DNA of 64,000 nucleotides, taken from assembly GCA_964628855.1 (NCBI GenBank), contig CAZVMV010000001.1:77145-141144 (forward strand). The letters are read 5' to 3'. Both the position numbers and the translations under genes were made by a program. How positions within the stretch are numbered: position 1 is the stretch's first letter; every line of letters starts with the position of its first letter. Under the pieces are notes generated by a model. That model had not been told where the DNA came from. It saw only the letters and a program-made list of their open reading frames with translations, and did not search any database. Positions 1 to 64,000 of the stretch are shown here, piece after piece. The stretch is from an uncultured Gammaproteobacteria bacterium. Lineage in GTDB: Bacteria > Patescibacteriota > Patescibacteriia > UBA10025 > JAHIVO01.

Positions 1-403
1 GGTGTTGATTTGTGTCCAGGTCGTGCCGTTGTATTCCCAGATGCCCGCGCCGACTGTAGTGTTGGTGGCGCTGGCAAGAAGTTTATTATTGAATACAACA
101 AAACTGGTCGAATCAACATTCAGAGCGTTGCCGAAACCGTCAGTATTCACCTGGGTCCATGTTGAGCTCGCGTATTTCCAAATTTCACTCCCAGTCGTAG
201 TATTTGCCGTCGAGGCATACAGCGACCCGCCAAAATTAATCATAGAATAAGAACGATAGTTTTGTCCCGAGCCAAACCCGTCTGTATTGATCTGTGACCA
301 GGTGGGCGAAGCGGCATTCGCAGTCCCAGGGAAAATAATTAGGGCGCCTGCCAACAACATAAAAACACCCAATAGCAATGTGGCGCTATTCCATTGTTTT
401 ACC
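1..403 (-). CDS. Secreted repeat protein, C-terminus truncated by the window edge. The N-terminal signal peptide is followed by tandem ~45-aa W-containing repeats (IWKYASSTWTQVNTDGFG / IWEYNGTTWTQINT).
   Basis: Reverse complement of 361-403 gives ATG...MVKQWNSATLLLGVFMLLAGALIIFPGTANAASPT, a signal peptide with an AxA site. The frame stays open to position 1. The ORF track does not list it because no stop lies inside the window. Confidence 0.5.
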
Positions 404-461
404 ATAGTTTAATATTAAGTTGATAATCCTACTCTAAAAGTATAATTTATTTTTAAAAAAA

Positions 462-497
462 CAGCAAAAAAAAGGCGACAGCATTACGCTATCGCCC
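462..497 (-). terminator. Rho-independent terminator (minus strand) downstream of the 82-aa ORF.
   Basis: Hairpin GGCGACAGC-ATTAC-GCTATCGCC (8 of 9 bp). It is preceded on the plus strand by A8, which reads as a T-run on the minus strand. Confidence 0.4.
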
Positions 498-528
498 ATG
501 AATACGGACACTGGTGTGTCCGGGTGCA

Positions 529-777
529 TTACTCTAACCTCTTCCTCATTGCTCTGACAATGCCGGCCAGGTATTTTTCGTCCATTTCTGGAAGCTGCCT
601 GTGAAAACCGGTCCCGTCATCGGCGAAGAGTAGGTCGGCGACTCCAACATTCGATTCGCCGTGGGCTTCTTCGGACATATGCGAAAAAAAATCCGCTTTT
701 GTCACGATTTTTTCCTTCAGGCGAATTTCCCCCGTGAGTTGCTGGATTTCTACGAGCATCTCTGCTTTGCTCGCCAC
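529..777 (-). CDS. Hypothetical small protein (82 aa) with a GTG start.
   Basis: ORF with an AAGGAGGT Shine-Dalgarno 3-4 nt upstream of GTG. Co-oriented and 25 nt downstream of the nucleotidyltransferase gene. No recognisable motif. Confidence 0.4.
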   Translation of the reverse strand: MASKAEMLVEIQQLTGEIRLKEKIVTKADFFSHMSEEAHGESNVGVADLLFADDGTGFHRQLPEMDEKYLAGIVRAMRKRLE

Positions 778-802
778 AATACCTCCTTGTTAAGAGTTTG
801 GA

Positions 803-1630
803 TTATCTGACTTTTCGATTACGATGCCTTCGGGCCATCCGCCTACGCACTTCTTCAAGCGCCTCGACAGTATCCACCCCCAGAAAATCCTTAGGGTGAT
901 GGCTGCAGTACGTATGCACCGCAGTATCTTCCCTTGCCGCGAGAAGGGCGGTGTACAGATGGATCTCCGGCATGTGAAGCGGAAACTTCTCCAGCAGGTA
1001 ACCCAGGCCATATAGAAAGCCTCGGAACCAACTGGCCTGATAAATATACGGCCCGGCGTGCAGTTCCTCCTTCTGCCTCCGGCGCGAATATTCGATCCTT
1101 GCTTGCAGGTCATAGAAACGGCGTTTCTGCCGTATTACCACGCCACACTTGCGGTATTCGGGCTTCCGACGGTTTTCGTTGAACGTCAGGATGCCGGCCC
1201 GCATTGGCTGGTGCTCCAGGAAACTAATGATAAATTCGTCCAAATCGTGGCTGGTGACTAACGGCTGGTCACCCATGAGCACGACGACGAAATCGGCTTC
1301 GTCTGCCTGGGGAAACACACCCTGCTTGATCGCCTGCCAGACTGCATCTGCAGTACCACGATGGTTATCCTGCACGGCTATCTGGATATCGGGGAACTTC
1401 TTGAGTTCCTGACGCAGTACCTCCTCATATCGGGTACTAATGATGGCCGTGACACCGACCACACGTGCGGCAGTTACACCGCTCGCGGCATCAATGACGT
1501 AGGAAATCACCGTTTGCCCGTTTAATGGTTCGAGAAGTTTTGGCCGCCAGGGCGCATGCTTCGGATCAAGAGTCCGCTTGCCGCCACCCAGTACAACGAA
1601 CCAAACTTTCGGTTTTCGTCTCTTTGTCAA
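803..1630 (-). CDS. Sugar-phosphate nucleotidyltransferase (GlmU N-terminal-domain-like, no LbH domain) with a TTG start.
   Basis: VVLGGGKRT glycine-rich NTP-transferase loop. QDNHRGTADAV and VLMGDQPL motifs resemble GlmU and other sugar NTases. AGGAGGT lies just upstream of TTG. Confidence 0.5.
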   Translation of the reverse strand: MTKRRKPKVWFVVLGGGKRTLDPKHAPWRPKLLEPLNGQTVISYVIDAASGVTAARVVGVTAIISTRYEEVLRQELKKFPDIQIAVQDNHRGTADAVWQAIKQGVFPQADEADFVVVLMGDQPLVTSHDLDEFIISFLEHQPMRAGILTFNENRRKPEYRKCGVVIRQKRRFYDLQARIEYSRRRQKEELHAGPYIYQASWFRGFLYGLGYLLEKFPLHMPEIHLYTALLAAREDTAVHTYCSHHPKDFLGVDTVEALEEVRRRMARRHRNRKVR

Positions 1631-1892
1631 AGTACCTCCTAGTTATATATTTCTTTTACAATTTCTGTTTTTTATGCTTGATTACAGAAGAAAACCATAA
1701 AAAAGCAGTAATTCAACCTACCCTATTTCATCCGGAATGTCAAGATTCATTGGCTAAATTCAGGCCAACGGACTAATCATACATAACCAGCAGGTGGACA
1801 AAATGTGCAAATAATCTGCGTAAAAAATACCTTGAATTTAGGTGACATACAGGTTACAATGTATTCACTGATTTTTAGCAAAAACCTATCCC

Positions 1893-3254
1893 ATGCCCAG
1901 CGACCCGATCGCCAAAGTACCACCGCAAAACCTTGAGGCCGAACAATCCGTACTCGGCTCTCTTTTGATTGACAAGGACGCCATCACAAAAATTGCCGAC
2001 CTTATCAGGCCGGAAGATTTTTATAAAGATTCAAACGGCACAATTTTTGATGCGATGGTAGACCTGTACGACAAGCGCGAACCCATCGACGTCGTATCGC
2101 TTGCCAATAAACTTCAGGAACGTGGCCAGCTCGAAGCAATCGGCGGCCGGAGTGCCCTGGCCAGCCTGGCAAATTCAGTCCCCAGCTCGTCACATATCGT
2201 CAACTACGCCCAGATCGTACAGAAAAAATCCACACTCCGACGGCTTTTAAATGCGGCTTCTGAAATCACCAGCCTAGGCTACCAGGAAACGGACAAGATT
2301 GAAGAATTATTAGACCGGGCCGAACAGCAGATTTTTGGCGTCTCCCAGAAATTCCTGAAACAAAACTTCATCCCTATCAAATCAATCCTGACCGAAGCAT
2401 TTGACCGGATCGATGAACTGCATCGTGATTCAGGCAAACTGCGTGGGATCCCGACTGGATATGGTGATCTCGACCACGTCCTGGCCGGCTTGCAAAAATC
2501 CGACCTCGTGATCCTGGCCGCCCGGCCATCTGTCGGTAAGACCACCTTGGCATTGGACATTGCCCGCCAGGTAGCGGTGAATTCAAAAATACCTGTCGGC
2601 ATTTTCAGTTTGGAAATGTCAAAAGAACAATTAGTAGACCGCTTGCTCTGCTCCCAGGCAAATGTAGAACTCTGGAAAATGCGAACAGGCAGACTTTCCG
2701 AAGATGAGGATTTCACGAGCATCGGGCATGCTATGGGCGTACTGTCAGAAGCGCCAATTTTTATTGATGATTCCGCCACAGCCAATGCTATGGAAATTCG
2801 GACCAAAGCCCGCCGACTCCAATCCGAACACCACCTGGGACTTATTGTCCTGGACTATCTGCAGCTCATGCAGGGCACTTCAGGGACAGATAACCGGGTC
2901 CAGGAAATTAGCGAAATTACCCGTTCGCTTAAGGCGATTGCTCGCGAATTAAATGTCCCGGTAATTGCCCTGTCCCAGCTGTCACGCGCCGTTGAATCAC
3001 GCCAACCGCCGATACCGAAATTGGCCGATCTCCGTGAATCCGGCTCCATCGAACAGGATGCGGATGTCGTCATGTTTATTTATCGTGAAGCGATTTACAA
3101 GAAAGACCTGGATCCGGCCAGGAAGAATATCGCGGAAATCCATATTGCCAAACACCGTAACGGCCCAACTGGCGTGGTCCAGTTGTACTTCGACGAAAAC
3201 AAAGTCAGTTTCAAGAACCTGGAACGCAAAATGGATTCTGAGCCATCATTTTAA
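1893..3254 (+). CDS. dnaB: Replicative DNA helicase DnaB.
   Basis: N-terminal PQNLEAEQSVLGSLL. Walker A GARPSVGKT. Full-length RecA-like C-terminal domain. 453 aa. Confidence 0.95.
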   Translation: MPSDPIAKVPPQNLEAEQSVLGSLLIDKDAITKIADLIRPEDFYKDSNGTIFDAMVDLYDKREPIDVVSLANKLQERGQLEAIGGRSALASLANSVPSSSHIVNYAQIVQKKSTLRRLLNAASEITSLGYQETDKIEELLDRAEQQIFGVSQKFLKQNFIPIKSILTEAFDRIDELHRDSGKLRGIPTGYGDLDHVLAGLQKSDLVILAARPSVGKTTLALDIARQVAVNSKIPVGIFSLEMSKEQLVDRLLCSQANVELWKMRTGRLSEDEDFTSIGHAMGVLSEAPIFIDDSATANAMEIRTKARRLQSEHHLGLIVLDYLQLMQGTSGTDNRVQEISEITRSLKAIARELNVPVIALSQLSRAVESRQPPIPKLADLRESGSIEQDADVVMFIYREAIYKKDLDPARKNIAEIHIAKHRNGPTGVVQLYFDENKVSFKNLERKMDSEPSF

Positions 3255-3258
3255 CAAC

Positions 3259-3555
3259 ATGTTTGATAAAATAAAACAACTGAAAGAACTCCGCGACCAG
3301 GCTAAACAGATGAAAGAAATGCTGGAAAAAGAATCAGTTGTCGGCGAAGGTGGCGGCGGTAAAGTGTCGATTGTCATGAACGGCAACCAGGAGGTATTGT
3401 CTACCAGCGTCGACTCCGTCCTTCTCAAAACCGATTCAAAAGAGGCTCTCGAACACTACCTACGGGAGGCAATTAATGATGCCATAAAAAAAGTCCAGAG
3501 AGTGATGGCCCAAAAAATGCAGAATATGCAGGGATTTAACCTGCCAGGCATGTAA
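3259..3555 (+). CDS. ybaB: Nucleoid-associated protein YbaB/EbfC.
   Basis: 98-aa product MFDKIKQLKELRDQAKQMKEMLE...VSIVMNGNQEVL is typical of the YbaB family. I chose the internal ATG 5 nt after the dnaB stop rather than the long overlapping frame. Confidence 0.85.
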   Translation: MFDKIKQLKELRDQAKQMKEMLEKESVVGEGGGGKVSIVMNGNQEVLSTSVDSVLLKTDSKEALEHYLREAINDAIKKVQRVMAQKMQNMQGFNLPGM

Positions 3556-3557
3556 CC

Positions 3558-4163
3558 ATGAACACCTACCCAGACCCAATAAAAAAACTCGTCGACCTCT
3601 TTACCAGACTCCCAGGCATCGGACCGAAATCCGCCGAAAGGATAGTATTCCATCTCCTGAAAGATTCTGGAGGATTTAGCGCCAACCTCACAAAATCAGT
3701 CGCTGAACTGAAAAAGTCTGTCACCACCTGCCAGCGCTGTTTCAACGTATCCGCGTCAAACCCCTGCCCAATCTGCGCCGACCAAAAACGCGACCATTCC
3801 ACTATTTGCGTCGTATCCGGTCCGGCCGATGTTTCGGCGATCGAAAAAACCGGCGAGTTCCATGGACTTTACCACGTGCTCGGCGGAGTATTAAATCCTG
3901 TGGAAAATATCACACCGGACCAATTAACAATCAACCAGCTTCAAAAACGTATCGCTGATCCGTCCCAAAAAATCAAAGAAGTTATCCTGGCCACCAATCC
4001 CGACCTGGAGGGCGAATCTACCTCCCTATATCTGGCACGGCTGCTAAAAAACCTTCCAATAAAAATTACCCGCCTTGCCAAGGGCTTGCCCATGGGCTCT
4101 GACCTTGAGTATGCAGACGAAATAACCATTTCCAGTGCCCTGAAAGGAAGACAGTCAGTATAA
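3558..4163 (+). CDS. recR: Recombination protein RecR.
   Basis: HhH motif LPGIGPKSAERI. C4 zinc finger CQRCFNVSASNPCPIC. Toprim domain. Confidence 0.95.
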   Translation: MNTYPDPIKKLVDLFTRLPGIGPKSAERIVFHLLKDSGGFSANLTKSVAELKKSVTTCQRCFNVSASNPCPICADQKRDHSTICVVSGPADVSAIEKTGEFHGLYHVLGGVLNPVENITPDQLTINQLQKRIADPSQKIKEVILATNPDLEGESTSLYLARLLKNLPIKITRLAKGLPMGSDLEYADEITISSALKGRQSV

Positions 4164-4178
4164 GGATAAATACAAAAA

Positions 4179-4207
4179 ACACGTACAAACCATGTACGTG
4201 AATTTTT
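4179..4207. terminator. Bidirectional rho-independent terminator between recR (+) and rplU (-).
   Basis: Perfect 8-bp hairpin CACGTACA-AACCA-TGTACGTG flanked by A-run and T-run. Confidence 0.5.
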
Positions 4208-4214
4208 ATAATAT

Positions 4215-4529
4215 CTATACGGTAATTTTGTCTATCTTGACCGTCGAATAATTCTGGCGGTGGCCCCGTGTCCGTCGATAACGGACTTTATTGTGAAATT
4301 TCACGACCATAACTTTTTTGGCTTTTGACTGGCCGACAACAGTTGCGGTTACGGTAGCGCCCTTGACGAACGGGTTGCCGAGCTTATTGCTGTTTCCATC
4401 CGATACCAACATGACCTTATCAAATGTTACTTTGCCGTCCGTTTTTGCGTTCAGCTTTTCCACTCGGATCGTCTTACCCTCGACCGCTTTGTATTGTTTT
4501 CCCCCAGTATTAATAATGGCGAATTTCAT
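4215..4529 (-). CDS. rplU: 50S ribosomal protein L21.
   Basis: MKFAIINTGGKQYKAVEGKTIRVEKL matches L21. The start is set at the internal Met, so 24 codons of the tracked ORF are excluded. Confidence 0.88.
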   Translation of the reverse strand: MKFAIINTGGKQYKAVEGKTIRVEKLNAKTDGKVTFDKVMLVSDGNSNKLGNPFVKGATVTATVVGQSKAKKVMVVKFHNKVRYRRTRGHRQNYSTVKIDKITV

Positions 4530-4590
4530 AGGTTCAGTAATAAAAAAATACCAATTAATTGTACGTGCTGGTAGTGTACCAGACGGCCGG

Positions 4591-5070
4591 CTACTTGTCA
4601 AAGGTAATTACCACAGGATTACCCACGGCAAATCCCCGGTTAGCAGAAATACCGCCATTGATTTCCAGGACATAATTTGCGTCCATCTTTGGGTCTATCG
4701 TCAGTTCCCCAGGTTTTGCTGACGGAGCGATATAGACAACCTTGCCATCATTTATCCAAATAATATCAAGGCTGACAAGCGTATTCTGCATCGTAAAAAC
4801 ATAATGTCCAACGGACGGAAAAACAAAAAGCATCCCCTTGCCTGGATCGATAAAGGATCGCTGGGAAAGCCCCTTGGCACGGGCAGACTCTGTTTTTGCC
4901 AATTCGACTTTAAATGTCGTATCTTTAATGGTCACGGTAGCAGTCTCTTTGACGACTGACTTGAGGTAATACGGCATTTCATCTGAGATGCGGCTCCCGC
5001 CTGAAAACCAAAAAATAATGCCAAATACTATGGCAACGAACAGAATTATTATCGTACTCTTGCTTATCAT
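4591..5070 (-). CDS. DUF192 family membrane-anchored protein.
   Basis: N-terminal TM helix. Conserved DUF192 core GMLFVFP...MQNTLVSLDIIWINDGKVV. Confidence 0.55.
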   Translation of the reverse strand: MISKSTIIILFVAIVFGIIFWFSGGSRISDEMPYYLKSVVKETATVTIKDTTFKVELAKTESARAKGLSQRSFIDPGKGMLFVFPSVGHYVFTMQNTLVSLDIIWINDGKVVYIAPSAKPGELTIDPKMDANYVLEINGGISANRGFAVGNPVVITFDK

Positions 5071-5076
5071 AATATT

Positions 5077-6192
5077 TTAATTAGTGACTTTTTTCCCATA
5101 ATGACGAAGGACGAATACCCCCAACGCCACCATAACCAGGCATAAGATAAACATAGCGATTACTTTTTGTTTTGTCCCGGAAAATAACGCGACAGCCCCG
5201 AAACAGAGGCTGATCGTATATAGTAGTAGTACTGCCCCACGGTGAGAAAGGCCTACATCCAGTAATCGGAAATGAAGGTGTTTGCGGTCTGCAGTGGAAA
5301 AGGGTGATTTTTTTTCAAAAAAAACTCGCCTAATTATAACCCAAGCAACATCCAGAATTGGAATACCCATAATCAGAAGGGCAGTGGCGATTTTAGCTCC
5401 AGAAATGATAGAAAGCACACCAAGCATAAACCCGACAAAAAGACTGCCCCCCTCCCCAAGGAATATTTTTGCCGGGTGGAAATTGAAAAACAAAAAACCT
5501 AAACAAGCCCCTGCAAATATCGACGCCAATAATGCTGTTTCCGGCTGGGCCACTTCCTTGCCAAGGCTCAAGAAAAAAAGGATTACGGATCCGATCACGC
5601 CAATTCCGGAAACCAACCCGTCCAGACCATCCAAAAATTTCGTCGTGTACATCATACCCATAAGCCATAAAAAAGCGAATAAATCCGCCCACAAGGTAAA
5701 ATGATATGGGGTGCCATCAAATGAAAAAATATTCCACTTGATGCTGTCCAGTTGCCAAACGCCACCAAAAGGATTAGTAATGTAGGTTACCCCGATCCCA
5801 GCACCGACAACAACTAAACACGCCAATATGGGCCATAAAATCTGACGCGATGGCTTCAAATGGAAGCGGTCATCCAAATACCCTCCGATCATGAGCAATA
5901 ATCCTGCCAGTCCTATGCCGACCAAATATTTTGGGAGCATATAACCGCCCAGTAATCGATTCGAAAATATTACATATAATGTCGTCACAAGACATGAGGC
6001 GATAAAAATTGCCATCCCGCCAAGCAAGGGGGTAGGTTTGGATTGAATCTTCCTGTCTGGGGCAGCCTCAGGACGGTCAAAAACGCCTTTTTTCTTCGCC
6101 CACCATTTTACCAAAATCGTACAAAATACAGAAAAAATTACGCTGACAAAAAAAGGTAATATATATGACTGTACTTGGAGGGAATTATCCAT
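5077..6192 (-). CDS. MraY/WecA-family (GT4) polyprenyl-phosphate N-acetylhexosamine-1-phosphate transferase.
   Basis: Multi-pass membrane protein with DDRFHL (DDxxD) and LDGLDGL motifs. 371 aa. Confidence 0.75.
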   Translation of the reverse strand: MDNSLQVQSYILPFFVSVIFSVFCTILVKWWAKKKGVFDRPEAAPDRKIQSKPTPLLGGMAIFIASCLVTTLYVIFSNRLLGGYMLPKYLVGIGLAGLLLMIGGYLDDRFHLKPSRQILWPILACLVVVGAGIGVTYITNPFGGVWQLDSIKWNIFSFDGTPYHFTLWADLFAFLWLMGMMYTTKFLDGLDGLVSGIGVIGSVILFFLSLGKEVAQPETALLASIFAGACLGFLFFNFHPAKIFLGEGGSLFVGFMLGVLSIISGAKIATALLIMGIPILDVAWVIIRRVFFEKKSPFSTADRKHLHFRLLDVGLSHRGAVLLLYTISLCFGAVALFSGTKQKVIAMFILCLVMVALGVFVLRHYGKKVTN

Positions 6193-6601
6193 GATGTTTA
6201 TCGAGAAATGTTTGAAGAATAATCATCGCCGCGGTTTGGTCAATAGTCTGTCTCGTTTCTTTTGTGGACCGGCCAGCCTGTTTTTTTGCCCGAATGGCAT
6301 AAACCGTAGTAAAACGTTCATCCTCATACAAAACTTCACAACCGACTTTATTATGCAAAAGTTGACCCCATTTTTTCACGGTTTTGGCTTTTTCGCCTAC
6401 CAAACCGTGCTGGTCAAGCGGCAATCCGACTACAACCCTCATTACTTTCTCTTCCTGGCATATTGCGTTAAGGTGGAAGAAGCAAGCGTCAGAACCGTCA
6501 TTTTCGATAGTCCGAAAAGGGAATACGAAACGGCCATCGTCACTGGAAATGGCCAGACCGATTCTTTTTTCCCCATAATCAATACCCAAAACTTTCCCCA
6601 T
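6185..6601 (-). CDS. ruvX: YqgF/RuvX Holliday-junction-resolvase-like nuclease.
   Basis: MGKVLGIDYGEKRIGLAISS is a typical RuvX N-terminus. 138 aa. Confidence 0.8.
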   Translation of the reverse strand: MGKVLGIDYGEKRIGLAISSDDGRFVFPFRTIENDGSDACFFHLNAICQEEKVMRVVVGLPLDQHGLVGEKAKTVKKWGQLLHNKVGCEVLYEDERFTTVYAIRAKKQAGRSTKETRQTIDQTAAMIILQTFLDKHHG

Positions 6602-6610
6602 ACGAATATT

Positions 6611-7360
6611 TTATTCTTTTGTCAGGATCTTGTGGCCACCATCGACCACTGCTAGCGTGTGCTCAAAATGGGCGGAGCAGGAGCCGTCACTGGTGACAAT
6701 AGTCCATCCATCAGACAAAGTGACCACTTCATCGCCGCCGATATTCACCATCGGCTCCAGGGCGATAACCATACCGGCGCTTAGCCGTAAGCCTTGGCCA
6801 GGTTTTCCGAAATTTGGTATCTTTGGTTCCTCATGCACCGCATATCCGACACCATGACCGACCAAACTTTTAACTACAGAAAATCCAAAAGATTCGGCAT
6901 AAGACTGAACAGCAAAACCAATATCGCCAAGAGCCACGCCGGGCTTGACCAGGGTTATTGCCTTGTCCAGAGACTGTCGGGTAACCTGGATTAATTTTTC
7001 AGCTTCGGCTGAAATTTTGCCGACCGGCACAGTTACGGCCATGTCAGTAAATAACCCTTTATACTCTAATCCAATATCAACTCCGACCACGTCACCGGGC
7101 TTGATTTTCCTTTTTGGTGAAGGGATGCCATGCACCACACCCTCGTTTATCGAAATACACGTTGAAGCCGGATAATCGCTGAAACCTTTGAAGGATGGCT
7201 TGCCGCCTGATTCCTTGATCAGTTTTTCTGCTAACGCATCAAGCTTGGCCGTGCTGATGCCGGGTTTAACCTCTGCCGCTACCAGCCTCACCACTCGCGC
7301 CAAAATCTTGCCGCCTTCAGCCAATTTGGCGATATCGTCAGAATTTTTAATCCTTATCAT
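6611..7360 (-). CDS. map: Methionine aminopeptidase type I.
   Basis: Pita-bread fold motifs are present (GDVVGVDIG, HGVGYAVHE, metal ligands). 249 aa. Confidence 0.9.
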   Translation of the reverse strand: MIRIKNSDDIAKLAEGGKILARVVRLVAAEVKPGISTAKLDALAEKLIKESGGKPSFKGFSDYPASTCISINEGVVHGIPSPKRKIKPGDVVGVDIGLEYKGLFTDMAVTVPVGKISAEAEKLIQVTRQSLDKAITLVKPGVALGDIGFAVQSYAESFGFSVVKSLVGHGVGYAVHEEPKIPNFGKPGQGLRLSAGMVIALEPMVNIGGDEVVTLSDGWTIVTSDGSCSAHFEHTLAVVDGGHKILTKE

Positions 7361-8021
7361 GTGACGGAAAAATTTTTAAAATATTCTTAAACACTGCCTT
7401 GACTGGCGGCTCACCGTCAATCCTGACCAAAATACCCTGCGTCTTATAATACTTAATCAGGGGTTTGGTCATTTTATTATAGCTTGCCAGCCGTTCGGCG
7501 ATAGCTTTTGGCTTGTCATCTTCCCGCTGGAACACTTGGCCGCCGCATACAGGACATTTTTTCGCATTGGATGGTATGTTTTTACCGGCGATGAATATTC
7601 GGCCGCACTTCATACAGGTGCGCCGCAATGATAGGCGCTTGACTGTAGTTTTGCGAGATATTGGCATATCAATAACCAAAGTCAGTCTACGGCCAAGCTT
7701 TTTAAATAATACATCAAGCGCTTTTGCCTGGGCGAAAGTGCGCGGGAATCCGTCAAAAACCACGCCTTTTGATTTGCTTACCTTGTGCAATGCCTGTTCT
7801 AAAACCCGCACCGTCAAATTATCAGGAATCAGAGATCCCTTCACATAAATTAAAAAATTAATCCTCTTCCCGAGAGGCGTCTTGGCTTTGGCCATTTGCC
7901 TAAATATTTTTCCAGTTTCTATATGGGCCAGGTTGAATTTTTCTGCCAAGAGCGAGGCCTGCGTCCCCTTGCCAGAACCTTGAGGACCGAGAATGAGAAT
8001 ATTTTGCACTGGCTTTGTCAT
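7347..8021 (-). CDS. adk: Adenylate kinase with a zinc-binding LID.
   Basis: P-loop GPQGSGKGTQ. LID CMKCGRIF...CPVCGG. Confidence 0.9.
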   Translation of the reverse strand: MTKPVQNILILGPQGSGKGTQASLLAEKFNLAHIETGKIFRQMAKAKTPLGKRINFLIYVKGSLIPDNLTVRVLEQALHKVSKSKGVVFDGFPRTFAQAKALDVLFKKLGRRLTLVIDMPISRKTTVKRLSLRRTCMKCGRIFIAGKNIPSNAKKCPVCGGQVFQREDDKPKAIAERLASYNKMTKPLIKYYKTQGILVRIDGEPPVKAVFKNILKIFPSHDKD

Positions 8022-8025
8022 TTGA

Positions 8026-8619
8026 TTAGGAGTTCAACAATTTTATAATCTCCCCGACCTGTTCGTCCAATTCCTGCAATGAACCGGTGTTCATTACCGT
8101 ATAATCCGCCATGGCGATCGGCCCGGCTTTCTCGATTTTTTCAATTTCTGCATAATCACGGCTGTGCGCCTCCTCTCGGGAAAATGACCGGTATTTCATC
8201 TTTGGGTCATCTTTGTACTTTGAACGCCGGTCTTCGAGTCTGGCATACCTCATCGCAGGCGGAGCGTACACTGCCACGACAACCAAGCTTGATCCATATT
8301 TCTCTTTGAGCACCTTGTACTCAGACCAACTGTAGAGGCCGTCGGCCAGAACATTTTTGCCTTGCGCAATCAATTCGTCAATTTTAGGAATGTTCAATAT
8401 GGCAAATGCGGCCATGCCGTGTTTAGCCCTGAATTCCTCTCGGATCGGGCGTTCATTCTCCTCTTTGGGCTCAAGGCCGCGGCGCTTCACCTCATCCAAT
8501 GTTATCTGTCCAAAACGCAAATAGGCGAACCCACTGGCGACAAACCGGTCGGCTACTTCACTCTTACCGGCGCCGCACATCCCAACTAAAGCGACAATTT
8601 TTTGGCTAAATTTGTTCAT
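8026..8619 (-). CDS. P-loop nucleoside/nucleotide kinase (dephospho-CoA-kinase-like or archaeal-type NMP kinase).
   Basis: Walker A VGMCGAGKS at the N-terminus. ~197 aa. Sits between secY and adk. Specific substrate cannot be assigned. Confidence 0.45.
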   Translation of the reverse strand: MNKFSQKIVALVGMCGAGKSEVADRFVASGFAYLRFGQITLDEVKRRGLEPKEENERPIREEFRAKHGMAAFAILNIPKIDELIAQGKNVLADGLYSWSEYKVLKEKYGSSLVVVAVYAPPAMRYARLEDRRSKYKDDPKMKYRSFSREEAHSRDYAEIEKIEKAGPIAMADYTVMNTGSLQELDEQVGEIIKLLNS

Positions 8620-8708
8620 ATGTTGATATTATACCTGATTTTCAAATTATAAAAAACACAGGAGCAAATCATTCTCCTGCACACAATTCTTACTATGGAT
8701 TAGTAGCA

Positions 8709-9983
8709 TTAAAAACCTTCGTAATTGCGCATCACCAGTTGGGATTCGATTTGTTTGACAGTTTCAATGACAACACTGACGACGATCAGCAAGCTCGTGC
8801 CACCAACGACTAATGATTGCATGTTAGTAACTGACTGTACGATATTAGGTAAAATCGCAATGATGCCAAGAAATAGAGCGCCACCCAAAATTATCCGATT
8901 TGAAACATACCCCAAGAAATCAGAGGTTGGTGTGCCAGGTCTGATGCCGGGGATGAATCCGCCCTGTTTCTGCAAATTTTCAGAAATCTGTGTGGGATGG
9001 AATATTACGGCAGTATAAAAATAAGTAAAAGCCACGACCATAACAAAATACATGATGGCATACCACAACTGATTTCGGAAAAAGCTAATAATCCAGCTAG
9101 AAATTGAGGCGATCATCGGGGTAGATGAGTTTACAAAAAACTGGGCAATCATCGGAGGGAATAATATGATCGACACGGCGAATATGATCGGAATCACGCC
9201 TGCTTGGTTTATCTTGAGCGGCAGAAAAGTGTTGACGCCGCCATACATCCGATTGCCACGGATTCTTTTCGCATATGAAACGGGAATATTCCTCTGCCCC
9301 TCGGTGATGTAGACAATACCCGCGACTGTAATAATGCCTATTACTACAAAAATCAAAAGGCCACCGATTTTAGTCATGTCAAAAGTAGCAAAAGTCTGTT
9401 GGACAGTCGTAGGTACACGGGCAACTATACCGGCAAAAATCAACAAAGAAATGCCGTTGCCAATATGTTTTTCGGAGATGAGCTCACCGATCCACATTAA
9501 AAACATGGTGCCGGCTGTAATAACGATAATTGTAGTTACCAATTGCATCATTCCCATTTCGCTTACTATTCCCTGTCCGGATTGGCCCAAAAATTTGATC
9601 ATGGCAAAAGCCTGCATCATGGCCAATGGCACCGTCAGGATTCTCTGGTATTGGTTTATTTTTTCACGTCCGGCTTCGCCCTCTTTCTGCATTTCTTCAA
9701 GCTTCGGAATGACCATTGTCAATAGCTGGAAGATGATCGAGGCAGTAATGTAGGGGGCGACGCCCATCATGACTATGGAAAAATTTTCCATGCCGCCACC
9801 GGAAAAAATGCTCAACAATCCAAGAATTTGATTTGACTGGAAAAGGTTCCTCAGGTTCTCCACATTTACGCCTGGGATGGGAATATGGGCAGCTATCCGG
9901 AATATGAAAAGCATGGCCAGAACAAACAATATCTTGTTCCGGAGTTCCTTAACTTTCCAGATTTGGCTGATTTTCTCCCACAT
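8709..9983 (-). CDS. secY: Preprotein translocase SecY.
   Basis: 10-TM SecY signature. 424 aa. Canonical position after rplO. Confidence 0.95.
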   Translation of the reverse strand: MWEKISQIWKVKELRNKILFVLAMLFIFRIAAHIPIPGVNVENLRNLFQSNQILGLLSIFSGGGMENFSIVMMGVAPYITASIIFQLLTMVIPKLEEMQKEGEAGREKINQYQRILTVPLAMMQAFAMIKFLGQSGQGIVSEMGMMQLVTTIIVITAGTMFLMWIGELISEKHIGNGISLLIFAGIVARVPTTVQQTFATFDMTKIGGLLIFVVIGIITVAGIVYITEGQRNIPVSYAKRIRGNRMYGGVNTFLPLKINQAGVIPIIFAVSIILFPPMIAQFFVNSSTPMIASISSWIISFFRNQLWYAIMYFVMVVAFTYFYTAVIFHPTQISENLQKQGGFIPGIRPGTPTSDFLGYVSNRIILGGALFLGIIAILPNIVQSVTNMQSLVVGGTSLLIVVSVVIETVKQIESQLVMRNYEGF

Positions 9984-10003
9984 GGCTTTTAGTATACCCT
10001 TAT

Positions 10004-10477
10004 TTAAGCCTTTTGTTTAACTTTGGGCTGTTTTACGGCATGTACTTGGACCTGGCCACCAGCCTTGGTAATCGCTTCTCTCGCTGAATGGGAAAAAGCA
10101 TCGGCTGCTACGACCAGCTTCTTTTTTATCGTACCGCCGCCGAGTATTTTCACGGTTTGCTGGGTATCTGCCAATAATCCGACTGCAACGAGCCTTGACT
10201 TGTTTATCACAGAGCCAGAATCAAACTTTTTTTCCAGATCACCCACATTCACCGCGACATGGCGCGGGTGAAAAGATGAGAAGCCTCTTGATTTCGGCAA
10301 TTGCTGTAAAAACATCTTCAATCCGCGGCGATAAAGGTTTTTACGTCCTCCTGAACGCGCGCGTTGGCCTTTTGATCCTTTGCCGGCAGTTGTCCCGTGG
10401 CCAGATCCGTCACCACGGCCGACGACTTTGCGTTTTTTTCTCAGATAAGATTTTAAATTTGATAAATGGAGAGACAT
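10004..10477 (-). CDS. rplO: 50S ribosomal protein L15.
   Basis: LRKKRKVVGRGDGSGHGTTAGKGSKGQRARSG is a glycine-rich L15 N-terminus. Confidence 0.9.
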   Translation of the reverse strand: MSLHLSNLKSYLRKKRKVVGRGDGSGHGTTAGKGSKGQRARSGGRKNLYRRGLKMFLQQLPKSRGFSSFHPRHVAVNVGDLEKKFDSGSVINKSRLVAVGLLADTQQTVKILGGGTIKKKLVVAADAFSHSAREAITKAGGQVQVHAVKQPKVKQKA

Positions 10478-10479
10478 AA

Positions 10480-11001
10480 TTATTTGGTTGATTTTATCTT
10501 CCTCATTTTCGCAATTTCATTCAGCTGCGACAACGCCCCCAGAGTAGCCAGCACATTATTTACTTTATTTTTGGATCCAAGCATTTTAGACACCACATTT
10601 TTAATTCCTGCGAGCTCCAATACTGCCCGAACTGCCCCACCTGCGATCACGCCAGAACCGACTGGGGCCGGTTTCAGCATAACTACTGCGGCGCCGAATT
10701 TATGCACAACCCGACAGGGCACAGAATCATTGACAGTGGTAACGGATATCAGGTTTTTCTTGGCTGCGGCTACAGCCTTATTGATAGCGAGGGATACATC
10801 AGCGCCCTTACGCAACCCCATGCCCACCCGACCCTTATGGTCACCGATCACAACACAAGCGCGGAAATTCATGCGCTTACCTCCGGCCATGACCCTGGTT
10901 ACCCTGGCCACATCAATCATCTTCTGGTCAAACTCATCATCCCTTTCCTTACGATCACCGCGATGGCGGCCTTTTGATTTACCCTGTTTTTGTTCCAACA
11001 T
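10480..11001 (-). CDS. rpsE: 30S ribosomal protein S5.
   Basis: S5 dsRBD and C-terminal domain, RVTRVMAGGKRMNFRACVVIGDHKGRVGMG. Confidence 0.9.
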   Translation of the reverse strand: MLEQKQGKSKGRHRGDRKERDDEFDQKMIDVARVTRVMAGGKRMNFRACVVIGDHKGRVGMGLRKGADVSLAINKAVAAAKKNLISVTTVNDSVPCRVVHKFGAAVVMLKPAPVGSGVIAGGAVRAVLELAGIKNVVSKMLGSKNKVNNVLATLGALSQLNEIAKMRKIKSTK

Positions 11002-11014
11002 AAATGTCTAATAA

Positions 11015-11377
11015 TTAAAATTTCAATCCACCTGTCCGCATCCCCTCAGCTACGGCCGCAACGCGGCCATGGTATCTGTATCCGCGACGGTCGAAAACCA
11101 CTGCCGCAATTTTTTTGGCCAAGGCCTTTTCAGCGACCAACTTACCCAGTTCTTTTCCCTGGTCAACTTTAGACTGGCCTTTTGTTCCCTTCAATAATTT
11201 ATCCTCAACCGAGAGCAGGGTCCGTCCAGTCATATCATCTATTAGCTGAACAGAAGTATGACGTAAACTGCGGAAAATCGCCGCACGGGGCCGTTCTTTT
11301 GTACCGTAAATTTTCGACCTGACACGACGGCTCCGCATTATCCTTTTATTTCTTTTTACCTGGTGTTTATTGTTCAT
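11015..11377 (-). CDS. rplR: 50S ribosomal protein L18.
   Basis: RRVRSKIYGTKERPRAAIFRSLRHTSVQLIDD matches L18. Confidence 0.9.
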   Translation of the reverse strand: MNNKHQVKRNKRIMRSRRVRSKIYGTKERPRAAIFRSLRHTSVQLIDDMTGRTLLSVEDKLLKGTKGQSKVDQGKELGKLVAEKALAKKIAAVVFDRRGYRYHGRVAAVAEGMRTGGLKF

Positions 11378-11389
11378 ATCATTTCAAAA

Positions 11390-11941
11390 TTAGCCTGCGC
11401 CTGCCGTTTTGACGACTTTACCGGCCTTCCTGCGGATGACTTCACCGGAATACTTTATTCCCTTGCCTTTATATGGCTCGGGCTTTTTAATATCGCGAAT
11501 CTGAGCTGACACGTGCCCAACCAACTGCTTATCAATACCGGATACCGTAATGGTATTTTTTTCTACCTTGATCTCTATGCCAGTTGGGATTTTATATTCA
11601 ACGGGATGGGAAAAACCGACATTCAGGTTCAGCGAGCGGCCAGCAACAGCTGCCCGAAAACCTACGCCGGTTATCTCCAATTGTTTGGAAAATCCTTTAG
11701 TCACTCCGATCACCGCATTGTATAACAATACGCGCGACAACCCCCAGAGCGACCGGCCCTGTTTTTCGTCAGTTCTTTCCACCAAGACGTCCAAGGCGCT
11801 GTCTTTTTTTGTAGCCTTGACCCAGGGGTGCAATGTCACCGACAGGGTGCCCTTCGGCCCTTTTATTGTGACTACCTGCCCTGCTATCTGCACGTCCACT
11901 TCGGCTGGTATGATTATGGTTTTTTTACCGATACGAGGCAT
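11390..11941 (-). CDS. rplF: 50S ribosomal protein L6.
   Basis: MPRIGKKTIIIPAEVDVQIAGQVVTIKGPKGTL matches L6. Confidence 0.9.
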   Translation of the reverse strand: MPRIGKKTIIIPAEVDVQIAGQVVTIKGPKGTLSVTLHPWVKATKKDSALDVLVERTDEKQGRSLWGLSRVLLYNAVIGVTKGFSKQLEITGVGFRAAVAGRSLNLNVGFSHPVEYKIPTGIEIKVEKNTITVSGIDKQLVGHVSAQIRDIKKPEPYKGKGIKYSGEVIRRKAGKVVKTAGAG

Positions 11942-11959
11942 AAAAAATTCCTGTGTAGT

Positions 11960-12355
11960 TTAATATATAACGCACATTACTTCACCGCCAAGCTTCTCGC
12001 GTTTTGCTTCTGCATTTGTTTTCAATCCTCTGGAGGTGGAGACGATCTGGATGCCAAGGCTAGGCAAAACTCGCGGAATGTCTCTGGCCGCCTGATAAAC
12101 CCGCCGGCCTGGCTTACTGACACGGTCAAGACCTTGAATAGCTGGTATCCCATCTTGGTATTTCAGTACAATCCTAATAACCGGGCGGTCTGTTTGAGCA
12201 TCTTTTGCCTGGTCAGCCTTCTTGACGAAGCCTTCTCTTTCCAATATCTGGGCAATGTTCCACTTCACTTTGGAAGCCGGCAGAAAAACCTCCGCCTTTT
12301 TTAGCGTAACCGCGTTACGAATCCTAGTGAGCATGTCGGAAATTGGATCTGTCAT
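11960..12355 (-). CDS. rpsH: 30S ribosomal protein S8.
   Basis: MTDPISDMLTRIRNA is the S8 N-terminal signature. Confidence 0.9.
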   Translation of the reverse strand: MTDPISDMLTRIRNAVTLKKAEVFLPASKVKWNIAQILEREGFVKKADQAKDAQTDRPVIRIVLKYQDGIPAIQGLDRVSKPGRRVYQAARDIPRVLPSLGIQIVSTSRGLKTNAEAKREKLGGEVMCVIY

Positions 12356-12390
12356 ACGTTATGCGAAAAATTATGTGTCAGTTAATAATA

Positions 12391-12576
12391 TTACCAGCTT
12401 GCTTTGCGGATACCGGGAATCTCGCCATTATTGGCCAGTTCACGGAAACAAATACGGCACAAATTGAAAGCCCGCATATACCCTCGACGTCGACCACAAC
12501 GCCAACAACGATGGACGATCCGGGTGGAATATTTCGGTTTTTTCTTTGATTTAGCGATTTGCGATTCCTTGGCCAT
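12391..12576 (-). CDS. rpsN: 30S ribosomal protein S14 type Z (zinc-binding).
   Basis: 61 aa with [20 protein letters not shown], a C4 zinc motif. Confidence 0.9.
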
Positions 12577-12585
12577 ATGTTATTT

Positions 12586-13131
12586 TTAGTTCTTCTTGAA
12601 TGGGATGCCTAATAAGGTGAATAATTCCAAGCCCTCATCTTTTGATTTGGCGTTCGTGGTCAAACAGACCTCCAAGCCATGTATACGCTCGACCTCATCT
12701 GACCTGATTTCCGGAAATACTATATGCTCTTTAAACCCGATGGTCAGATTCCCATGCTCATCGATTGCCTTTGGGTTTATTCCCTGGAAATCGCGCACGC
12801 GGGCCAGGGCAACATTAGCAAGCTTGTCAACAAAATCATACATGCGATTTCCTCGCAAAGTCACCGTTACGCCTACTGTCATGCCTTTGCGGATTTTGAA
12901 CGCGGAGATTGATTTCTTGGCTTTAGCCAACATCGGCTTTTGTCCCGAGATACGAGTCATGGTATTTACGACAGAATCAATAAATTTGTCATCTTTAAGT
13001 GCTTTGCCAACTCCGCTGTTCAATACGACTTTAATTAAGCGTGGCACAGCCATCACATTCGTGTAGCCGAAACGTTTTTCCATGGCCGGCACCACCTGCT
13101 TAAAATATTTTTCTTTCAATCTTGGGGTCAT
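12586..13131 (-). CDS. rplE: 50S ribosomal protein L5.
   Basis: The L5 core begins at the internal Met MTPRLKEKYFKQVVPAM, immediately after the rplX stop. The upstream 45 codons of the tracked ORF overlap rplX and are excluded. Confidence 0.85.
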   Translation of the reverse strand: MTPRLKEKYFKQVVPAMEKRFGYTNVMAVPRLIKVVLNSGVGKALKDDKFIDSVVNTMTRISGQKPMLAKAKKSISAFKIRKGMTVGVTVTLRGNRMYDFVDKLANVALARVRDFQGINPKAIDEHGNLTIGFKEHIVFPEIRSDEVERIHGLEVCLTTNAKSKDEGLELFTLLGIPFKKN

Positions 13132-13135
13132 ATAA

Positions 13136-13444
13136 TTAAATATTCTGCTTACATTTCCTGCAAATTCTGATCTTTTTGCCATCAGCCGTTTTGGTGAATC
13201 CGATTTTAACAGGTTTGCTGCATTTGTTGCAATACAGCGCCACATTTGATGCGTCAACCGGGGCATTATAACGGACTACTTGCCCCTTCTCCCCTTGTCG
13301 TTTCGGCCGTACATTTTTTGCCATCATGTTCATCCCCTCAACCACAACTTTATTGGATTCAGGAAAGGTTTGCAGGACCTTGCCTTTTTTGCCACGGTCC
13401 TTGCCGGTGATTATTTGTACACTGTCGTTTTTCTTGAGATACAT
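13136..13444 (-). CDS. rplX: 50S ribosomal protein L24 with a four-Cys C-terminal ribbon.
   Basis: KOW motif IITGKDRGKKGKV. C-terminal CNKCSKPVKIGFTKTADGKKIRICRKC. Confidence 0.85.
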   Translation of the reverse strand: MYLKKNDSVQIITGKDRGKKGKVLQTFPESNKVVVEGMNMMAKNVRPKRQGEKGQVVRYNAPVDASNVALYCNKCSKPVKIGFTKTADGKKIRICRKCKQNI

Positions 13445-13449
13445 ATTTA

Positions 13450-13821
13450 TTAAAGCACTTCTGGTGCTAATGAAATTATTTTTGTAAAGCCTTTATTGCG
13501 CAATTCTCTCGCCACTGGCCCAAAAATTCTGGTACCTTTTGGCTCTTTGGACTTGGTGTCAATTACCACGCCAGCATTGTCGTCAAAACGGATATACGAA
13601 CCATCAGAGCGCCGGTACTCTTTGCGTTGGCGGACGATTACCATATGCGCCACGTCGCCTTTTTTTATCATAGCGTGTGGGATAGCCTCTTTGACACTTA
13701 CCGTAACAATATCACCAAGCTGCGCATAGCGTTTCTGGTATCCGCCTAGGACCTTAATTACCATTACGCGACGGGCGCCTGTATTGTCGGCAATTGTTAA
13801 TGTTGAACGGGGTTGTATCAT
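13450..13821 (-). CDS. rplN: 50S ribosomal protein L14.
   Basis: [27 protein letters not shown] matches L14. Confidence 0.95.
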
Positions 13822-13839
13822 AACTTTAATGCGTAACGA

Positions 13840-14085
13840 TTAAGAGACTTTCTTTAATACGCGCCAGCGTTTGTCTTTGCTCATTGGCCTTGTTTCTTCT
13901 ATGGCAACCTGATCACCGACATGATATTCATTCTTTTCGTCATGGGCTTTGAATGTGTTTCGTACCGTAAACTGTTTTAAATATTTTGGGTGCTTTTTCA
14001 CACGTTCAACCCTAACCACGACGGTCTTGTCCATTTTATCACTGGTAATAACTCCCTGGAGTTGTCGCTTCTTGTTCGCTGGCAT
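13840..14085 (-). CDS. rpsQ: 30S ribosomal protein S17.
   Basis: QGVITSDKMDKTVVVRVERVKKHPKY matches S17. Confidence 0.9.
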   Translation of the reverse strand: MPANKKRQLQGVITSDKMDKTVVVRVERVKKHPKYLKQFTVRNTFKAHDEKNEYHVGDQVAIEETRPMSKDKRWRVLKKVS

Positions 14086-14088
14086 ATA

Positions 14089-14307
14089 TTATTTTTTTAC
14101 TTGGTGTTGAAATTCTTTCAGCTTGGATTTTTCCTTGAGAACAGTGAGTATGCGGGCGATTACATGTCGCGCTTCGCGCAGTTCCCTGACATCCTTATGC
14201 TGTTTTGTGCTTACGCGGAAACGTAATTCACGCAACTGTTCACGCTGCAATTTGATCAGTTTCTTTAGTTCATCTTCACTTTTTTGTCTCAATTCTTTTA
14301 TATCCAT
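14089..14307 (-). CDS. rpmC: 50S ribosomal protein L29.
   Basis: MDIKELRQKSEDELKKLIKLQREQLRELRF matches L29. Confidence 0.85.
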   Translation of the reverse strand: MDIKELRQKSEDELKKLIKLQREQLRELRFRVSTKQHKDVRELREARHVIARILTVLKEKSKLKEFQHQVKK

Positions 14308-14311
14308 AATA

Positions 14312-14722
14312 TTATTCGTCTTTGCTCATGAATTTTGTCGTTACAGAAAGCTTGTGTGACGCCAGCCGCAGGGCTTCCTGGGCGACGGAACGATCCACCC
14401 CATCCATTTCAAACAGCACCATTCCTGGTTTCACAATCGCGACATAATGATCAACATTACCTTTACCTCCTCCCATCGGGGACTCATTACCATGCAGCGT
14501 AACTGGCTTATCGGGGAATATCCTGATCCAAACTTTACCACCTTTATGAAGGAAACGGGTAACGGCACGACGGGCAGCCTCAATCTGACGGGATGATACC
14601 CACCCATTTTGCAGGGCTTTCAGTCCATAACTTCCGAAATCAAGATTATTCTTCGAATATGACTTCCCGTATATTCTGCCCTTATGCCACTTCCGGTGTT
14701 TTACTTTTTTTGGTATTAACAT
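14312..14722 (-). CDS. rplP: 50S ribosomal protein L16.
   Basis: MLIPKKVKHRKWHKGRI matches L16. Confidence 0.95.
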   Translation of the reverse strand: MLIPKKVKHRKWHKGRIYGKSYSKNNLDFGSYGLKALQNGWVSSRQIEAARRAVTRFLHKGGKVWIRIFPDKPVTLHGNESPMGGGKGNVDHYVAIVKPGMVLFEMDGVDRSVAQEALRLASHKLSVTTKFMSKDE

Positions 14723-14725
14723 AAT

Positions 14726-15385
14726 TTAACCCTTCTGATTCTCGACTGTATTATTAAAAACCAAACCGCGGTTGATCCATACTTTCACGCCAACAGCGCC
14801 ATAGGTGGTAAATGCAGCACCACGCGCATAATCAATATCGGCTCGCAACGTGTGTAACGGCACGCTACCCTGCCCGAATTTCTCCGTCCTGGCAATTTCC
14901 GCACCATTCAAACGTCCAGCAATGATAATTTTCACGCCCTTGGCACCTGCCTGCATGACTTGCTCAATCGCCCGCTTGGCGGCGCGCCTAAACGGTATGC
15001 GCTTCTCCAGCTGTTCGATTATCCCCTGGCAAACCAGCTGGGCGCTTAAATAAATCTTGTCAACTTCATGTATATTCAGAGTCAGGTTTTTCTTCTTCTC
15101 CATGAATTTCTTCTTGATCTCCTTTTTCAGGTCTTCGGCGCCCTGACCTCCACGACCGATGACCACGCCGGGTTTGGCGGTAAATATATTGACAACAAGC
15201 TCAGCGCCAGAGCGTTCAACTTCTACATTGGCCAGTCCGGCTTCGCGCAACTTGCGGTAAAGGAATTTACGGATCTTAATGTCCTGCTCTAAAAATTTGG
15301 TATAGTCCTTTTTGGCAAACCATTTGGATTTCCAGCCGATATTGACTCCCAATCGAAATGCTTTTGGATGTACTTTTTGTCCCAT
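14726..15385 (-). CDS. rpsC: 30S ribosomal protein S3.
   Basis: [24 protein letters not shown] and a KH domain match S3. Confidence 0.95.
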
Positions 15386-15389
15386 AGTC

Positions 15390-15944
15390 TTATCGTTCTC
15401 CTAATCGTCTTGAAAATTTATCTTTTATGCCTTTTAAATTAATAAGTGGCTTCTTCTCCCCCGTTGCCGCCTCCTCGGCTGATGGCTTACCCTTTGCTTC
15501 ATGTTTGATGTCCTTGAAATCTACGACAGGTTGAGTAGTTGTAGCTTTTCCCGCAGCTGCCTTAATAGCTTTAACTGCTTTCTTGCCTTTTACTTTTACA
15601 CCTTTTGCAGCTGCTAGTTCGTCAAGAATAATAGTGACGTGTGAAGATTTTTTTAATATTGGCGCCGCACGACCGAACGCCCGTGGTTTCCATCTTTTCA
15701 AACTTGGACCCATATCCACAAACGCTTTTTTGATGAATAACGTTTCTTTTTTTATCTGAAAATTATTCTCAGCATTAGCAATAGCGGATTTGAGCAGCTT
15801 TAACACTGGCAATACGGCATCCTTCTGTATATACATTAAGCGGTGCTCAGCTTCATCGACCGAACGTCCGCGGATGGCATCAATCACCAGCCGCACTTTG
15901 CGGGGAGACATCCTTAGAAATCGTAGTTTTGCTCTGACTTCCAT
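15390..15944 (-). CDS. rplV: 50S ribosomal protein L22 with a ~70-aa Lys/Ala-rich C-terminal extension.
   Basis: L22 core within residues 1-110 ([17 protein letters not shown]). A low-complexity [20 protein letters not shown] tail follows. Confidence 0.85.
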
Positions 15945-15961
15945 AACAAATTAAATACGTA

Positions 15962-16321
15962 TTATTTAACTGCGGGAGCCGCCTTGCCAGCTTCTGGGGC
16001 AGCTTGAGACTTTTGCAATTCAGCTTTTTGGGCCAGTGCTGCTGCCGCTTCCTCTTCGCGTTGCATGCGACCGCCATGTTTTACAAATTTCCTGGTTTGA
16101 GCGAATTCACCCAACCGATGACCGACCATATTTTCAACAATGTATACGGACACGTGATCGCGGCCATTATGGACCCCAAAGGTATATCCGACCATTTCCG
16201 GTGAAATGACTGAATCGCGTGACCATGTTTTAATAACTGTCCGATCGCCAGCTTTCAGTTTGGCTACTTTTTTCAGTAGATTCAGATCTGTAAATGGCCC
16301 TTTTTTAAGACTTCGTGTCAT
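15962..16321 (-). CDS. rpsS: 30S ribosomal protein S19 with an Ala/Lys-rich C-terminal extension.
   Basis: [14 protein letters not shown]...GHRLGEF is the S19 core. It is followed by an [31 protein letters not shown] tail. Confidence 0.9.
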
Positions 16322-16343
16322 AATATATGATAATTGTGATGAA

Positions 16344-17174
16344 TTATTTTCTGCGATGGACGATCAGGGCGTCGGAATATTTACCGGCTTTGCGCGTTTT
16401 TACGCCAAGCGCCGGCTTGCCCCAAGGCGTTTTCGGATGTTTCAAGCCTATCGGATTGTGGCCTTCACCACCGCCATGTGGGTGGTCAACAGGATTCATG
16501 GCTTTACCACGAACAGTCGGCTTGATGCCTCGCCAGCGGTTCTTTCCTGCCTTGCCGAGACGTACATTTTCATGATCAGTATTGGAAACCTGGCCAATTG
16601 TGGCTAAACATTCAGCGTTAAAAATTCTAACTTCGCCAGATGGTAATTTCAGCTGCGCAGTCCCGCCTTCAACTGCCTGGACGATAGCGCCAGACCCGGC
16701 CGAACGGACAATCGTGCCGGCAGTTCCAGGGAACAATTCAACGTCATGAACAGTAATTCCGACGGGCAATTTCCCCAATGGGACGCGGTTACCGGTTTTT
16801 ATTTCCGCTTTCTCTTTTGATGAAACCACCGTATCGCCGACCTTCATTCCATGCGGAGCGAGTATGTAGCTTTTATCGCCATTAGGATACTGCAGTAGAG
16901 CCAGCCAGGCTGTCCGGTTCGGGTCATATTCAAGGGCGATAATTTTTGCCGTCTCGTCAAATCTGAGCCGGCGGCTGTCAATCATCCGATAAAAACGTGC
17001 ATGACCGCCCCCACGATGCCGTACAGTAATTCGGCCTTGGTTATTTCGTCCGGAAGTCCGATTCAATGAAACCAGTAATTTCTTTTCTGGGCGCTTTTTG
17101 GTCAGTTCCGTACGGACGACACTACGCGAAAATCTGCGTCCTGGAGTGGTTGGGTTGTGCAGCTTGATTGCCAT
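16344..17174 (-). CDS. rplB: 50S ribosomal protein L2.
   Basis: 276 aa. [19 protein letters not shown] and the C-terminal HPHGGGEG signature. Confidence 0.95.
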
Positions 17175-17177
17175 ATT

Positions 17178-17684
17178 TTATAATCCTTCTTGAATTTCAA
17201 TTTTTTGCCCGGCCGCGAGGGTGATAATTGCCTTTTTCCAAGCTTTTGTCAGACCTTCACTGCGGCCATACCGTATTTTTTTTCCGCGAACATTTATGAT
17301 ATTCACCTTGATTGGGTCAACACCGTAAAGTTTACGTATCGCTTTCCTAACCTCGCTGCGGTTTGTCCTGGGCGCTACCTGGAAAACATATTGGTTGTAC
17401 ATGCCGAGCAGAGAACCTTTTTCAGTTACTAAAGGTTTGAGCAGAACCCGATAGGCATTACCCGTATCTTCCTTGGTAATTTTGGATTTTTTTGCCTTTG
17501 CATCGGATTTATCAGGTACAGCGGTCATGGTCCCATCGGCAGCTACCACGGTTTTTACATTATCCTGCGACTTTTTGGATGCCTGTGTTTTTGCGGTAGA
17601 TTTCGGCGTGCCAACTTTGTCAGCGCCAACAACAGTCTTTTCGTCAACGGACTTTTTAGATTTTAATTTATCGAATATTCCCAT
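17178..17684 (-). CDS. rplW: 50S ribosomal protein L23 with a ~70-aa Lys-rich N-terminal extension.
   Basis: The C-terminal 95 aa (YRVLLKPLVTEKGS...KIRYGR) match L23. The N-terminal low-complexity K/T/A region is extra. Confidence 0.8.
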   Translation of the reverse strand: MGIFDKLKSKKSVDEKTVVGADKVGTPKSTAKTQASKKSQDNVKTVVAADGTMTAVPDKSDAKAKKSKITKEDTGNAYRVLLKPLVTEKGSLLGMYNQYVFQVAPRTNRSEVRKAIRKLYGVDPIKVNIINVRGKKIRYGRSEGLTKAWKKAIITLAAGQKIEIQEGL

Positions 17685-17689
17685 ACGGA

Positions 17690-18319
17690 TTATTTCAAGT
17701 ATGTTTTGGTAATGACTTCCAGACTTGCTTTTGGCATCAATAATGTCTCGTGGTCCAACACGTCGACTATATTCAAACTGTCAGCATTTATGGTCTTTAA
17801 AAATGGAATGTTGCGGGTGGATTTAATGATAGTCTGGTCGGATTTTGGCAAAGCCAATAAAATGGTTTTTTTCAGCGGCAATTTAGAAATCGATGCGAGG
17901 AAATCTTTTGTCTTGACCGTCTTTTGTGCCAGTGAATCTATAATGACAATATTTTTTTCGCTCGCCCGATCAGTAAGAGCCATGAAAAGCGCTTGGCGTC
18001 TGGCCTTCTTGTTCATCTTCAGTGAATAATTCCTATCTGATCTTGGTCCGAAAACTACCGCACCGCCCTTCCATATCGGCGACCGGATTGAGCCATGCCG
18101 TGCGCGCCCGGTGCCTTTTTGGCGCCATGGTTTTTTTCCTCCGCCACGTACTTCTGAACGATCCTTGGTGTGGGCAATCGCAACGCGGGAGTTTGCCTGT
18201 TGTGTCCTTATGGCCTGCTGAACAACCTGGGGCTTTACACGTACAGCAAATATTTTCGGCTCTAGGTTTACTTCGCCTATTTTTGCACCTGTTGAATTGT
18301 ATATGGCGACTTTTGTCAT
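17690..18319 (-). CDS. rplD: 50S ribosomal protein L4.
   Basis: 209 aa. RSEVRGGGKKPWRQKGTGRARHGS matches L4. Confidence 0.9.
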   Translation of the reverse strand: MTKVAIYNSTGAKIGEVNLEPKIFAVRVKPQVVQQAIRTQQANSRVAIAHTKDRSEVRGGGKKPWRQKGTGRARHGSIRSPIWKGGAVVFGPRSDRNYSLKMNKKARRQALFMALTDRASEKNIVIIDSLAQKTVKTKDFLASISKLPLKKTILLALPKSDQTIIKSTRNIPFLKTINADSLNIVDVLDHETLLMPKASLEVITKTYLK

Positions 18320-18324
18320 ATTAT

Positions 18325-19020
18325 TTAGTTCTTTTCTTCAGTCTCTGCTTCGGGAGACGTAGGTGGTTCAACCGCAGACTTTTCCCCCGTTTTTGGCTGT
18401 TCAATTTTCATTTCGCCCGTGGCAGTCAGCATCAACAGGTTGCCTTTTGGTCCCGGTACTGCACCTTTTAAATAAAGTAAATTTTTCTCTGCATCAATTT
18501 CGATTATTTCCAAATTATGGACGGTAGTGCGTGCATCACCCATATGACCCGCCATGCGCATGCCTTTTATAACCCGTTGTGGGGCGGTCGCACCGATAGA
18601 CCCAGGCATTCGGGATTGGTCCTTATTCCCATGGGTAGCGCGTGATCCGGAAAAATGATGGCGTTTGACGACGCCCTGGAAACCCTTGCCTTTGGACTTG
18701 CCCACAACTTTTACCTTATCGCCAACCGCAAATACTCCCGCCGTAATAATATCTCCCCTCTTCAAACCACTGTCGCCCTCTACCCTGAACTCTTTCAACG
18801 TCCGAACTGGAGTAAGATCTTTATATTGCCCCTTCAGAGAGGTCTTAATTTTTTTTGCTGGCCCAAATCCAATCTGAACGGACGAATAGCCGTCTTTTTC
18901 TTTAGTCCTGAGAGAAACTACCGGAGAAGGGCCTACCGTGACTACTGTCACCGGAACCACCGAACCGTCTTCGGCGAATCGCTGGGTCATATTCACTTTT
19001 TTCCCTAAAATAAATTTCAT
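18325..19020 (-). CDS. rplC: 50S ribosomal protein L3 with a short acidic C-terminal tail.
   Basis: MKFILGKKVNMTQ...GKGFQGVVKRHHFSG is the L3 core. 231 aa. Confidence 0.9.
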   Translation of the reverse strand: MKFILGKKVNMTQRFAEDGSVVPVTVVTVGPSPVVSLRTKEKDGYSSVQIGFGPAKKIKTSLKGQYKDLTPVRTLKEFRVEGDSGLKRGDIITAGVFAVGDKVKVVGKSKGKGFQGVVKRHHFSGSRATHGNKDQSRMPGSIGATAPQRVIKGMRMAGHMGDARTTVHNLEIIEIDAEKNLLYLKGAVPGPKGNLLMLTATGEMKIEQPKTGEKSAVEPPTSPEAETEEKN

Positions 19021-19210
19021 GTTCGATAAGGTAACTTAAAAACCAGTTGCGCTATTCGCGCCTGCCAGATATCCGCGTGGATGGTCTATAGACCACTCCG
19101 TGGCTTAAAAACTGGCAAATCGTTATCCGGGGATTAAATCATCATGAATTCATGAATTATCATCCCCAGAACCTATCTACCTTGATTGTGATAGATATCT
19201 TAACTGTAAA
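19021..19210 (-). promoter_or_regulatory. Structured 190-nt intergenic leader between rpsJ and rplC, a candidate autoregulatory RNA element.
   Basis: Contains the perfect palindrome TGGTCTATAGACCA, the hairpin GCGC-GAATA-GCGC, direct repeats CCAGTTTTTAAG / CTGGTTTTTAAG and long-range complementarity GCCAG...CTGGC. S10 and L3 are normally adjacent. Confidence 0.3.
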
Positions 19211-19591
19211 CTACATTTTGATCTCAACGTCTACGCCGGCCGGTAAATTGAGGCTCATCATGGCATCGATTGTTTTCGGCGTCGGATTGATGATGTCAAT
19301 CAATCGCTTATGGACACGCATCTCATACTGTTCACGGGCATCCTTGTGCACAAATGTTGAACGGTTTACGGTGTATCGTTTTTTTTCTGTGGGCAGCGGA
19401 ATCGGCCCCTTTGTCTGGGCGCCAGTCCGGACAGCCGTATCCAATATTGTCCGCGTGGACTGGTCTATGATCTTGTGGTCATAGGCCCGGATACGGATGC
19501 GGATACGCTGTTGCACTTCCTCAGCTCCATTTCCAGGAACTGGGGTCGTCTGCACTTCTTCTTCGTCTGTATTGTGTGGCAGTTTTGCCAT
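19211..19591 (-). CDS. rpsJ: 30S ribosomal protein S10 with a ~25-aa acidic N-terminal extension.
   Basis: [26 protein letters not shown] matches S10. 126 aa against the usual ~102. Confidence 0.9.
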
Positions 19592-19641
19592 GATGTATGG
19601 GATCTAGATTGGTAATTAGCGATGTGGCGAGTACTGTATTG

Positions 19642-19668
19642 CGAGAAAATCCCAGACACCAGTCTGGA
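19642..19668 (-). terminator. Candidate rho-independent terminator after tuf.
   Basis: Hairpin CCAGAC-ACCA-GTCTGG followed, on the minus strand, by ATTTTCTC. Confidence 0.35.
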
Positions 19669-19686
19669 ATTTTCTATAGCGATATT

Positions 19687-20871
19687 TTATTTAAATATTT
19701 TAGTGACAACTCCCGCACCAACCGTATGGCCGCCTTCACGAATGGCGAAACGCTGCTGCTCTTCTAATGCGACCGGCACGATAAGTTTGATTTTCAGTTT
19801 AACGGTGTCACCGGGCATAACCATCTCAGTCTTCTCTGGTAATTCCACCTCTCCGGTAATGTCAGTCGTCTTTATGTAAAACTGCGGCTTATAACCCTTG
19901 AAAAACGGGGTGTGCCGTCCGCCCTCTTCCTTGGTCAGGATGTAAATTTCTCCCTCAAATTCGGTATGCGGCGTAACGCTGCCCGGTTTGGAAATCACCT
20001 GTCCACGTTCTACATCTTCCTTTTTCGTGCCACGCAGTAAAATTCCAGCATTGTCACCGGCTCGGCCTTCATCCAATGACTTATTAAACATTTCAATGCC
20101 GGTTACTACGGTTTTTGCCGTTGGCTTGATACCCACGATTTCAATATCATCATTCAGCTTAACGACGCCGCGTTCAATACGGCCAGTAACAACAGTGCCA
20201 CGTCCTTCGATTGAGAAAATATCTTCGATCGGCATTAAAAATGGCTTTTCGGTATCGCGTTTCGGTTCCGGTACGTTCTCATCCAATGCTTTCATTAATT
20301 CCATGATTGCTTCCTGATTTTTGGCATCCCCTTCCAAAGCTTTCAAGGCTGATCCCTTGATGATCGGGCAGGTATCACCAGGAAATTCATACTTTTTCAG
20401 TAAATCACGGACTTCTACTTCGACGAGGTCAATAAGCTCTTTGTCATCAACCATATCTACTTTGTTCAGAAAAACTACGATATACGGCACGCCGACCTGG
20501 TGGGCTAAGAGGATGTGTTCACGCGTCTGAGGCATTGGGCCATCAGCAGCGGAAACGACTAAAATTGCACCATCCATCTGGGCGGCGCCAGTAATCATGT
20601 TCTTGATATAATCAGCGTGGCCTGGGCAGTCGATATGGGCATAATGCCTCTTTTCCGTTTCGTATTCCACATGGGCGGTTGCAATTGTAATACCGCGCTC
20701 CTTTTCTTCTGGGGCATTATCAATCTGGTCGACCGACTTGGCTTGGGCCGTAAAACCCTTGTCTGCCAATGTTTTTAATATGGCAGCTGTTAAAGTTGTC
20801 TTACCATGGTCAACATGACCGATAGTTCCGACGTTGACATGGGGCTTTGTCCGTTCAAATTTTCCTGTCAT
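19687..20871 (-). CDS. tuf: Elongation factor Tu.
   Basis: 394 aa. [18 protein letters not shown] and NKVD G-motifs. Confidence 0.97.
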
Positions 20872-21124
20872 AAACCTTAATATTCCTTATTAATTAAGAT
20901 TGTTAGATAATAAAAAAAAGAATTTGCAGATTTGATTATAGCAGTGGAGCGGATAATAAGCAAGGAAATACCTGCTCATTTTAGATAAATTCTGGAAAAA
21001 ATGCACTTTTTAAACTAATATTAGCTATTTTTTTGTATTATTTTTCTGATAATGCCTATTTTTAACCACTTTAACGGAGTAAAACCATACTTTTATCCCC
21101 AATACTGTGGATAATGCCCTATCT

Positions 21125-21742
21125 CTATTTCAATTCAAATGAATTTACTATATTTTCGTAATCCTGTCCATTGCCCCGCAGGCTGAATAGGGATGCCCCT
21201 TTATTGAGCAGGACAATTGTTACTGGGCTCCCGTCTTTGGCGCTCCCCCCCGTCAGTTTTTGAGCCGATAGGCCATTAACTGTGATATTTTTTTCTGAAG
21301 TTACAGATATCGAATTTTTCACCTGGCCTTCCAAACTGTCGTCCATTACGCTGATAGTTACAGTAGAGGTTGGATTTGCAGGGTCGCTTAAAACCAGTGA
21401 ATATATTTTATCCTTCCCACTGCCCGTGACCGATGATGCTCTTTTCCACCCAGCCGAATATGTTAAGGAAAAACCATATTCGCTGTTATTATAATTCTGG
21501 GAAACAGTCCCGCTATTCTGATTTGAGATGGTATTAATGTCTGACGAATTGGCGTTCTCCTGAGAATTCACTTCAGTCTTAACGTTTGAGTTAATGGCCG
21601 CCGATTGGTTGGAATTCTGATTGGCGTTTGTAGCAGGATCCGGTCGAGTATAATACCATGCGGCAACTAGCACGCCGATGGCCAGTATGCCAAAAACCCA
21701 TATCCAGTAATTTCTTGTCCGACGACTAACCCCCCGTTCCAT
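21125..21742 (-). CDS. Hypothetical membrane-anchored protein inserted between fusA and tuf.
   Basis: Start taken at the internal MERGVS, so as not to overlap fusA. One TM helix (WIWVFGILAIGVLVAAWYY), an Asn/Ser-rich low-complexity stretch, then a ~120-aa C-terminal domain. Confidence 0.45.
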   Translation of the reverse strand: MERGVSRRTRNYWIWVFGILAIGVLVAAWYYTRPDPATNANQNSNQSAAINSNVKTEVNSQENANSSDINTISNQNSGTVSQNYNNSEYGFSLTYSAGWKRASSVTGSGKDKIYSLVLSDPANPTSTVTISVMDDSLEGQVKNSISVTSEKNITVNGLSAQKLTGGSAKDGSPVTIVLLNKGASLFSLRGNGQDYENIVNSFELK

Positions 21743-21752
21743 AAAGTTGAGG

Positions 21753-23843
21753 TTATTTTTTCTTTTTCGTATCCTCTTCCGTGCCGACAATCTGCATAAG
21801 GACGTTCTTCGGCACCTCCTGATAATTCAAAAATTCCATGGAATAGGAGGCACGGCCCTGAGACATCGAACGCAGTGCAGTGGCATATCCAAACATTTCT
21901 GCTAATGGGACTTCTGCATCAATTACCTTCATCATCCCCCGGTCCCTCATCTCCTTGATAGTGGCGCGCTTTGAATTAAGATCGCCGATCACGTCACCCA
22001 TCGATTTTTCAGGGGTTACTACTTCGACCTTCATAATCGGTTCCAATAATATCGGAGTGGCTTTCTTTGTAGCTGCCTGCAAGGCCATTGAACCGGCGAT
22101 TTTAAAGGCGCCTTCTGAAGAATCGACTTCATGGTACGAGCCATCCAAAACCGTCGCCTTAACATCAACCATCGGATAATGGGCTAACACGCCGCGATCT
22201 AGGGCTTCCTTTATACCCTTCTGGATCGGTACAATATATTCTTTAGGAATGTTGCCACCCTTCACTTCATCCACAAATTCAAATCCCGCACCGCGTTCCA
22301 TCGGTTCGACGCGGATAATGCAATGGCCATACTGACCACGGCCGCCCGACTGGCGGATATACTTGCCTTCCGCTTCCGCAATCGCTTTGATTGTTTCTTT
22401 GTAGGCCACTTGTGGTCGGCCGACATTTGCTTCGACTTTGAATTCCCTCTTCATCCGGTCAACAATTATTTCCAGATGCAATTCACCCATGCCCCAAATA
22501 ACGGTCTGGTTTGTTTCCTCGTCCGACTTGATCCGGAAAGTGGGGTCTTCAGCGGCCAATTTAGCCAGGGCCATTCCCATCCTCTCCTGATCGCCCTTTG
22601 TCTTTGGCTCGATAGCCACTGAGATGACAGGATCAGGGAATACGATTTTCTCCAATACGACTGGATGATTTGGGTCACAGAGTGTATCACCAGTTGTGGT
22701 GTTTTTCAATCCGACGGCAGCTGCAATTTCACCAGAAAAAACTTCGCTTACGTCCTCACGGTGGTTTGCGTGCATTCTCAAGATTCGGCCAACCCGCTCC
22801 TGGTTGCCATTACTGGCGTTGAGCACGTATGAACCTGACTTCATAACTCCCGAATAGACCCGGAAAAACGTCAGCGTGCCGACAAACGGATCAGTAGCTA
22901 CCTTAAAAGCCAAGGCCGCAAATGGCGCTTCGTCAGATATCGGGCACTCTATCTCCTCATCGCCCTTGATTGACTTGCCTTTTATGGCCGGCACGTCTAA
23001 CGGAGAAGGGAGATATTCCACTACAGCGTCTAGCAAAGGCTGGACACCCTTGTTTTTTAAAGCCGAGCCAACCAAAATTGGCATTAATTTATTACCAATC
23101 GTCGCTTTGCGCAGGACGCGTTTTAAATCTTCCAGCGGAATTTCCTGGTTATCCAGATATTTCTGCAATAAATCATCGTCCTGCTCGGCAATCTTTTCGA
23201 TCATGGAATGGCGGTATTCTTCGACCTTCTCCTTCATGTCTTCAGGCACATCCGTTTCCTCGAAGTCTTTGCCTAAATCATCCTTGTAAATCGTCGCCCT
23301 ACGGGTAAAAAGGTCGATGATGCCTTTAAAATTGCTTTCTGCGCCGATTGGTAGCTGAATCGGTACTGCATGGGGCGTAAGTCTTTCATGGATAGCCGCT
23401 AAATCAGCATAAAAATCAGCTCCCATCCTGTCCATTTTATTGACAAAACCCATCAGCGGCACCCCAAATTTTTCCGCCTGATGGAAAACTGTTTCTGACT
23501 GTGGCTCCACACCGGCTACTCCGTCAAAAACGATAAATCCGCCATCAAGAACGCGCAAACTGCGCTGGACTTCGACGGTAAAATCGATATGGCCGGGCGT
23601 ATCAATGATGTTGATGCGCGAATCTTTCCAAAAACATGTCGTGGCGGCGGAAGTGATGGTGATGCCGCGTTCTTTTTCCTGCTCCATCCAGTCCATTTCT
23701 GCCTCGCCTTCATGCACTTCTCCGATTTTGTGCTTTTTCCCGGTATAAAAAAGAATGCGCTCTGAAACAGTAGTTTTCCCGGCATCTATATGGGCGATAA
23801 TGCCGATATTACGGGTATTTTCTAGGGTGTACTGGCGTGGCAT
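21753..23843 (-). CDS. fusA: Elongation factor G.
   Basis: 696 aa. [17 protein letters not shown] and the full five-domain EF-G. Confidence 0.97.
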
Positions 23844-23872
23844 AGGATGTGAGTATGTTCAATAATTATTTA

Positions 23873-24337
23873 TTAAGCGAAATGCGCAAAAGCCCGGTTG
23901 GCTTCGGCCATGCGGTGGACGTCTTCGCGCTTCTTCATGGCATCGCCCTGTTTCTGCGCAGCATCCATCAATTCTCTGGCTAATTTGAAGCTCATTGGTT
24001 TCCCCTTTTTTGCACTGGCCGCGCCGATAATCCATCGGAAAGCCAAGGCCAGTTTGCGGTTACCTTTCACTTCTACAGGGATTTGGTAATTCGCCCCGCC
24101 GACTCGCCGCGATTTTACTTCGATTATGGGCGCGACGTTATTGATCGCTTGGTCAAATATTTTTATCGGCTCCTGCTTTGTCTCCTTGCCAACAATATCC
24201 AGAGCACCGTAAACAACCTGCTGAGCAACAGTTTTCTTCCCTTTCCGCATGATTGAATTAATAAATTTAGACAATACGATGTTGTTGTATTTTGCATCGC
24301 CCGGAATATTTCGCTTTGGTGCTGATTTTCCTCTCAT
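23873..24337 (-). CDS. rpsG: 30S ribosomal protein S7.
   Basis: 154 aa. S7 signature throughout. Confidence 0.95.
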   Translation of the reverse strand: MRGKSAPKRNIPGDAKYNNIVLSKFINSIMRKGKKTVAQQVVYGALDIVGKETKQEPIKIFDQAINNVAPIIEVKSRRVGGANYQIPVEVKGNRKLALAFRWIIGAASAKKGKPMSFKLARELMDAAQKQGDAMKKREDVHRMAEANRAFAHFA

Positions 24338-24357
24338 AAAAAATAAAAATAATTAAG

Positions 24358-24774
24358 TTATGAAGCTTTTTTGGCGCCGTACAGACTGCGTCCCTGTTTC
24401 CGATCTGCGACTCCCTGAGTGTCGTACACGCCACGAACTATGTGGTATCGCACGCCCGGCAAGTCTTTGACGCGGCCTCCCCGGATCAATACTATTGAGT
24501 GCTCCTGTAAATTATGCCCGACACCGGGAATATAAGCGGTCACTTCCATGCCATTAGACAGACGGACACGTGCGATTTTCCGCAGTGCCGAGTTTGGCTT
24601 TTTGGGCGTGGTAGTGGTGACTTTGACGCAAACGCCGCGCTTGAAGGGGCTGCCTTTTTGAAGCTGGCTTCTTTTCCGGCGGATGGTATTTAATACCGGC
24701 TGAAGGGCGGGTGTCTTCGATTTAAACGCACTCAGGGTGCGTGAATGTCGGATCAATTGATTTACGGTTGGCAT
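24358..24774 (-). CDS. rpsL: 30S ribosomal protein S12.
   Basis: [12 protein letters not shown]...[10 protein letters not shown] matches S12. Confidence 0.95.
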
Positions 24775-24890
24775 AAAACAGGCTTTAAATAAATGGTTAT
24801 TTTTTACAAATAAAAAAGTATCTTTAGACGATACTCGGGTTCAGACCCAGCATAACACAGACCCCCAAAAAATGTCAACATCCCGACCCA

Positions 24891-25511
24891 TCAGCCGAAA
24901 ATCTTTACGGCCAGGTTATAAAGGGTGCCGATCAGTGCGGAAAAAAGTGAACCGCCGAGGACAACAAATATGAGTAAAATCCAGGGCCCATACAGTTCCA
25001 GCCTCCTGACGGCATCCTGGAAACGGTAAGGCACTACCGCATACAATAATTTTGAGCCGTCCAGTGGTGGAAACGGTAGTAGGTTAAAAATCGCCAAAAC
25101 AAAATTAATTTCAATCATCATCAACAGAAACGTGGTCAATAAATTATCTGAACCGATTAAATTGCTTGATACTAAAAATTTCAGTAAAAAGCCAAAGACA
25201 ATGAAACTTATAAGATTTGAGGCAGGGCCAGCGATAGAAATCAGGACCGGACCCCATTTCTGGTGCTTTAGATTGTACGGATTGAACGGCACAGGCCGTC
25301 CCCACCCGAATCCCGCCAAAAGCAGGACGATAAAACCGATTGGGTCCAAATGCTTCAGCGGATTCAAAGTCAGCCGGCCCTGGTCGGCAGCCGTGTGGTC
25401 TCCTTCCTTATAAGCAGCGTAAGCATGACTGAATTCGTGGATCGTGATGGCATACACGATCCCGACTAGCCAGGCAATCAAAAGTTGTGGCTGTGAAAGC
25501 AGACTAAGCAT
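24891..25511 (-). CDS. Site-2-protease-like M50 family zinc metalloprotease.
   Basis: HEFSHA (HExxH) lies in the first TM helix. Later LDGS motif. Multi-pass. Start taken at the ATG (MLSLLS...). The tracked ORF begins 16 codons upstream at a TTG (25559), which is possible. Confidence 0.7.
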   Translation of the reverse strand: MLSLLSQPQLLIAWLVGIVYAITIHEFSHAYAAYKEGDHTAADQGRLTLNPLKHLDPIGFIVLLLAGFGWGRPVPFNPYNLKHQKWGPVLISIAGPASNLISFIVFGFLLKFLVSSNLIGSDNLLTTFLLMMIEINFVLAIFNLLPFPPLDGSKLLYAVVPYRFQDAVRRLELYGPWILLIFVVLGGSLFSALIGTLYNLAVKIFG

Positions 25512-25580
25512 AAATTCATTGACAGCAAAGATAAAATAAAGTACGCTTATTATAATCAAAAACTATAATCAGTACAACCT

Positions 25581-25757
25581 ATGTCTAGAATCTGTGATAT
25601 CTGCGGACGCGGTGCCCTGAGCGGCCAGTCACGCAGCCATTCAAACATCGCCACCAAGAGGCGTCAACAAATCAATTTGCAGCAAACCCTCTACCGGGGC
25701 AAACGAGTCAAAGCCTGCGCCAGCTGCATCAAGACCCTGGCTAAGAAAACCAAGTAG
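25581..25757 (+). CDS. rpmB: 50S ribosomal protein L28 (58 aa). The ORF track omitted it because it falls under the 60-aa threshold.
   Basis: Translation: MSRICDICGRGALSGQSRSHSNIATKRRQQINLQQTLYRGKRVKACASCIKTLAKKTK. This shows the L28 signature and CxxC...CxxC. Coordinates derived by hand, approximately +/-2. Confidence 0.75.
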   Translation: MSRICDICGRGALSGQSRSHSNIATKRRQQINLQQTLYRGKRVKACASCIKTLAKKTK

Positions 25758-25770
25758 TAAAATTAAAAAA

Positions 25771-25800
25771 AGTCCCGCTGTAAAAACCGTGGGATTTTTT
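25771..25800 (+). terminator. Rho-independent terminator after rpmB.
   Basis: Hairpin TCCCGC-TGTAAAAACC-GTGGGA followed by TTTTTTATT. Confidence 0.4.
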
Positions 25801-25807
25801 ATTACCG

Positions 25808-26491
25808 CTATTTTCCGAAGCGGCGTTCTCGATTTTGGTACTCAGCCAAAGCGGCGTCCAGTTCTGCTTCGCCAAAATCAGGCCAAAGCGTAGGCGTGAA
25901 ATACAGCTCCGAATAGGCCGATTCCCACAATAAAAATCCGGACAGGCGCTGTTCACCCGACGTTCTGATGATCATGTCCGGATCGGGAATGGACGAAGCG
26001 TACAAGTTTTCGCTCACTAAAGATTCGGTGATTTTTGCAGGGGCCATTTTCATGCCAACGATTGACTTAATGGCATCAACAATTTCCGCGCGACCGCCAT
26101 AGTTCAGAGCCATGTTAAAAATGCATTTTGAATTGTTGCGGGTCAGTTCCACGGCTTTCTTGATTTCCTGCTGGATAATTTTTGAAAGCCCGCCAAGTCG
26201 ACCGACCGCATTGTATCTGATTCCCTCCTGATGGAGTTTTTTTACCTCCTGCCTGATAACCTGCAAAAAAAGTTTCATGAGATATTTCACTTCTGCCGGA
26301 GGACGATCCCAATTCTCAGTAGAAAATGCGTATACCGTCAATATTTTTACCCCTTTTTTTATGCACCATCTCAGTGCTGTCCGGACATTATCCAATCCCC
26401 TACGGTGTCCCTCAAGCAACGGCAAACCATGCAACTTTGCCCAGCGGCGGTTGCCATCCATAATGATTCCGATGTGATTGGGAGTTTCCAT
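25808..26491 (-). CDS. uppS: Undecaprenyl diphosphate synthase.
   Basis: METPNHIGIIMDGNRRWA is the cis-prenyltransferase signature. Start taken at the ATG with GAGGTG 6 nt upstream. The track extends two codons further to a GTG. Confidence 0.9.
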   Translation of the reverse strand: METPNHIGIIMDGNRRWAKLHGLPLLEGHRRGLDNVRTALRWCIKKGVKILTVYAFSTENWDRPPAEVKYLMKLFLQVIRQEVKKLHQEGIRYNAVGRLGGLSKIIQQEIKKAVELTRNNSKCIFNMALNYGGRAEIVDAIKSIVGMKMAPAKITESLVSENLYASSIPDPDMIIRTSGEQRLSGFLLWESAYSELYFTPTLWPDFGEAELDAALAEYQNRERRFGK

Positions 26492-26532
26492 ATACACACC
26501 TCATTATACCTGCTACCCTCCGATTTACAATA

Positions 26533-26566
26533 ATAAAAAATTGGCAGGCCCTTCCTGGACCTGCCA
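26533..26566 (-). terminator. Rho-independent terminator downstream of copA.
   Basis: Hairpin TGGCAGG-N10-CCTGCCA. On the minus strand it is followed by ATTTTTTATT. Confidence 0.4.
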
Positions 26567-26673
26567 TTTCAACTCACGCCCCTCCTTCCATTGAACTAAA
26601 CTGTTAAGTTTTGGAAATCAGATTGCGAATAGGCCGTTATGATTAAACGGCAAATCTATTATAGGACGCTTGC

Positions 26674-28896
26674 TTAAATGGTCAACTTTTTAGTACGGAA
26701 ACGCCGTAATAAAAGCGAGTTCGCCACTACAGAAACGCTGGATAAGGCCATAGCCGCCCCAGCGATTTCCGGCCGCAATTGCCACCCAAACAGCGGGTAA
26801 AAAACACCCGCAGCCAGCGGAATCCCGGCTACATTGTACACCAGGGCCCAAAAAAGATTCTGGACAATCTTCCTGAAAGTAGCGCGGGACAATTCAATCG
26901 CCCGGACGACGTCAGTCAAGTCATTTTTTACCAAGACAATCTGGCCTGTTTCCATAGCCACGTCAGTGCCAGAACCGATGGCGATGCCAAGGTCTGACTG
27001 CGCCAAAGCAGGCGCGTCATTGACTCCGTCACCCACAAAAGCAACTCTTTTGCCCGTTGATTGAAGCTGTTTCACCGCACTGGCCTTATCCTGTGGCAAA
27101 ACTTCAGCTAGGACATGTTTGATGCCCAATTGCCTGGCGATCGCATCGGCAGTACGACGGTTATCGCCAGTCAACATTATCACTTCAATGCCCTTGCTCT
27201 CCAACAGTTTGAGCGTCTCCCTAGTACTTGTCTTGACCGTGTCCGCGACAGCAATCCAGCCAAACAACTTACCGTTAAGGCTAACCATCATCACCGTTTT
27301 GCCCTCCTGCTCAAGTTTTTCGATGGACGTTGAAGCATGGGAATAATCTATCCGCTCCTTTTCAAACAATTTTCTGTTCCCAAGTACAATCCTTTCCGTA
27401 CCAGCAGCGCCCTTTACCCCTAACCCCGGAACCGCTTCGAAGCCGGTAATTTCTGGCAATGCCACCCCGCTCTGTTTAGCGCTTAACATAATCGCCTCTG
27501 CCAAAGGATGCTCGGACTGTTTCTCGAGCGCCGCCGCATACTTAACAATTTCAACTTCCTCGGTACCGTCAGACGAACTGACATCAGTGACTACCGGCTT
27601 GCCGGTCGTCAGGGTGCCGGTTTTGTCAAAAACCACTACGTCAATCTTCCGGGCAGCTTCGAGAGCTTCGCCGCCCTTGATCAAAATCCCCTGGGATGCG
27701 CCAACACCCGTACCAGTGATGATGGCTGTCGGTGTAGCCAAACCGAGTGCGCAAGGGCAAGCAATGACCAATACGGCAACGAACGCTAACAAGCTCGGCA
27801 CGAACGGCTGGCCGGCAATCAGGAACCACGCTAAAAAAGTCAGGAGAGCAATCCCGATTACCGTGGGCACAAAAATAGATGATACGCGATCGGCAAATCT
27901 TTGGATCGGTGCCTTTGACGCCTGCGCTTGCCCTACCAAACGTATTATTCCGGATAGAAGCGTCTCGGCTCCAATTTTTGTTGCCCTAAATACAAACGAA
28001 CCGTGCTTATTGATCGTGCCGCCTATGACAGTATCGCCTGGCGCCTTCTCTACTGGCATGCTTTCGCCAGTTACCATTGATTCATCAATCGAAGAATTGC
28101 CCTCCATCAACTGACCGTCTACCGGCACCTTATTGCCCGGTTTGACCCTGATCAAATCACCGACGACAACCTGCTCAAGCGGTATTTCTGTTTCCTGCCC
28201 ATGGCGGACAACAATCGCATTTTTTGGAGCAAGCCCCATCAATGCCTTGATTGCTTCCCCGGTTTTACCTTTGGCGCGCGCCTCCAGCCATTTCCCCAAT
28301 AACACGAATGCTATCAGAATGCTCCCTACCTCGAAATAAACTTCGCCAGGCACAATTCCCAGCATCACAAAGACTGAATACAGGAATGAAGCGCTTGTTC
28401 CGATCGCGATCAGACTGTCCATATTAGCCGTCCGGATTTTCAATGAACTCCAAAAACCTCGGTAAAACTGCCAACCTGCCCAAAACTGAATCGGCAAGGC
28501 AAAGACAAACTGCATCCACTCACGGAAAGGCACATCCTCGATTGCGGGCACCAGCCTCATGCCCATACTGAGCGCCAATACCGGCAAGGCTAAAAATAAA
28601 CTGGCCCAGAATTTTATCCTAACAGTCCTTATTTCTTCAAACTTTTTCTGCTCCTCCTGAGCCTGTGAGGCTGCGTCATCAAGATATTCAACAGCCCCGT
28701 ACCCCGCTGCTTCGACGCTCTTGATTAGTCCCGGCAGTTCTACCCGGGTCTTATCATAAACTACATGCGCGCGTTCTGTCCCGTAGTTAACCGACGCTTT
28801 TGTGACTCCTGGGGTTTTTTTCAGACGACGTTCTATCAACTGGGCACAACTAGCACAATGCATTCCTGATAATGATAATGTAGTGCTTTTTTCCAT
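26674..28896 (-). CDS. copA: Copper-translocating P1B-type ATPase with an N-terminal HMA domain.
   Basis: [12 protein letters not shown] (HMA). CPC in TM6 ([10 protein letters not shown]). DKTGTLT phosphorylation site. GDGVNDAP. 740 aa. Confidence 0.9.
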
Positions 28897-28901
28897 AAAA
28901 T

Positions 28902-29108
28902 TTATTCCTCTATTCGGTAATGACCGGCTCCTGTCACTTCGTTTTTTAGCTGACCGAAGTCTAGCGTCTCATCAAAATCCAATTCTGTTTTCCCGTTTTG
29001 CGGATCCACAGTCACAGACTTAACGCCGGGGACATCATTAATAACGTCTTCAAGCAAACCCTTGCAACCCGCGCAATGCGTACCTTGAATAATAAATGTT
29101 TTATGCAT
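28902..29108 (-). CDS. copZ: Heavy-metal-associated copper chaperone (CopZ-like).
   Basis: 68 aa with [12 protein letters not shown], which fits the MxCxxC family. Confidence 0.8.
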
Positions 29109-29117
29109 AATGATTTT

Positions 29118-30566
29118 TTAGTTATTTAAGCAATTCATTACTGTCGGATCACAAGTATCTGCCGGAGGCGTTCCATTAATGACTTTAAATGCGGCGCCTG
29201 GCGTGGTCATACCCATTGTACAACTAAATCCAATATCTCCTGCATCAGTCGGGGTGAATTTTATCGTTTTGATGCCGTCTTTCGGGAGAAATTGGGTGAT
29301 TTTCAGCTTCGGCACCGTTATCGCCTGCGCACAGCCGGCCGCTTTACTGGCATCAATCTGCCATTCAACCGGCATATTGGCATAGACAGTTACATTAGCA
29401 GGGACGTACTCATACCCGACTATTTTCATTTTTACTATCTGTACTCCGTTTACGATCTGGACATTCGGGTCGCGGATCGGCGTACCGGCTTGTGCAACTT
29501 GCTGGATATTGCCAGACGAAGTGTCGGATTCATCGGTTTTACCTAATCCGGCTAACGCGACACCGTTTGAAATATTGAAGATGCCAATAAGCACTACGAC
29601 CACAGCGGCAAATTTCATGAAATACTGCTGGAATTTACCTTTGGCAAAACTCAGAATTGCACTGAGCGACATCAGGGCTGGCAATGTCCCCAGCGCAAAA
29701 ACACCCATCGTCAGCATGCCGGTGAGAAAGCTCCCTTTTGTCAGGACGTACAATTGTAATGCTTGCGTGAACCCGCAGGGCATAAAAAAAGTCAGTGCTC
29801 CGAAAACGAACGGAGCGATACGTTTTTGCTTCCCTTCGGCCGCATTGAAAATACGGTGCGCGAATGATTTTGGCATACGCGGCTGAAACCTGGATAACCA
29901 TGGGAAAATATTTAGCAACTGCAACCCTAAAATTACCATGACTATACTGACCAGCACTGTCAAAATACCGTTCCATCTGGTCGAAAGGGAAAGCGACGCC
30001 CCAATCGCGCCAACCACGCCTCCTAAAACCGTATAGGAAACCAATCGGCCGATGTTGAAATACAAATGTGGCCTGAACCGTTCGCGACTGCTCTGGGCCT
30101 GGTGTTGTTCGTTGTACCTGGAAGCAACCGCCAGGAGCAACCCTCCAGTGACTGCCATACATGTCGAAACGGCAGCCACTAATCCTATAGAAAATACCAA
30201 CCAAAGACTCATGGATTCCTTTGCACCAAAATCGTTAGGCAATAGATGAAATTGCTTCAGGACAAAAAATAGCCCCAGGACTACTAATACAATCCAGCCT
30301 AATTGGAGATAATCACGCCAATCTTGCGGCCGCCTGACCAACCCCATCATGCTAGTAACAGAATAACCATCCGAAACCACTGCCTGATGTAGCGCTTCAA
30401 CGGGAACAGATCCTTCGTACTCCACTTCTGCCTGGCCACGGGCCAGGCTGGCCGAAACCTGCCTGACACCAGGGACTTTGCGCATCTTTCTCTCGATCAA
30501 GGTCTCGCATGCGGCACAATGCATGCCGGAAATTAGTACCGTTATTTTATTTAATTTATTTTCCAT
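29118..30566 (-). CDS. Fusion of an HMA domain, a DsbD_2/CcdA-like transmembrane domain and a C-terminal Cys-containing extracytoplasmic domain.
   Basis: N-terminal GMHCAACETLIE. The central polytopic region has conserved Cys pairs in TM helices (VSTCMAV, FFMPCGF). The C-terminal ~120 aa are soluble with three Cys. Confidence 0.55.
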   Translation of the reverse strand: MENKLNKITVLISGMHCAACETLIERKMRKVPGVRQVSASLARGQAEVEYEGSVPVEALHQAVVSDGYSVTSMMGLVRRPQDWRDYLQLGWIVLVVLGLFFVLKQFHLLPNDFGAKESMSLWLVFSIGLVAAVSTCMAVTGGLLLAVASRYNEQHQAQSSRERFRPHLYFNIGRLVSYTVLGGVVGAIGASLSLSTRWNGILTVLVSIVMVILGLQLLNIFPWLSRFQPRMPKSFAHRIFNAAEGKQKRIAPFVFGALTFFMPCGFTQALQLYVLTKGSFLTGMLTMGVFALGTLPALMSLSAILSFAKGKFQQYFMKFAAVVVVLIGIFNISNGVALAGLGKTDESDTSSGNIQQVAQAGTPIRDPNVQIVNGVQIVKMKIVGYEYVPANVTVYANMPVEWQIDASKAAGCAQAITVPKLKITQFLPKDGIKTIKFTPTDAGDIGFSCTMGMTTPGAAFKVINGTPPADTCDPTVMNCLNN

Positions 30567-30660
30567 AAATAGTTAATTTAATGTTTGCAAAACAAAATCC
30601 TTGCGGCTAACCCCACCCCTGTTCAACGAGAAACAGAAACAGGCTTACTAAGCGCAAGTG

Positions 30661-31107
30661 CTATATAGTAACCGGATAGATTTTTGGGTGAAGTATGCCC
30701 TGACGGAATATGCGTCGTAAATGCACAAAAACGGACACTTCGGGCGAATTGAACTGATTACGGAACAGTTTGAGCTTCCACACGTCCCATAAAACTCCGT
30801 GATATATTAAACTCCGGGCAATCACAACCAAGAAAAACGTTAACAAAAACATGGAGAGACCTTCGGGGACCACGGCGGAAAATATCTGAACCCAGCTCCT
30901 GATGTGATCTGCCAGGGTCATGGGACACATTGCTTGGCCATCCTGCATATAAGGACAGTGGGTCATGCTGCCTTGTGACATGCCCATCATGCCGCCGCTC
31001 AGCAATAATATGCTGAATGCAAAAAAACCGATAATTAGCGCCGAACCGGCTAATTTTCGTATCTTTTTATTCGGTTGTAATATATATATAAAATTGCTAA
31101 ATTTCAT
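30661..31107 (-). CDS. Hypothetical membrane protein with a Met/His/Cys-rich motif, a putative metal-binding site.
   Basis: TM helix followed by GGMMGMSQGSMTHCPYMQDGQAMCPM, then further TM segments. Adjacent to the cop genes. Confidence 0.4.
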   Translation of the reverse strand: MKFSNFIYILQPNKKIRKLAGSALIIGFFAFSILLLSGGMMGMSQGSMTHCPYMQDGQAMCPMTLADHIRSWVQIFSAVVPEGLSMFLLTFFLVVIARSLIYHGVLWDVWKLKLFRNQFNSPEVSVFVHLRRIFRQGILHPKIYPVTI

Positions 31108-31227
31108 TGCTTGGAAAGTATAACATATTTAATTTATTTTTTCAAGTACTCACCTTGACAACCCAAATATGGCATGTTACATTTCTATGAAAATTAAAAA
31201 ATACGAAATCACATTCACGGAGGAAAA

Positions 31228-31713
31228 ATGGAACGTTTAAGAATTGGCTCCAGATCATTTGACGAGGTATTCGATGCTGTCTCTTCTGCAGTCGGAACAT
31301 ACCTGACTCACCGCAAGAATACCGATCCGACCCGGAAAGGAGGCTATTGCACGATTGTCGACCGCATGTCGGAAGAAGTGGTCGCCACATTCGAGGTCGG
31401 CCACCCGGAACATCGGAAAGCGGAAAGGTACCGGCAATTGTCGGTAGAGAAGGCTCTCCGGTTACTGGAAACCAATGACAAACTCGGCCACCTGACAAGC
31501 TGGCAGAGCCGCGACGAACAGGCCGACAAATGGGGCGGCGCAATCATCGTCGGCGACTACATCTTCTCCTTTTCTGGATTCGCTCCCGATCTGGTCGATG
31601 AAGCCGTGATGATCTTGGCGGCTCGAACTCTCAGCTTCCTCAATGAAGGCGAAGCCGAATCACTGGCCAATACCAACAACAACGATTGGGCACAGCTATT
31701 ACTGGCTGCCTGA
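31228..31713 (+). CDS. Hypothetical protein, possibly GlcG/HbpS-like (DUF336).
   Basis: GGYCTIVDRMSEEVVATFEVG and GGAIIVGDYIFSFSGFAPDLVDEAV resemble the two conserved DUF336 blocks. GGAGG Shine-Dalgarno. Local GC (~53%) is above that of its neighbours. Confidence 0.35.
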   Translation: MERLRIGSRSFDEVFDAVSSAVGTYLTHRKNTDPTRKGGYCTIVDRMSEEVVATFEVGHPEHRKAERYRQLSVEKALRLLETNDKLGHLTSWQSRDEQADKWGGAIIVGDYIFSFSGFAPDLVDEAVMILAARTLSFLNEGEAESLANTNNNDWAQLLLAA

Positions 31714-31751
31714 TCCAATCATCTCAATTTTCTTCGAATGACGGTCTGTAT

Positions 31752-32768
31752 TTATACGGACCGTTTTTTCTTCCCTGCCAACTGCCCGCAGGCACCGTCC
31801 ACATCACGGCCATACCTGAAACGTTCGACCGCAGTGATGCCATTTTTTTCCAAAATGGAAGCAAATTGGCGCACGGCATCCTTTGACGAGGGTTTAAAAA
31901 TCCCGGTTGGGTTGTACACGATTAAATTCACAAAAAAAGGCGGTGACAACCTTTCATGCAATAAAGTGGCCAGGCGCTTTGCCATCTCCGGCGTATCATT
32001 AACGCCATCCAACATGATGTATTCTATCATCACTTTCCGGCCGGTTTTTTCAACATAATTTGATGTGGCAGCTAAAATTTCTTTTATTCCATAACGTTCG
32101 CTGATCGGCATGATTTTGCTTCTCAAGTCCTCGGTCGGCGCATGAAGAGAAATTGCCAAATTGACTTGCAATGGCTCCTCCGTCAGGCGCATGATCCCGG
32201 GGACAATACCGGATGTTGAAATTGATAGATGCCTGGCTCCGATACCAAGCCTATCTGGATCGTTAAGCTGCCGGACCGCGCCAAGCACCTCTTCATAGTT
32301 GAGGAAAGGTTCGCCCATCCCCATAAATACCACGCTGCCGACACGTTCGTTTTCCTGCTTCAATAGCCGCGAAAAGAAAATGACCTGCTCGACAATCTCA
32401 TCCGCCGATAAGTTGCGCGTGAACCCGCGCTGCCCAGTCGCACAAAAAGCACAGCCCAGCGGACAGCCGACCTGGGAGGAAACACAGACAGTATTACGTC
32501 CGTCAGCATGACGCATCAGGACAGATTCGATTTTTTCGCCGTCTGCCAGTGTGATTAGCGCTTTGGTTGAATGTCGGTCCCCTGCTGAATCTATGTGCGC
32601 ATTGATTTCCAGTGGGCATTGTTTGTTCAACTGTTCGCGCAAATCGGCCGGGAATGTCGTAACCTCTGACCAGGAAAATCTCAATTCCTTAAAAATGGCA
32701 ACCATGGCCTGTTTTTTTCTAAAGGCAGGTTGCTGCTCCAATATTAAATTCAAATTTTGTAAATTCAT
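31752..32768 (-). CDS. rlmN: 23S rRNA/tRNA m2A radical-SAM methyltransferase RlmN.
   Basis: CPLGCAFCATGQ radical-SAM motif and the conserved GMGEP. 338 aa. Confidence 0.9.
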   Translation of the reverse strand: MNLQNLNLILEQQPAFRKKQAMVAIFKELRFSWSEVTTFPADLREQLNKQCPLEINAHIDSAGDRHSTKALITLADGEKIESVLMRHADGRNTVCVSSQVGCPLGCAFCATGQRGFTRNLSADEIVEQVIFFSRLLKQENERVGSVVFMGMGEPFLNYEEVLGAVRQLNDPDRLGIGARHLSISTSGIVPGIMRLTEEPLQVNLAISLHAPTEDLRSKIMPISERYGIKEILAATSNYVEKTGRKVMIEYIMLDGVNDTPEMAKRLATLLHERLSPPFFVNLIVYNPTGIFKPSSKDAVRQFASILEKNGITAVERFRYGRDVDGACGQLAGKKKRSV

Positions 32769-33097
32769 TATCTATGGTCGCCGCTACCGTGCAAAGTTCC
32801 GCGTTCTTTACGGGACGCGAGCTTTTCCAGATTTCGATGCGCCACTTCCTCGAGCGTAAGCTGAAGCTCGGATGCAAGATTTGAAACATACCATAACGCA
32901 TCCCCTAGCTCTTCGGCAATTGCCTGTTTTTGCGTTTCGTCAAGCACATCCCCATGATCACGGCTAATCTTTTTTACTTTATTTGCCAATTCACCGGCCT
33001 CACCGGCCAAGCCAAGAGTGGGATATATATAATTATGATCACGGTCGGGATAAAGCGCTGTCTGCCTGGCTTTGGACTGGTAATCATTTAAATTCAT
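32768..33097 (-). CDS. MazG-like nucleotide pyrophosphohydrolase.
   Basis: LGLAGEAGELANKVKK...EELGDALWYV is the all-alpha NTP-PPase EExxE/D signature. Overlaps the rlmN start by 1 nt. Confidence 0.75.
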   Translation of the reverse strand: MNLNDYQSKARQTALYPDRDHNYIYPTLGLAGEAGELANKVKKISRDHGDVLDETQKQAIAEELGDALWYVSNLASELQLTLEEVAHRNLEKLASRKERGTLHGSGDHR

Positions 33098-33104
33098 ATG
33101 TTTA

Positions 33105-33605
33105 TTAAGCTAATTTTTTCTCCAAGATAATATTATATTCTCTATATCCCATGCGCCGGTACAATCTGGCGGCGCGCTTATTTTTTGCTGAAACCATTAT
33201 AGATACATGGCCGATGCCTTTTTTCCGGCACCAGCTATTAAATGCCTCGGCCATTAGCGTTCCTAGGCCATGGCTCCGGTAATACCGACGGACGTATAAC
33301 ACTTCCAATTCTCCAGATTTTGCGGGCCTACGCACAGCCGTACGGTGCATTACTGACCCAATCAAAAAACCTTGCACCTTTTTTCTGAATTCAGCGACAA
33401 TGAAGAAATGATCATTCCCGCGCAAACGGCTTGTCAGATAATTCCGGCCAGCGCGTGATACGGCCCAGTGAACAAACATTGTCGGGTCGTATTTCAGGTG
33501 CTCTAAACGCACATAATGATGGAGCATTTCATGGACCTCGAGTAAGTCTGCTCGTTTGGCTTTTCGCCAGGCAATTTCTTTGTTCATAAGCACACTTAGT
33601 AGCAT
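33105..33605 (-). CDS. GNAT family N-acetyltransferase.
   Basis: The acetyl-CoA-binding motif RRYYRSHGLGTLMAEAF matches the Q/RxxGxG/A pattern. 166 aa. Confidence 0.8.
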   Translation of the reverse strand: MLLSVLMNKEIAWRKAKRADLLEVHEMLHHYVRLEHLKYDPTMFVHWAVSRAGRNYLTSRLRGNDHFFIVAEFRKKVQGFLIGSVMHRTAVRRPAKSGELEVLYVRRYYRSHGLGTLMAEAFNSWCRKKGIGHVSIMVSAKNKRAARLYRRMGYREYNIILEKKLA

Positions 33606-33607
33606 TG

Positions 33608-33678
33608 TCGGGGTGGGGAGAATTGAACTCCCTCTAAACCCACCCCATGGGCGCGTACTACCGGTATACTACACCCCG
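33608..33678 (-). tRNA. tRNA-Pro, anticodon GGG (tentative).
   Basis: Minus-strand sequence CGGGGTG-TA-GTAT-ACCGGTA-GTAC-G-CGCCC-ATGGGGT-GGGTT-TAGA-GGGAG-TTCAATT-CTCCC-CACCCCG-A. It has a 7-bp acceptor stem with C1:G72 and A73, as is typical of bacterial tRNA-Pro, and a canonical T-arm and T-loop. Anticodon loop A-T-GGG-G-T has U33 and G37. One C-T mismatch lies at the base of the anticodon stem. Coordinates +/-2. Confidence 0.6.
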
Positions 33679-33745
33679 ACGCTGCTACTGATTGTTTTAG
33701 CCGATTAAATACTTAACTATTTTATCAGTAACTCTTTCATATGGC

Positions 33746-33777
33746 AATAAAAAACTGCCAGACTTTTTGTCTGGCAG
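33746..33777 (-). terminator. Rho-independent terminator of the small zinc-ribbon gene.
   Basis: Perfect 9-bp hairpin CTGCCAGAC-TTTTT-GTCTGGCAG. On the minus strand it is followed by TTTTTTATT. Confidence 0.6.
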
Positions 33778-33789
33778 CGCACACCACTG

Positions 33790-34029
33790 CTATAAAGTGC
33801 GAGGGATGCCTTCTGGCGTGGAATGCAAATGCACATCTGTCGTACCGGGGTCTCTGTAGATTTCAATCGTAAAACCACAAGAATCAAGTTGTGTGCAACG
33901 AAGCACGGTCCACGTCCCCAAAAGGCCATCATGTGAAATCGCTTCATGCATTACTCCAGTTTCGCATTTTGGGCACGCAGTTCTGACATACTGCGCAATT
34001 TGTGAAGCAAAGATCCATTGTTCTTGCAT
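33790..34029 (-). CDS. Hypothetical small zinc-ribbon protein (79 aa).
   Basis: Start taken at the internal Met MQEQW, with AAGGAGG 5 nt upstream. C-x2-C-x22-C-x5-C. Its own terminator follows. Confidence 0.45.
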   Translation of the reverse strand: MQEQWIFASQIAQYVRTACPKCETGVMHEAISHDGLLGTWTVLRCTQLDSCGFTIEIYRDPGTTDVHLHSTPEGIPRTL

Positions 34030-34223
34030 TACATCCTCCTTATAAAGAACGTTTTTAATAACCATAACAAAAAACTAGCCGCTTCATGGCTAGTCTTGGC
34101 TATCTAACACTTACTCACTAACCACAAAGCCGCTAGGACGTAATAAGCTTAATAATAAGACCTAACAGCTGACTGTCGCAATTACCGGCTTTTACTTTTT
34201 GAGTCATCTCAAGATTCATGGTT

Positions 34224-34823
34224 CTATTCGAACATTATGTCTTCGTCGACGCGTTTGTAATCATGGATTTCATTCTCTCTGAACCATAATTTTGCCTCAA
34301 ATTCCGCCTCTGCTACATTACCAGAGGCGTGGATCATATTTTTTACCGTTCGCTTCTGTTGGTTGGCTAAAATGGGTGAATCGATGGAATAATCCCCCCG
34401 GATGGTGCCTGGCTGGGCAAATCTAGGCAACGTATGACCGACCATCAACCGCACGGAATCAACGGCATGCAAACCCTGCAATAACAATGCAACTACCGGT
34501 CCCGAACTCAAAAAATCCATGTTCCATTTCCGAACGGTCTTGCCTATCTCATACGGATCAGTCGTCCCCAAATCCTCATTTGGGTCACGCCCGTATTCAG
34601 CGTAACTTTTCAAAGTTTTCTCGCCAACACTGGTCAAATAAGCTTTCTCGTCCGGATAATGCTTGGCAACCATGTCTTTGTCTACCCAGACCATTTTCAT
34701 ACCGATTATCTTGAATCCAGATTTTTCAAATCGTGAAATGATTTCGCCTACCAATGCGCGTTTGACCGTGTCTGGTTTCAATAAAACAACGGTCTTTTCC
34801 AAACGGGGATCGTTTGCTTTCAT
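34224..34823 (-). CDS. ndk: Nucleoside diphosphate kinase (long form).
   Basis: LEKTVVLLKPDTVKRALVGEIISRFEKSGFKI and the catalytic-His context NMIHASG. Confidence 0.85.
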   Translation of the reverse strand: MKANDPRLEKTVVLLKPDTVKRALVGEIISRFEKSGFKIIGMKMVWVDKDMVAKHYPDEKAYLTSVGEKTLKSYAEYGRDPNEDLGTTDPYEIGKTVRKWNMDFLSSGPVVALLLQGLHAVDSVRLMVGHTLPRFAQPGTIRGDYSIDSPILANQQKRTVKNMIHASGNVAEAEFEAKLWFRENEIHDYKRVDEDIMFE

Positions 34824-34824
34824 A

Positions 34825-35232
34825 TTATTGTTTGATCTTCTTGGTTAATAAATATTTTACTTTTTCGACAATTTCCGCCGGGGTATGGTTTGCCTTTATG
34901 AAATAATCGTCCGCCCCTAGCTGTTTGCCCTTTTCGACATCCTCAGTCTGTCCCAGGTTAGTGAGCAATAAAACATGGGTAGTGCCCATTGTTGGGTCGC
35001 TTTTCAATTCTTTCAAGACGGCAAAGCCGTCAAGTTTGGGCATAATAATATCTAAAAGTACCAGGTCCGGCTTCTCTTTCTTGGCCATTTCCAACCCCTG
35101 CGCTCCGTCTTCTGCCCTTATTACCTTCAACCCTTCCTTGGAAAATTTCGTGATGTACATGTCAGCCAACATCTTGTCATCCTCAACCAGCAATATTTTG
35201 GTGTTGAATTTACCGTTTTTTATATCCGCCAT
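34825..35232 (-). CDS. Stand-alone CheY-like response-regulator receiver domain.
   Basis: ILLVEDD, the phospho-acceptor context LLDIIMP, and T and K residues in LLTNLG...ADDYFIK. 135 aa with no output domain. Confidence 0.8.
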   Translation of the reverse strand: MADIKNGKFNTKILLVEDDKMLADMYITKFSKEGLKVIRAEDGAQGLEMAKKEKPDLVLLDIIMPKLDGFAVLKELKSDPTMGTTHVLLLTNLGQTEDVEKGKQLGADDYFIKANHTPAEIVEKVKYLLTKKIKQ

Positions 35233-35291
35233 AACATAAAAAATTTAAACATTATTAGTCATTACAGTATAACAGTTCCGCCCATTAATCG

Positions 35292-36749
35292 TCAATGAAT
35301 ATGCGGGCGTTTAGTGTGCCAATCAGTAGATTGCTCATAAGCATAGGCCGCCCGTAAAATGGTCGCTTCGTCAAAGGACTTACCCATAATTTGAAGGCCG
35401 ATCGGCAGGCCCTTCGTGAAACCGCATGGGATAGAGACTCCGCACAGGCCGCCAATATTCGCTTGCACATTATAAATGTCCGATAAATACATCAGGAGTG
35501 GGTCAGCAAATTTTTCGCCGAGTTTGAACGCCACGGATGGAGTCGTTGGGGTTATCAGGCAATCAATTTTATTGAATGCATCGGCAAGTTCATGCCTAAT
35601 GACAGATCGTACTTTTTGGGCTTTGACGTAATATTGGTCATAATATCCAGCTGACAACGCAAACGTGCCTAAAATGATTCTACGTTTGGCTTCGTCGCCA
35701 AAACCTTTTTCCCGTGAACGAGCGTATACCTCAAAAAGATTTTTTGCTGAATCATCCGCCGAAAGCCCATACCTGACTCCATCAAACCGCGCCAGGTTTG
35801 ACGAAACCTCAGACATAACAGTGATCAAATAAACTGCCAAGGCATATTTCGTATGTGGCAGGCTTAATTGAACAACTTTTGCGCCAAGTTGTTCCAGTTG
35901 CTTAATAGCTTCTAAAACGGATGATCGGATTTCAGGGTCCATGCCCTCGACAAAATACTCGTCAGAAACGCCTACCTTCAATCCTTTCACGCCAGATTTT
36001 AACGATGAAAAATCTAAAGTCCTGTCTACCAACGTCCCATCCCGACCGTCTGGTCCGGCAATTGAACTTAATAGCGTGGCGCAATCCTCCACGTTTTTTG
36101 TCAGTGGACCGATCTGGTCCAAAGAAGAACCCATCGCCGACAAGCCAAACCGTGACACACGCCCATATGTAGGTTTGAGTCCGACTACTCCGCAGAAAGC
36201 TGCCGGCTGACGGATTGAGCTGCCCGTATCAGAACCGAGAGCGGCAATACACATATCAGAAGCTACGGCAGCTGCCGATCCACCGGACGAACCTCCCGGA
36301 ACCATGTCTAGGTCCCATGGATTATGAGTTTGGAAAAAAGCGGAATTCTCCGTCGATGAACCCATGGCGAACTCGTCCATATTCATTTTACCGAGTACGA
36401 CCGCGCCTTCATTTTTCAATTTTGAAATTACTGTTGCATCATAGGTGGCAACATATTTTTCCAATATTTTTGACCCGCTCGTGCATTCCACGCCTTTTAT
36501 AAGAATATTATCCTTGATCGCTAAAGGGATGCCCGTAAGTCCAGTTACTTTTTCCTTATTGGATATTTTTTTGTCAGCCTGCTCTGCCTGAATTAAGGCG
36601 CTTTCCTCCATTTTTGTAATAAAAGCATTGATGTGTCCGTCATTTTTTTTCATTGACGCCAAACACGCTTCAGTCAATTCGCGTGAGCTGAACTGCCTTT
36701 TTTCCAAACCTACTCGGGCCTGCTCAATTGTCAGTTTATTTAATTCCAT
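35292..36749 (-). CDS. gatA: Glu-tRNA(Gln)/Asp-tRNA(Asn) amidotransferase subunit A.
   Basis: Amidase signature GGSSGGSAAAVA and catalytic Ser/Lys. 485 aa. Confidence 0.92.
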   Translation of the reverse strand: MELNKLTIEQARVGLEKRQFSSRELTEACLASMKKNDGHINAFITKMEESALIQAEQADKKISNKEKVTGLTGIPLAIKDNILIKGVECTSGSKILEKYVATYDATVISKLKNEGAVVLGKMNMDEFAMGSSTENSAFFQTHNPWDLDMVPGGSSGGSAAAVASDMCIAALGSDTGSSIRQPAAFCGVVGLKPTYGRVSRFGLSAMGSSLDQIGPLTKNVEDCATLLSSIAGPDGRDGTLVDRTLDFSSLKSGVKGLKVGVSDEYFVEGMDPEIRSSVLEAIKQLEQLGAKVVQLSLPHTKYALAVYLITVMSEVSSNLARFDGVRYGLSADDSAKNLFEVYARSREKGFGDEAKRRIILGTFALSAGYYDQYYVKAQKVRSVIRHELADAFNKIDCLITPTTPSVAFKLGEKFADPLLMYLSDIYNVQANIGGLCGVSIPCGFTKGLPIGLQIMGKSFDEATILRAAYAYEQSTDWHTKRPHIH

Positions 36750-36753
36750 ACGG

Positions 36754-37038
36754 CTACTCCAAAACCGGTTTAACCTTGTTCAAATTACCGGACCGATTTG
36801 GCCACTGGTCTATGATTGGCTTACTATCGCCCCAGGGCTCCACTTCATCCTTACGGAAAGTACTGGCCGGTGAATTATGTGAGCTAATATCGATATGGCT
36901 GGTATCCACCTCGTTCAATTGCTTCATATAATCCAAAATAGAGGAAAGCTGGCCGGCAAACCTCTTTTTCTCATCAGCCGATAATTCTATCCTAGCCAAT
37001 GAGGCTAACCTCTCTACGTCTTTTTCCGTCAGTTCCAT
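36754..37038 (-). CDS. gatC: Amidotransferase subunit C.
   Basis: MELTEKDVERLASLARIELSADEKKRFAGQL matches GatC. Start taken at the internal Met. Confidence 0.8.
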   Translation of the reverse strand: MELTEKDVERLASLARIELSADEKKRFAGQLSSILDYMKQLNEVDTSHIDISSHNSPASTFRKDEVEPWGDSKPIIDQWPNRSGNLNKVKPVLE

Positions 37039-37194
37039 ACATACCAGTATATCATCGGTAATATAAAAAACAAAACTGTACATTCTCTATTGACAGTTAT
37101 TGATTACCATGCTACACTCTACTGTCTTTTTAAGTCCAGAAAATCTGGACTAATACAAAAACCATACAATCGCTCTTTGAAAGGAGGTGAAATC

Positions 37195-37464
37195 ATGTCA
37201 GAGCAGAAAACACCCGAGCAGATCGACCATGCCTTCGCTGTCGCAGCAGTCGTCGTCGCAATCCGTGAAAAAGGCTTCAAGGGCCTCAGACGGGATATCG
37301 TCGACATCCTCCGACAACAAGGTGTTGAGCCGAGGAACATCGAAAGCAATCGGGCAATCACCAAGATTGTCATTGATGCACTGGATGTGACGAAGGCCAT
37401 GGTCCTCGAAGACTTGGTAGAAGCCGAAGCGGATGCCAAGAAGAAAAATGAGAAGACGGAATAA
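37195..37464 (+). CDS. Hypothetical small protein (89 aa).
   Basis: Strong Shine-Dalgarno GAAAGGAGGTGAAATC before the ATG and a terminator immediately after. No recognisable family. GC is higher than the flanks. Confidence 0.4.
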   Translation: MSEQKTPEQIDHAFAVAAVVVAIREKGFKGLRRDIVDILRQQGVEPRNIESNRAITKIVIDALDVTKAMVLEDLVEAEADAKKKNEKTE

Positions 37465-37514
37465 GGCTATCCCACAACGCGTCTGGTAGCGAACAAGAAT
37501 CCGATCTCGCTCAT

Positions 37515-37546
37515 GGGCGGCAGGTGCGAACCACCCGCCGCCTTTT

Positions 37547-37549
<3 letters not shown>
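37515..37549. terminator. Bidirectional rho-independent terminator between the small plus-strand ORF and ligA.
   Basis: GGGCGGCAGG-N9-CCCGCCGCC followed by TTTTTT. ligA stops at 37547 on the other strand. Confidence 0.55.
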
Positions 37550-40912
<3,363 letters not shown>

Positions 40913-40920
<8 letters not shown>

Positions 40921-41656
40921 GGTAAGTATTTTTTACTTGTCCAAGAATGAGCCGGCTCGAGACCACGCTCTGCAGATCCAATGTCCTCGATTCCACTGGC
41001 AGGCTTTGATCCTCTGCCACAGAATGTATAACAATCCTGACCTTTGGCTGGTAATGGGCTCCGTCTGAATAATAAACGCAGGTTGGCAGGGGTGGTGCAC
41101 AACTATACCCCAGTATAAATTCACACGCCCCTGCTGGTGGCTTGCCAGCTGTCGAACAATTCGGAGGAACGATGGTGGGTGCGACAAATGGATTTGCCGT
41201 CGGGGTTATAACAAAACGCATTCCAGCGATAGTAACGCCGTTTGGGGTCAAATCGTTCCAGGCCGTGCCAGTATCAGGGTCACAAATTCCTGGCGTCAAC
41301 TCCCGGCAGTATTCTACATGCTGACTGGCCTGGATCCACCGATAAAAAATATTTACGCTGGTCTGGTTTACCAATGCCAAAATTGTTATGGGCTGAGTGG
41401 ACGCTAAAGGATGGAGGTCGATTCCTTCTGCCGTATAAAAGTTATAGTTGATCTGGCTCAGCCTGATGTCCTGGGACATAACTTCCATGAGGTACCTGAC
41501 GTCATCCTGTATCTTTTGTGCGGCGGCTACTTTCCTCTGTGAACGGTTTATCATGACGTATGCGTTGGTGGCGATCAACAAAATCAAAACGAATATCGAG
41601 AGGGTCACGATCATCTCGATTAAAGTAAATCCTTTTTTTTGCCTGGAATATGGCAT
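40913..41656 (-). CDS. Type IV prepilin-like minor pilin/pseudopilin.
   Basis: Class III signal MPYSRQKKG|FTLIEMIVTLSIF with Glu at +5. Alternative TTG start at 41677. Confidence 0.7.
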
Positions 41657-41661
41657 AAAAA

Positions 41662-42306
41662 TTACAACACTTGCCAATTATAAAGTCGATCTTCCACGAT
41701 TATATGTTTAGATGAATTGGAGGTGGGCCAACGCACCTCAGCGATAATTCTGATGCCAACCTTATTCGGGTAATCAACAACCGAGGATCCTGCTTGTCCG
41801 CAGTCAGTCTGTTCCGTTTGGCTGGCAATCAGCTCTTCTCCCGTATCTTTTTGGCAAATCGGGTTCAGATAAACCATTCGGAAAAACTGGGTACTAGTCC
41901 CAGCCACTGCCGAACCCTGGACGTACTCATTATCGGATTGCTTGACCAGAGTGTACTGGTTATCAGTGAACAGGCTAGGCGAAGGGTCAAAATATAACGG
42001 CGTCACTTCGCTTGTCGGCCATACCTGCGGGGAAAAAGTCACGTCCGTGCCGTTTGACAATCCGCTATCCCAATAAAGCGTGGCCGTGGAGGACCAATTA
42101 CTGTCTCGGATATTGCGCGCGATTTCAACCGCCTCACGTGCCAGACTGGCGCCGATCAGCTTGTTGGTGCTTTCCCGTCCCGCCCTGATGCTTGCCACAA
42201 TCAGGGCAATGGTCGTTATAACAGTTATGGCCAAAATACTGAAAGCGATCAGCAGCTCAAGCAAAGTTTGTCCTTTGTTGTTTGATAGTCTCATATTATA
42301 TTCCAC
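41662..42306 (-). CDS. Type IV prepilin-like minor pilin/pseudopilin.
   Basis: NNKG|QTLLELLIAFSIL has Gln at +1 and Glu at +5. GTG start per the track, with an internal ATG four codons in. Confidence 0.6.
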   Translation of the reverse strand: MEYNMRLSNNKGQTLLELLIAFSILAITVITTIALIVASIRAGRESTNKLIGASLAREAVEIARNIRDSNWSSTATLYWDSGLSNGTDVTFSPQVWPTSEVTPLYFDPSPSLFTDNQYTLVKQSDNEYVQGSAVAGTSTQFFRMVYLNPICQKDTGEELIASQTEQTDCGQAGSSVVDYPNKVGIRIIAEVRWPTSNSSKHIIVEDRLYNWQVL

Positions 42307-42985
42307 AACTCCCCTGATTTTCAGAAACTTGTCCGGAAATCAGGTTAACGGATACCCGCCGGCAAAAGTCTGAAATATGGGAGTTGCGTAAAACTATTTC
42401 AACATTAGTAATGGTAGTATCGATTGCACCGTCTAAATAAATTTTTGCCACGCCCTCGGGTGGGCTGAAGGTAATAGACAGGGGCGTATCAACCTGGTCA
42501 TGGACTGGTGTTATGGATGGACTGACACGATATCCGATTATGCTGACATTCTTTGATTGATTATCCTGATTAATCACCCCATAATCGACGCCGGCATTCG
42601 GCACGCCATCGGGTTGTGTATCCCCAAACATCTGATAAGCGTACCTGTCACCGATGTAGATGCCATATCCGTTGGTAGGTGTGGTATTTTTGCACGCTTT
42701 GAGGTCTGCCGTACTGCCGCAATCAGAATACAGACGGCAGGACATATAAACATTCGCGGATGAATAAACCGGCTGACAATAACTGTAACTGTTGCCAGCG
42801 ATTGTATAGCTCTGGGCGAGTCGGATGTCCTGAAGTAATTTGGTGGACACCCCCCTTAATTCTGTTGAATGACGCCCTGACTGGAAATTTACCAGCACTA
42901 AAGTGGTCATGACCCCGATTATGGCAATCACAACCAGAAGCTCTGCGATCGTGAAACCTTTTTGAAATTTATGGACGCTCCTCAT
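42296..42985 (-). CDS. Type IV prepilin-like minor pilin (GspH/FimT-like).
   Basis: MRSVHKFQKG|[15 protein letters not shown] is a canonical prepilin leader with E+5. Confidence 0.7.
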   Translation of the reverse strand: MRSVHKFQKGFTIAELLVVIAIIGVMTTLVLVNFQSGRHSTELRGVSTKLLQDIRLAQSYTIAGNSYSYCQPVYSSANVYMSCRLYSDCGSTADLKACKNTTPTNGYGIYIGDRYAYQMFGDTQPDGVPNAGVDYGVINQDNQSKNVSIIGYRVSPSITPVHDQVDTPLSITFSPPEGVAKIYLDGAIDTTITNVEIVLRNSHISDFCRRVSVNLISGQVSENQGSCGI

Positions 42986-43734
42986 AGCGAAAAAAGATCA
43001 CGATAATAATCCACCACTGCCGGCCCGATGAAAAACGCGGCATAGGTCGCCAGGGTAAGAAATGTCCCAAATGGTACCTGGCTATGCCATTTTTTTCGGC
43101 GTGTCAGTATCAGACCGACCCCGATTATGGACCCTAGAAAATATGCGGAAACCAAGGCTACAAGCACGTGCGGCCACCCGAGCATCATACCCATCAACAC
43201 ACCTAAACGGATATCGCCTCCACCAATCCATCTTCCCCGCGACACCAGGAATTGTAATAAGAAAAAACCCCCGCCCAAAAGCGCCCCAAAAAAGAGGCTA
43301 ACCACGCTGATCTTCAAAACCAGGGCCGAAAGGATAAAGGCCAATACAATGGCCGGAATGCTTACTTTATCCAGGATCAAATAATATTTCAGGTCAAAAA
43401 CGAATATCAGCATCAGCAGGCAGGCATAAACTAGGTAGACAAAAAATGCCGACGTCAAACCGAACTGCCAATATAATAGAATAAACGAGACTGACATCGC
43501 GGCCTCAACCAAAGGGTATTGCCATGAAATCGGCTTTTGGCAATAACGGCAACGGCCTCTCAATAGTAAAAAACTCACCAAAGGAATGAGGTCCATGGCG
43601 ACAAGATTATGCTTGCAATGCGGGCAATACGACCGACCCCTCATAAAAGATACTCCGACGTGAAGTCGGTAAATAACGGCATTCAAAAAACTGCCTACTA
43701 CCAACCCAAGAATTGCCACCAAAAATGTAATCAT
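42982..43734 (-). CDS. pilD: Prepilin peptidase (A24 family) with an N-terminal tetra-Cys domain.
   Basis: CPHCKH...CRYCQ zinc motif. Polytopic membrane protein. Catalytic-Asp context GGDIRLG. Confidence 0.85.
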   Translation of the reverse strand: MITFLVAILGLVVGSFLNAVIYRLHVGVSFMRGRSYCPHCKHNLVAMDLIPLVSFLLLRGRCRYCQKPISWQYPLVEAAMSVSFILLYWQFGLTSAFFVYLVYACLLMLIFVFDLKYYLILDKVSIPAIVLAFILSALVLKISVVSLFFGALLGGGFFLLQFLVSRGRWIGGGDIRLGVLMGMMLGWPHVLVALVSAYFLGSIIGVGLILTRRKKWHSQVPFGTFLTLATYAAFFIGPAVVDYYRDLFSL

Positions 43735-43798
43735 ATCGTATTGATTATACCAAAAAATACCGAAAATACAAAATCGGGCGTACTTAATAAATTATGGA

Positions 43799-44221
43799 TT
43801 ATTTTATACCGTCCTGCGACAGTACATGCCTGCCAGCGGCAAAATTATCATATGATTTCTCCAGTGTAAAAGTGATCGCGTAACTCTCCGCACCCGGTAC
43901 GCCAGTTACCTGATACTGATATTTCCCCGGATCTTTCATCTGGCCGATTGTCGGTATATATTGCCCCAGATTGCACTGGCTGACAGCCATACCAGTCCTA
44001 TCGCATCCTGACTGGGCCGCCATAGCATAACTGGACGTTTCAGCAAATGTAAGTTCAAAGGCAGCCTGAATTCTGGCCATATCTGCCATCCGCTTCGCAT
44101 CGCGCGATTTGGCCTTTTCCTCATTCAATAGCAGGAAACTAACCCCAATGACCAATCCAAATACGATGATGATAATTATGACCGAAACTGCTGAGATCCC
44201 TCGTTGGTTTGTAATTTTCAT
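43799..44221 (-). CDS. Pilin-like protein with an atypical N-terminus.
   Basis: NQRG|ISAVSVIIIIIVFGLV has no Glu at +5. RDAKRMADMARIQAAFELTF is the conserved pilin alpha1-C pattern. A C-terminal Cys pair (SGCDRTGMAVSQC) forms a D-region-like loop. Confidence 0.45.
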   Translation of the reverse strand: MKITNQRGISAVSVIIIIIVFGLVIGVSFLLLNEEKAKSRDAKRMADMARIQAAFELTFAETSSYAMAAQSGCDRTGMAVSQCNLGQYIPTIGQMKDPGKYQYQVTGVPGAESYAITFTLEKSYDNFAAGRHVLSQDGIK

Positions 44222-44239
44222 ACGAATAATTATATACGG

Positions 44240-44731
44240 TTATGGTAATGGCGTACAGGCGTTAGCTTCGCTGAAGACACCGCTAGAATAAAAGACCCTC
44301 CAGGTATAGTTAACGCTCTCTTTCAAAAGGCATATTTTATAATTCCTGTTACCATTTACTTCATTGGTATCGTACTGATAATAATAGTTCGGCCCGTTCA
44401 TCGGGTCTACAAATACTTGGGAGGTATATTTGGGAACGAGCGGGTTGGCCACCCCTGAAAAAATTGAACCATCGGGCGGATTATTACTCGTATCGGCCGT
44501 GGTGCCGCCTCCAGAAATTGTCGGCGGATAGCTGTCGTAGTCGTCGAAATACAGGAACAGCGCTAACCGTAATTGCGATAAATCTGAAATGCGCCTAGCG
44601 TCACGGGCGGATTCTCTGGCATCCTGGATAGCCGCCATGCCCATGACTGACAATAACCCGATTATGGCTATTACGATTATCAGCTCAATTATCGAAAAAC
44701 CTCCCAATTTTTCATCCTGCCCAATTCGCAT
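44240..44731 (-). CDS. Type IV pilin.
   Basis: DEKLGG|FSIIELIIVIAIIGLL, then ARESARDARRISDLSQLRLALFLY. Confidence 0.75.
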   Translation of the reverse strand: MRIGQDEKLGGFSIIELIIVIAIIGLLSVMGMAAIQDARESARDARRISDLSQLRLALFLYFDDYDSYPPTISGGGTTADTSNNPPDGSIFSGVANPLVPKYTSQVFVDPMNGPNYYYQYDTNEVNGNRNYKICLLKESVNYTWRVFYSSGVFSEANACTPLP

Positions 44732-44773
44732 AATTTATCTGTAATAAAGAGGTTATACCTACATTATACTCGG

Positions 44774-46741
44774 CTATGGAAGTTCCTTCAATTTCTGTTC
44801 TGCCAGCGAGAAGCCAGGCCTCAGCCTGACCGCTTCTTGAAAATGGCTTCGCGCATTGTTATTGTCGCCAACTGCCTCAAAATTTTGCCCTAATAATAAA
44901 TGGAGAAAAGCAAGCTGGGTCGGCAAATTCGGGTTACTTGTCTGTTCCAAACTTCCATATTTATCCAAAATCGTGATGATGGTTTTTTGGGAATTATCAT
45001 AGTCCTTCCTGTTGAAATAAACCAAAGCAGCCGAATAATAAAAATCCGGACGGAAAACAGGATTGTAATAAATCGCTTGTTCGTATTCCTGCAACGCCTC
45101 CGACTCCTCGCGATCAGCATAATGCAGCTGGCCCAGATAGAAATGTCCGGAGTAATATTCGGGGTTTCGTTTTAATGCCGTTTTCAGATTTTCCTTGAGC
45201 TTTGATTGCTGATCTTTCGACAATACTTGATACCCGATTCCGAGGGCACTAACTTCATTGATCAGATAGCTAGGATCAGGATCAAATCGCCCGCCCTGAT
45301 CATAATAATTGTAACTGATTTCGAAGTCCCCAGTGATTGCGGCTTGTTCGCCTTTTTGGAAATTATTCACGCCCAAGAATAATGTGCACCCACGTACTAA
45401 AAACGCGATCGCCACTAATGCTAACATTACTTGGGCAGTTATAATAAGCCCTCGATTAACTTTTGTAATTCCGCCGACAGCGGGCTCAGGTTGTTCTGAA
45501 TTTTTCGCAGACATAGCTCCAATACACATCCAAAACAAAATAAACACGGCGGGGAACTGCCAGCCGAAATCAAAAAGCGAATGTATGGCCGATCCGACCA
45601 CGCTAATCCATACCCCGAAAAAAATTATTTTCTTTTCAGGATCAACTTGAGTCATTGATTTCTTATAAGTACGTGCGACCAGTAGGACAACAAATGCCAT
45701 AAACGCCAACCCGCCAATGATGCCCGTTTCAGCGGCAGTTTGCAGATAGTAATTATGTGTATACCTGGGCTGTTCCAATAAACTGGTTGCGTAACGGGCA
45801 TAAACCAGTTGGAAGGTGTTATAACCAAAACCAATCAGCGGACTCTCCTGAACCATCCGGATGGCAGCCCTGTCAAAATTTAGCCGCTGGTTGAAACTGG
45901 TGATTAAATGCTGCTTATTGATTGTCGAATGTATTTTTACCGCCTCCGACCAGTTTTGGCTCTGGCTGTAACGGAAAACAACAACGACTGCCAGCATAAC
46001 GAAAATCAACAAGGCCCCAATAAATATTTTTTTCCGGGTAAATAATGTTTTACGGAAAAAAATCACCAACATCATGCCTGGGATAATAAAACTGACCCAA
46101 CTGGTATAGGAATATGTCAGTGCGAATGCAGCAATGATAATCCCGAGACAAGCGTAAAAAAAGAAACGTATTTTTTTGCCTGCTTTTTGGGCTGTAAGCA
46201 TGATGCCGATTGGCAGAGAAAACAACAAATAGCTACCCAGCGCATTCGCGTTAAACAGGAAACCCGACCCGCGGTTTTCTGCCTGGAAGGCAAACATCAC
46301 CAGGGAAATCAACGCTGCAATTGCTCCGACAAAAAAAACCACGTTAATAATTAACCTGACCCACCGCCACTCCCGAAAAAATAAAATAGCCCCGAAAAAA
46401 ATAATAACATAGCCAGCCAGCAAAAAAAGCAGGCTGATACTGTCATAATGGTTTGAGGAAAAAAATACCGAAACCGCGACCGCCAATAAAAATACCACCA
46501 AATAGGAAATTGGCGACGAGATAACCGAACGTAGCGAAACCGGGGATACTATAGTCCGCTGCCCGATAAGTATAATCAAATAAAAAGCCAATAGTGACGT
46601 AGAGACAAGGATAGCAGCTTGGAGCCATTTACTCCATTCGCCGCCGAAGAAAGACGGGACAACGATCAGGAAAACAAACAAACCAAAAACAATCTTTTGT
46701 CTGAACGAATTGATATCACGTGAAATTGCATCAAGCATCAT
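44774..46741 (-). CDS. Wzy_C / O-antigen-ligase-family membrane protein with a C-terminal TPR domain, a candidate pilin O-oligosaccharyltransferase (PglL/TfpO-like).
   Basis: About 12 TM helices with a large loop containing the Wzy_C region (IGFGYNTFQLVY...HNYYLQTAAETGIIG). The C-terminal 200 aa carry TPR-like repeats (EALQEYEQAIYYNP, ARSHFQEAVRLRP). Flanked by pilin genes and a GT2. Confidence 0.6.
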   Translation of the reverse strand: MMLDAISRDINSFRQKIVFGLFVFLIVVPSFFGGEWSKWLQAAILVSTSLLAFYLIILIGQRTIVSPVSLRSVISSPISYLVVFLLAVAVSVFFSSNHYDSISLLFLLAGYVIIFFGAILFFREWRWVRLIINVVFFVGAIAALISLVMFAFQAENRGSGFLFNANALGSYLLFSLPIGIMLTAQKAGKKIRFFFYACLGIIIAAFALTYSYTSWVSFIIPGMMLVIFFRKTLFTRKKIFIGALLIFVMLAVVVVFRYSQSQNWSEAVKIHSTINKQHLITSFNQRLNFDRAAIRMVQESPLIGFGYNTFQLVYARYATSLLEQPRYTHNYYLQTAAETGIIGGLAFMAFVVLLVARTYKKSMTQVDPEKKIIFFGVWISVVGSAIHSLFDFGWQFPAVFILFWMCIGAMSAKNSEQPEPAVGGITKVNRGLIITAQVMLALVAIAFLVRGCTLFLGVNNFQKGEQAAITGDFEISYNYYDQGGRFDPDPSYLINEVSALGIGYQVLSKDQQSKLKENLKTALKRNPEYYSGHFYLGQLHYADREESEALQEYEQAIYYNPVFRPDFYYSAALVYFNRKDYDNSQKTIITILDKYGSLEQTSNPNLPTQLAFLHLLLGQNFEAVGDNNNARSHFQEAVRLRPGFSLAEQKLKELP

Positions 46742-46788
46742 AACGTAAGTATAACAAAAATTTCGCCATGCTGACAGGCACAGCTTGA

Positions 46789-47769
46789 CTAAAACTTGGC
46801 CAGGCTGAATTTACCTGACCAGTCTCTGATTTGGCGGGGACTGACTCTCCTTTTTGCCTGGATTTGCGTCCGCTGGTATAGGAGTCTAGGCAAAGACAAA
46901 ACCAAGGAAATAATTATTTTTGCATACACCCAGATATTTTCAGTAAATGACAATCGATAATCCGCATCGACTGACTCCCTGCCTTTCACGGCTGGTAACC
47001 AAAAGCGGAGCGGGTAATTCTTAATGGCTGAGAAAATCCTGTTTCGCCCGGAGTGGTACCGCCGGAACATATATGACATTTTTTTAGTGGTCGACGCCAC
47101 TTTATGGTAAACCACGGCACGTGGCTCATACATTATCTTCCACCCGCGTAACCTGGCTCTGATAGACAGGTCCGTATCCTCGATATATGCAAAAAAATGG
47201 CGGTCAAAATAACCACCTGATGTTTTACAATCCTCCAACATTTCACGCCTGTACAGCGCTGCCCCAGCCCTGGCAGAAAAACATTCTTCAGTGTGTTCAA
47301 ATTGCCCAACGTCTTCCTGCCCATATCCGCGGGTTATGACTTTCATGGTACCTGGCTGGAGAAAATCTCCGGCAGAATCAATTTTACTACGTTCATAGAA
47401 AAACTTGATTTTGCTGGAAATGGCACCGATGGACTCGTCCTGCTCAGCCAAACTAACTAATCCTCTGAGCCAATCCTTTTCAACCTCGGTATCGTTATTC
47501 AAGGTAACGAGATACTTGCTGTCCGAATTTTGCATCGCCTCTGTTATGCCGATATTATTCCCTTCGGCAAATCCTGTATTCTTATGCAGACAGATTACTT
47601 TGACTTTAGGAAAGTTTTTTTCGACGAAAGGCACAGAATCATCGCTGGATCCGTTATCGACAAATATAACGCTAAAATCCTCATAAGTCTGCGCAAAGAC
47701 AGAACGCAGGCATACATCCAAATGCTCACGGCCGTTCCAATTGACTATGATAATCGAGACGGTCGACAT
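46789..47769 (-). CDS. Family 2 glycosyltransferase.
   Basis: VSIIIVNWNG, DNGSSD and the DxD context form a GT-A fold signature. 326 aa. Confidence 0.8.
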   Translation of the reverse strand: MSTVSIIIVNWNGREHLDVCLRSVFAQTYEDFSVIFVDNGSSDDSVPFVEKNFPKVKVICLHKNTGFAEGNNIGITEAMQNSDSKYLVTLNNDTEVEKDWLRGLVSLAEQDESIGAISSKIKFFYERSKIDSAGDFLQPGTMKVITRGYGQEDVGQFEHTEECFSARAGAALYRREMLEDCKTSGGYFDRHFFAYIEDTDLSIRARLRGWKIMYEPRAVVYHKVASTTKKMSYMFRRYHSGRNRIFSAIKNYPLRFWLPAVKGRESVDADYRLSFTENIWVYAKIIISLVLSLPRLLYQRTQIQAKRRVSPRQIRDWSGKFSLAKF

Positions 47770-47912
47770 GGTATCTTACTGTAAACTATAAGTGCTATTC
47801 AAAACTTAATTGATAATAATTACTACACGACCCTATCATTGTACATAAAACCGAACAAAACAAAAAGCGCCCCCTTAATCGGAGACGCTTTTTGTATGTA
47901 ATATCCTAATTA

Positions 47913-48350
47913 CTAGAAAGTAGTGCAACCAGCAACGCTGGTCACCTTATCGCCTGACGCACCGTCACCTGCTACATAGAAGTAGTTTGTCGGAGTTGTA
48001 GGCGATTCAAGTGTCGCGTAAAGTACGTAGGTAGAGACATTACGTGTCGCACTCGTGCATTGCTCATAAACATAATGCCTTGTAGTAATCGGGTCGTCTG
48101 GCAATTTGGAAATATAATTCGGGACTAGCGGAGTATTGAGTGCAGTGTAGGCTACGTTTGGATAACCACCGTTATTGTCATCCGCATACAGTGTCAAGGC
48201 AGTCTTGACCTGAGAAATATCTGATTTGCGGGTCGCGTCGCGGGCCTTTTCACGGGCACCGTTTAAAGCGACTAACCCGATGGTTGCCAAAATACCGATG
48301 ATGGCGATAACCACCAATAACTCAATTAAAGTGAAACCTTTTTTATTCAT
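47913..48350 (-). CDS. pilA: Major type IV pilin (PilA-like).
   Basis: MNKKG|[47 protein letters not shown] and a C-terminal Cys pair. Start set at the internal ATG preceded by GGGGGTGAAG, which drops 53 codons of the tracked ORF. First gene after pilC and its own promoter. Confidence 0.8.
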
Positions 48351-48507
48351 TTCTTCACCCCCTTTCGATGGTCCGCAAACTGCTGACATCCCATGCTTAC
48401 CATGGCGTTCACAGATCACGGATCCGTTTGACCCGTGCTTGGTCATGGTGGCAAGGAACTGCCGGAAGATGGCGGAGGATTTATTTGCTAAGAAAGAGCA
48501 AAAGTCC

Positions 48508-48536
48508 AATAATACTGACTTAATAATAGCACATTT
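48508..48536 (-). promoter_or_regulatory. Candidate sigma70-type promoter for pilA.
   Basis: Minus-strand TTGACA-N17-TATTAT lies ~160 nt upstream of the pilA ATG and just downstream of the pilC stop. No sigma54 -24/-12 element was found. Confidence 0.3.
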
Positions 48537-48553
48537 TCAGCAACTTGTCAAAG

Positions 48554-49762
48554 CTAGATGGCATTCGACATATTGTAAATCGGCATGATTATGGCGGCTA
48601 CCAGGAACCCTACCGCTACGCCCATAATGACCATGATAATGGGCTCTATCAGGGTGGTTAAGTTGGCCAGAGAATTCTCCAACTCACGGGTATAAAAATC
48701 AGCTACCTTCAACAATATCTTGTCCAATTGGCCCGACTGTTCACCGACACTCATCATTTGGGACAACATGATAGGGACGTCCTTGCTTTTCACGAATACG
48801 CTGGTTATTGAAGCACCAGCTTCGACCTGCTTGATCGTCTCTTGGATGAGTGTGCGATAAATCGTATTGCCCACCACGTCGGAGGTTATGTCCAATGACT
48901 GCGTCAGGGTAACACCGGAAGCCAGAAGCGTTGATAATGAACGTGAAAACCTCGCGATATACAACCGACTGAATATCGGACTGAGAATCGGTAATTTCAA
49001 TTTTAACAGGTCTATCCGTTTTCTGCCTTCTTCGGTCTTCGATATATATCGATAGGCAATGAATAGGCCAATGACCAGAATAAACAAAACCCACCAATAC
49101 GAGGTCAAAAAACCGCTGAGCCCCATCAAAATCCTGGTCGGGAGGGGTAATTGTGTGGCTGATGACTCAAAAATAGAGGTGATTTGCGGCAGCACGAAAA
49201 CCATCATCATCACTGCAACCCCGCCCAAAGCAACCAGAATAAAGGCGGGGTAAATCATGGCGCCGCGGGCCTTGGCCATCATATCATAATCTTTTTCATT
49301 TTGATCAGCCAGATAAACCAAAATCTCATCCAGGCGGCCGGTGGTTTCTGCCGACCTAACCATCTGGATGAAAAAGTTTGAAAATACTTTTGGATAACGC
49401 GCCAGTGATTGCGAGAGTTTGGCGCCACCGTCGACCTCATCGGCAATATCTGAGATGATAGACTTGAATTTGTTATTCTCCGTCTGCCTGACCAGCACCT
49501 TCAGGGCGCGTACGATCGGCACGTTTGACGAGATCATCACGGAAAGCTGGCGTGAAAACATGACAACTTCTTTCGGCTTCACCGGTTTCCCAAATGTCAT
49601 ACCGCCGCTCAAGAACTTCATCTTTTTCTGCTCTTTCAGGTCTACGATAAAAAGATTTTTGTCGCGCAAAATACCATAGGCCACATTCTCTGTTGGGGCC
49701 ACGACGACACCGCTCACCAGCTCGCCCAATTGACTCCGCGCTTTGTATGCGTAATCGGCCAT
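48554..49762 (-). CDS. pilC: Type IV pilus platform protein PilC (GspF family).
   Basis: 402 aa with two GspF repeats and three TM segments. Confidence 0.9.
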   Translation of the reverse strand: MADYAYKARSQLGELVSGVVVAPTENVAYGILRDKNLFIVDLKEQKKMKFLSGGMTFGKPVKPKEVVMFSRQLSVMISSNVPIVRALKVLVRQTENNKFKSIISDIADEVDGGAKLSQSLARYPKVFSNFFIQMVRSAETTGRLDEILVYLADQNEKDYDMMAKARGAMIYPAFILVALGGVAVMMMVFVLPQITSIFESSATQLPLPTRILMGLSGFLTSYWWVLFILVIGLFIAYRYISKTEEGRKRIDLLKLKLPILSPIFSRLYIARFSRSLSTLLASGVTLTQSLDITSDVVGNTIYRTLIQETIKQVEAGASITSVFVKSKDVPIMLSQMMSVGEQSGQLDKILLKVADFYTRELENSLANLTTLIEPIIMVIMGVAVGFLVAAIIMPIYNMSNAI

Positions 49763-49775
49763 GGTTTATTTAAAT

Positions 49776-50162
49776 TTATTTCACGTATTTTTTAATCTTC
49801 TCCACCACCTCTGAAGGCATGAAGTGTGCCTTGATGAGGTAGTCAGACGCGCCTAAATCAAGGCCTTTCTGGACATCGTCTCGCTGACCAAGGTTAGTCA
49901 GTAAAATTACCGGGATGTTCTTCGTCGAAGGATCCTCTTTCAGACTCTTTAATACGTCAAACCCGCTCATCTTTGGGAGCACAATGTCCAGCAAGATGAT
50001 TGACGGCAACTCGGCCTGGGCCATCTTGAGGCCTTTTTCCCCATCCGGTGCCAGATGGACTTCGAAATTTTCCAGGTTAAGCTTGGCCACGTACATGCCG
50101 GCCAAAAAAGCGTCATCTTCGACTAAAACGATTTTTATTTTGGATCCCTTGGTGTTAGCCAT
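49776..50162 (-). CDS. Stand-alone CheY-like receiver (PilH/PilG-like) inside the pil operon.
   Basis: IVLVEDD, LLDIVLPKMSGFDVL and LLTNLGQRDDVQKGLDLGASDYLIK. Paralogue of 34825..35232. Confidence 0.8.
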   Translation of the reverse strand: MANTKGSKIKIVLVEDDAFLAGMYVAKLNLENFEVHLAPDGEKGLKMAQAELPSIILLDIVLPKMSGFDVLKSLKEDPSTKNIPVILLTNLGQRDDVQKGLDLGASDYLIKAHFMPSEVVEKIKKYVK

Positions 50163-50187
50163 ATGGTTATTTCTAATGTATTAGAAT

Positions 50188-51939
50188 TTAAGTTTGGGTA
50201 GCTCGTAAAACTTCTGAAAGCGACGTTTTTCCTTCTAGCGCTTTCAGGATGCCGTCCTGGGCCATGGTCAGGATGTTCTGGCGTTTGGCCGTTTCCTTGA
50301 TGGCGTCGATCGTCGGATTAGTAACGATCACATTTTTCAGTTCTTCGTCAATTTCAATTATTTCGTCAATCAAAATGCGCCCCTTATATCCTGTATTTTC
50401 ACATCTCAGGCAACCCTGGCCTTCGTGGAACAGCAATTTTTCGGCGTTGTCGCCAAGCCTTGATTTCAGCATCTCAGGAGGAATATTAGACAGTTCCCGC
50501 TCAACTTTTTTCCTCAACTCCACAGGAATCTCATTAACCTTCTGGCAATACGGGCATAAACGGCGGACTAAGCGTTGGGCTACCACGGTAGTCAATGATG
50601 CGGTGATTAGGAACGGCTCAATTTTCATGTCAATCAGACGCGGAATGGCTCCGAACGCATCATTGGTATGCAAGGTGGACAATACCAGATGGCCAGTCAG
50701 TGCAGCATGGACACCCAACTCGGCCGTTTCATTATCACGGATTTCGCCGACCATGATGATATCCGGATCTTGGCGCAGGATAGAGCGTAGACCGGCCGCG
50801 AACGTTAAGCCAACCTCGGCATTTATCTGAGATTGATTCACGCCATTTATATAATACTCGACCGGATCCTCTAGAGTGATGATATTAATCGACTCGTCGT
50901 TTAGAATCGTCAATAACGCAGACAAAGTGGTTGATTTTCCCGATCCGGTAGGCCCGGTCAATAGGATCATGCCTACGGTCTTTTCTACCGATCGTTTCAT
51001 GACTTCCAGGTCACGACCTTCGAAACCGAGCTTTTCCAGGTCTAGGACGACTGCCGCACGATCGAGAATACGCATCACGACCTTCTCGTTCGAAAACAAC
51101 GGCAAGGTCGAAACACGGTAATCGATCACGCGCCCCTCCCACTCCGTCCTGAACCGTCCATCCTGCGGCACCCTAGTTTCGTCTAACTTAAGGTTTGACA
51201 AAACTTTGATACGGGCGACAATCGCGCCATGAACATATCGCGGTAAGACCAACGAAGTATGCAATACTCCATCAACACGATAACGGACGCGAGTCTCGTT
51301 TTCTACCGGTTCAATATGAATATCAGAGGCTTTCCCCTCAACCGCGTGGCGCAATATCACGGATACCATTTTTGAAACTGGTGCAGATTTCACCACTTCC
51401 TCCATCCCCTTTTCCTGGCCCATCATCTCGTCCAAGGCATCGCCATGCTTGTCCTCGGTGCTGGCCAAAGCCTCCTCCACCTCTGCTCCCAGTGTAGCGT
51501 ACTGTTTTGAAGCGTACTGGAAACCGCTCAAGGAAATGATGAAATATTTCACTTTATAATTGTTTTCCCTGGCGATATATTCGATCGCTTCGATTGCCTT
51601 GAAATCAGTCGGGTCAACCATGGCTACGCTTACATCCCCTAAATTTTTCTCAAAAGCGACGATATGGTAGTTTTCCGATAATTCTCTTGGTATCACATTC
51701 AATATCCCCTGCGTGATCGTCTTTCCAAACAGGTCCATATACGGTACGCCCAGTACTTTGCTCTTGGCCTTCACTAAATCTTCCTCTGCCACATAGCCGC
51801 GTTTCATGATCTGGTCTATCAATTCAGCTTCACTGTGTGTTTGGGACTGCAAATCAGCCAGCTTGTCCGGCGGGATCAGGCCTTGTTCAATTATGATATC
51901 AATAACAGTTTTTCGTTGTGTATTATCTGTGTCAGTCAT
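50188..51939 (-). CDS. pilB: Type IV pilus assembly ATPase PilB (GspE family).
   Basis: T2SSE_N N-terminal domain. Walker A GPTGSGKST. Asp box. His box. Tetra-Cys CPYCQ...CLRCENTG. 583 aa. Confidence 0.9.
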   Translation of the reverse strand: MTDTDNTQRKTVIDIIIEQGLIPPDKLADLQSQTHSEAELIDQIMKRGYVAEEDLVKAKSKVLGVPYMDLFGKTITQGILNVIPRELSENYHIVAFEKNLGDVSVAMVDPTDFKAIEAIEYIARENNYKVKYFIISLSGFQYASKQYATLGAEVEEALASTEDKHGDALDEMMGQEKGMEEVVKSAPVSKMVSVILRHAVEGKASDIHIEPVENETRVRYRVDGVLHTSLVLPRYVHGAIVARIKVLSNLKLDETRVPQDGRFRTEWEGRVIDYRVSTLPLFSNEKVVMRILDRAAVVLDLEKLGFEGRDLEVMKRSVEKTVGMILLTGPTGSGKSTTLSALLTILNDESINIITLEDPVEYYINGVNQSQINAEVGLTFAAGLRSILRQDPDIIMVGEIRDNETAELGVHAALTGHLVLSTLHTNDAFGAIPRLIDMKIEPFLITASLTTVVAQRLVRRLCPYCQKVNEIPVELRKKVERELSNIPPEMLKSRLGDNAEKLLFHEGQGCLRCENTGYKGRILIDEIIEIDEELKNVIVTNPTIDAIKETAKRQNILTMAQDGILKALEGKTSLSEVLRATQT

Positions 51940-51954
51940 ACTTATTTTAATTAC

Positions 51955-52851
51955 CTATGGTTGAAAAGGATTTTCGCGGTATGGGGCCGCCATTACGTCA
52001 GTAGATGATTCATTGCCGCTCGCGTCCACTCCGGTCACTGTGTAGAAATATGGGACGTTCGGGATGACCGTATCTAGAATATATTGCATATTTTCCGAAT
52101 CGTTCTGAATGTCGGCGCTTACCAAATTGCCAAGGAGTCCCCGTTCACTGGATTTGTAGATATGGACCGTACTGAAATCAGGGTCCAGAGGCACAAGCCA
52201 AGAGATTTTCACCTGACTGTCCGTCACATTCTGCACCGTTACATTCAATGGAGCGCTAGGCGGAAACGTGTCATGGGGCGTACCGGGAAATTGCTGGCCA
52301 TTTTTTGAAACAGCGCCCTCGGCATTGACCGTTAGAACGATATAATAATAAGTTGTGAGGTTAGCTAGATCGTGATCAGTGTAGTTCTGCAATGTGTCAG
52401 TAGCCTTCACCGTGGCGGTGTAAACTTCCTCCCCCAGAACGCCGACCTGCTCAGAACGGTACACTTTCACGGTAGTAAAATTTTTCTGTAGAGGAAGCTG
52501 CCAGCTGACGAGCAGGCGCCCACCCGTGCCAGGATCAGTGACGGCAATCTTTTCTGGCGCAAGCGGTACGTCAGCATCTAAATAAACTCCGGAAAGCTGT
52601 TCGGCAAACCCTGGGGCATTTTTTTCCATAAACGTCCCGATTTGTGCATCATTAAGCAGTCCTTCATTAAGCGGTGTTACTACGACCGGCTGCTCCAACG
52701 CGGTCAGGGTAGTATCCGGTACAGTATTCGTAACTGAAGGCTTGGCAAAATATGTACTATAAATGAAATATCCGCCCGGGAGCAAAAGGGTGCAAAAAAT
52801 TATCAATAATATTTTCGTCCTTTTATTTAACCCCGTTTTTTGCACTAACAT
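51955..52851 (-). CDS. Membrane-anchored protein with two fibronectin-type-III-like domains.
   Basis: N-terminal TM helix. Two FN3-like modules (LLVSWQLP...VKVYRS...YYYIVLTVNAEG and VKISWLVP...VHIYKS...YFYTVTGVDASGNES). Confidence 0.5.
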   Translation of the reverse strand: MLVQKTGLNKRTKILLIIFCTLLLPGGYFIYSTYFAKPSVTNTVPDTTLTALEQPVVVTPLNEGLLNDAQIGTFMEKNAPGFAEQLSGVYLDADVPLAPEKIAVTDPGTGGRLLVSWQLPLQKNFTTVKVYRSEQVGVLGEEVYTATVKATDTLQNYTDHDLANLTTYYYIVLTVNAEGAVSKNGQQFPGTPHDTFPPSAPLNVTVQNVTDSQVKISWLVPLDPDFSTVHIYKSSERGLLGNLVSADIQNDSENMQYILDTVIPNVPYFYTVTGVDASGNESSTDVMAAPYRENPFQP

Positions 52852-52861
52852 AATTCTACGC

Positions 52862-53443
52862 TTATTGATAATAAGTCGTTAGGTTGAGCGTATAGGCGCT
52901 GCTCCCCGGCAAGTATGATAGAGAGTTGAGCTCAAAGAAAGGCACCGAATTGCTCAGCTGGTCCAGAAAATTCTTCAGACCGGCATAACTCTCCAAACCG
53001 TCAAAACTGACGGTGATGTTCAGTTTCCGAATAACCGGCACCGCCGCCCCAGCACTCGCATTCGTGCTCGAGAATGCCCCACTGTCTATCGTTACGAGTT
53101 CCAGGCCGTTATCAGTTATCAGTTGCTTCAGCTTCATAATCACATAGGGCAGATCAGCCTCATGCGGCAATACTGATTGGATATGCTTCAATTGACTGTA
53201 GTCCAAGGCCTCATATTGTTTTTTCAGGTTCTTTAGTTTATCCAGCGCCCGTTGCTGCTGGTCGATAATTTGTTGTTTATTCTCAATGTCCGCCACGCCC
53301 ACCACCCTGATTTTGTCGACTGTTTGTTTGACAAAAAACCAGTAGCCGCCAGCTAAGATGACCAGCACCAACGCAATGACGATGCCGATATAATAGCGGT
53401 TAATGAAGGCTAGGACTGATTTTAATATTTTCCCCTTTTCCAT
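52862..53443 (-). CDS. pilO: PilO-like T4P alignment-complex protein.
   Basis: Single TM helix, a coiled-coil segment (QQIIDQQQRALDKLKNLKKQYEAL) and a C-terminal ferredoxin-like domain. Positioned after pilN. Confidence 0.6.
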   Translation of the reverse strand: MEKGKILKSVLAFINRYYIGIVIALVLVILAGGYWFFVKQTVDKIRVVGVADIENKQQIIDQQQRALDKLKNLKKQYEALDYSQLKHIQSVLPHEADLPYVIMKLKQLITDNGLELVTIDSGAFSSTNASAGAAVPVIRKLNITVSFDGLESYAGLKNFLDQLSNSVPFFELNSLSYLPGSSAYTLNLTTYYQ

Positions 53444-53449
53444 AGGTGG

Positions 53450-55354
53450 TTATTGAGGCCAATAAAATATTGTCGGCGTAATCATGAGATTGACGGAAAA
53501 TTTTACGGTGTCCTGTGTTTGCGCGATTAGTAGGCTGCCGCTGCCGGCTCCCAGGCAATTCGTATCCTCGGTGAAACAGATGCCGGTCACGGTTACCTTG
53601 GTCACGAAATCGGTGGCGCGCTTGAAGACTTCGAATTGTTTTATGGCTGATTCATAATCCTGGCCGATGGCTGCCAGCGAAACGCTGCCATTGACATCCG
53701 CGGTCAACGAAGTGAAATAAACGCCGGAAACTGTATAATTTTCTAGCTTGTTGAATATCCCGGACCAATAGACGTGCTTCTTTATCAATGTATCAATATT
53801 TCCCATTACTTGATTTAAATTTCGCACCTCTTCCTGCAATTGCTGGTAACTGTTTATTTCAATGCGGTTACTGGCAATCTGGCCGTTTAATCCGCTCACT
53901 TTTGCGGAAACATTTGAATAATAATAATTTGCCACTACCCATCCGCCAAAAACTATTCCGACAGCAATGATAATGCTCAATATGCCAACAAGAATTTTTG
54001 AAATGGGCAGGGCTTTTTCAATGATCTCTTCGGGCACCAGGTTCACTTCCCATTCGATCGGACTTAACATTTTGCCGGCGCCCTTTACGTCGGTCAATTT
54101 GACTCCGGGAATATTCTGCACCGAACCAATTTGTTTCAATGATGACTTTTTGGATGATATTTTTTTACCGCTGAATAAATCTTTGATTGCCTTCCAAAGT
54201 TTTTCCCACCACGAAACCTGGTCCACCTTTACTTCACTTGCCTTTTCTGCCGGGGGTGGCGGTGGGACGATTGGCGGGGCAGTTTTGATCGACGGGGGTG
54301 GCGGTGGTTTAGGCGTACTAATTATTGGCGTAACTACTGACTGACTCTGGACTGGTTTGACAGGCATGGGTGGAATAAATTCTTTGACCGTTTGTTTCGG
54401 TGTCTCGAGAATTTTATTTATATTTGGTTCTGGCCGGGTGAAAGGCGGCATGATTTTGTGAGGCACTGCACTATCACGATGCAACATTGGCTGCGGGATA
54501 AATGTTGGCGCTGATGGCGCAGCAACTTTTTGCTCAACACGCGCCACGATCGGCGGTTCTGGAGTTTTGATGAGCTTCTCTGGCTCTACGGGGGTCATGG
54601 AAATAATTTTTTGTTTGGGGGCGCGGACAAAAAATTTCTTAAACCAGTTAGCTATTTTTTTCCAAAATGATACTTTGGGCGCTTTCGGCTGTAGGGCCGG
54701 TATGGAAGTTTGCTTTATCACTTTGAATGCCGGATCAATTTTTGGGAAGCCTTCATGAGGAATATCAAAACGACGACCGTTAGTAGTGACCTCGGGCATT
54801 GTAACGCCATTATCCGGCTTCCTGCCATTCGTCGTGACGGTGATGACTTCGGTCGGTTTTGGTTTACGCACAGGTTCGACGGCTGGAATTTTTTCTGCGC
54901 GGATGGGCTGGTACTTTGGGAATGCATCTTTGGCCGTAACCGGAGGTACACTAGGCGCTGGCACCAGCGCTTTCGGTTTGCCGCCAAACATGGAGCTGAA
55001 AAAATTACTCATGCGTACTCCGAACGGTTTGGAGCTGCGGACCTGCATTCTTTCCTGTTCTGGCGCGACCATCTTTATTATCGGCCGTGGTGCTGGTTGC
55101 GGTTTGGGTTTCTCATAAACCAATTTCTCCTCGACCATCACTTTTTTCTCGGGCCACTGTTTTTCTGCATCAGCCACAACAGGCTTCGGCTTGGCGAAAG
55201 CCTGTTTGAAAAAACCCAAAACTCCGCCCCGCTTGATGGCTGGCTTACTTTTTTCAAGCTTAACAGGCCCAGTCATCTCAACGATGGGCGTGGGTTGGTA
55301 TTTTATTTTTCCCGTTTTAATTTTTTCCTCCGATGGGAGGAGGTTTATTGACAT
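53450..55354 (-). CDS. pilN: PilN-like protein with a ~430-aa Pro/Lys-rich cytoplasmic linker.
   Basis: Starts MSINLLP, the PilM-binding INLLP motif. Residues ~20-445 are low-complexity P/K/V-rich. Single TM helix ILVGILSIIIAVGIVFGGWVV, then a coiled coil and the periplasmic domain. 634 aa. Confidence 0.6.
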   Translation of the reverse strand: MSINLLPSEEKIKTGKIKYQPTPIVEMTGPVKLEKSKPAIKRGGVLGFFKQAFAKPKPVVADAEKQWPEKKVMVEEKLVYEKPKPQPAPRPIIKMVAPEQERMQVRSSKPFGVRMSNFFSSMFGGKPKALVPAPSVPPVTAKDAFPKYQPIRAEKIPAVEPVRKPKPTEVITVTTNGRKPDNGVTMPEVTTNGRRFDIPHEGFPKIDPAFKVIKQTSIPALQPKAPKVSFWKKIANWFKKFFVRAPKQKIISMTPVEPEKLIKTPEPPIVARVEQKVAAPSAPTFIPQPMLHRDSAVPHKIMPPFTRPEPNINKILETPKQTVKEFIPPMPVKPVQSQSVVTPIISTPKPPPPPSIKTAPPIVPPPPPAEKASEVKVDQVSWWEKLWKAIKDLFSGKKISSKKSSLKQIGSVQNIPGVKLTDVKGAGKMLSPIEWEVNLVPEEIIEKALPISKILVGILSIIIAVGIVFGGWVVANYYYSNVSAKVSGLNGQIASNRIEINSYQQLQEEVRNLNQVMGNIDTLIKKHVYWSGIFNKLENYTVSGVYFTSLTADVNGSVSLAAIGQDYESAIKQFEVFKRATDFVTKVTVTGICFTEDTNCLGAGSGSLLIAQTQDTVKFSVNLMITPTIFYWPQ

Positions 55355-55574
55355 ACCTGGGTTTTATTTTTGTTTTTTCGGAGCAAATGTAAAAGCCGGT
55401 ATTTTTGTGGCAATTTACCGAACTCCGCCGCTGCTTCTTTATTTGCAAATAGCGGTATTTATTTACATATATATTGTAGCATATCTAGCAAAATTAGTCA
55501 ATACCTGAAAACAATTATCTTCAAAATTTATCCTATTTTAATTAATAAATAATTCTTTGTCATATTTTTATTTA

Positions 55575-55604
55575 ATAAAAAACAATGGGTTTTTCGCCCA
55601 TTGT
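55575..55604 (-). terminator. Rho-independent terminator after pilM.
   Basis: CAATGGG-TTTTTCG-CCCATTG. On the minus strand it is followed by TTTTTTATT. Confidence 0.45.
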
Positions 55605-55624
55605 TCAGTATGTTTTATAATAAA

Positions 55625-56734
55625 TTACACTATTTCCCGCATTGCCAGTCCGATCGAAACCGCCATCCTAGGGCCCAGCTCCTTCAATAATGCGTCGATT
55701 TCTACCGGATGAATGACTCGTGCCCACGGATCACCGATAAACGACTTGATGTTGAATATCCCCTCGATCGTGTTTGGCATATTCGCTAAAAATGAGGAAC
55801 CGCCGGTCAAAATGACTTTCGTGATTGGTTTCTTGTTCTGATTCTGATAAATGTTCAGGATATAACGGATCTCATTAATTATGGAATTTATGACGTAGCT
55901 CACCGGTTTCGGAAGTTTGCTGATTGATTCTGACGTCACCGACATCCCGACGTCACGCTTGAATTGCTCGGCTTGCTCCTGGGTCAGTCCCATAGTTTCC
56001 TGCAATGCGCGCGTAATTCCCTTACCACCAACGTCAATACTGCGGTTTAAAATCGGAACGCCGCTAGAAAAAATTATTATACTGGAAGTCTGACTGCCGA
56101 TATCTATCACCATCACCGGGTTCATGTCATTGCCGACCAGCGAACGTTCGAGCGCAAAAGATTCCGTTTCCAGCCCGACCAGCTGCAGCCCGACCAGTTT
56201 GAAAAGCTCTACATACCGGTTGACCAAATTTTTCGGGGCAGCCGTCATCAATATCCGTAAATTTGTTTTTGCTGGCGTGGCGCCAATTTCTTTTTTGTCA
56301 TTTTTTACATCTTTTTTCCCGTCGGAGTTGGCTTGCGGGGCAGCGGCCTCGCCAGGCTCTTTCAAAACTTCCCAGTCGAGAATCATTTCTTCAAGCGGGA
56401 TCGGTACGAATTTTTTCGCTTCCCAGCGGATGGCAGAGACCAAATCCTTATCCTTCATAGCCGGCAGGTTGATGATGGAACTGAACACTGAAAATGACGG
56501 CAAGGCTGCAATTGCGGCAGTAGCCCCAGCCCTGGTCTGTTTCATCAGCTCCTGTAGCTGGTTGGCGATTGCCGCTCTGGCAGCCGGATTGTCATCCTTG
56601 ATGATATTGTAAGTCTCGTCGATAAAACCATAAGTAACCAGCTGTGGTCGCCCATTTCCGGCGTTACGCAGTTCGACCAGTTTGATGCTGGCACCACTGA
56701 GATCGATACCGAGATAATTTAGATTTTTTGCCAT
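55625..56734 (-). CDS. pilM: Type IV pilus assembly ATPase-fold protein PilM.
   Basis: Actin-like fold (GIDLSGASIKLVEL). Carries a Lys/Asp-rich insertion. 369 aa. Upstream of pilN. Confidence 0.85.
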   Translation of the reverse strand: MAKNLNYLGIDLSGASIKLVELRNAGNGRPQLVTYGFIDETYNIIKDDNPAARAAIANQLQELMKQTRAGATAAIAALPSFSVFSSIINLPAMKDKDLVSAIRWEAKKFVPIPLEEMILDWEVLKEPGEAAAPQANSDGKKDVKNDKKEIGATPAKTNLRILMTAAPKNLVNRYVELFKLVGLQLVGLETESFALERSLVGNDMNPVMVIDIGSQTSSIIIFSSGVPILNRSIDVGGKGITRALQETMGLTQEQAEQFKRDVGMSVTSESISKLPKPVSYVINSIINEIRYILNIYQNQNKKPITKVILTGGSSFLANMPNTIEGIFNIKSFIGDPWARVIHPVEIDALLKELGPRMAVSIGLAMREIV

Positions 56735-56745
56735 ATATTTTTTAT

Positions 56746-59700
56746 TTATGGAGTGACGCGATGGTAGACCGGCAAAGCCTGAATGAAATCGACGAGACCG
56801 GGCGGAGTGTTCGCCACTACCCTCCCATCATACAGTATCTGTTCGGCCGGATCAAGATTCTTCATGTACTTGCGGTCAAAATTGTAGCCGGTACCGGCCA
56901 CGAACAAACCGGAAACAGATAACGGAATCTGATAATCAATAGCTAGTGTTGTAGAGTTCTTCTGCAGACATCGTGTTTCCCCCGCTGCGGCGATAAGTTC
57001 GGTCGTATCACTGCCCCGACGTATGCGCAGGTCAAATTCTGAAATACCAGCAACACCCGGACGGTATGTCGTACGCGCAATAAACGCATTGATCTGACGA
57101 GTAATATCAGAAAACGCGACCTGTTGGTTGTTCCCAAAAGCATTCAAAGACACGTTTTGTGCCACTTCGCTTACCTCTGCAGTAAGCGGCAATGCCCACG
57201 GGGCTCCGGCAGTTGCCGTAATCTGTGCTGCGGTGGGATAATTTTGCAATAATCCCTGACGTAATTCCATCGCAGTAGTGCCGGCTGCACACATAGTCGT
57301 ATGTACCTGGGCTTTCAATATTTCCGCATTTATAGGGATGCTAATCGGGAATTGCAGATACGCGCGTTGGGCTGTCGTACCGTTCCAGCCGAATAATAGG
57401 TTTTGGGTAGACGAATCAGTGGTCGTACTTGTTACGGTTGATCCTATTGGTGGCGGCGTGGTCGGATACGTTGCCCGCCGAGGTGAATACTCGATTACCA
57501 GCTGTGGCGCGTTGGTTGCCGCAGAGTCGTAGGTCTGGAATCCACGGGATTCACCCGTCGCCGCATCCCCTTCTTTTATTACTAAACCCAGATAGTTACC
57601 GGCGGAATAATTATCCTTGCTGACAAAACGCTGAATGATGGCTTTCAGGTCCGGAGTCTGGTACCATGTGCCGGATACCCAGTTGCTGTTGATCAGGAAA
57701 TTGACGCTGTTCGAAGTCGCAATATTATATAAAGTGGGATTCGGCGAACTGGTGAAATTTAGCGTGCTCGCATTCTCCCCGTCGATCAGATACAGGCGGG
57801 CATTGAAATCACCAATACCTGAACCGTTACTCCTCAAACGTAAATAGGCGCTCTTGATCTCTGCCCCGGCTGGTACACCCAACGGGAACCTCAAGAAAGA
57901 ACGATTTGTCGTACTGGCGCCAGGTCTGCCGAAACTACTGGCTACATCCTGATAAGCGTTCAAATATGTGGAACCGTCATACGATACGAAAGTATCGTCA
58001 ACCGATTCAGTATATGAATATGAAGGCGCTTTTCTACCTGTGCTGATTATGCCCTCCAGATTCTCCACCACAGTTGTGGTCGTAGGATCATCAGCAGTCG
58101 AAGGATTATCAATGGCTGCAACCACCGAGGATACTTTACTGATCAGTGAATTGATATAGACATTTCCTCTGACGATGATGGCGGCAGACGGCAACTCGAC
58201 TAAATTCGTTATATGAGGATCATCACATGTTCCACTACCACAATCCGCATCCACCCGGCAAACTGAATTGTCGCTGCAACGTTTGTCGTAATAGATGTTT
58301 GCATTTATTTCCAGATTGCCGTCAACGACAATTACTCCTGCTCCGGAAGTTGCCGGATTTGTAGAATCATCACCCTGTAGGAATGTCATGTCGCTATTAA
58401 TGGTATATGTCGGCTGTCCGTGGAAATAGTAAACCTTATTTCCCAGAACCGTATTGCGAGCCGGCAGGCCGGTCCAGGTGAAGGCACCGCTAGTGCTGAT
58501 ATCCGTGCCCACTCCTTCGACAACAGTTGTGCCGTGCCTATTCTTACTGCCATTGGTGCGGCCGACCAGGCCATTTACATCCAGCTTCGCTAGCAGATCT
58601 GCGCCAAGCGTCTGGATGGATGGCTGGTTCTGGACTAATGGGCTGAAACCTGGCTGTTCCGGCAACTGAGATGTGGGTGAGCCGGTAGTAGTGCCGCCAT
58701 AATAACCAGAGATGCCGCTGATGGCGCCGCCTGATTCAATCAAATATGTCGAGGTATAATCGCCTGTACCGCGTGGTGGAGGTGCGAGGGAAATGTTCTG
58801 GCTGGCATGGATGTCGGCGAACATTGTCTTCACCCACGGTATGCCCAATAATGCACCGGCGGGCATAAATTCTACCCAACCATTCCCACCCTGCGCAATG
58901 CCCGGCGACCACAAGGAATAATCAATATTATTTTTACCGCAGTAATAGAGCTCAAACGTATCCCAGCCGTAATCCAAACATTGTGGGTAAACAGTGTCAG
59001 TACATTCGTTTGATGAATGGTAGTTTTTAAGTACACCGGTATCCATGAGTCGTTTCTCAATATGCCAATTAGCTGTGCTCGTTAAGCTCATTTCCGGAAT
59101 GTTACCAACGGCATACATATATGTACCATCAATAGCGAAACCATTTATCCCATAATCTCCCGATGGATTATTCAATTCCATCGCCCCATTACTTAGCACG
59201 ACATTGCCTGGCTGGGAATAACCCCACCCATTTGTAGTTGCAGTGCTAAAAGGCGTTCCAGAATTTTTATCCCATTTTTGGTAATGCCAGCGCGGGGCGC
59301 CACCGGCGTACAGATATGTTCCGTCAACTGACAGGGCTACTGCTGAGTCTGACGAAGTGGATGAATACTGGATAAATCCGCCCGTGCCAAACCCGGCGTC
59401 TGGAGAGCCGGTCACTTTGTCGTATTTTCCGATAAGCAAATTTAATGTCCCGCTGAAAATGTTACCTCCGACATACAAAGACTGGCCATCCAGGATTATA
59501 TCTGAGGCAAAATAAGAATTTGCCGGACCGGTCACCGCCCCGCCGGTACCAAAGGCTGGCTCTAGGGTGCCATTATCAAGTCGGCGTTTCTCGATGCGCC
59601 ATTTGTCCGGACCCGAACCAGAAGTATTGGCATTCGAGCCGGCGATGTACATGTATGTACCGTCGGCAGTTATGCTGAATATCGCATTGTCGCAACCCGG

Positions 59701-62700
59701 GATACCGCATACCGGCAGCACTTCATCGATTAAGCCAGACTGCCATCCGCCGGTGGTATTAGTTGTGTACAGATTGCCGTTTGCTTTCAAATACTTTGCG
59801 ATTTGCCAGTTCGAGACGCCGCCTTTGGCAGCGACATAAATATATTTCGCGTCCTGGGTGATATACAAACCATAGTAAGCATATCTTGCCGGCTCGATTA
59901 CCCCGTCACCATCAAAACTGTTTACGAGAGCACCAGTGTCCAGCCGGCGTTTCTCTATGCGCCACTGACTGACATTATCTAGCGTACCAACGACGTACAT
60001 ATAGGTTCCATTTGAATCAATTACAATGTCAGTTGCGTCTTTGGTGGCACTGCCGCCAGTAATAACGCCGTTTGTCCCGAAAGTCGTACTACATCTGGCG
60101 GCGGTGCAAACTTGGCCATTGTCCAGCCGGCGTTTCTCGATCCGCCAGCCGTCATTTGCTGGATCAGCGTCTTTGGTGTTGCCATAGGAACCGATTGCAT
60201 ACAAGTATTGATTGGTACTGTCAATTGCAACCTGTGTCGCCATCCCCTGCGGTCCATCCACTATGCCATTGTCATTAAAAGCGCCGCAGTATAAGGCGCT
60301 GAAATATTTCTCGTTCCATATTACGTGCGGATTACCGAACCGGTCCAATTTGATTAATGGGTTATTGCTCCTGCCGGTTGTAGTTTTAGACAGGTTTAGG
60401 TTGGGGGTATTTATTGTCTGTGAGACATTGAATGTATTACCCCCAGCAGTTACCCAGGCACTGCCGGACCATTGGGCCATTAAAATATCCGGCTGTAATA
60501 TTCCGCTCCCGTCATCGTCGTTATAATCAGACCAGGCAATGTGCGGAATGTTGTTGGTATCGAAAACTACCGACTGGGAATAGTCATACGCATGGTCAAT
60601 ATTCTTATTGACCTGCAAATTCGTAATGTCCGCCTGCCCGCTCACGGATACCCAGGCGCTCCCGTTCCAGCGGCGGTATAAAAGTTTGTTCGGGTCGCGC
60701 CAGACTATACCGGGCACATGGTTGGAATCAACTGCCACATCAGGATAAACTCCATCAGGTGTGGGTATGCCCAAACCCGCAATTGAACCCACGTCATTGT
60801 TTAACGAAAGGTTAGCTCCGCCAAAACCGCTTGTCCCATCATTGCTAGCCGTGACCCAATTGGTGCCGTTCCAGTACCGGTAAAAAATATGATTACCAGT
60901 ATTCAATCCGGGCGTTCCGGCGGGTACTTGCTGTTGCCAAGTGACCATAGGTGTCGTGCCGTCCATGGCCAATCTCGGAAAACTGGAAAAATTATTTACC
61001 GTTTTACTGACATCCAAATTATTTGCATCATTGTTCATCGGCTGCCATGAACCGCTGACTAGTTGTTTGAAATAAATTCCAGTAGTGGCGCCTGACCAAG
61101 GTCCGTGCCGGAATACGACATTCAATGTGCCTGTACTATCTATCTTTAAAGTAGGAGTCTGGGCCGGATTTGTGCTTACTTCCTGTTGGGCTGTCCATGT
61201 GCCGGCCGACGCGTCCCAGCGTGAATATACGATTTTTCCGTATTCATTTGCCCAACCGCCTTCCTGCCAGACGATGTGCGGATTTCCATCACTATCCAGC
61301 GCTAACGAAGGTGACACTGAGCCGTCGCCGTTCGGGTCGATGCCAGTATCCGGATTGGAATTATTACTGACATTAAGCCGGTTAGAAATTTTTTCTGCGT
61401 CAGTCCAAGCCGGGTCGTACGTAACCCCTGTGACGGTGGCCCATTTGCCGGCCAAGAGTTGGAGATAATAAATATCGAAGGAATTATTGGTTTTATTAAA
61501 TGCAGACCATGCAAGATGAGGGCTGCCATGGCCATCCAGAACCATGGATGATTGCGGCCATTTGGAATAATCCTTTACCCAGCCGTCCTGAGTGGCGTTC
61601 TCAGGGTTCAGCCAGGACGACTTGCTGGTGAAGGCGGAAGTCTGTGCATTCCATCCCCAGCCGAACACGCTGTACAATTTAGTGTCATTTGGGTTTACGT
61701 TCGGGTCAGCCAGGAATGATTGGGAGTCAATTTCAGTCCCGGACAATTGGTACGGACCAGCATTGCCCCTGCCGTCATTGTATGTGCCCGCTAATTTCAT
61801 CCAGCCCCAGTCAGTATAGCCCTGGTCAGTTCCGGCTTTCTTGAGCGTCAGGATCCTGGCCCAACCCTCTATGCCGCGGGTGGTGCCGTTGAAATTGGCA
61901 GTGGCTGTAGCCCGGCATTCTTCGGTAGCCGGCGTCGAAGCGTCTACCGGGCAGGTATCTCCAGTTTTGCAGGAATAAAATATGCAAGTGGCAGTGCTGG
62001 GTGACGGACAGTTGCTGAGATCCTTGTCCCAGCAAATCTTGGAGACATCCGTGGAGCAGGTGCCATACTTTTTGCCAGTGCCGTCCTGGGCGTTGTAACA
62101 AAATCCATAGAGCGGGCTGCCGACCGGCGTACCGGCACTCTCGATACAGCTATTGGAAACGCAATCCTCATTACGGTAACACCCTCGCTGGGAATCGTCT
62201 GCACAGACTTTAGCATTCATGCTGATCCATCCCAGTCCGGTTTTTGGGGTGGTGGTTGAAACGGAAAATTTGGGTATATAAAGATTTGTGCTGTACAGGG
62301 AGTGCAGGCCCGTCCAGATTGAACCAATGGCGTAAGTCAATTTGAATGGCTGGCTGCTGGTCGGGAATGCCTGGACCTCGGGAGCAGAGTTTAAAATTGT
62401 TGAGGCTCTGATCCGGTATACTTTCCCTCCATCATATCCGGCTGCCCAAACATTTTTTGTATCATACTCAAGTCCCATGATAACCCCACCAGTTGCTTGT
62501 AATTCAAAATCGGATTTGACCCATGTCCCGACATCATTATTGATTTTTAAGACAGAAACAAGCCCTCTGGTACCAGTATCGCCATGACTGACCCACCAAT
62601 AGTTGCCATCAAAAACTATTTCCCGCGGATAACGGTCAGTGCCAGAAGGCAATGAGAAGGTTTTTACCTGGTTGGCTGGATCTATACCGTCAGTCCGGTT

Positions 62701-64000
62701 GAGACGGGATACACTCGCCCCATTAAAATTGTTTACCCAAATCGACTGACCGTCAAAGTACGGCTGCTGAGGGGTATTGATACCATACGCGCTACAACGC
62801 ACCGGTGTCGGTGATGGAGATGTGCCATTACAATTTATCTCCTTGGTTTCGCCGAGATTCAAGCTGCGCCTGATACGTACTACACCGTTACGAGAGGCGA
62901 TCCAAAAATCCTTACCGTCCCAGACTAATCCCGACTGCCCGGAGTCCGGGGTTGCACATGATGCATCGCCATAATTTACCGTCTCAATCAGTTGACCAAC
63001 CGTAATTCCGCCATATCTGGCCGGATCATTCACTGTGGCGAAACGGTATAATCGGCAGGCGGCTTGGCCTGTCGCCCACAAGTCCGTACCGTCATATACC
63101 AACCGCATAAAATCTTCGTTAGGGTAGGCTCCGGAATAATTAAACTTTTCCGTAACAAAGGTAGAAGGATTTATCCGATATAACAAAGATGGTCGTTGTC
63201 CTAGAGCGCTATTAACTAGATGAGGCGCAGCCCAGAGATATTGACCATCATATGCGATTTGTTTGAACGAATATTCAAACGCAAGTAGTCCGGACCCACC
63301 GGTAACATTTAATGTCTTATCTTCTGAAACATTACTTTGACTGACAGACTGGCCGGAAGAGCTCCAGGCATACCCCTCGAGCGGGTTAATTTCCCGGGAT
63401 GCTTCAAAATTGCTATTAACCCCCCAGCTCAATGCCGTATCGCCGCTGTAATCTGCCGGCGGGTTTGCGAAAAAATTCAGGTAATTTAACGAGATCCAGC
63501 CGGCACTGGTAGTCCACGCCCAACCGACAATATTATTTTTAATAAGGAATAAGGTGGCGACCGGTCCGAAAGTAGTCGGGACAGATTCCTGGTTCTGTGC
63601 CTTGACCTTGAATTCGTAACGGACAGACGGATCAAGCCCTGTAGCGGTGATCCCATTATCCCCGCTCCATCCCGTACCGACCGTAGTACCTTTCACCGCC
63701 CAATGCCCAACAGTATCCGGAGTCAGGTTGCAGTTCAGCGCCCAGTCGACTGTGACTCGTCCGTTAAAGTCGTCATCAGTATTTAAATAACCCGTATCAT
63801 CAATAGTCCCGTCCGCTTTATATTTTGTTATGCAAATCGCAAAATTGGTGTTTGCGGGATTTCCGTTTTCCTGCACCTTCACGTTTATTTCGCCTCCTGG
63901 CAATGACTGCACAATCGGCCGACTGGGGACATTGGCCAGCGTATATTTACACTGCGCGGCAACCGGACCTTCTGTAGTGTAATCACCGGTGCCGTCAATT
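56746..64000 (-). CDS. Giant multidomain surface/adhesin-like protein, at least 2,417 aa. Its N-terminus lies beyond the window end.
   Basis: The frame stays open from 56746 through position 64000, where the track assigned a GTG as an artificial start. Domains in order: FN3-like; ~6 propeller blades ([FY]DGxxxW); an 18-Cys region; BNR/W repeats (YRYWNGTNW, YRRWNGSAW); ~7 delta-60-type repeats (WRIEKRRLDNGxxxxxFGTxG); a tandem pair of DNRLRE-like beta-sandwich modules (FLRFPLGVPAGAEIKSAYLRL / YLQFPISIPINAEILKAQV). Ends 11 nt before pilM. Confidence 0.8.
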   Translation of the reverse strand, partial: IDGTGDYTTEGPVAAQCKYTLANVPSRPIVQSLPGGEINVKVQENGNPANTNFAICITKYKADGTIDDTGYLNTDDDFNGRVTVDWALNCNLTPDTVGHWAVKGTTVGTGWSGDNGITATGLDPSVRYEFKVKAQNQESVPTTFGPVATLFLIKNNIVGWAWTTSAGWISLNYLNFFANPPADYSGDTALSWGVNSNFEASREINPLEGYAWSSSGQSVSQSNVSEDKTLNVTGGSGLLAFEYSFKQIAYDGQYLWAAPHLVNSALGQRPSLLYRINPSTFVTEKFNYSGAYPNEDFMRLVYDGTDLWATGQAACRLYRFATVNDPARYGGITVGQLIETVNYGDASCATPDSGQSGLVWDGKDFWIASRNGVVRIRRSLNLGETKEINCNGTSPSPTPVRCSAYGINTPQQPYFDGQSIWVNNFNGASVSRLNRTDGIDPANQVKTFSLPSGTDRYPREIVFDGNYWWVSHGDTGTRGLVSVLKINNDVGTWVKSDFELQATGGVIMGLEYDTKNVWAAGYDGGKVYRIRASTILNSAPEVQAFPTSSQPFKLTYAIGSIWTGLHSLYSTNLYIPKFSVSTTTPKTGLGWISMNAKVCADDSQRGCYRNEDCVSNSCIESAGTPVGSPLYGFCYNAQDGTGKKYGTCSTDVSKICWDKDLSNCPSPSTATCIFYSCKTGDTCPVDASTPATEECRATATANFNGTTRGIEGWARILTLKKAGTDQGYTDWGWMKLAGTYNDGRGNAGPYQLSGTEIDSQSFLADPNVNPNDTKLYSVFGWGWNAQTSAFTSKSSWLNPENATQDGWVKDYSKWPQSSMVLDGHGSPHLAWSAFNKTNNSFDIYYLQLLAGKWATVTGVTYDPAWTDAEKISNRLNVSNNSNPDTGIDPNGDGSVSPSLALDSDGNPHIVWQEGGWANEYGKIVYSRWDASAGTWTAQQEVSTNPAQTPTLKIDSTGTLNVVFRHGPWSGATTGIYFKQLVSGSWQPMNNDANNLDVSKTVNNFSSFPRLAMDGTTPMVTWQQQVPAGTPGLNTGNHIFYRYWNGTNWVTASNDGTSGFGGANLSLNNDVGSIAGLGIPTPDGVYPDVAVDSNHVPGIVWRDPNKLLYRRWNGSAWVSVSGQADITNLQVNKNIDHAYDYSQSVVFDTNNIPHIAWSDYNDDDGSGILQPDILMAQWSGSAWVTAGGNTFNVSQTINTPNLNLSKTTTGRSNNPLIKLDRFGNPHVIWNEKYFSALYCGAFNDNGIVDGPQGMATQVAIDSTNQYLYAIGSYGNTKDADPANDGWRIEKRRLDNGQVCTAARCSTTFGTNGVITGGSATKDATDIVIDSNGTYMYVVGTLDNVSQWRIEKRRLDTGALVNSFDGDGVIEPARYAYYGLYITQDAKYIYVAAKGGVSNWQIAKYLKANGNLYTTNTTGGWQSGLIDEVLPVCGIPGCDNAIFSITADGTYMYIAGSNANTSGSGPDKWRIEKRRLDNGTLEPAFGTGGAVTGPANSYFASDIILDGQSLYVGGNIFSGTLNLLIGKYDKVTGSPDAGFGTGGFIQYSSTSSDSAVALSVDGTYLYAGGAPRWHYQKWDKNSGTPFSTATTNGWGYSQPGNVVLSNGAMELNNPSGDYGINGFAIDGTYMYAVGNIPEMSLTSTANWHIEKRLMDTGVLKNYHSSNECTDTVYPQCLDYGWDTFELYYCGKNNIDYSLWSPGIAQGGNGWVEFMPAGALLGIPWVKTMFADIHASQNISLAPPPRGTGDYTSTYLIESGGAISGISGYYGGTTTGSPTSQLPEQPGFSPLVQNQPSIQTLGADLLAKLDVNGLVGRTNGSKNRHGTTVVEGVGTDISTSGAFTWTGLPARNTVLGNKVYYFHGQPTYTINSDMTFLQGDDSTNPATSGAGVIVVDGNLEINANIYYDKRCSDNSVCRVDADCGSGTCDDPHITNLVELPSAAIIVRGNVYINSLISKVSSVVAAIDNPSTADDPTTTTVVENLEGIISTGRKAPSYSYTESVDDTFVSYDGSTYLNAYQDVASSFGRPGASTTNRSFLRFPLGVPAGAEIKSAYLRLRSNGSGIGDFNARLYLIDGENASTLNFTSSPNPTLYNIATSNSVNFLINSNWVSGTWYQTPDLKAIIQRFVSKDNYSAGNYLGLVIKEGDAATGESRGFQTYDSAATNAPQLVIEYSPRRATYPTTPPPIGSTVTSTTTDSSTQNLLFGWNGTTAQRAYLQFPISIPINAEILKAQVHTTMCAAGTTAMELRQGLLQNYPTAAQITATAGAPWALPLTAEVSEVAQNVSLNAFGNNQQVAFSDITRQINAFIARTTYRPGVAGISEFDLRIRRGSDTTELIAAAGETRCLQKNSTTLAIDYQIPLSVSGLFVAGTGYNFDRKYMKNLDPAEQILYDGRVVANTPPGLVDFIQALPVYHRVTP

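What the first reader, a model, noticed from the sequence alone, without database searches (positions are those of the whole stretch)
44240..48350. Candidate pilin O-glycosylation module: a Wzy_C/O-antigen-ligase-like+TPR protein and a GT2 wedged between pilin genes, directly downstream of pilA
The gene order on the minus strand is pilA (47913..48350), GT2 (46789..47769), a 655-aa Wzy_C-family polytopic protein with C-terminal TPR repeats (44774..46741), then another pilin (44240..44731). In Pseudomonas group I pilin loci and in Neisseria and Acinetobacter, the pilin O-oligosaccharyltransferases (TfpO/PilO, PglL) belong to the Wzy_C family. TfpO is encoded immediately downstream of pilA. The arrangement here mirrors that logic, and the added TPR domain is unusual. 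It suggests glycosylated pili in this organism.
Basis: partly seen in the sequence, partly recalled or inferred. Interest (0 to 1): 0.65.

Follow-up and report, generated by a model that had tools for sequence, protein, structure and literature searches.

The report
Pilin sugar-attaching enzyme in CPR bacteria
In the type IV pilus operon of an ultrasmall "candidate phyla radiation" bacterium, a membrane enzyme of the O-antigen-ligase family with an outward-facing TPR domain always sits between pilin genes, at a spot where relatives carry anything from no to about ten extra sugar-building genes, which suggests (from genome context only) that these pili carry strain-variable sugar coats.

Summary
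On the minus strand lie pilA (47913-48350), a GT2 glycosyltransferase (46789-47769), a 655-aa Wzy_C protein with a C-terminal TPR domain (44774-46741) and a second pilin (44240-44731). They sit inside a complete type IV pilus operon of a Patescibacteria (CPR) genome.

In all 24 other distinct related loci the Wzy_C-TPR gene lies between pilin or pilin-like genes, or beside one where a short contig ends, down to 21-28% identity. The GT2 is present in 13 of the 23 where it can be judged. In relatives the same slot also holds a PMT-type transferase, or a full Wzm/Wzt ABC-exporter glycan pathway whose last gene is a GT2::Wzy_C::TPR fusion. An exporter pathway needs a ligase, not a polymerase.

The Arg and His that align with WaaL R265 and H313 are invariant. 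An acidic residue at the spacing of PglL E404 is also kept. An extra 13th helix puts the TPR outside the cell.

Best reading (about 0.6): a protein O-oligosaccharyltransferase that moves lipid-linked glycans onto pilins. It works like TfpO, PglL and WsfB but fails the TfpO, TfpM and PglL membership tests. Nothing is shown biochemically. I rate it a new variant of a known kind.

The parts
47913..48350 (-). pilA, the major type IV pilin (145 aa; leader MNKKG, mature N-terminus FTLIELLVV). It is a candidate glycan acceptor.
   Evidence: Orthologues keep a 'DG[T/x][S/N]' motif in the Cys-bounded C-terminal loop, but they do not keep a C-terminal Ser/Thr.
48523..48551 (-). Sigma-70-like promoter match upstream of pilA (11 of 12 positions, with an extended -10 TG)
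   Evidence: This is a consensus match only.
47860..47895 (-). Terminator-like hairpin (15-bp stem followed by a T-run) directly after the pilA stop codon. The downstream glycosylation genes would need read-through or a promoter of their own.
46789..47769 (-). GT2-family GT-A glycosyltransferase (326 aa). It is proposed to extend a lipid-linked glycan on the cytoplasmic face. It is an accessory part of the module, not a constant one.
   Evidence: Pfam PF00535 at 5.6e-25. The AF2 model has pLDDT 93.7. The best folds are GlfT2 (TMq 0.70), ppGalNAc-T, TarP and RmlT; no GtrB or DPMS type is in the top 50. An orthologue is present in 13 of the 23 other loci where this can be judged.
44774..46741 (-). 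Wzy_C-TM13-TPR protein (655 aa), the candidate pilin O-oligosaccharyltransferase and the constant core of the module
   Evidence: It lies between pilin or pilin-like genes in every locus seen, or beside one where a short contig ends.
45752..45958 (-). Codons for the large extracytoplasmic loop (aa 262-330). It carries invariant R286, P301, G304, G306, E323-Q-P, Y327, H329 and N330.
   Evidence: Alignments A1 and A2. R286 and H329 align with R265 and H313 of the solved WaaL 7TPG.
44777..45376 (-). Codons for the C-terminal TPR domain (aa 456-655, about 5.5 repeats). It follows the extra 13th transmembrane helix (aa ~430-455) and is predicted to be extracytoplasmic.
   Evidence: Conserved blocks are NPVFRPDFYY and SNPNLPTQLAFL. 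The domain is kept in the distant subclade.
44240..44731 (-). Second pilin (163 aa), always directly downstream of Wzy_C-TPR in the main clade. It is a candidate acceptor.
   Evidence: It has a conserved 'GPDxS' motif and several invariant Ser, Thr and Tyr residues.
43799..44221 (-). 140-aa pilin-like protein with a non-canonical N-terminus (no Glu5). It is conserved in all loci.
42982..43734 (-). Prepilin peptidase PilD
   Evidence: A24_N_bact at 6.9e-33 and Peptidase_A24 at 1.5e-11.
39565..42985 (-). Four minor-pilin genes (229, 214, 254 and 451 aa)
   Evidence: N_methyl and PilX_N matches. Synteny is conserved.
48554..56734 (-). Upstream pilus machinery: PilC, response regulator, PilB, fn3 protein, PilO-like protein, a 634-aa protein in the PilN position, and PilM. 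No secretin gene lies in the operon.
5077..6192 (-). WecA-like polyprenyl-phosphate HexNAc-1-phosphate transferase (371 aa). It could start the lipid-linked glycan. The link to this module is an inference only.
   Evidence: Glycos_transf_4 at 2.9e-28. It scores 92 bits against WecA and 65 against MraY, both below their cut-offs.

Best explanation
The 655-aa protein is a protein O-oligosaccharyltransferase dedicated to type IV pilins.

Proposed mechanism, with shown and inferred steps marked:

1. A glycan is built on polyprenyl pyrophosphate at the cytoplasmic face. A WecA-like enzyme would start it, possibly the gene at 5077-6192. The adjacent GT2 would extend it. (Inferred.)
2. The lipid-linked glycan is flipped or exported. 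The transporter is not identified in this window. Two relatives encode a Wzm/Wzt ABC exporter inside the module. (Shown for those relatives, inferred here.)
3. On the outer face, the Wzy_C domain binds the pyrophosphate with conserved arginines (R157, R286). It uses H329, with D391, to transfer the glycan en bloc to a hydroxyl side chain of a membrane-anchored pilin, before the pilin is assembled into the fibre. (The residues and their outward position are shown. The chemistry is inferred from WaaL, PglL and PglS.)
4. The extra 13th helix places the TPR domain outside the cell, next to the active site, where it recruits the pilin substrate. (Topology is predicted. The role is inferred by analogy with TfpW, WsfB and OGT.)

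The slot between pilA and the next pilin behaves as a variable glycan island. Different lineages would therefore decorate their pili with different glycans.
For: 1. Linkage. In all 24 other distinct loci the gene lies between pilin or pilin-like genes, or beside one where a short contig ends, at the same place in the pilus operon. This covers the main clade, a distant subclade at 26-32% identity and GT2-fused forms at 21-24% identity.
2. Island content. The slot holds Wzy_C-TPR alone (about 2.2 kb), or with GT2 before or after it, or with a PMT_2 transferase plus GT2 (L038), or with a full ABC-exporter pathway (L039 and L040, 11.5-12.5 kb). That pathway has Wzm, Wzt with a Wzt_C or methyltransferase domain, methyltransferases and 4-6 glycosyltransferases, and it ends in a GT2::Wzy_C::TPR fusion. 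An ABC-exporter pathway needs a ligase, not a polymerase.
3. Active site. R157, N164, N166, R286, G304, G306, H329, N330, D391 and W394 are invariant in the main clade (P301 is not). All but N164 and D391 are also kept unchanged in the fusions, which have Q164 and E391; in the distant subclade they are kept apart from P301 (W in L035). R286 and H329 align with R265 and H313 of the solved WaaL, the only membrane protein in the PDB that matches (profile E 1.4e-6; Foldseek E 1e-4). The acidic residue at 391 and the [N/Q]-x-N motif have the spacing of residues reported as conserved in PglL but not WaaL (Q178, N180, E404). E404 is functionally important (PMC3643930, PMC12800693).
4. Topology. The AF2 model is confident (pLDDT 86.4, pTM 0.85) and has 13 transmembrane helices. 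Short loops assigned to the inside carry 9 K+R, against 1 on the outside. The N-terminal fusion to a cytoplasmic-type GT2 in relatives supports an N-in orientation. The catalytic loop and the TPR then both face outwards.
5. No alternative acceptor is evident. The operon has no secretin. CPR bacteria are generally held to lack LPS (general knowledge, not tested here).
6. Outgroup. The nearest Wzy_C proteins outside the clade sit in EPS, O-antigen or flippase loci without pilins.
7. Precedent. TfpO, TfpM, PglS and 21 of 31 PglL homologues are encoded next to their pilin substrates (PMC3643930, PMC9829042). WsfB is a Wzy_C plus TPR O-OTase of a Gram-positive bacterium that uses a Wzm/Wzt pathway (PMC2943079).
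Against: - There is no biochemical or proteomic evidence of glycosylated pilins in any CPR organism. Everything rests on context, conservation and homology.
- PglL_A and Wzy_C_2 do not match. The best whole-domain NCBIfam match is the functionally unclear IctB family, far below its cut-off.
- No acceptor site can be named. The C-terminal Ser/Thr rule of TfpO and TfpM is not met.
- No flippase or initiating transferase lies in the module in this window. The WecA-like gene is 39 kb away and below its family cut-off.
- A strong terminator-like hairpin separates pilA from the GT2 and Wzy_C genes.
- Gene order in these small genomes is very rigid, so linkage is weaker evidence of function than it would be elsewhere.
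- The match of PglL-specific residues was judged from spacing, not from an alignment with PglL.
Confidence: 0.6

Rival explanations
1. It is a protein O-oligosaccharyltransferase, but a general one like Neisseria PglL, or one aimed at another surface protein such as an S-layer protein (as with WsfB and WsaB). On this view the position among pilin genes reflects co-expression or history, and pilins are at most one substrate among several.
For: The architecture (Wzy_C plus a C-terminal TPR) and the Wzm/Wzt-type islands of L039 and L040 match the S-layer glycosylation clusters described in PMC2943079. PglL-type enzymes glycosylate many proteins (PMC9829042). No pilin acceptor site could be defined.
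Against: The gene sits next to pilin or pilin-like genes in every locus, across very divergent operons and despite local rearrangements such as L026. No S-layer-like gene is adjacent. Other CPR Wzy_C proteins that lie in generic glycan loci belong to different, distant clades.
Confidence: 0.17
2. It is a WaaL-like ligase that attaches the glycan to a non-protein acceptor, such as a membrane glycolipid, a lipoteichoic-acid-like anchor or peptidoglycan. This would build a surface polymer needed around the pilus.
For: The only solved structure that matches is WaaL. Public annotation calls the family 'O-antigen ligase family protein'. ABC-exporter O-polysaccharide pathways normally end in WaaL.
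Against: No core-oligosaccharide or lipid A genes are in the locus. CPR bacteria are generally considered to lack LPS (general knowledge). A large substrate-recruiting TPR domain on the outer face is typical of protein-modifying transferases such as TfpW, WsfB and OGT. An acidic residue sits at the position of PglL E404, where the aligned WaaL has Thr. Pilin linkage is invariant.
Confidence: 0.1
3. It is a Wzy-type polymerase that joins lipid-linked repeat units into an exopolysaccharide. The polysaccharide would cooperate with the pili.
For: Pfam Wzy_C also covers polymerases. One public record names a distant CPR homologue 'O-antigen polymerase' (P0098).
Against: In L039 and L040 the gene closes a Wzm/Wzt ABC-exporter pathway, which polymerises in the cytoplasm and has no use for Wzy. 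No Wzx flippase or Wzz chain-length regulator is in any of the pil-linked loci. In 10 other loci the enzyme stands alone with no glycosyltransferase beside it.
Confidence: 0.05
4. It is a non-enzymatic pilus assembly or stability factor. The TPR would act as a scaffold, as in PilF, PilW or Tgl, and the Wzy_C-like membrane domain would be only an anchor.
For: The TPR region gives weak partial matches to PilW and Tgl models. JGI names one homologue 'O-antigen ligase/Tfp pilus assembly protein PilF'.
Against: The catalytic-type Arg, His and acidic residues on the outer face are invariant down to 21% identity. Glycan-synthesis genes accumulate next to it, and a GT2 is fused to it. The PilW and Tgl matches are generic TPR similarity, far below their cut-offs.
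Confidence: 0.03

Closest known systems
WsfB, and WsaB with WsaA: the predicted S-layer protein O-oligosaccharyltransferases of Paenibacillus alvei and Geobacillus stearothermophilus (slg clusters)
   Same: Both are Wzy_C membrane enzymes of organisms with a single membrane. WsfB is described with a C-terminal TPR, and WsaB has a separate TPR protein encoded next to it. Both work at the end of a Wzm/Wzt ABC-exporter glycan pathway with a methyl-capping step. The islands of L039 and L040 have the same kind of pathway (PMC2943079).
   Different: The genes here are embedded in a type IV pilus operon between pilin genes, not next to an S-layer gene. In this window the glycan pathway is reduced to one GT2. 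Sequence relatedness to WsfB was not tested, because no WsfB sequence was available.
TfpO (PilO) and TfpM: pilin-specific Wzy_C O-oligosaccharyltransferases of Pseudomonas, Acinetobacter and Moraxella
   Same: They share the Wzy_C catalytic domain with an essential His. They are encoded directly downstream of the cognate pilin. They transfer a glycan en bloc from undecaprenyl pyrophosphate (PMC9829042).
   Different: TfpO and TfpM are 420-470 aa with no TPR, and they modify the C-terminal Ser/Thr of the pilin. Here the protein is 565-685 aa (up to about 990 aa in fusions) with a 13th helix and a TPR domain. The pilins have no conserved C-terminal Ser/Thr. The host is a CPR bacterium, not a proteobacterium.
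PglL and PglS O-oligosaccharyltransferases (Neisseria, Acinetobacter and others)
   Same: They share the Wzy_C core, and PglS is described with 13 helices followed by an outward-facing C-terminal domain. They use Arg, His and Glu active-site residues. They are often encoded beside pilin-like substrates and modify internal sites (PMC3643930, PMC9829042, PMC12800693). Motifs with the same spacing occur here: [N/Q]164-x-N166, P301, G304-x-G306 and H387-x3-[D/E]391.
   Different: The PglL_A and Wzy_C_2 Pfam profiles are not matched. The C-terminal domain here is a clear multi-repeat TPR. The motif correspondence was inferred from spacing only.
TfpW, the pilin arabinosyltransferase of Pseudomonas aeruginosa group IV strains
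   Same: [quoted passage not shown] It is encoded immediately downstream of pilA. Some species have the sugar-precursor genes clustered beside it (bioRxiv 10.1101/2020.04.19.049825).
   Different: The TfpW membrane domain is a GT-C, ArnT-like fold with a DDX motif. It uses polyprenyl-phosphate monosaccharide donors. Here the membrane domain is Wzy_C/WaaL-like.
WaaL O-antigen ligase (solved structure 7TPG/7TPJ, Cupriavidus metallidurans)
   Same: It is the only solved structure that matches the membrane domain. Its R265 and H313 align with R286 and H329 here.
   Different: The solved WaaL chain is about 413 aa and lacks the C-terminal TM13-TPR extension present here. WaaL ligates to lipid A-core (PMC12800693). 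Here there is an added helix and a TPR, no LPS context and constant pilin linkage.

Membership tests
Wzy_C / O-antigen-ligase superfamily (PF04932) | Match to the Wzy_C profile above Pfam's gathering score | tested here: met
   77.8 bits against a cut-off of 31.7, E 9.8e-22, aa 199-348. Distant clade members also match.
Wzy_C / O-antigen-ligase superfamily (PF04932) | Conserved Arg and His on the large outward-facing loop (E. coli WaaL R288 and H338; CmWaaL R265 and H313) | tested here: met
   R286 and H329 are invariant in 30 and 15 sequences. They are kept in the fusions and the distant clade. They align with R265 and H313 of 7TPG.
WaaL (LPS O-antigen ligase) | Encoded in an LPS or core-oligosaccharide context, in an organism that makes lipid A-core | tested here: not met
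   None of the window ORFs scanned against Pfam, and none of the genes called in related loci, is an LPS or core-oligosaccharide gene. The neighbours are pilus genes. Whether the whole genome lacks LPS genes could not be tested. CPR bacteria are generally reported to lack them (general knowledge).
WaaL (LPS O-antigen ligase) | A protein of about 400-420 aa ending after the Wzy_C membrane domain, with no large C-terminal domain (solved CmWaaL chain: 413 aa) | tested here: not met
   The protein is 655 aa. Its model has 13 helices followed by a 200-aa TPR domain predicted to be outside. The solved WaaL chain is 413 aa and its match ends at profile position 418.
PglL family O-oligosaccharyltransferase | PglL_A motif (PF15864), with PglL_B, flanking Wzy_C | tested here: not met
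   There is no PF15864 match even at E<=10 on the membrane domain. None of 120 profile homologues carries it. No PglL model appears in the NCBIfam list at E<=0.01.
PglL family O-oligosaccharyltransferase | Residues conserved in PglL but not WaaL (Nm Q178, N180, G316, G318, H400, E404, P406) | tested here: inconclusive
   Motifs with matching spacing exist: [N/Q]164-x-N166 lies 122 aa before R286 (Nm: 120). G304-x-G306 lies at +18 and +20 (the same as Nm). H387-x3-[D/E]391 parallels H400-x3-E404 (PMC3643930). No PglL sequence was available to align. The G-x-G motif is also present in CmWaaL.
PglL family O-oligosaccharyltransferase | General glycosylation of many proteins at internal low-complexity sites | not testable with these tools
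   This needs glycoproteomics.
TfpO / TfpM pilin-specific O-oligosaccharyltransferases | Encoded immediately downstream of the cognate pilin gene | tested here: met
   It is directly downstream of a PilA-type pilin in the 10 other loci without a GT2 and in L026. Elsewhere it is separated from pilA only by glycan genes. In this window one GT2 intervenes.
TfpO / TfpM pilin-specific O-oligosaccharyltransferases | Size of 420-470 aa with no extra C-terminal domain | tested here: not met
   The protein is 655 aa here, 565-685 aa in relatives and 985-988 aa in fusions. All have a C-terminal TPR.
TfpO / TfpM pilin-specific O-oligosaccharyltransferases | The cognate pilin ends in Ser or Thr, which is the acceptor | tested here: not met
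   The PilA C-termini are F, P, G, D, C, A, G, H, A, D, C, S, D, G and G. The second pilins end in P, L, T, S, I or G.
TfpW-type pilin glycosyltransferase | GT-C (ArnT/Emb-like) membrane domain with a DDX motif | tested here: not met
   The membrane domain matches Wzy_C and WaaL only. No PMT or ArnT family match was found.
TfpW-type pilin glycosylase | A large outward-facing C-terminal TPR domain, and a gene downstream of pilA | tested here: met
S-layer-type O-oligosaccharyltransferase (WsfB/WsaB) | Wzy_C domain with a C-terminal TPR motif (or a TPR partner protein) | tested here: met
   The description is in PMC2943079.
S-layer-type O-oligosaccharyltransferase (WsfB/WsaB) | Encoded in a glycan cluster with a Wzm/Wzt exporter, next to an S-layer glycoprotein gene | tested here: not met
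   There is no Wzm/Wzt and no S-layer gene in this window. Wzm/Wzt is present in the relatives L039 and L040, but there too the neighbours are pilins.
IctB family (TIGR00947) | Score above the NCBIfam cut-off | tested here: not met
   73.7 bits against a cut-off of 366.4, although the match covers almost the whole model.

The most novel reading that the evidence does not exclude
These proteins form a fifth family of Wzy_C O-oligosaccharyltransferases, distinct from the four known ones, with the layout Wzy_C, 13th helix, outward-facing TPR. The family is specialised for type IV pilins of CPR bacteria, which have a single membrane. Its fixed slot in the pilus operon acts as a hypervariable glycan island holding from zero to about ten synthesis and export genes. 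Closely related lineages therefore display different pilus glycoforms. Because pili mediate the attachment of these bacteria to host cells, the glycan would tune host range or help them evade phage and predators.
Probability: 0.35. Interest if true: 0.75.

Novelty: new variant of a known kind. Interest (0 to 1): 0.6.

Why it matters
Type IV pili are among the few conserved surface machines of CPR/Patescibacteria. In cultivated Saccharibacteria they drive attachment to host bacteria (PMC12206443). That study could only predict pilin glycosylation with a generic predictor, and it named no enzyme.

A dedicated enzyme embedded in the operon, with a variable glycan island beside it, gives a concrete and testable route to pilus glycosylation in this large uncultivated group. 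It could also explain strain-specific surface variation.

It would extend pilin-linked Wzy_C O-oligosaccharyltransferases beyond the proteobacterial genera in which the four named families were characterised. These enzymes are used to make conjugate vaccines, and none had a solved structure as of late 2025 (PMC12800693). A family with a modular TPR substrate-binding domain and natural GT2 fusions could therefore be useful for glycoengineering.

Tried and rejected
- PDB sequence and Foldseek searches with the full-length protein were swamped by TPR proteins such as OGT, SPINDLY and designed repeats. I solved this with a profile of the membrane domain alone, which matched only WaaL.
- I tested for PglL_A and Wzy_C_2 and found neither.
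- I tested for a TfpO-style C-terminal Ser/Thr acceptor on PilA and found none. Conserved internal Ser, Thr and Tyr residues are too many to single out a site.
- I considered that the GT2 might be a GtrB/DPMS-type polyprenyl-phosphate-sugar synthase feeding a GT-C enzyme. I rejected this. The top 50 fold matches are GlfT2, ppGalNAc-T, TarP and RmlT types. ArnC similarity is marginal. There is only one weak C-terminal hydrophobic helix.
- I asked whether the distant Wzy_C+TPR protein P0036 is flanked by pilins. Its neighbours are lipoproteins.
- I asked whether other CPR Wzy_C proteins are pil-linked. P0116 and P0104 are not.
- Literature searches for any earlier link between O-antigen ligases and pili in CPR bacteria found nothing relevant.
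- The WaaL structure paper could not be read. The WaaL residue numbers R265 and H313 were counted from the alignment.
- A Pfam scan of 100 representatives exceeded the size limit. I replaced it with an HMM of this family's TPR domain run locally.

Full report
**1. What is in the sequence**

The region 37.5-56.7 kb of the window is one minus-strand gene array. Pfam and NCBIfam assign its parts as follows:

| Coordinates | Assignment |
|---|---|
| 55625-56734 | PilM |
| 53450-55354 | 634-aa proline-rich protein in the PilN position, no family match |
| 52862-53443 | PilO-like |
| 51955-52851 | fn3 protein |
| 50188-51939 | PilB ATPase |
| 49776-50162 | response regulator |
| 48554-49762 | PilC |
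| 47913-48350 | pilA |
| 46789-47769 | GT2 |
| 44774-46741 | 655-aa Wzy_C + TPR protein |
| 44240-44731 | second pilin |
| 43799-44221 | 140-aa pilin-like protein |
| 42982-43734 | PilD prepilin peptidase |
| 39565-42985 | four minor pilins |
| 37547-39568 | DNA ligase LigA |

The true pilA start is the ATG at 48350, which gives the leader MNKKG followed by FTLIELLVV.

The 655-aa protein is identical to one from an NCBI contig. Its named homologues come from Patescibacteria, including Candidatus Kerfeldbacteria. No secretin gene lies in the operon.

A strong terminator-like hairpin follows pilA at 47860-47895. A near-consensus promoter match precedes it.

**2. Conservation of the arrangement**

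The word-indexed protein search found about 31 full-length homologues at 33-63% identity. All have Wzy_C plus TPR and are about 650 aa long.

I fetched gene neighbourhoods in several ways:
- look-ups by identical protein;
- a scan of one genome per species;
- a metagenome scan;
- look-ups of GT2 orthologues.

I then annotated the loci by BLAST with the window's proteins. After removing duplicates, 24 distinct loci remain besides the window.

In every one the Wzy_C-TPR gene lies at the same place in the pilus operon, between pilin or pilin-like genes or beside one where a short contig ends. This holds for three groups:
- the main clade;
- a distant subclade at 26-32% identity, whose operon has an extra PilT-like ATPase and two PilA-type genes (L016-L018, L024, L031, L033-L035);
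- GT2-fused forms at 21-24% identity (L039, L040).

That test fails to refute the idea.

Wzy_C proteins outside the clade behave differently:
- P0032 and P0035 lie among Wzz, Poly_export, Bac_transf and flippase genes.
- P0036 lies among lipoproteins.
- Two other CPR Wzy_C proteins lie beside Wzx-like flippases and sugar-nucleotide enzymes.

**3. The slot is a variable glycan island**

The GT2 is not constant. It is present in 13 of the 23 other loci where this can be judged and absent in 10. In L026 it lies after, not before, the Wzy_C gene.

| Island content between pilA and the next pilin or pilin-like gene | Example | Size |
|---|---|---|
| Wzy_C-TPR alone | L015 | ~2.2 kb |
| GT2 + Wzy_C-TPR | this window | 3.2 kb |
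| PMT_2 transferase + GT2 + Wzy_C-TPR | L038 | 4.3 kb |
| Wzm/Wzt exporter pathway ending in a GT2::Wzy_C::TPR fusion | L039, L040 | 11.5-12.5 kb |

(Sizes and contents.)

The large islands of L039 and L040 contain:
- a Wzm permease;
- a Wzt ATPase carrying a Wzt_C domain or a methyltransferase domain;
- further methyltransferases;
- four to six glycosyltransferases, counting the GT2 orthologue and the GT2 half of the fusion;
- as the last gene, a 985-988-aa GT2::Wzy_C::TPR fusion.

This is the gene set of an ABC-exporter-dependent polysaccharide pathway with a methyl-cap terminator. Such pathways polymerise the glycan in the cytoplasm. After export they need a ligase, not a Wzy polymerase.

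S-layer glycosylation in Geobacillus and Paenibacillus uses the same pathway logic. There the last step is assigned to the Wzy_C proteins WsaB and WsfB (PMC2943079).

**4. The enzyme**

*Conserved residues.* Alignment of 30 full-length members shows these invariant residues: R157, N164, N166, R286, G304, G306, E323-Q-P, Y327, H329, N330, D391, F392 and W394. The catalytic-type residues persist in the distant subclade and in the fusions, where the variants are Q164 and E391.

*Match to solved structures.* A profile of the membrane domain alone hits one PDB sequence, the WaaL ligase 7TPG, at E 1.4e-6. R286 and H329 align with WaaL R265 and H313. Foldseek also finds WaaL as the only membrane-protein match in the top 50 listed.

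*Correspondence to published O-OTase residues.*
- Schulz et al. list R288, H338 and R215 of E. coli WaaL, equal to R298, H349 and R224 of PglL, as shared residues. They list Q178, N180, G316, G318, H400, E404 and P406 as PglL-specific (PMC3643930).
- Here, motifs with the same spacing are present: [N/Q]164-x-N166, P301, G304-x-G306 and H387-x3-[D/E]391.
- E404 of PglL, equal to E379 of PglS, is functionally important (PMC12800693).
- In the WaaL alignment, D391 faces a Thr.
- I inferred this correspondence from spacing, not from an alignment with PglL, so it is suggestive only.

*Model and topology.* The AF2 model is confident (pLDDT 86.4, pTM 0.85). It shows 13 transmembrane helices followed by eleven TPR helices. 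With the N-terminus inside, short inside loops carry 9 K+R and short outside loops carry 1. The fusion of a nucleotide-sugar-type GT2 to the N-terminus in relatives also requires an N-in orientation. It follows that the conserved residues and the TPR domain all face outwards.

*The TPR domain.* It is kept in the distant subclade. It contains family-specific invariant blocks, NPVFRPDFYY and SNPNLPTQLAFL. That suggests a specific, conserved ligand.

**5. The GT2**

The AF2 model has pLDDT 93.7. Its best structural matches are GlfT2 (TMq 0.70), polypeptide GalNAc transferases, TarP and RmlT. None of the top 50 is a GtrB or DPMS-type polyprenyl-phosphate-sugar synthase.

I therefore read it as a cytoplasmic-face enzyme that extends a lipid-linked or polymeric acceptor.

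The window also encodes a WecA-like phosphoglycosyltransferase at 5077-6192 (92 bits to WecA against 65 to MraY, both below their cut-offs). A sugar nucleotidyltransferase lies at 803-1630. These could supply the primer, but that link is an inference.

**6. Membership**

The protein is a clear member of the Wzy_C superfamily. It fails the tests for each named subfamily:
- PglL: no PglL_A or Wzy_C_2 match even at E<=10, none among 120 profile homologues, and no NCBIfam PglL model at E<=0.01.
- TfpO and TfpM: the size is wrong, and the pilins lack a C-terminal Ser/Thr (PMC9829042).
- WaaL: there is an extra helix and a TPR domain, and no LPS context.
- TfpW: the membrane fold is different.
- IctB: 73.7 bits against a cut-off of 366.

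Functionally it combines features of three known systems:
- the catalytic core of TfpO, PglL and PglS;
- the outward-facing TPR of WsfB and TfpW;
- the pilA-adjacent position of TfpO, TfpM and TfpW.

**7. How large is the family**

An exhaustive HMMER search of 1.84 billion representatives gave 33 hits at E<=1e-30 and 1,188 at E<=1e-10.

I examined the 137 nearest representatives not already in hand. Of these, 108 are at least 560 aa long, and 99 of those carry a C-terminal domain homologous to this TPR. N-terminal fusions of about 960-1,060 aa recur.

The architecture is therefore common, not unusual.

**8. Verdict**

The most likely explanation, at about 0.6, is a pilin-directed O-oligosaccharyltransferase with an accessory GT2, sitting in a variable glycan island of a CPR pilus operon.

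The main rival is a general or non-pilin protein glycosylase. A ligase to a non-protein acceptor is less likely. A Wzy polymerase and a non-catalytic assembly factor are unlikely.

No paper in the searchable library links O-antigen-ligase-family genes to pili in CPR bacteria. The Saccharibacteria pilus study only predicted pilin O-glycosylation with a generic tool.

All functional statements rest on context, conservation and homology. None is shown experimentally.

Noticed in passing
window 56746-63912 (-): A giant 2,388-aa ORF lies directly upstream of pilM. Its only match is a faint BNR_4 hit. It may be a large surface protein or adhesin associated with the pilus operon.
   Followed up: no
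window 53450-55354 (-): A 634-aa proline- and lysine-rich protein with no Pfam match occupies the PilN position between PilM and PilO. Orthologues are present in related loci at 40-70% identity.
   Followed up: no
window 49776-50162 and 51955-52851 (-): A stand-alone response regulator between PilB and PilC, and an fn3-domain protein upstream of PilB, are fixed members of this pilus operon in the related loci that extend far enough.
   Followed up: partly
window 47860-47895 and 48523-48551 (-): A 15-bp-stem terminator-like hairpin lies right after pilA, and an 11-of-12 promoter match with an extended -10 lies upstream of it. pilA may be a separate, highly expressed transcription unit, with the glycosylation genes expressed by read-through.
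   Followed up: partly
window 5077-6192 and 803-1630 (-): A WecA-like polyprenyl-phosphate HexNAc-1-P transferase scores better against WecA than against MraY. A GlmU-N-terminal-like sugar nucleotidyltransferase lies nearby. Together they show some capacity for lipid-linked glycan synthesis elsewhere in the window.
   Followed up: partly
L038 7795-8985: A 396-aa PMT_2/PMT (GT-C) transferase is inserted between pilA and the GT2 in a Kerfeldbacteria genome. It is a second, mechanistically different candidate surface glycosyltransferase in the same island.
   Followed up: partly
L039 10841-13798; L040 11839-14805: Natural fusions of a GT2 domain to the N-terminus of Wzy_C-TPR (985 and 988 aa). 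The exhaustive search lists further representatives of about 960-1,060 aa in which the match starts at residue ~280-440.
   Followed up: partly
L024 11854-12141; L040 2724-3017: Small GIY-YIG nuclease genes are inserted inside the pilus operon at different positions. They may be mobile homing-endonuclease-like elements.
   Followed up: no
L012 and L013 (contig JBIOWE010000017.1): The two ends of this 19.9-kb contig are reverse complements of each other and give identical loci. This looks like a palindromic assembly artefact.
   Followed up: no
L007, L011, L015, L017 (record titles): Several public records that carry this typical CPR pilus operon are titled 'uncultured Gammaproteobacteria bacterium'. 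This is probably a taxonomic mislabel.
   Followed up: no
window 44774-46741 compared with the rest of the operon, in L001-L003: Wzy_C-TPR is one of the fastest-evolving genes of the operon. It shows 63, 40 and 36% identity in L001, L002 and L003. PilB shows 86, 70 and 74%, and PilD shows 83, 71 and 68%. Its divergence is similar to that of the pilins and minor pilins.
   Followed up: partly
window 26674-30566 (-): A copper-type P1B ATPase with an HMA domain lies next to a DsbD_2/HMA/cupredoxin protein. This is a metal-handling pair unrelated to the finding.
   Followed up: no

Follow-up and report, generated by a model that had tools for sequence, protein, structure and literature searches.

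The 634-codon open reading frame at 53450..55354 (minus strand; 634 amino acids plus a stop in the ORF list and its translation) is a real gene in the pilN position of a type IV pilus operon of an ultra-small Patescibacteria bacterium. Its product joins a complete, though divergent, PilN, formed by the C-terminal 200 residues, to an N-terminal extension of 434 residues that is translated, selectively maintained, cytoplasmic, and grown by internal duplication. Two copies of a PilM-docking-type motif are present, one at the start of the extension and one next to the membrane, and judging from their sequence there is about an even chance that each PilN carries two PilM-docking sites, one anchored at the membrane and the other on a tether that hugs it. 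The window is the whole stretch of DNA that was analysed, 64,000 nucleotides in length, and all features described below lie on its minus strand.

The pilN locus and its C-terminal module

The pilN frame runs without interruption over its 634 codons, and the earliest possible start codon yields a protein beginning MSINLLPSEEK. Upstream lies pilM (55625..56734), encoding the actin-like partner, which is recognised by TIGR01175 (E=7.7e-53) and PF11104 and whose product matches the PilM chains of PDB entries 3jc8, 2ych, and 5eou in profile searches (E=1e-25 to 1e-22). Seven bp downstream of pilN is a pilO-like gene (52862..53443; PF04350, E=4e-6), the position of which is kept in two related loci, L001 and L003, as is the gene order giant ORF-pilM-pilN-pilO-fn3-pilB-RR-pilC-pilin. 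A third locus on a short contig, L005, keeps the same order as far as the start of pilO, and adjacency of pilM and pilN is found in L005-L017. The first-pass annotation had described an unbroken frame in the pilN position of a type IV pilus operon, flanked by pilM and pilO, with a MSINLLP start, a P/K-rich composition, PKPPPPPSIKTAPPIVPPPPP, and repeated KPKP, all of which are confirmed, the flanking genes by the TIGR01175 and PF04350 matches. It was also correct that the cytoplasmic side is far longer than that of any characterised PilN, where the tail is "a dozen residues" (PMC3724824).

The sole transmembrane (TM) helix spans aa 454-475 (53930..53995), as located by a Kyte-Doolittle scan that found no other hydrophobic segment; a single helix had been proposed earlier, at aa ~447-468, and the number stands while the position is revised. 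The earlier description of a linker followed only by this helix and a periplasmic domain is incomplete, as a second motif, WEVNLVPEE (aa 435-443; 54026..54052), is found at the canonical distance from the membrane. It ends 10 residues ahead of the TM helix, so the canonical spacing of motif and membrane is preserved; counted from its VNLVP core (aa 437-441), the helix begins 12 residues further on, at aa 454. The extracytoplasmic part (53453..53929) is predicted by AlphaFold2 to form a long coiled-coil helix and then an alpha-beta-beta-alpha-beta-beta domain, the model of the C-terminal module (pLDDT 72.8) placing the helix at its residues 23-97. Foldseek comparison of this model to the PDB returned as top matches the periplasmic domains of GspL/EpsL/PulL/XcpY, with target TM-scores of 0.65-0.71, and PilO, with no match at E<=0.001, and the ferredoxin-like fold by itself does not tell PilN from PilO. 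Because motif, TM helix, coiled coil, and ferredoxin-like domain are all there, the last 200 residues constitute a complete PilN.

Profile matches reflect the divergence of this module. The Pfam PilN model, PF05137, has no match to the window protein at E<0.1 and weakly matches 4 of 11 homologous C-terminal modules (best E=0.0024). NCBIfam gives a weak match (E=0.014) to the PilN-like portion of Amuc_1101, and the profile match to Myxococcus xanthus PilN (PDB 3jc8), not significant at E=0.18, aligns the TM-proximal motif with N-terminal residues 7-9 (LLP) of that protein. As the Pfam model does not recognise it, the protein is here called a divergent PilN equivalent, on the basis of position, motif, and fold, and not a member of the Pfam family.

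A translated and selectively maintained extension

Residues 1-434 contain 16.1% Pro and 14.1% Lys, carry a net charge of +39, and include three occurrences of KPKP. No Pfam or NCBIfam domain is found in aa 1-430, and there is no signal peptide. With 453 residues preceding the only TM helix, the extension lies on the N-terminal side of that helix and is therefore predicted to be cytoplasmic, since it also lacks a signal peptide and its strong positive charge follows the positive-inside rule. Most of it is disordered Pro/Lys-rich spacer, interspersed with conserved short motifs and amphipathic helices; thus a linker that had been read as uniformly low in complexity is indeed rich in Pro and Lys, but contains islands that are invariant in 12 homologues. 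The residues invariant in these homologues are M1, I3-P7, M27-P30, G44-L46, F48, K50, F53, F145, P146, Y148, and V173.

The conserved N-terminal module (aa 1-58; 55181..55354) comprises the N-terminal motif, MSINLLPSEE (aa 1-10; 55325..55354), followed by IVEMTGP (aa 24-30) and GGVLGFFKQAFAKPKP (aa 43-58). It is 78-83% identical to the corresponding parts of homologues P0002 and P0003, a level of conservation that equals that of the periplasmic module, and its profile matches the N-terminus of about 55 family representatives. The 60-residue profile found nothing at E<=0.001 in a set of 5.8 billion proteins and no meaningful match in Pfam or the PDB. A degenerate tandem repeat of the module, with the motif absent, follows at aa 75-129 (54968..55132; PIIKMVAP ... 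MSNFFSSMFGGKPKA); this repeat is the second match of the A6 profile, and its local alignment score of 54 compares with 26.8 +/- 5.4 for shuffled sequences and was reached by 0 of 500 shuffles. Beyond it are two conserved islands, FPKYQP (aa 145-150; 54905..54922), with F145, P146, and Y148 invariant, and EVITVTT (aa 169-175; 54830..54850), in which V173 is invariant and V170 and T175 are nearly so.

Two amphipathic helices lie farther along the extension. The first is a Trp/Phe/Lys helix, VSFWKKIANWFKKFFVRAPKQK (aa 228-249; 54608..54673), whose hydrophobic moment of 0.80 (aa 231-241) is the top value in the extension (mean 0.29 +/- 0.16); S229, W237, and F242 are nearly invariant, and the unit is present twice in P0003. 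The second, VSWWEKLWKAIKDLFSGKK (aa 380-398; 54161..54217), has a moment of 0.75 (aa 384-394) and resembles the first, with a similarity score reached by 10 of 500 shuffles. Such helices are enriched about 6-fold over shuffled sequences in 134 relatives (0.64 versus 0.10 per protein; Wilcoxon p=2e-5), and by sequence they are of the membrane-targeting type, one face being aromatic/hydrophobic and the other basic, which suggests that they bind membrane. Between them is the poly-proline spacer PKPPPPPSIKTAPPIVPPPPP (aa 348-368; 54251..54313), a region that differs in length and sequence among homologues. The Lys/Pro/Glu-rich composition of the extension is common across the family.

The reading frame is under selection along its length. 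The pN/pS values are 0.10/0.41-0.50 for aa 1-60, 0.30/0.78 for aa 61-428, and 0.15/0.73 for the C-terminal module, so that pN is below pS in every segment of pilN and the first 60 codons are the best-conserved part. Homologues keep the 434-codon stretch free of stops and in phase even where identity has fallen to 31-37%, which is beyond what chance would leave open. The first-pass annotation had considered that the linker might be missing from all close homologues, and the opposite was found: the long frame is retained, together with the synteny, in 13 homologues of 577-727 aa from independent assemblies, and among the best 150 relatives an extension of 60 to about 590 residues is present in 137 of the 145 complete proteins. 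A long extension is therefore the norm in this PilN family. A literature search, thin on subscription journals, found no description of a long, proline-rich, disordered, or CPR-specific PilN.

The long form is also distinguished by the region preceding it. An intrinsic terminator-like hairpin with a 10-bp stem and a following T run is positioned directly after pilM (55580..55606), and a promoter-like site dedicated to pilN, TTGACT-17-TACAAT with a TG extension, lies at 55473..55501. Each of the 13 other long-pilN loci has the same promoter element between pilM and pilN, short-pilN loci lack it, and the pilM-pilN gap itself measures 206-405 bp in all 14 long-pilN loci versus 1 and 17 bp in two short-pilN loci. 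These elements indicate that pilN is transcriptionally uncoupled from pilM in long-pilN loci. The pilN leader has no match to an Rfam family, and RNAalifold on three close sequences recovered almost no covariation.

Two docking-type motifs and what they may do

The docking motif had been described as moved some 430 residues away from the membrane; it is instead duplicated, with the TM-proximal copy where a canonical PilN has its motif. The two motif-bearing peptides are MSINLLPSEEKIKTGK for the N-terminal copy and SPIEWEVNLVPEEIIEK for the TM-proximal copy. In 12 homologues, I3, N4, L5, L6, and P7 of the former and W435, V437, N438, L439, and P441 of the latter are invariant. Of 137 long relatives in the wider family, 136 have the TM-proximal copy, its first residue lying a median of 15 residues ahead of the hydrophobic window, and 126 have a motif at both positions. 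The 5-residue motif occurs within the first 50 aa of 87 of the 137, compared to 1% in shuffled sequences, and short canonical family members retain the TM-proximal copy only. The N-terminal logo is x-D-I-N-L-L-P-E-E, and the two copies share the consensus x-[DE]-[IV]-N-L-[LIV]-P-E-E, flanking acidic residues included (117-120 relatives). The N-terminal copy is laxer than the TM-proximal one, its Pro being replaced by Lys or Gln in about one third of relatives (INLLK, IDFLK), which could point to another binding partner or to a loosened function.

PilM is known to bind the N-terminal peptide of PilN, as seen in the PilM-PilN(1-15) structure cited in PMC6325625 (also PMC3724824). With two sites per PilN, the reading given even chances above, the TM-proximal site would be the obligatory PilM anchor, as in all PilN proteins, and the N-terminal site would be carried on a flexible arm, offering a second dock for this actin-like ATPase. 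Amphipathic helices within the arm, first GGVLGFFKQAF some 35 residues past the motif and then the Trp-rich ones, could pin it to the inner face of the membrane, which would recreate the geometry of a motif with a nearby membrane anchor without a second TM helix. With such a layout PilM could outnumber PilN, at a PilM:PilN ratio above 1:1; the arm could also retain a reserve of PilM at the machine or bridge neighbouring PilM subunits, and the conserved separate promoter of pilN would fit an uncoupled stoichiometry. It is possible, and suggested only tentatively, that the extension acts as a multivalent membrane-associated scaffold that adds a second, tethered layer of PilM or of another actin-like ATPase. 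If so, these bacteria would have a cytoplasmic platform of non-canonical stoichiometry, or links between adjacent machines, amounting to a lineage-specific redesign of the machine on which these episymbionts rely for host attachment.

A rather doubtful but substantial alternative is that the extension, having arisen by duplication, was repurposed as a functional disordered arm in the cytoplasm and that its N-terminal motif has ceased to bind PilM. This cationic arm, lying close to the membrane, might then recruit PilB, PilC, the response regulator of the operon, or another actin-like ATPase, bind anionic lipid or incoming DNA, or serve as an entropic spacer. Its family-wide Lys/Pro/Glu-rich composition and net charge of +39, the islands IVEMTGP, FPKY, and VITVTT, which have no known connection to PilM, and the loss of the motif's Pro in about one third of relatives are consistent with such a role. 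However, the N-terminal motif matches the extended consensus of the TM-proximal copy down to its flanking acidic residues, and it does not vary within the clade to which the window protein belongs. An AlphaFold2 model of a single-chain chimera, PilN(1-60)+PilM+PilN(395-448), run as a fused chain with an alignment for PilM only, gave a pLDDT >90 for PilM and 27-39 for both PilN pieces, with neither motif docked, and as a weak test it lends the two-site reading no support. The undocked N-terminal piece would agree with repurposing, but the chimera does not separate a PilM-binding from a non-binding N-terminal copy, because the TM-proximal copy also failed to dock. It is unlikely that the two motifs instead compete for one PilM groove, with the distal copy a tethered competitor that regulates pilus assembly by tuning how PilM engages the membrane-proximal site. 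A single chain with two copies of one motif and a long flexible connector would suit competition, and in Thermus the binding of PilN alters the effect of PilM on the ATPase (PMC6325625). Competition leaves the amphipathic helices and the dedicated promoter unexplained, however, and present data do not distinguish it from docking at two sites.

The remaining explanations depart further from the data. That a single INLLP peptide was displaced by ~430 residues, leaving PilM on a long tether and no membrane-proximal site, agrees with MSINLLP at the N-terminus and a TM helix at aa 454-475, but is very unlikely given that the invariant WEVNLVPEE occupies the canonical position. Still less probable is an artefact, whether a frameshift, a mis-assembly, a fusion of two genes, or 428 untranslated leader codons ahead of a true start at Met429. 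An in-frame ATG at aa 429 with AAGGG 10 nt upstream would indeed yield a normal-sized PilN of 206 residues; however, Met429 is not conserved among homologues, and the AAGGG says little because most genes in the window are without a Shine-Dalgarno sequence. Independent assemblies from ENA, JGI, Logan, and NCBI moreover contain the long frame, pN stays far below pS all through the extension, and a conserved promoter and leader precede the MSINLLP start. Thus neither the fusion or assembly artefact nor the internal start raised by the first-pass annotation accounts for the gene, and a short isoform from the internal start may be made in addition. Pro-rich segments are often cell-wall-spanning, and the same annotation had suggested a peptidoglycan-spanning segment. 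A wall- or periplasm-spanning role is scarcely credible here, as it is contradicted by the predicted cytoplasmic topology of a segment that precedes the sole TM helix, lacks a signal peptide, and has a net charge of +39.

Relation to known pilus and actin-like systems

Few systems are enriched across the Candidate Phyla Radiation, and type IV pili are one of them (PMC6744442); in Saccharibacteria that have been cultivated, they power twitching motility and attachment to the host (PMC12206443). The field has yet to settle how PilM, PilN, and PilO work in assembly (PMC6916266). A large PilN family with two docking-type motifs would let PilM:PilN stoichiometry, and the way in which an actin-like ring is held at the membrane, be studied in a natural experiment, and it predicts extra cytoplasmic density for cryo-ET. 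Automatic annotation, which returns "hypothetical protein" and no Pfam match, misses the PilN of many Patescibacteria.

The protein resembles canonical PilN (Thermus thermophilus, Pseudomonas aeruginosa, M. xanthus; PF05137 / IPR007813) in having its gene between pilM and pilO and in the order of its parts, with [IV]NL[LV]P some 12 residues ahead of the one TM helix and, beyond the helix, a coiled coil and an extracytoplasmic domain of ferredoxin-like fold. Characterised PilN proteins have a mass of 22-23 kDa (PMC6916266, PMC6325625), and the C-terminal module of 200 residues corresponds to about one whole canonical PilN. Unlike canonical PilN, the protein has 434 extra cytoplasmic residues and a second motif at the new N-terminus, and it has diverged too far in sequence for the Pfam model to recognise. 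Unlike in Thermus, where the pilM and pilN genes overlap (PMC6325625), pilN here is transcriptionally uncoupled from pilM. A bitopic architecture with a large cytoplasmic N-terminal part is shared with GspL and with the Clostridioides difficile PilM-PilN fusion / Amuc_1101 family (PMC3724824, PMC6916266). Those proteins have a folded actin-like cytoplasmic domain, whereas here PilM is separate and the arm is disordered and motif-bearing; a Pro content of 16% and a pLDDT below 40 for aa 1-60 and 395-448 in the chimera speak against such a folded domain.

The helices of the arm are short, amphipathic, and rich in Trp, Phe, and Lys. They resemble the membrane-targeting amphipathic helices of FtsA and MinD, and their moments of 0.75-0.80 equal the value computed for the C-terminal membrane-targeting sequence of E. 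coli FtsA. FtsA and FtsN offer a parallel in that the bitopic protein brings the actin-like ATPase to the membrane through a short peptide on its cytoplasmic side. Unlike FtsA and MinD, which carry the helix on the ATPase, the helices described here are on the bitopic partner, where they are predicted to bind membrane. A further parallel is the enlarged PilO of monoderm Firmicutes, also a lineage-specific growth of a PilN/PilO-type component in cells with no outer membrane. In Streptococcus sanguinis, PilO is 56.6 kDa and its enlargement is C-terminal to the PilO-like N-terminal portion (PMC6916266), whereas in the family described here the enlargement is in PilN, cytoplasmic, and disordered.

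The long pilN frame and its neighbours

The pilN ORF lies at 53450-55354 on the minus strand. Its 634-residue product, read from the earliest start codon available after the upstream stop, begins MSINLLPSEEK. The first-pass annotation had named its neighbours correctly: pilM (55625-56734; TIGR01175, E=7.7e-53, and E=1e-25 to 1e-22 against PilM chains in the PDB) is upstream, and 7 bp past the end of pilN comes a PilO-like gene, followed by genes for an FN3 protein, the PilB ATPase, a response regulator, PilC and a pilin-like ORF. The FN3-domain membrane protein (51955-52851, minus strand, between pilO and pilB) and the stand-alone response regulator (49776-50162, minus strand, between pilB and pilC) fall outside the canonical pilMNO and pilBC sets and are kept in every syntenic locus reaching that far. 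Directly upstream of pilM is a giant ORF of 2388 aa (56746-63912, minus strand) with only a weak BNR_4 match; similarly large ORFs (2646 and 3934 aa products) occupy this position in the comparison loci L001 and L003, and the product may be a pilus-associated surface protein. PilM itself carries a Lys/Asp/Glu-rich insertion at residues ~118-155 (about 56270-56383) that varies in sequence and length among homologues, with a pLDDT of 51-56 against >90 in the rest of the model.

Searching 5.8 billion proteins yielded 13 homologues, 495-727 residues long and including one partial sequence, from independent NCBI, JGI, ENA and Logan assemblies. The possibility that the linker might be absent from homologues is not borne out: all 12 complete homologues retain the long frame, start with M-x-INLLP and carry W[ED]VNL[VIL]P ahead of the TM helix. 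Synteny is kept in the three contigs looked up; L001 and L003 share the order giant ORF, pilM, a 200-270 bp gap, long pilN, pilO, fn3, pilB, response regulator, pilC and pilin, and L005 is a short contig that stops just past the pilO start. Codon-level comparison of the window pilN with two homologues, P0002 and P0003, gave a pN of 0.10 and a pS of 0.41-0.50 for residues 1-60, 0.30-0.31 and 0.76-0.78 for residues 61-428, and 0.14-0.15 and 0.73-0.74 for the C-module, the last ~200 residues. Because pN is below pS in all three segments, the whole ORF is under purifying selection as protein. Identity to the same two proteins is 78-83% in the first 60 residues, 74-75% in the folded domain and 51-54% in the spacers; conservation in the first 60 residues thus matches or exceeds that of the folded domain. 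The lower pS of the first 60 codons (55175-55354; 0.41-0.50 vs 0.73-0.78 in the remaining gene, a small sample) hints at constraint on the mRNA close to its start codon.

With the long frame present in independent assemblies and pN below pS, an artefact of annotation, as the first-pass annotation had considered, is very unlikely. As for its related idea of an internal start, Met429 could in principle begin a normal-sized PilN, but this residue is unconserved in homologues. Arguments from ribosome-binding sites carry no weight here, since most genes in the window have no Shine-Dalgarno sequence; most of its long ORFs are preceded by A/T-rich sequence. An extra short isoform could in principle exist beside the long product.

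A second motif and a PilN-sized C-module

Immediately before the only hydrophobic helix of the protein (residues 454-475, Kyte-Doolittle scan), residues 431-453 read SPIE-W-E-V-N-L-V-P-E-E-IIEKALPISK, a second INLLP-type motif whose final core residue, P441, is 12 residues ahead of the helix. From this motif to the C-terminus is 200 residues, the length of a whole canonical PilN, and a C-module of 197-209 residues is present in 13 of 13 homologues. The window protein thus contains an entire PilN, extended at its N-terminus by 434 residues that carry, at their far end, a second copy of the motif. A PilN with its docking peptide pushed off the membrane, as first read, is contradicted by the TM-proximal motif and the full-length C-module.

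Sequence-level evidence for PilN identity is weak. A Pfam search with the window protein gave no match, and the protein departs both from the curated Pfam PilN model and from the 'short tail' feature. Of 11 homologous C-modules, PF05137 matched four, at best with E=0.0024; NCBIfam gave E=0.014 for the fused Amuc_1101 family, in its PilN-like part; and a profile match to Myxococcus xanthus PilN (3jc8) was not significant (E=0.18), with the TM helices aligned and the TM-proximal L-V-P opposite residues 7-9 (LLP). Structure is clearer than sequence. An AlphaFold2 model of the C-module (11-sequence alignment, pLDDT 72.8) predicts an alpha-beta-beta-alpha-beta-beta domain preceded by a single long helix that takes in both the TM segment and a coiled coil. 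Foldseek against the PDB gave no match at E<=0.001; its top matches (target TM-score 0.65-0.71) were to EpsL, PulL and XcpY, which correspond to PilN in type II secretion, in each case to the periplasmic domain, with PilO ranking after them. Fold, gene order and motif together support a divergent PilN equivalent.

A C-module profile run against 1.84 billion cluster representatives gave 3410 matches at E<=0.001 (1373 at E<=1e-10), and lengths and motifs were counted in the best 150 of the 3410, of which 145 are complete. In this comparison of PilN lengths, of the kind proposed in the first-pass annotation, a long cytoplasmic part, with the TM helix beginning past residue 60, is found in 137 of 145 (median 248, maximum 588), the window protein standing at the ~85th-90th percentile. 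The TM-proximal [ILVM][NDST]xxP occurs in 136 of these 137 long relatives; 127 have the four-residue core within their first 50 residues, and 87 have it with its Pro (1% in shuffles). The N-terminal logo, x-D-I-N-L-L-P(65%)/K(19%)-[ED]-E, and the TM-proximal logo, [LFW]-[DE]-V-N-L-[IVL]-P-E-[ED]-L, whose Pro is imposed by the search pattern, are by sequence the same motif. In the few short family members, as in two genomes labelled Saccharibacteria, PilN is canonical, about 183-231 residues long, and has the TM-proximal motif only. A long PilN with both motifs is thus standard in a large Patescibacteria family, and of the two copies the TM-proximal one is ancestral. Carriers of the long form among species-representative genomes are Patescibacteria, Kerfeldbacteria included. 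Three loci (L009, L010, L014) are titled 'uncultured Gammaproteobacteria' though they carry the Patescibacteria-typical long pilN, which in L010 and L014 closely follows pilM; these bins are probably mislabelled.

The extension and its proposed role

Pro makes up 16.1% and Lys 14.1% of residues 1-434, whose net charge is +39, and the protein includes PKPPPPPSIKTAPPIVPPPPP (residues 348-368) and three KPKP. The Pro/Lys richness described at first reading therefore stands; the uniform low complexity does not. A 12-sequence alignment (31-61% identity) has invariant islands at M1, I3-P7, M27-T-G-P30, G44-V-L46, F48, K50, F53 and P56, further invariant positions at F145-P146, Y148 and V173, and nearly invariant S229, W237 and F242, separated by Pro-rich stretches variable in length and sequence. 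The extension is more than a featureless linker. A profile of residues 1-60 finds a second, degenerate copy at residues 75-129 (local alignment score 54; shuffles 26.8 +/- 5.4, reached by 0 of 500). The two strongest amphipathic helices, WKKIANWFKKF (residues 231-241, moment 0.80) and EKLWKAIKDLF (384-394, 0.75; extension mean 0.29 +/- 0.16), compare with 0.78 by the same calculation for the E. coli FtsA membrane-targeting helix, and resemble each other (similarity score reached by 10 of 500 shuffles). Across 134 relatives, aromatic amphipathic helices number 0.64 per extension vs 0.10 in shuffles (Wilcoxon p=2e-5). P0003 (727 aa, locus L006) has an additional tandem copy of SVWQKIARWF.KLF.R.PKQKIVP with its spacer, so the extension is still growing by duplication. 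Given the repeat of residues 1-60, the similar helices and this tandem copy, the extension looks as if it arose through successive duplications, within itself, of short units made up of a short motif, an amphipathic helix and a basic Pro/Lys tail.

PilM is a soluble actin-like ATPase recruited to the membrane via the short N-terminal tail of PilN (PMC3724824), and a PilM-PilN(1-15) structure is cited in PMC6325625. In Thermus, the assembly ATPase PilF is stimulated by PilM-PilN, and not by PilM or PilN alone (PMC6325625). We infer that the TM-proximal copy would be the obligatory anchor for PilM and the N-terminal copy a putative second PilM site on a flexible arm, which the amphipathic helices would keep on the membrane surface. 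By a rough estimate from generic polymer scaling, the arm would measure about 150 nm along its contour and span roughly 15-20 nm as a random coil, and could reach any position round its own machine or a neighbouring one. Each PilN might then bind more than a single PilM, or the arms might keep a captive pool of PilM or cross-brace the PilM ring. There is real room for the main alternative, in which the N-terminal copy has taken on a new function and the arm recruits a partner other than PilM: the Pro position varies in that copy, and the extension holds additional conserved islands. An AlphaFold2 single-chain chimera of PilM with both peptides (PilM-only alignment) left PilM well folded and both peptides unordered, an outcome that favours neither reading; the pLDDT of 27-39 for residues 1-60 and 395-448 is consistent with disorder in isolation.

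No description of this architecture turned up in full-text searches for PilN that is long, proline-rich, disordered or CPR-specific, most subscription journals being outside their scope. Méheust et al. include a PilN family in their list of CPR type IV pilus components and do not comment on its architecture (PMC6744442), and source databases call these long proteins 'hypothetical protein'. The two-motif anatomy is solid and widespread, bears on the open question of PilM-PilN-PilO function (PMC6916266) and is directly open to testing.

The pilM-pilN gap and leader

Between pilM and pilN (55355-55624), a terminator-like hairpin (55580-55606) directly follows pilM, and a promoter-like TTGACT-17-TACAAT with a TG extension lies at 55473-55501 on the minus strand. 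The gap measures 206-405 bp across long-pilN loci, and all 13 others (L001, L003, L005, L006, L008, L010-L017) have the promoter-like element, a near-consensus TTGACT-N17-(TG)CTA[CA]AAT about 120-165 nt ahead of the pilN start. In the short-pilN loci L018 and L019, pilM and pilN are 1 and 17 bp apart, without a promoter. An A-rich leader box, AAAACAAAAAT (55366-55376, minus strand), found once in the 64-kb window, lies 11 nt ahead of the pilN ATG; AAAACAAAAA[AT] occurs 10-28 nt ahead of the start in 12 of the 13 other long-pilN loci, although the encoded proteins share only 31-61% identity with the window protein. The box may be a Shine-Dalgarno-independent translation signal. An Rfam search of the leader gave no match, and three close pilN leaders showed almost no covariation. 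With a gap and promoter-like element at every long-pilN locus, the long form is consistently uncoupled from pilM in transcription, unlike the arrangement in Thermus, where pilM and pilN overlap (PMC6325625).

Follow-up and report, generated by a model that had tools for sequence, protein, structure and literature searches.

PilY1/PilC proteins combine variable modules with a very conserved C-terminal part, and the ice-binding adhesin of Marinomonas primoryensis carries an N-terminal anchor, an Ig/FN3-like stalk and, distally, sugar-binding modules and a beta-solenoid. Patescibacteria account for a large part of bacterial diversity, and their cultivated representatives live attached to other microbes. 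For the recognition and holding of hosts, type IV pili are the one system shown to matter (PMC12206443, PMC9894109). In Nanosynbacter lyticus TM7x, PilX1 and PilX2 carry extra domains (a jelly roll and a seven-bladed propeller) and PilX2 is needed for host binding (PMC12206443). ComZ from Thermus thermophilus (PDB 6qvi) is a tip-located competence pilin, encoded in a type IV pilus locus and devoid of canonical pilin sequence motifs (PMC6561018). Finally, very large multidomain proteins of Omnitrophota are encoded next to loci for type II secretion / type IV filaments (bioRxiv 10.1101/2023.11.21.568195).

We compared these systems with a giant gene that runs past the end of the window, the stretch of 64,000 nucleotides analysed here. 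Translation of positions 56746-63999 yields 2,417 sense codons followed by a single stop, a TAA at 56746-56748, the frame being otherwise open up to the window end. The gene lies on the minus strand, a point left unstated in the original prediction. An exhaustive protein search recovered the full-length product of 4,266 aa (P0012), whose last 2,417 residues are identical to the window translation; the claim that the frame stays open across 7.25 kb and continues beyond the window is thus borne out. The ORF track lists just 56746..63912 (2,388 aa) because the listing begins at the first start codon. With a 7.25-kb open frame and homologues at E = 0, the giant ORF cannot be due to chance, and the gene is confirmed as real. 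Co-oriented with it and downstream lies pilM (55625..56734, minus strand; PF11104 PilM_2 match, E 1e-39). Direct reading of the junction places the pilM ATG at 56734, so that the gap is exactly 11 nt and on the strand of the whole pil locus, as predicted. A terminator in this gap had been named as evidence that would weaken the prediction. No terminator-like site was found between the two genes, in scans for promoters and terminators the counts stayed within about 1.5 sd of shuffle means, and the window had no Rfam match.

The rest of the assembly operon (47913..55354, minus strand) encodes PilN (634 aa, beginning MSINLLP), PilO, a TM protein with two FN3 domains, PilB, a response regulator, PilC and the major pilin (MNKKG|FTLIE), and this gene order is the same in all orthologous loci. 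The order giant-pilM-pilN-pilO-FN3-pilB-RR-pilC-pilin was found in 13/13 giant orthologues with a continuing contig. In metagenome loci of a related family of small proteins, pilM is directly downstream in 66 of the 67 informative cases; giant and small members combined, the adjacency holds in 79/80 informative loci. The linkage of homologues to pil genes, proposed earlier as a check, is therefore present in both groups. PilM of the small-family loci is only 36-51% identical to that of the window. This near-universal place beside pilM suggests a tie to the machine closer than mere co-regulation.

Judged by profile comparison, the giant protein is a decorated member of a widespread Patescibacteria family of about 500 aa, undescribed and defined here. 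Giant and small forms align with an hhalign probability of 100% (E 2.6e-46), and the small-family hmmsearch matches in the giant protein (HMM positions 35-87, 105-185, 127-393 and 414-474) are colinear. Along the family profile there are W-rich hairpins, a PWxxT...NATY module, a solenoid and a C-terminal YDGRxxANTPPG tail. The shared core consists of W-rich beta-hairpins modelled as a beta-domain, a beta-solenoid and a very conserved tail; the solenoid is modelled as right-handed and triangular, of the ice-binding-protein/ComZ-like type (DUF3494 / ice-binding-protein type 1 fold). Family members vary eight-fold in size. Among giant orthologues the scaffold segments are 41-89% identical, whereas the inserts are missing or 23-56% identical. 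The original prediction described a mosaic of domains. On this profile evidence the protein is not a free-standing mosaic: it is a conserved "pre-pilM" scaffold of about 500 aa enlarged by insertions, the main point that had been missed. No Pfam, NCBIfam or PDB sequence match was obtained for the family of about 500 aa, and PDB sequence searches with the giant protein, the small-family profile or the N-terminal domain profile returned little or nothing. A word-indexed protein search with the C-terminal profile gave only 6 matches, and faint DUF7305 matches on two small members (E 0.05-0.09) were not relied on. A family-profile search for a second member elsewhere in the window was negative. 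Literature searches for a protein upstream of pilM in CPR, or for DUF3494 linked to pili, yielded little or nothing, and the family is absent from the components listed for CPR pili (PMC6744442).

The scaffold and its insertions can be followed along the visible part of the protein, all on the minus strand and given here in window residue numbering. It opens with an FN3-like module, the last one in a long FN3-like region extending past the window (63541..64000; aa 1-153, equal to aa 1850-2002 of the 4,266-aa product). The predicted FN3-like module has a weak match (18.5 bits and E 0.0024 on the slice, 18.3-18.5 bits over the Pfam scans, against a cut-off of 25), and these residues align to FN3-rich regions of orthologues. 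Scaffold segment 1 (63355..63540; aa 154-215) comprises GWAW...GWIS...GYAW W-rich hairpins, corresponds to small-family HMM positions 35-87 and is 51-65% identical with orthologues. It is followed by insert 1a (62245..63354; aa 216-585), with five to six propeller-like [FYW]DGxxxW repeats, which in orthologues is missing or just 23% identical. The repeats predicted there as blades are real, with five clear copies of the motif (aa 250, 302, 360, 415 and 463); the NHL/lactonase label, on the contrary, found no NHL or SMP-30-lactonase HMM match on the insert, only DUF6454 at E 0.012. Insert 1b (61912..62244; aa 586-696) is a Cys-rich linker, 35-60% identical with orthologues, in which we counted 12 Cys at 599-695 and not the 18 claimed.

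Scaffold segment 2 (61636..61911; aa 697-788), with GWAR...GWMK...GWGW hairpins, matches small-family HMM positions 105-185 and is 55-70% identical with orthologues. Insert 2a (60280..61635; aa 789-1240) contains BNR_4-like repeats with PHxxW motifs at aa 827, 907, 1096, 1152 and 1224 and is 28-38% identical with orthologues. The BNR/sialidase-like assignment is upheld by PF15892, which scores 31.6 bits in four stretches of the slice aa 781-1240 (cut-off 27.3) and 19 bits only on the whole protein. Insert 2b (59020..60279; aa 1241-1660) consists of WRIEKRRLxxG...FGTGG repeats spaced about 52-104 aa apart. About seven delta-60 repeats had been announced here; six clear copies exist (aa 1285, 1346, 1398, 1467, 1571 and 1645), their delta-60 likeness is by eye only, and the delta-60 model (TIGR02608 / DUF5122) gave no NCBIfam or Pfam match at E <= 10 on the slice. 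This insert occurs in P0002 and P0004 and is missing from P0001 and P0003.

Scaffold segment 3 (58129..59019; aa 1661-1957) joins a GWVEFMP...PWVKT...LAPPPRG module to the right-handed beta-solenoid. Insert 3 (56932..58128; aa 1958-2356) holds two tandem DNRLRE/CBM96-like modules. Their beta-sandwich fold is that of solved DNRLRE/CBM96 modules (PDB 8wab, 7vbo; PMC9971899), in agreement with the prediction, while the NCBIfam DNRLRE model did not match the giant protein in a scan at E <= 0.1; in this case the protein that carries the modules is a surface protein and not an enzyme. Scaffold segment 4 (56746..56931; aa 2357-2417; small-family HMM positions 414-474) is the C-terminal tail, ...GLFVAGTGYNFDRKY...AEQILYDGRVVANTPPGLVDF..ALPVYHRVTP, ending at the stop TAA. 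It is the most conserved part (70-89% identity with orthologues), and many family members that are otherwise short also end in it, directly after the solenoid. The tail folds in both models into a short strand and short helices, with moderate confidence (block pLDDT about 72-87); the window model has low confidence over its first 200 residues and the small-family model over residues 270-325. A hydrophobicity scan of the visible part, C-terminus included, found no TM-like stretch among 19-residue windows (mean Kyte-Doolittle > 1.6), confirming that the C-terminus has no TM helix. The tail was considered as a membrane anchor and rejected for lack of a hydrophobic stretch.

CBM-like and sialidase-like (BNR_4) folds typically belong to carbohydrate-active enzymes, and in related loci the genes upstream of the giant gene encode further large secreted proteins. 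Both observations would fit a surface protein for glycan processing or nutrient scavenging, or an S-layer-type coat, whose only tie to the pil genes is a common promoter. We consider this very improbable: no catalytic domain was matched by Pfam or NCBIfam in the whole protein, seven slices or full-length P0012, and the adjacency to pilM in the informative loci cannot be explained by chance co-location. The same scans gave no match to a PilY1/PilC or secretin domain, nor to the secretin N0/N1 domains in the giant protein. The giant protein is not a canonical pilin, a PilY1 or a secretin.

The recovered N-terminus was examined for a secretion signal, as the original prediction had advised, and an export or anchor signal is present. 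P0012 begins with an uncharged segment of 26 residues without a prepilin motif, and 17/17 giant orthologues have an uncharged segment of 21-28 residues behind a few basic residues. This topology resembles that of PilN and PilO. Judged by eye from the sequence, this segment of the giant protein is probably not cleaved and would serve as a signal-anchor in the cytoplasmic membrane. The class III (prepilin) signal raised as the other possibility is absent from all 73 pre-pilM family members, full-length P0012 included, and the pilins of the same locus do match; Pfam likewise found no N_methyl or pilin domain in the giant protein or its family. A canonical pilin with a class III signal was therefore rejected, and with it the canonical pilin-type tip adhesin. 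Of the predicted pilus-associated tip adhesin or host-attachment factor, what stands is the pil linkage and the export signal, and the adhesin function is a putative one.

A tip position could also be reached by less canonical routes. The protein might be built in as a first, non-canonical subunit, its N-terminal hydrophobic helix lying in the core of the filament, as in GspK, ComZ or TM7x PilX2, or a secreted protein might dock on the minor-pilin priming complex like PilY1, with the lectin modules at the tip either way. Small members look Sec-secreted, as PilY1 is, and the pairing of variable modules with a strongly conserved C-terminal region resembles that of PilY1/PilC. ComZ, which has the same kind of solenoid, is included in the best structural match of the scaffold and is itself missed by PilFind (PMC6561018), and the large TM7x PilX1 and PilX2 are devoid of PilD signals, PilX2 bearing a propeller and being needed for host binding (PMC12206443). 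However, we think that such a tip subunit is unlikely. Besides the missing prepilin motif and pilin domains, the gene sits with pilMNO, while the locus has its own minor-pilin set, apart, beside pilD, with members of 229, 214, 254 and 451 aa, the last of them PilX_N-like. Moreover, roughly 450 kDa (estimated from 4,266 aa) on a 24-residue anchor would be an awkward cargo.

Each of the proteins compared also differs from the giant protein. ComZ has its solenoid inserted in a pseudopilin fold, whereas in the giant family no pilin-like motif was found, nor a pilin-like fold in the modelled parts; comZ lies among minor pilin genes and the giant family before pilM; ComZ binds DNA, while the modules added to the giant protein look glycan-binding; and PDB sequence searches revealed no sequence similarity between them. 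PilY1/PilC resemble the giant protein as large exported non-pilins, genetically tied to type IV pili, with propeller-like domains, variable adhesive modules and a conserved C-terminal part. Nevertheless, this conserved part is a propeller in PilY1/PilC and a solenoid plus tail in the giant protein, without a PilY1/PilC domain match; the PilY1/PilC gene belongs to a minor-pilin operon and the giant gene stands beside pilM; and the giant form looks membrane-anchored. PilX1 and PilX2, compared here by description, likewise come from Patescibacteria and have an N-terminal hydrophobic helix and no PilD signal, but they are much smaller, and pilX2 lies in a pilin-only locus (PMC12206443).

Other features would suit a structural part of the envelope, with a scaffold that forms or lines the pilus passage through the wall and S-layer, or braces PilN/PilO from outside, in place of PilP/PilQ/TsaP, components missing from these secretin-less cells, the giant decorations being secondary. 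CPR genomes are without PilQ (PMC6744442). The place directly upstream of pilM is near-invariant over lineages with distant PilM proteins, scaffold and tail are strongly conserved, and the N-terminal topology is that of PilN and PilO. Against this reading, type IV pili of other monoderms are not known to require an envelope part of this kind. No likeness to secretin, PilP or TsaP was found in sequence or fold, the N-terminus shows poor conservation and in many cases looks cleavable, and the eight-fold size range and fast-evolving inserts are unexpected in a machine part. These points make a structural role distinctly unlikely in our view. Many small-family members seem to carry cleavable Sec signal peptides and not anchors (cleavage judged by eye), so the conserved scaffold function cannot depend on membrane anchoring, and it may be other than adhesion. 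It is possible, if doubtful, that the scaffold is an unrecognized component at work in nearly all type IV pili of Patescibacteria, either a non-pilin priming or tip piece or an outer guide of a secretin-less machine, with the insertion sites as lineage plug-in points for host recognition. In that case the giant variants would directly determine host range.

The explanation that we favour, and to which we give about an even chance, is a host-glycan adhesin that is linked to the pilus operon and anchored in the membrane, and that would probably help the cell to grip host sugars. The giant gene encodes a predicted cell-surface protein of a Patescibacteria (CPR) bacterium, presumably exported via Sec. 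Behind the anchor come a DUF7948 domain, at aa 35-290 of P0012, and the long FN3-like region, which together probably form a stalk. At the distal end lies the conserved scaffold, the defining feature of a Patescibacteria-wide family whose genes directly precede pilM. Three scaffold sites, presumably loops, have been filled in the giant clade by variable modules, namely propeller-like repeat arrays (one BNR_4-like) and two CBM96/DNRLRE-like sandwiches; we infer glycan binding of the inserts from fold only. The protein would be made alongside the pilus assembly proteins, probably from one transcript with pilM. Pili would catch a host cell and pull it in, and the lectin-like modules would then bind acidic or sialylated host surface polysaccharides at close range. 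A two-step model, pilus capture and then close-range adhesins, has been proposed for Saccharibacteria (PMC12206443). Scaffold and tail would keep the giant protein associated with the pilus apparatus.

The adhesin of Marinomonas primoryensis is similar to the proposed arrangement in its N-terminal anchor, long stalk, distal sugar-binding modules and beta-solenoid. It differs in using type I secretion and an outer-membrane plug, in the solenoid fold and repeats, and in having no link to pili. The Omnitrophota giants share attachment and carbohydrate-related modules, a conserved place beside a type IV filament-type system, and an origin in ultra-small or predatory bacteria, but they belong to another phylum, are far larger, and their secretion locus precedes the giant gene.

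An undescribed family lies before pilM in nearly every locus examined, at least in Kerfeld-, Kuenen- and Nomurabacteria-type genomes, and is a candidate missing link from the pilus to the host surface. The contrast within the giant clade between fixed parts (scaffold and tail) and swapped ones (propeller-like arrays and CBM-like modules) offers starting points for glycan-binding assays, for predicting host range from metagenomes and for genetic work in the few tractable strains. The source names of the relatives (Patescibacteria, Kerfeldbacteria, Kuenenbacteria and Nomurabacteria) agree with the CPR-like organism originally guessed.

The reading frame of the giant gene runs on the minus strand through 2,417 sense codons to a TAA at 56746-56748 and stays open to the edge of the window (translation of 56746-63999); the ORF listing gives only 2,388 aa, since it counts from the first start codon. 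An exhaustive profile search recovered P0012, a protein of 4,266 aa that matches the window frame exactly over its final 2,417 residues. P0012 is therefore the complete product, with 1,849 residues beyond the window. Only 11 nt separate the stop codon from the ATG (56734) of the next gene, which is pilM (PF11104, E 1e-39), and this gap has neither room for a terminator nor any sign of one.

The tail of the giant and the module preceding it are also found in many proteins of 450-650 aa, and separate parts of the C-terminal profile match independently. The short proteins share a hydrophobic segment at the N-terminus and repeats of the motif GWAWSxNxGWIS. They also have in common a PWLxTxYGDIY...NATY module, behind which come G-x-G-x-I-V-V-x-G-(D/N)-L-type rungs, and the tail ...AExIIYDGRxLANTPPGLxDF..LPxW. 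Aligned to the giant, a profile of six such members gives four colinear matches (aa 154-215, 697-788, 1601-1957 and 2357-2416 of the visible part), and profile-profile comparison of the small family with the giant gives a probability of 100% (E 2.6e-46). The giant is thus the same scaffold with three large insertions (aa 216-696, 789-1660 and 1958-2356) and an N-terminal extension. Neither Pfam nor NCBIfam holds a family for the short proteins, PDB has no relative of them by sequence, and no description of the scaffold family was found in the searchable literature. This family of surface proteins linked to pili is new, and the giant is an extreme member of it.

The giant combines a conserved scaffold, 41-89% identical among orthologues (70-89% in the tail), with fast-changing inserted modules, which are absent or 23-56% identical. 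At the third insertion site some orthologues have 360-575 extra residues (L009 2553-3628, L011 8776-10001 and L012 11011-12737, positions within each related locus), exactly where the window protein has two CBM-like modules. This points to a hot spot for insertion where module number varies.

The placement before pilM is near-invariant. A word-indexed search gave only four relatives, three of them of 3,700-3,900 aa and all three directly followed by pilM. Scanning one genome per species added 12 further loci, nearly all labelled Patescibacteria and one of them a complete Ca. Kerfeldbacteria chromosome, and the exhaustive search returned about 30 giant clusters among 2,165 matches overall. The order giant-pilM-pilN-pilO-FN3-pilB-RR-pilC-pilin is kept in 13/13 loci whose contig continues past the giant, with PilM 60-89% identical to that of the window. 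Scanning metagenomes with the tail motif as seed yielded 70 small-family loci; source names among the members include Kuenenbacteria and Nomurabacteria. PilM directly follows the family member in 66 of the 70, and after it come pilN-like, pilO and pilB genes, in most cases a response regulator, and then pilC and a pilin. Three of the remaining four end less than 800 nt from the family gene, while L079 (1-5191), with convergent genes downstream, is a real exception and the only informative locus without pilM after the family member. As PilM of the small-family loci is only 36-51% identical to that of the window (except in L082, a fragment of the giant clade, with 64%), the linkage spans deep lineages. 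An enzyme or coat protein working independently of the pilus is unlikely. A structural role in a secretin-less pilus machine is a minor possibility: CPR genomes lack PilQ (PMC6744442), but such a role is hard to reconcile with the eight-fold size variation.

Four loci with a Patescibacteria-type giant gene (L010, L012, L013 and L015) come from records labelled as Gammaproteobacteria or Lentisphaeria MAGs. The contig continues in L010 and L012, and there pilM is next and 60-68% identical to the window's. These four contigs are probably mis-binned or mislabelled.

The giant is exported and has a long uncharged N-terminal segment. P0012 starts with MMDKRLTNK-IILGLFVLAAAAVLGGGLYLIAYTTS-HPL, in which 26 uncharged residues follow a few basic ones, and such an uncharged segment (21-28 residues) is present in 17/17 full-length giant orthologues; signal-peptide calls follow simple rules. 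A G|FTLIE-type site is absent from the P0012 N-terminus. None of 73 family members has a prepilin-like motif, which is present in the pilins of the same locus, the window pilin (MNKKG|FTLIELL) being the positive control. Behind the anchor lies a conserved domain matching DUF7948 in 6/8 orthologues and, beyond it, another RLLSDG..FGTGG repeat region and long FN3-like stretches.

In the structure model of a 528-aa small member (53 sequences, pLDDT 77.6, pTM 0.67), a helix spans residues 2-36 and is followed by a beta-rich region (45-270); residues 270-325 are poorly modelled, and 340-500 form a solenoid with good confidence. The top Foldseek match of this model is ComZ (E 0.01, probability 1.00). 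Residues 1600-2417 of the visible part of the giant were modelled with pLDDT 75 and pTM 0.77, confidently from about aa 1800. The two beta-sandwiches are tandem duplicates, and these inserted modules share, in the model, their fold with acidic-polysaccharide-binding CBMs. The original prediction of a mosaic tip adhesin or host-attachment factor had called them DNRLRE-like, which holds at the fold level, and its BNR label is borne out at the HMM level. The NHL and delta-60 labels were not corroborated, the visible repeats being their sole basis, and the dense Cys-rich stretch exists with 12 cysteines, not 18.

By analogy, the giant would work most like the pilus-associated adhesins PilY1/PilC, ComZ and TM7x PilX2, and also resembles giant stalked adhesins. 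It failed the tests that define a pilin, PilY1 or a secretin. Giant proteins are reported to adjoin type IV filament-type loci in Omnitrophota (bioRxiv 10.1101/2023.11.21.568195), and the general theme is therefore already known.

The main rival to the reading favoured below is that the giant is a non-canonical pilus subunit mounted at the tip. ComZ, whose solenoid is of the same type as that of the scaffold, was also missed by pilin predictors (PMC6561018), TM7x PilX2 has a propeller and no PilD signal and is required for host binding (PMC12206443), and many small members look Sec-cleaved, like PilY1. However, no pilin motif or fold was found in the giant or its family, the minor pilins are a separate set in the locus, and the very large protein is encoded beside pilMNO. 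We regard tip mounting as possible, yet doubtful. The most likely reading, to which we give about even chances, is that the giant is a membrane-anchored adhesin, made with the pilus machine and binding host surface glycans. The DUF7948/FN3 part would form a stalk and the distal scaffold would display lectin-like modules; with the giant co-produced with the machine, pili would draw the host close and the giant would then bind its surface glycans. Such an anchored adhesin agrees with the two-step model put forward for Saccharibacteria (PMC12206443).

Right after pilM lies a terminator-like hairpin (55580-55606, minus strand; 10-bp stem and T run), and a promoter-like site (55535-55563, minus strand) precedes pilN. 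Judged from sequence, they could split giant and pilM from the remaining operon; the number of such sites in this region deviates from the shuffle means by no more than about 1.5 sd. PilN (53450-55354, minus strand; 634 aa, one TM helix) starts with MSINLLP, which in other systems is known as a PilM-binding motif. Behind it come a Pro/Lys-rich linker of about 450 aa, presumably cytoplasmic, the TM helix and a C-terminal region resembling PilN; conservation in more distant loci is limited to the last ~180 aa. Downstream on the same strand are a PilO-like protein, a protein that combines two FN3 domains with a TM helix at its N-terminus (51955-52851, minus strand; 298 aa), PilB, whose nearest named relative is a Patescibacteria MAG protein, a stand-alone response-regulator receiver protein (49776-50162, minus strand), PilC and a pilin with MNKKG|FTLIE. 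The FN3 protein is kept in all giant-clade loci and matched in only 1/70 small-family loci; the receiver protein is kept in most Patescibacteria loci examined (50-94% identity). The pilin is listed as a 198-aa ORF with a TTG start (47913-48509, minus strand), and its true start is probably Met54 (nt 48350), from which the protein would begin with a class III signal of textbook form.

The major pilin gene is immediately followed by genes for a GT2 glycosyltransferase and a Wzy_C (O-antigen-ligase-type) protein of 655 aa that contains TPR repeats (44774-47769, minus strand), an arrangement reminiscent of pilin O-glycosylation systems of the TfpO/PglL type. Farther downstream are PilD, three N_methyl minor pilins and a weakly PilX_N-like protein of 451 aa; EF-Tu and EF-G are also encoded in the window.

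Upstream genes in related loci encode further large secreted proteins. A second conserved family of secreted proteins (450-1,350 aa) is co-oriented and directly upstream of the scaffold gene at L001 (727-9998), L002 (94-6163) and in 23/29 small-family loci (e.g., L024 4958-7978 and L075 3705-7766). After the AxA site, the mature N-terminus reads W(T/Q/E)xP(T/S)xxPPxxNxxxP(L/I)N. P0004 (1,578 aa) belongs to this family and has propeller-type repeats in common with the giant.
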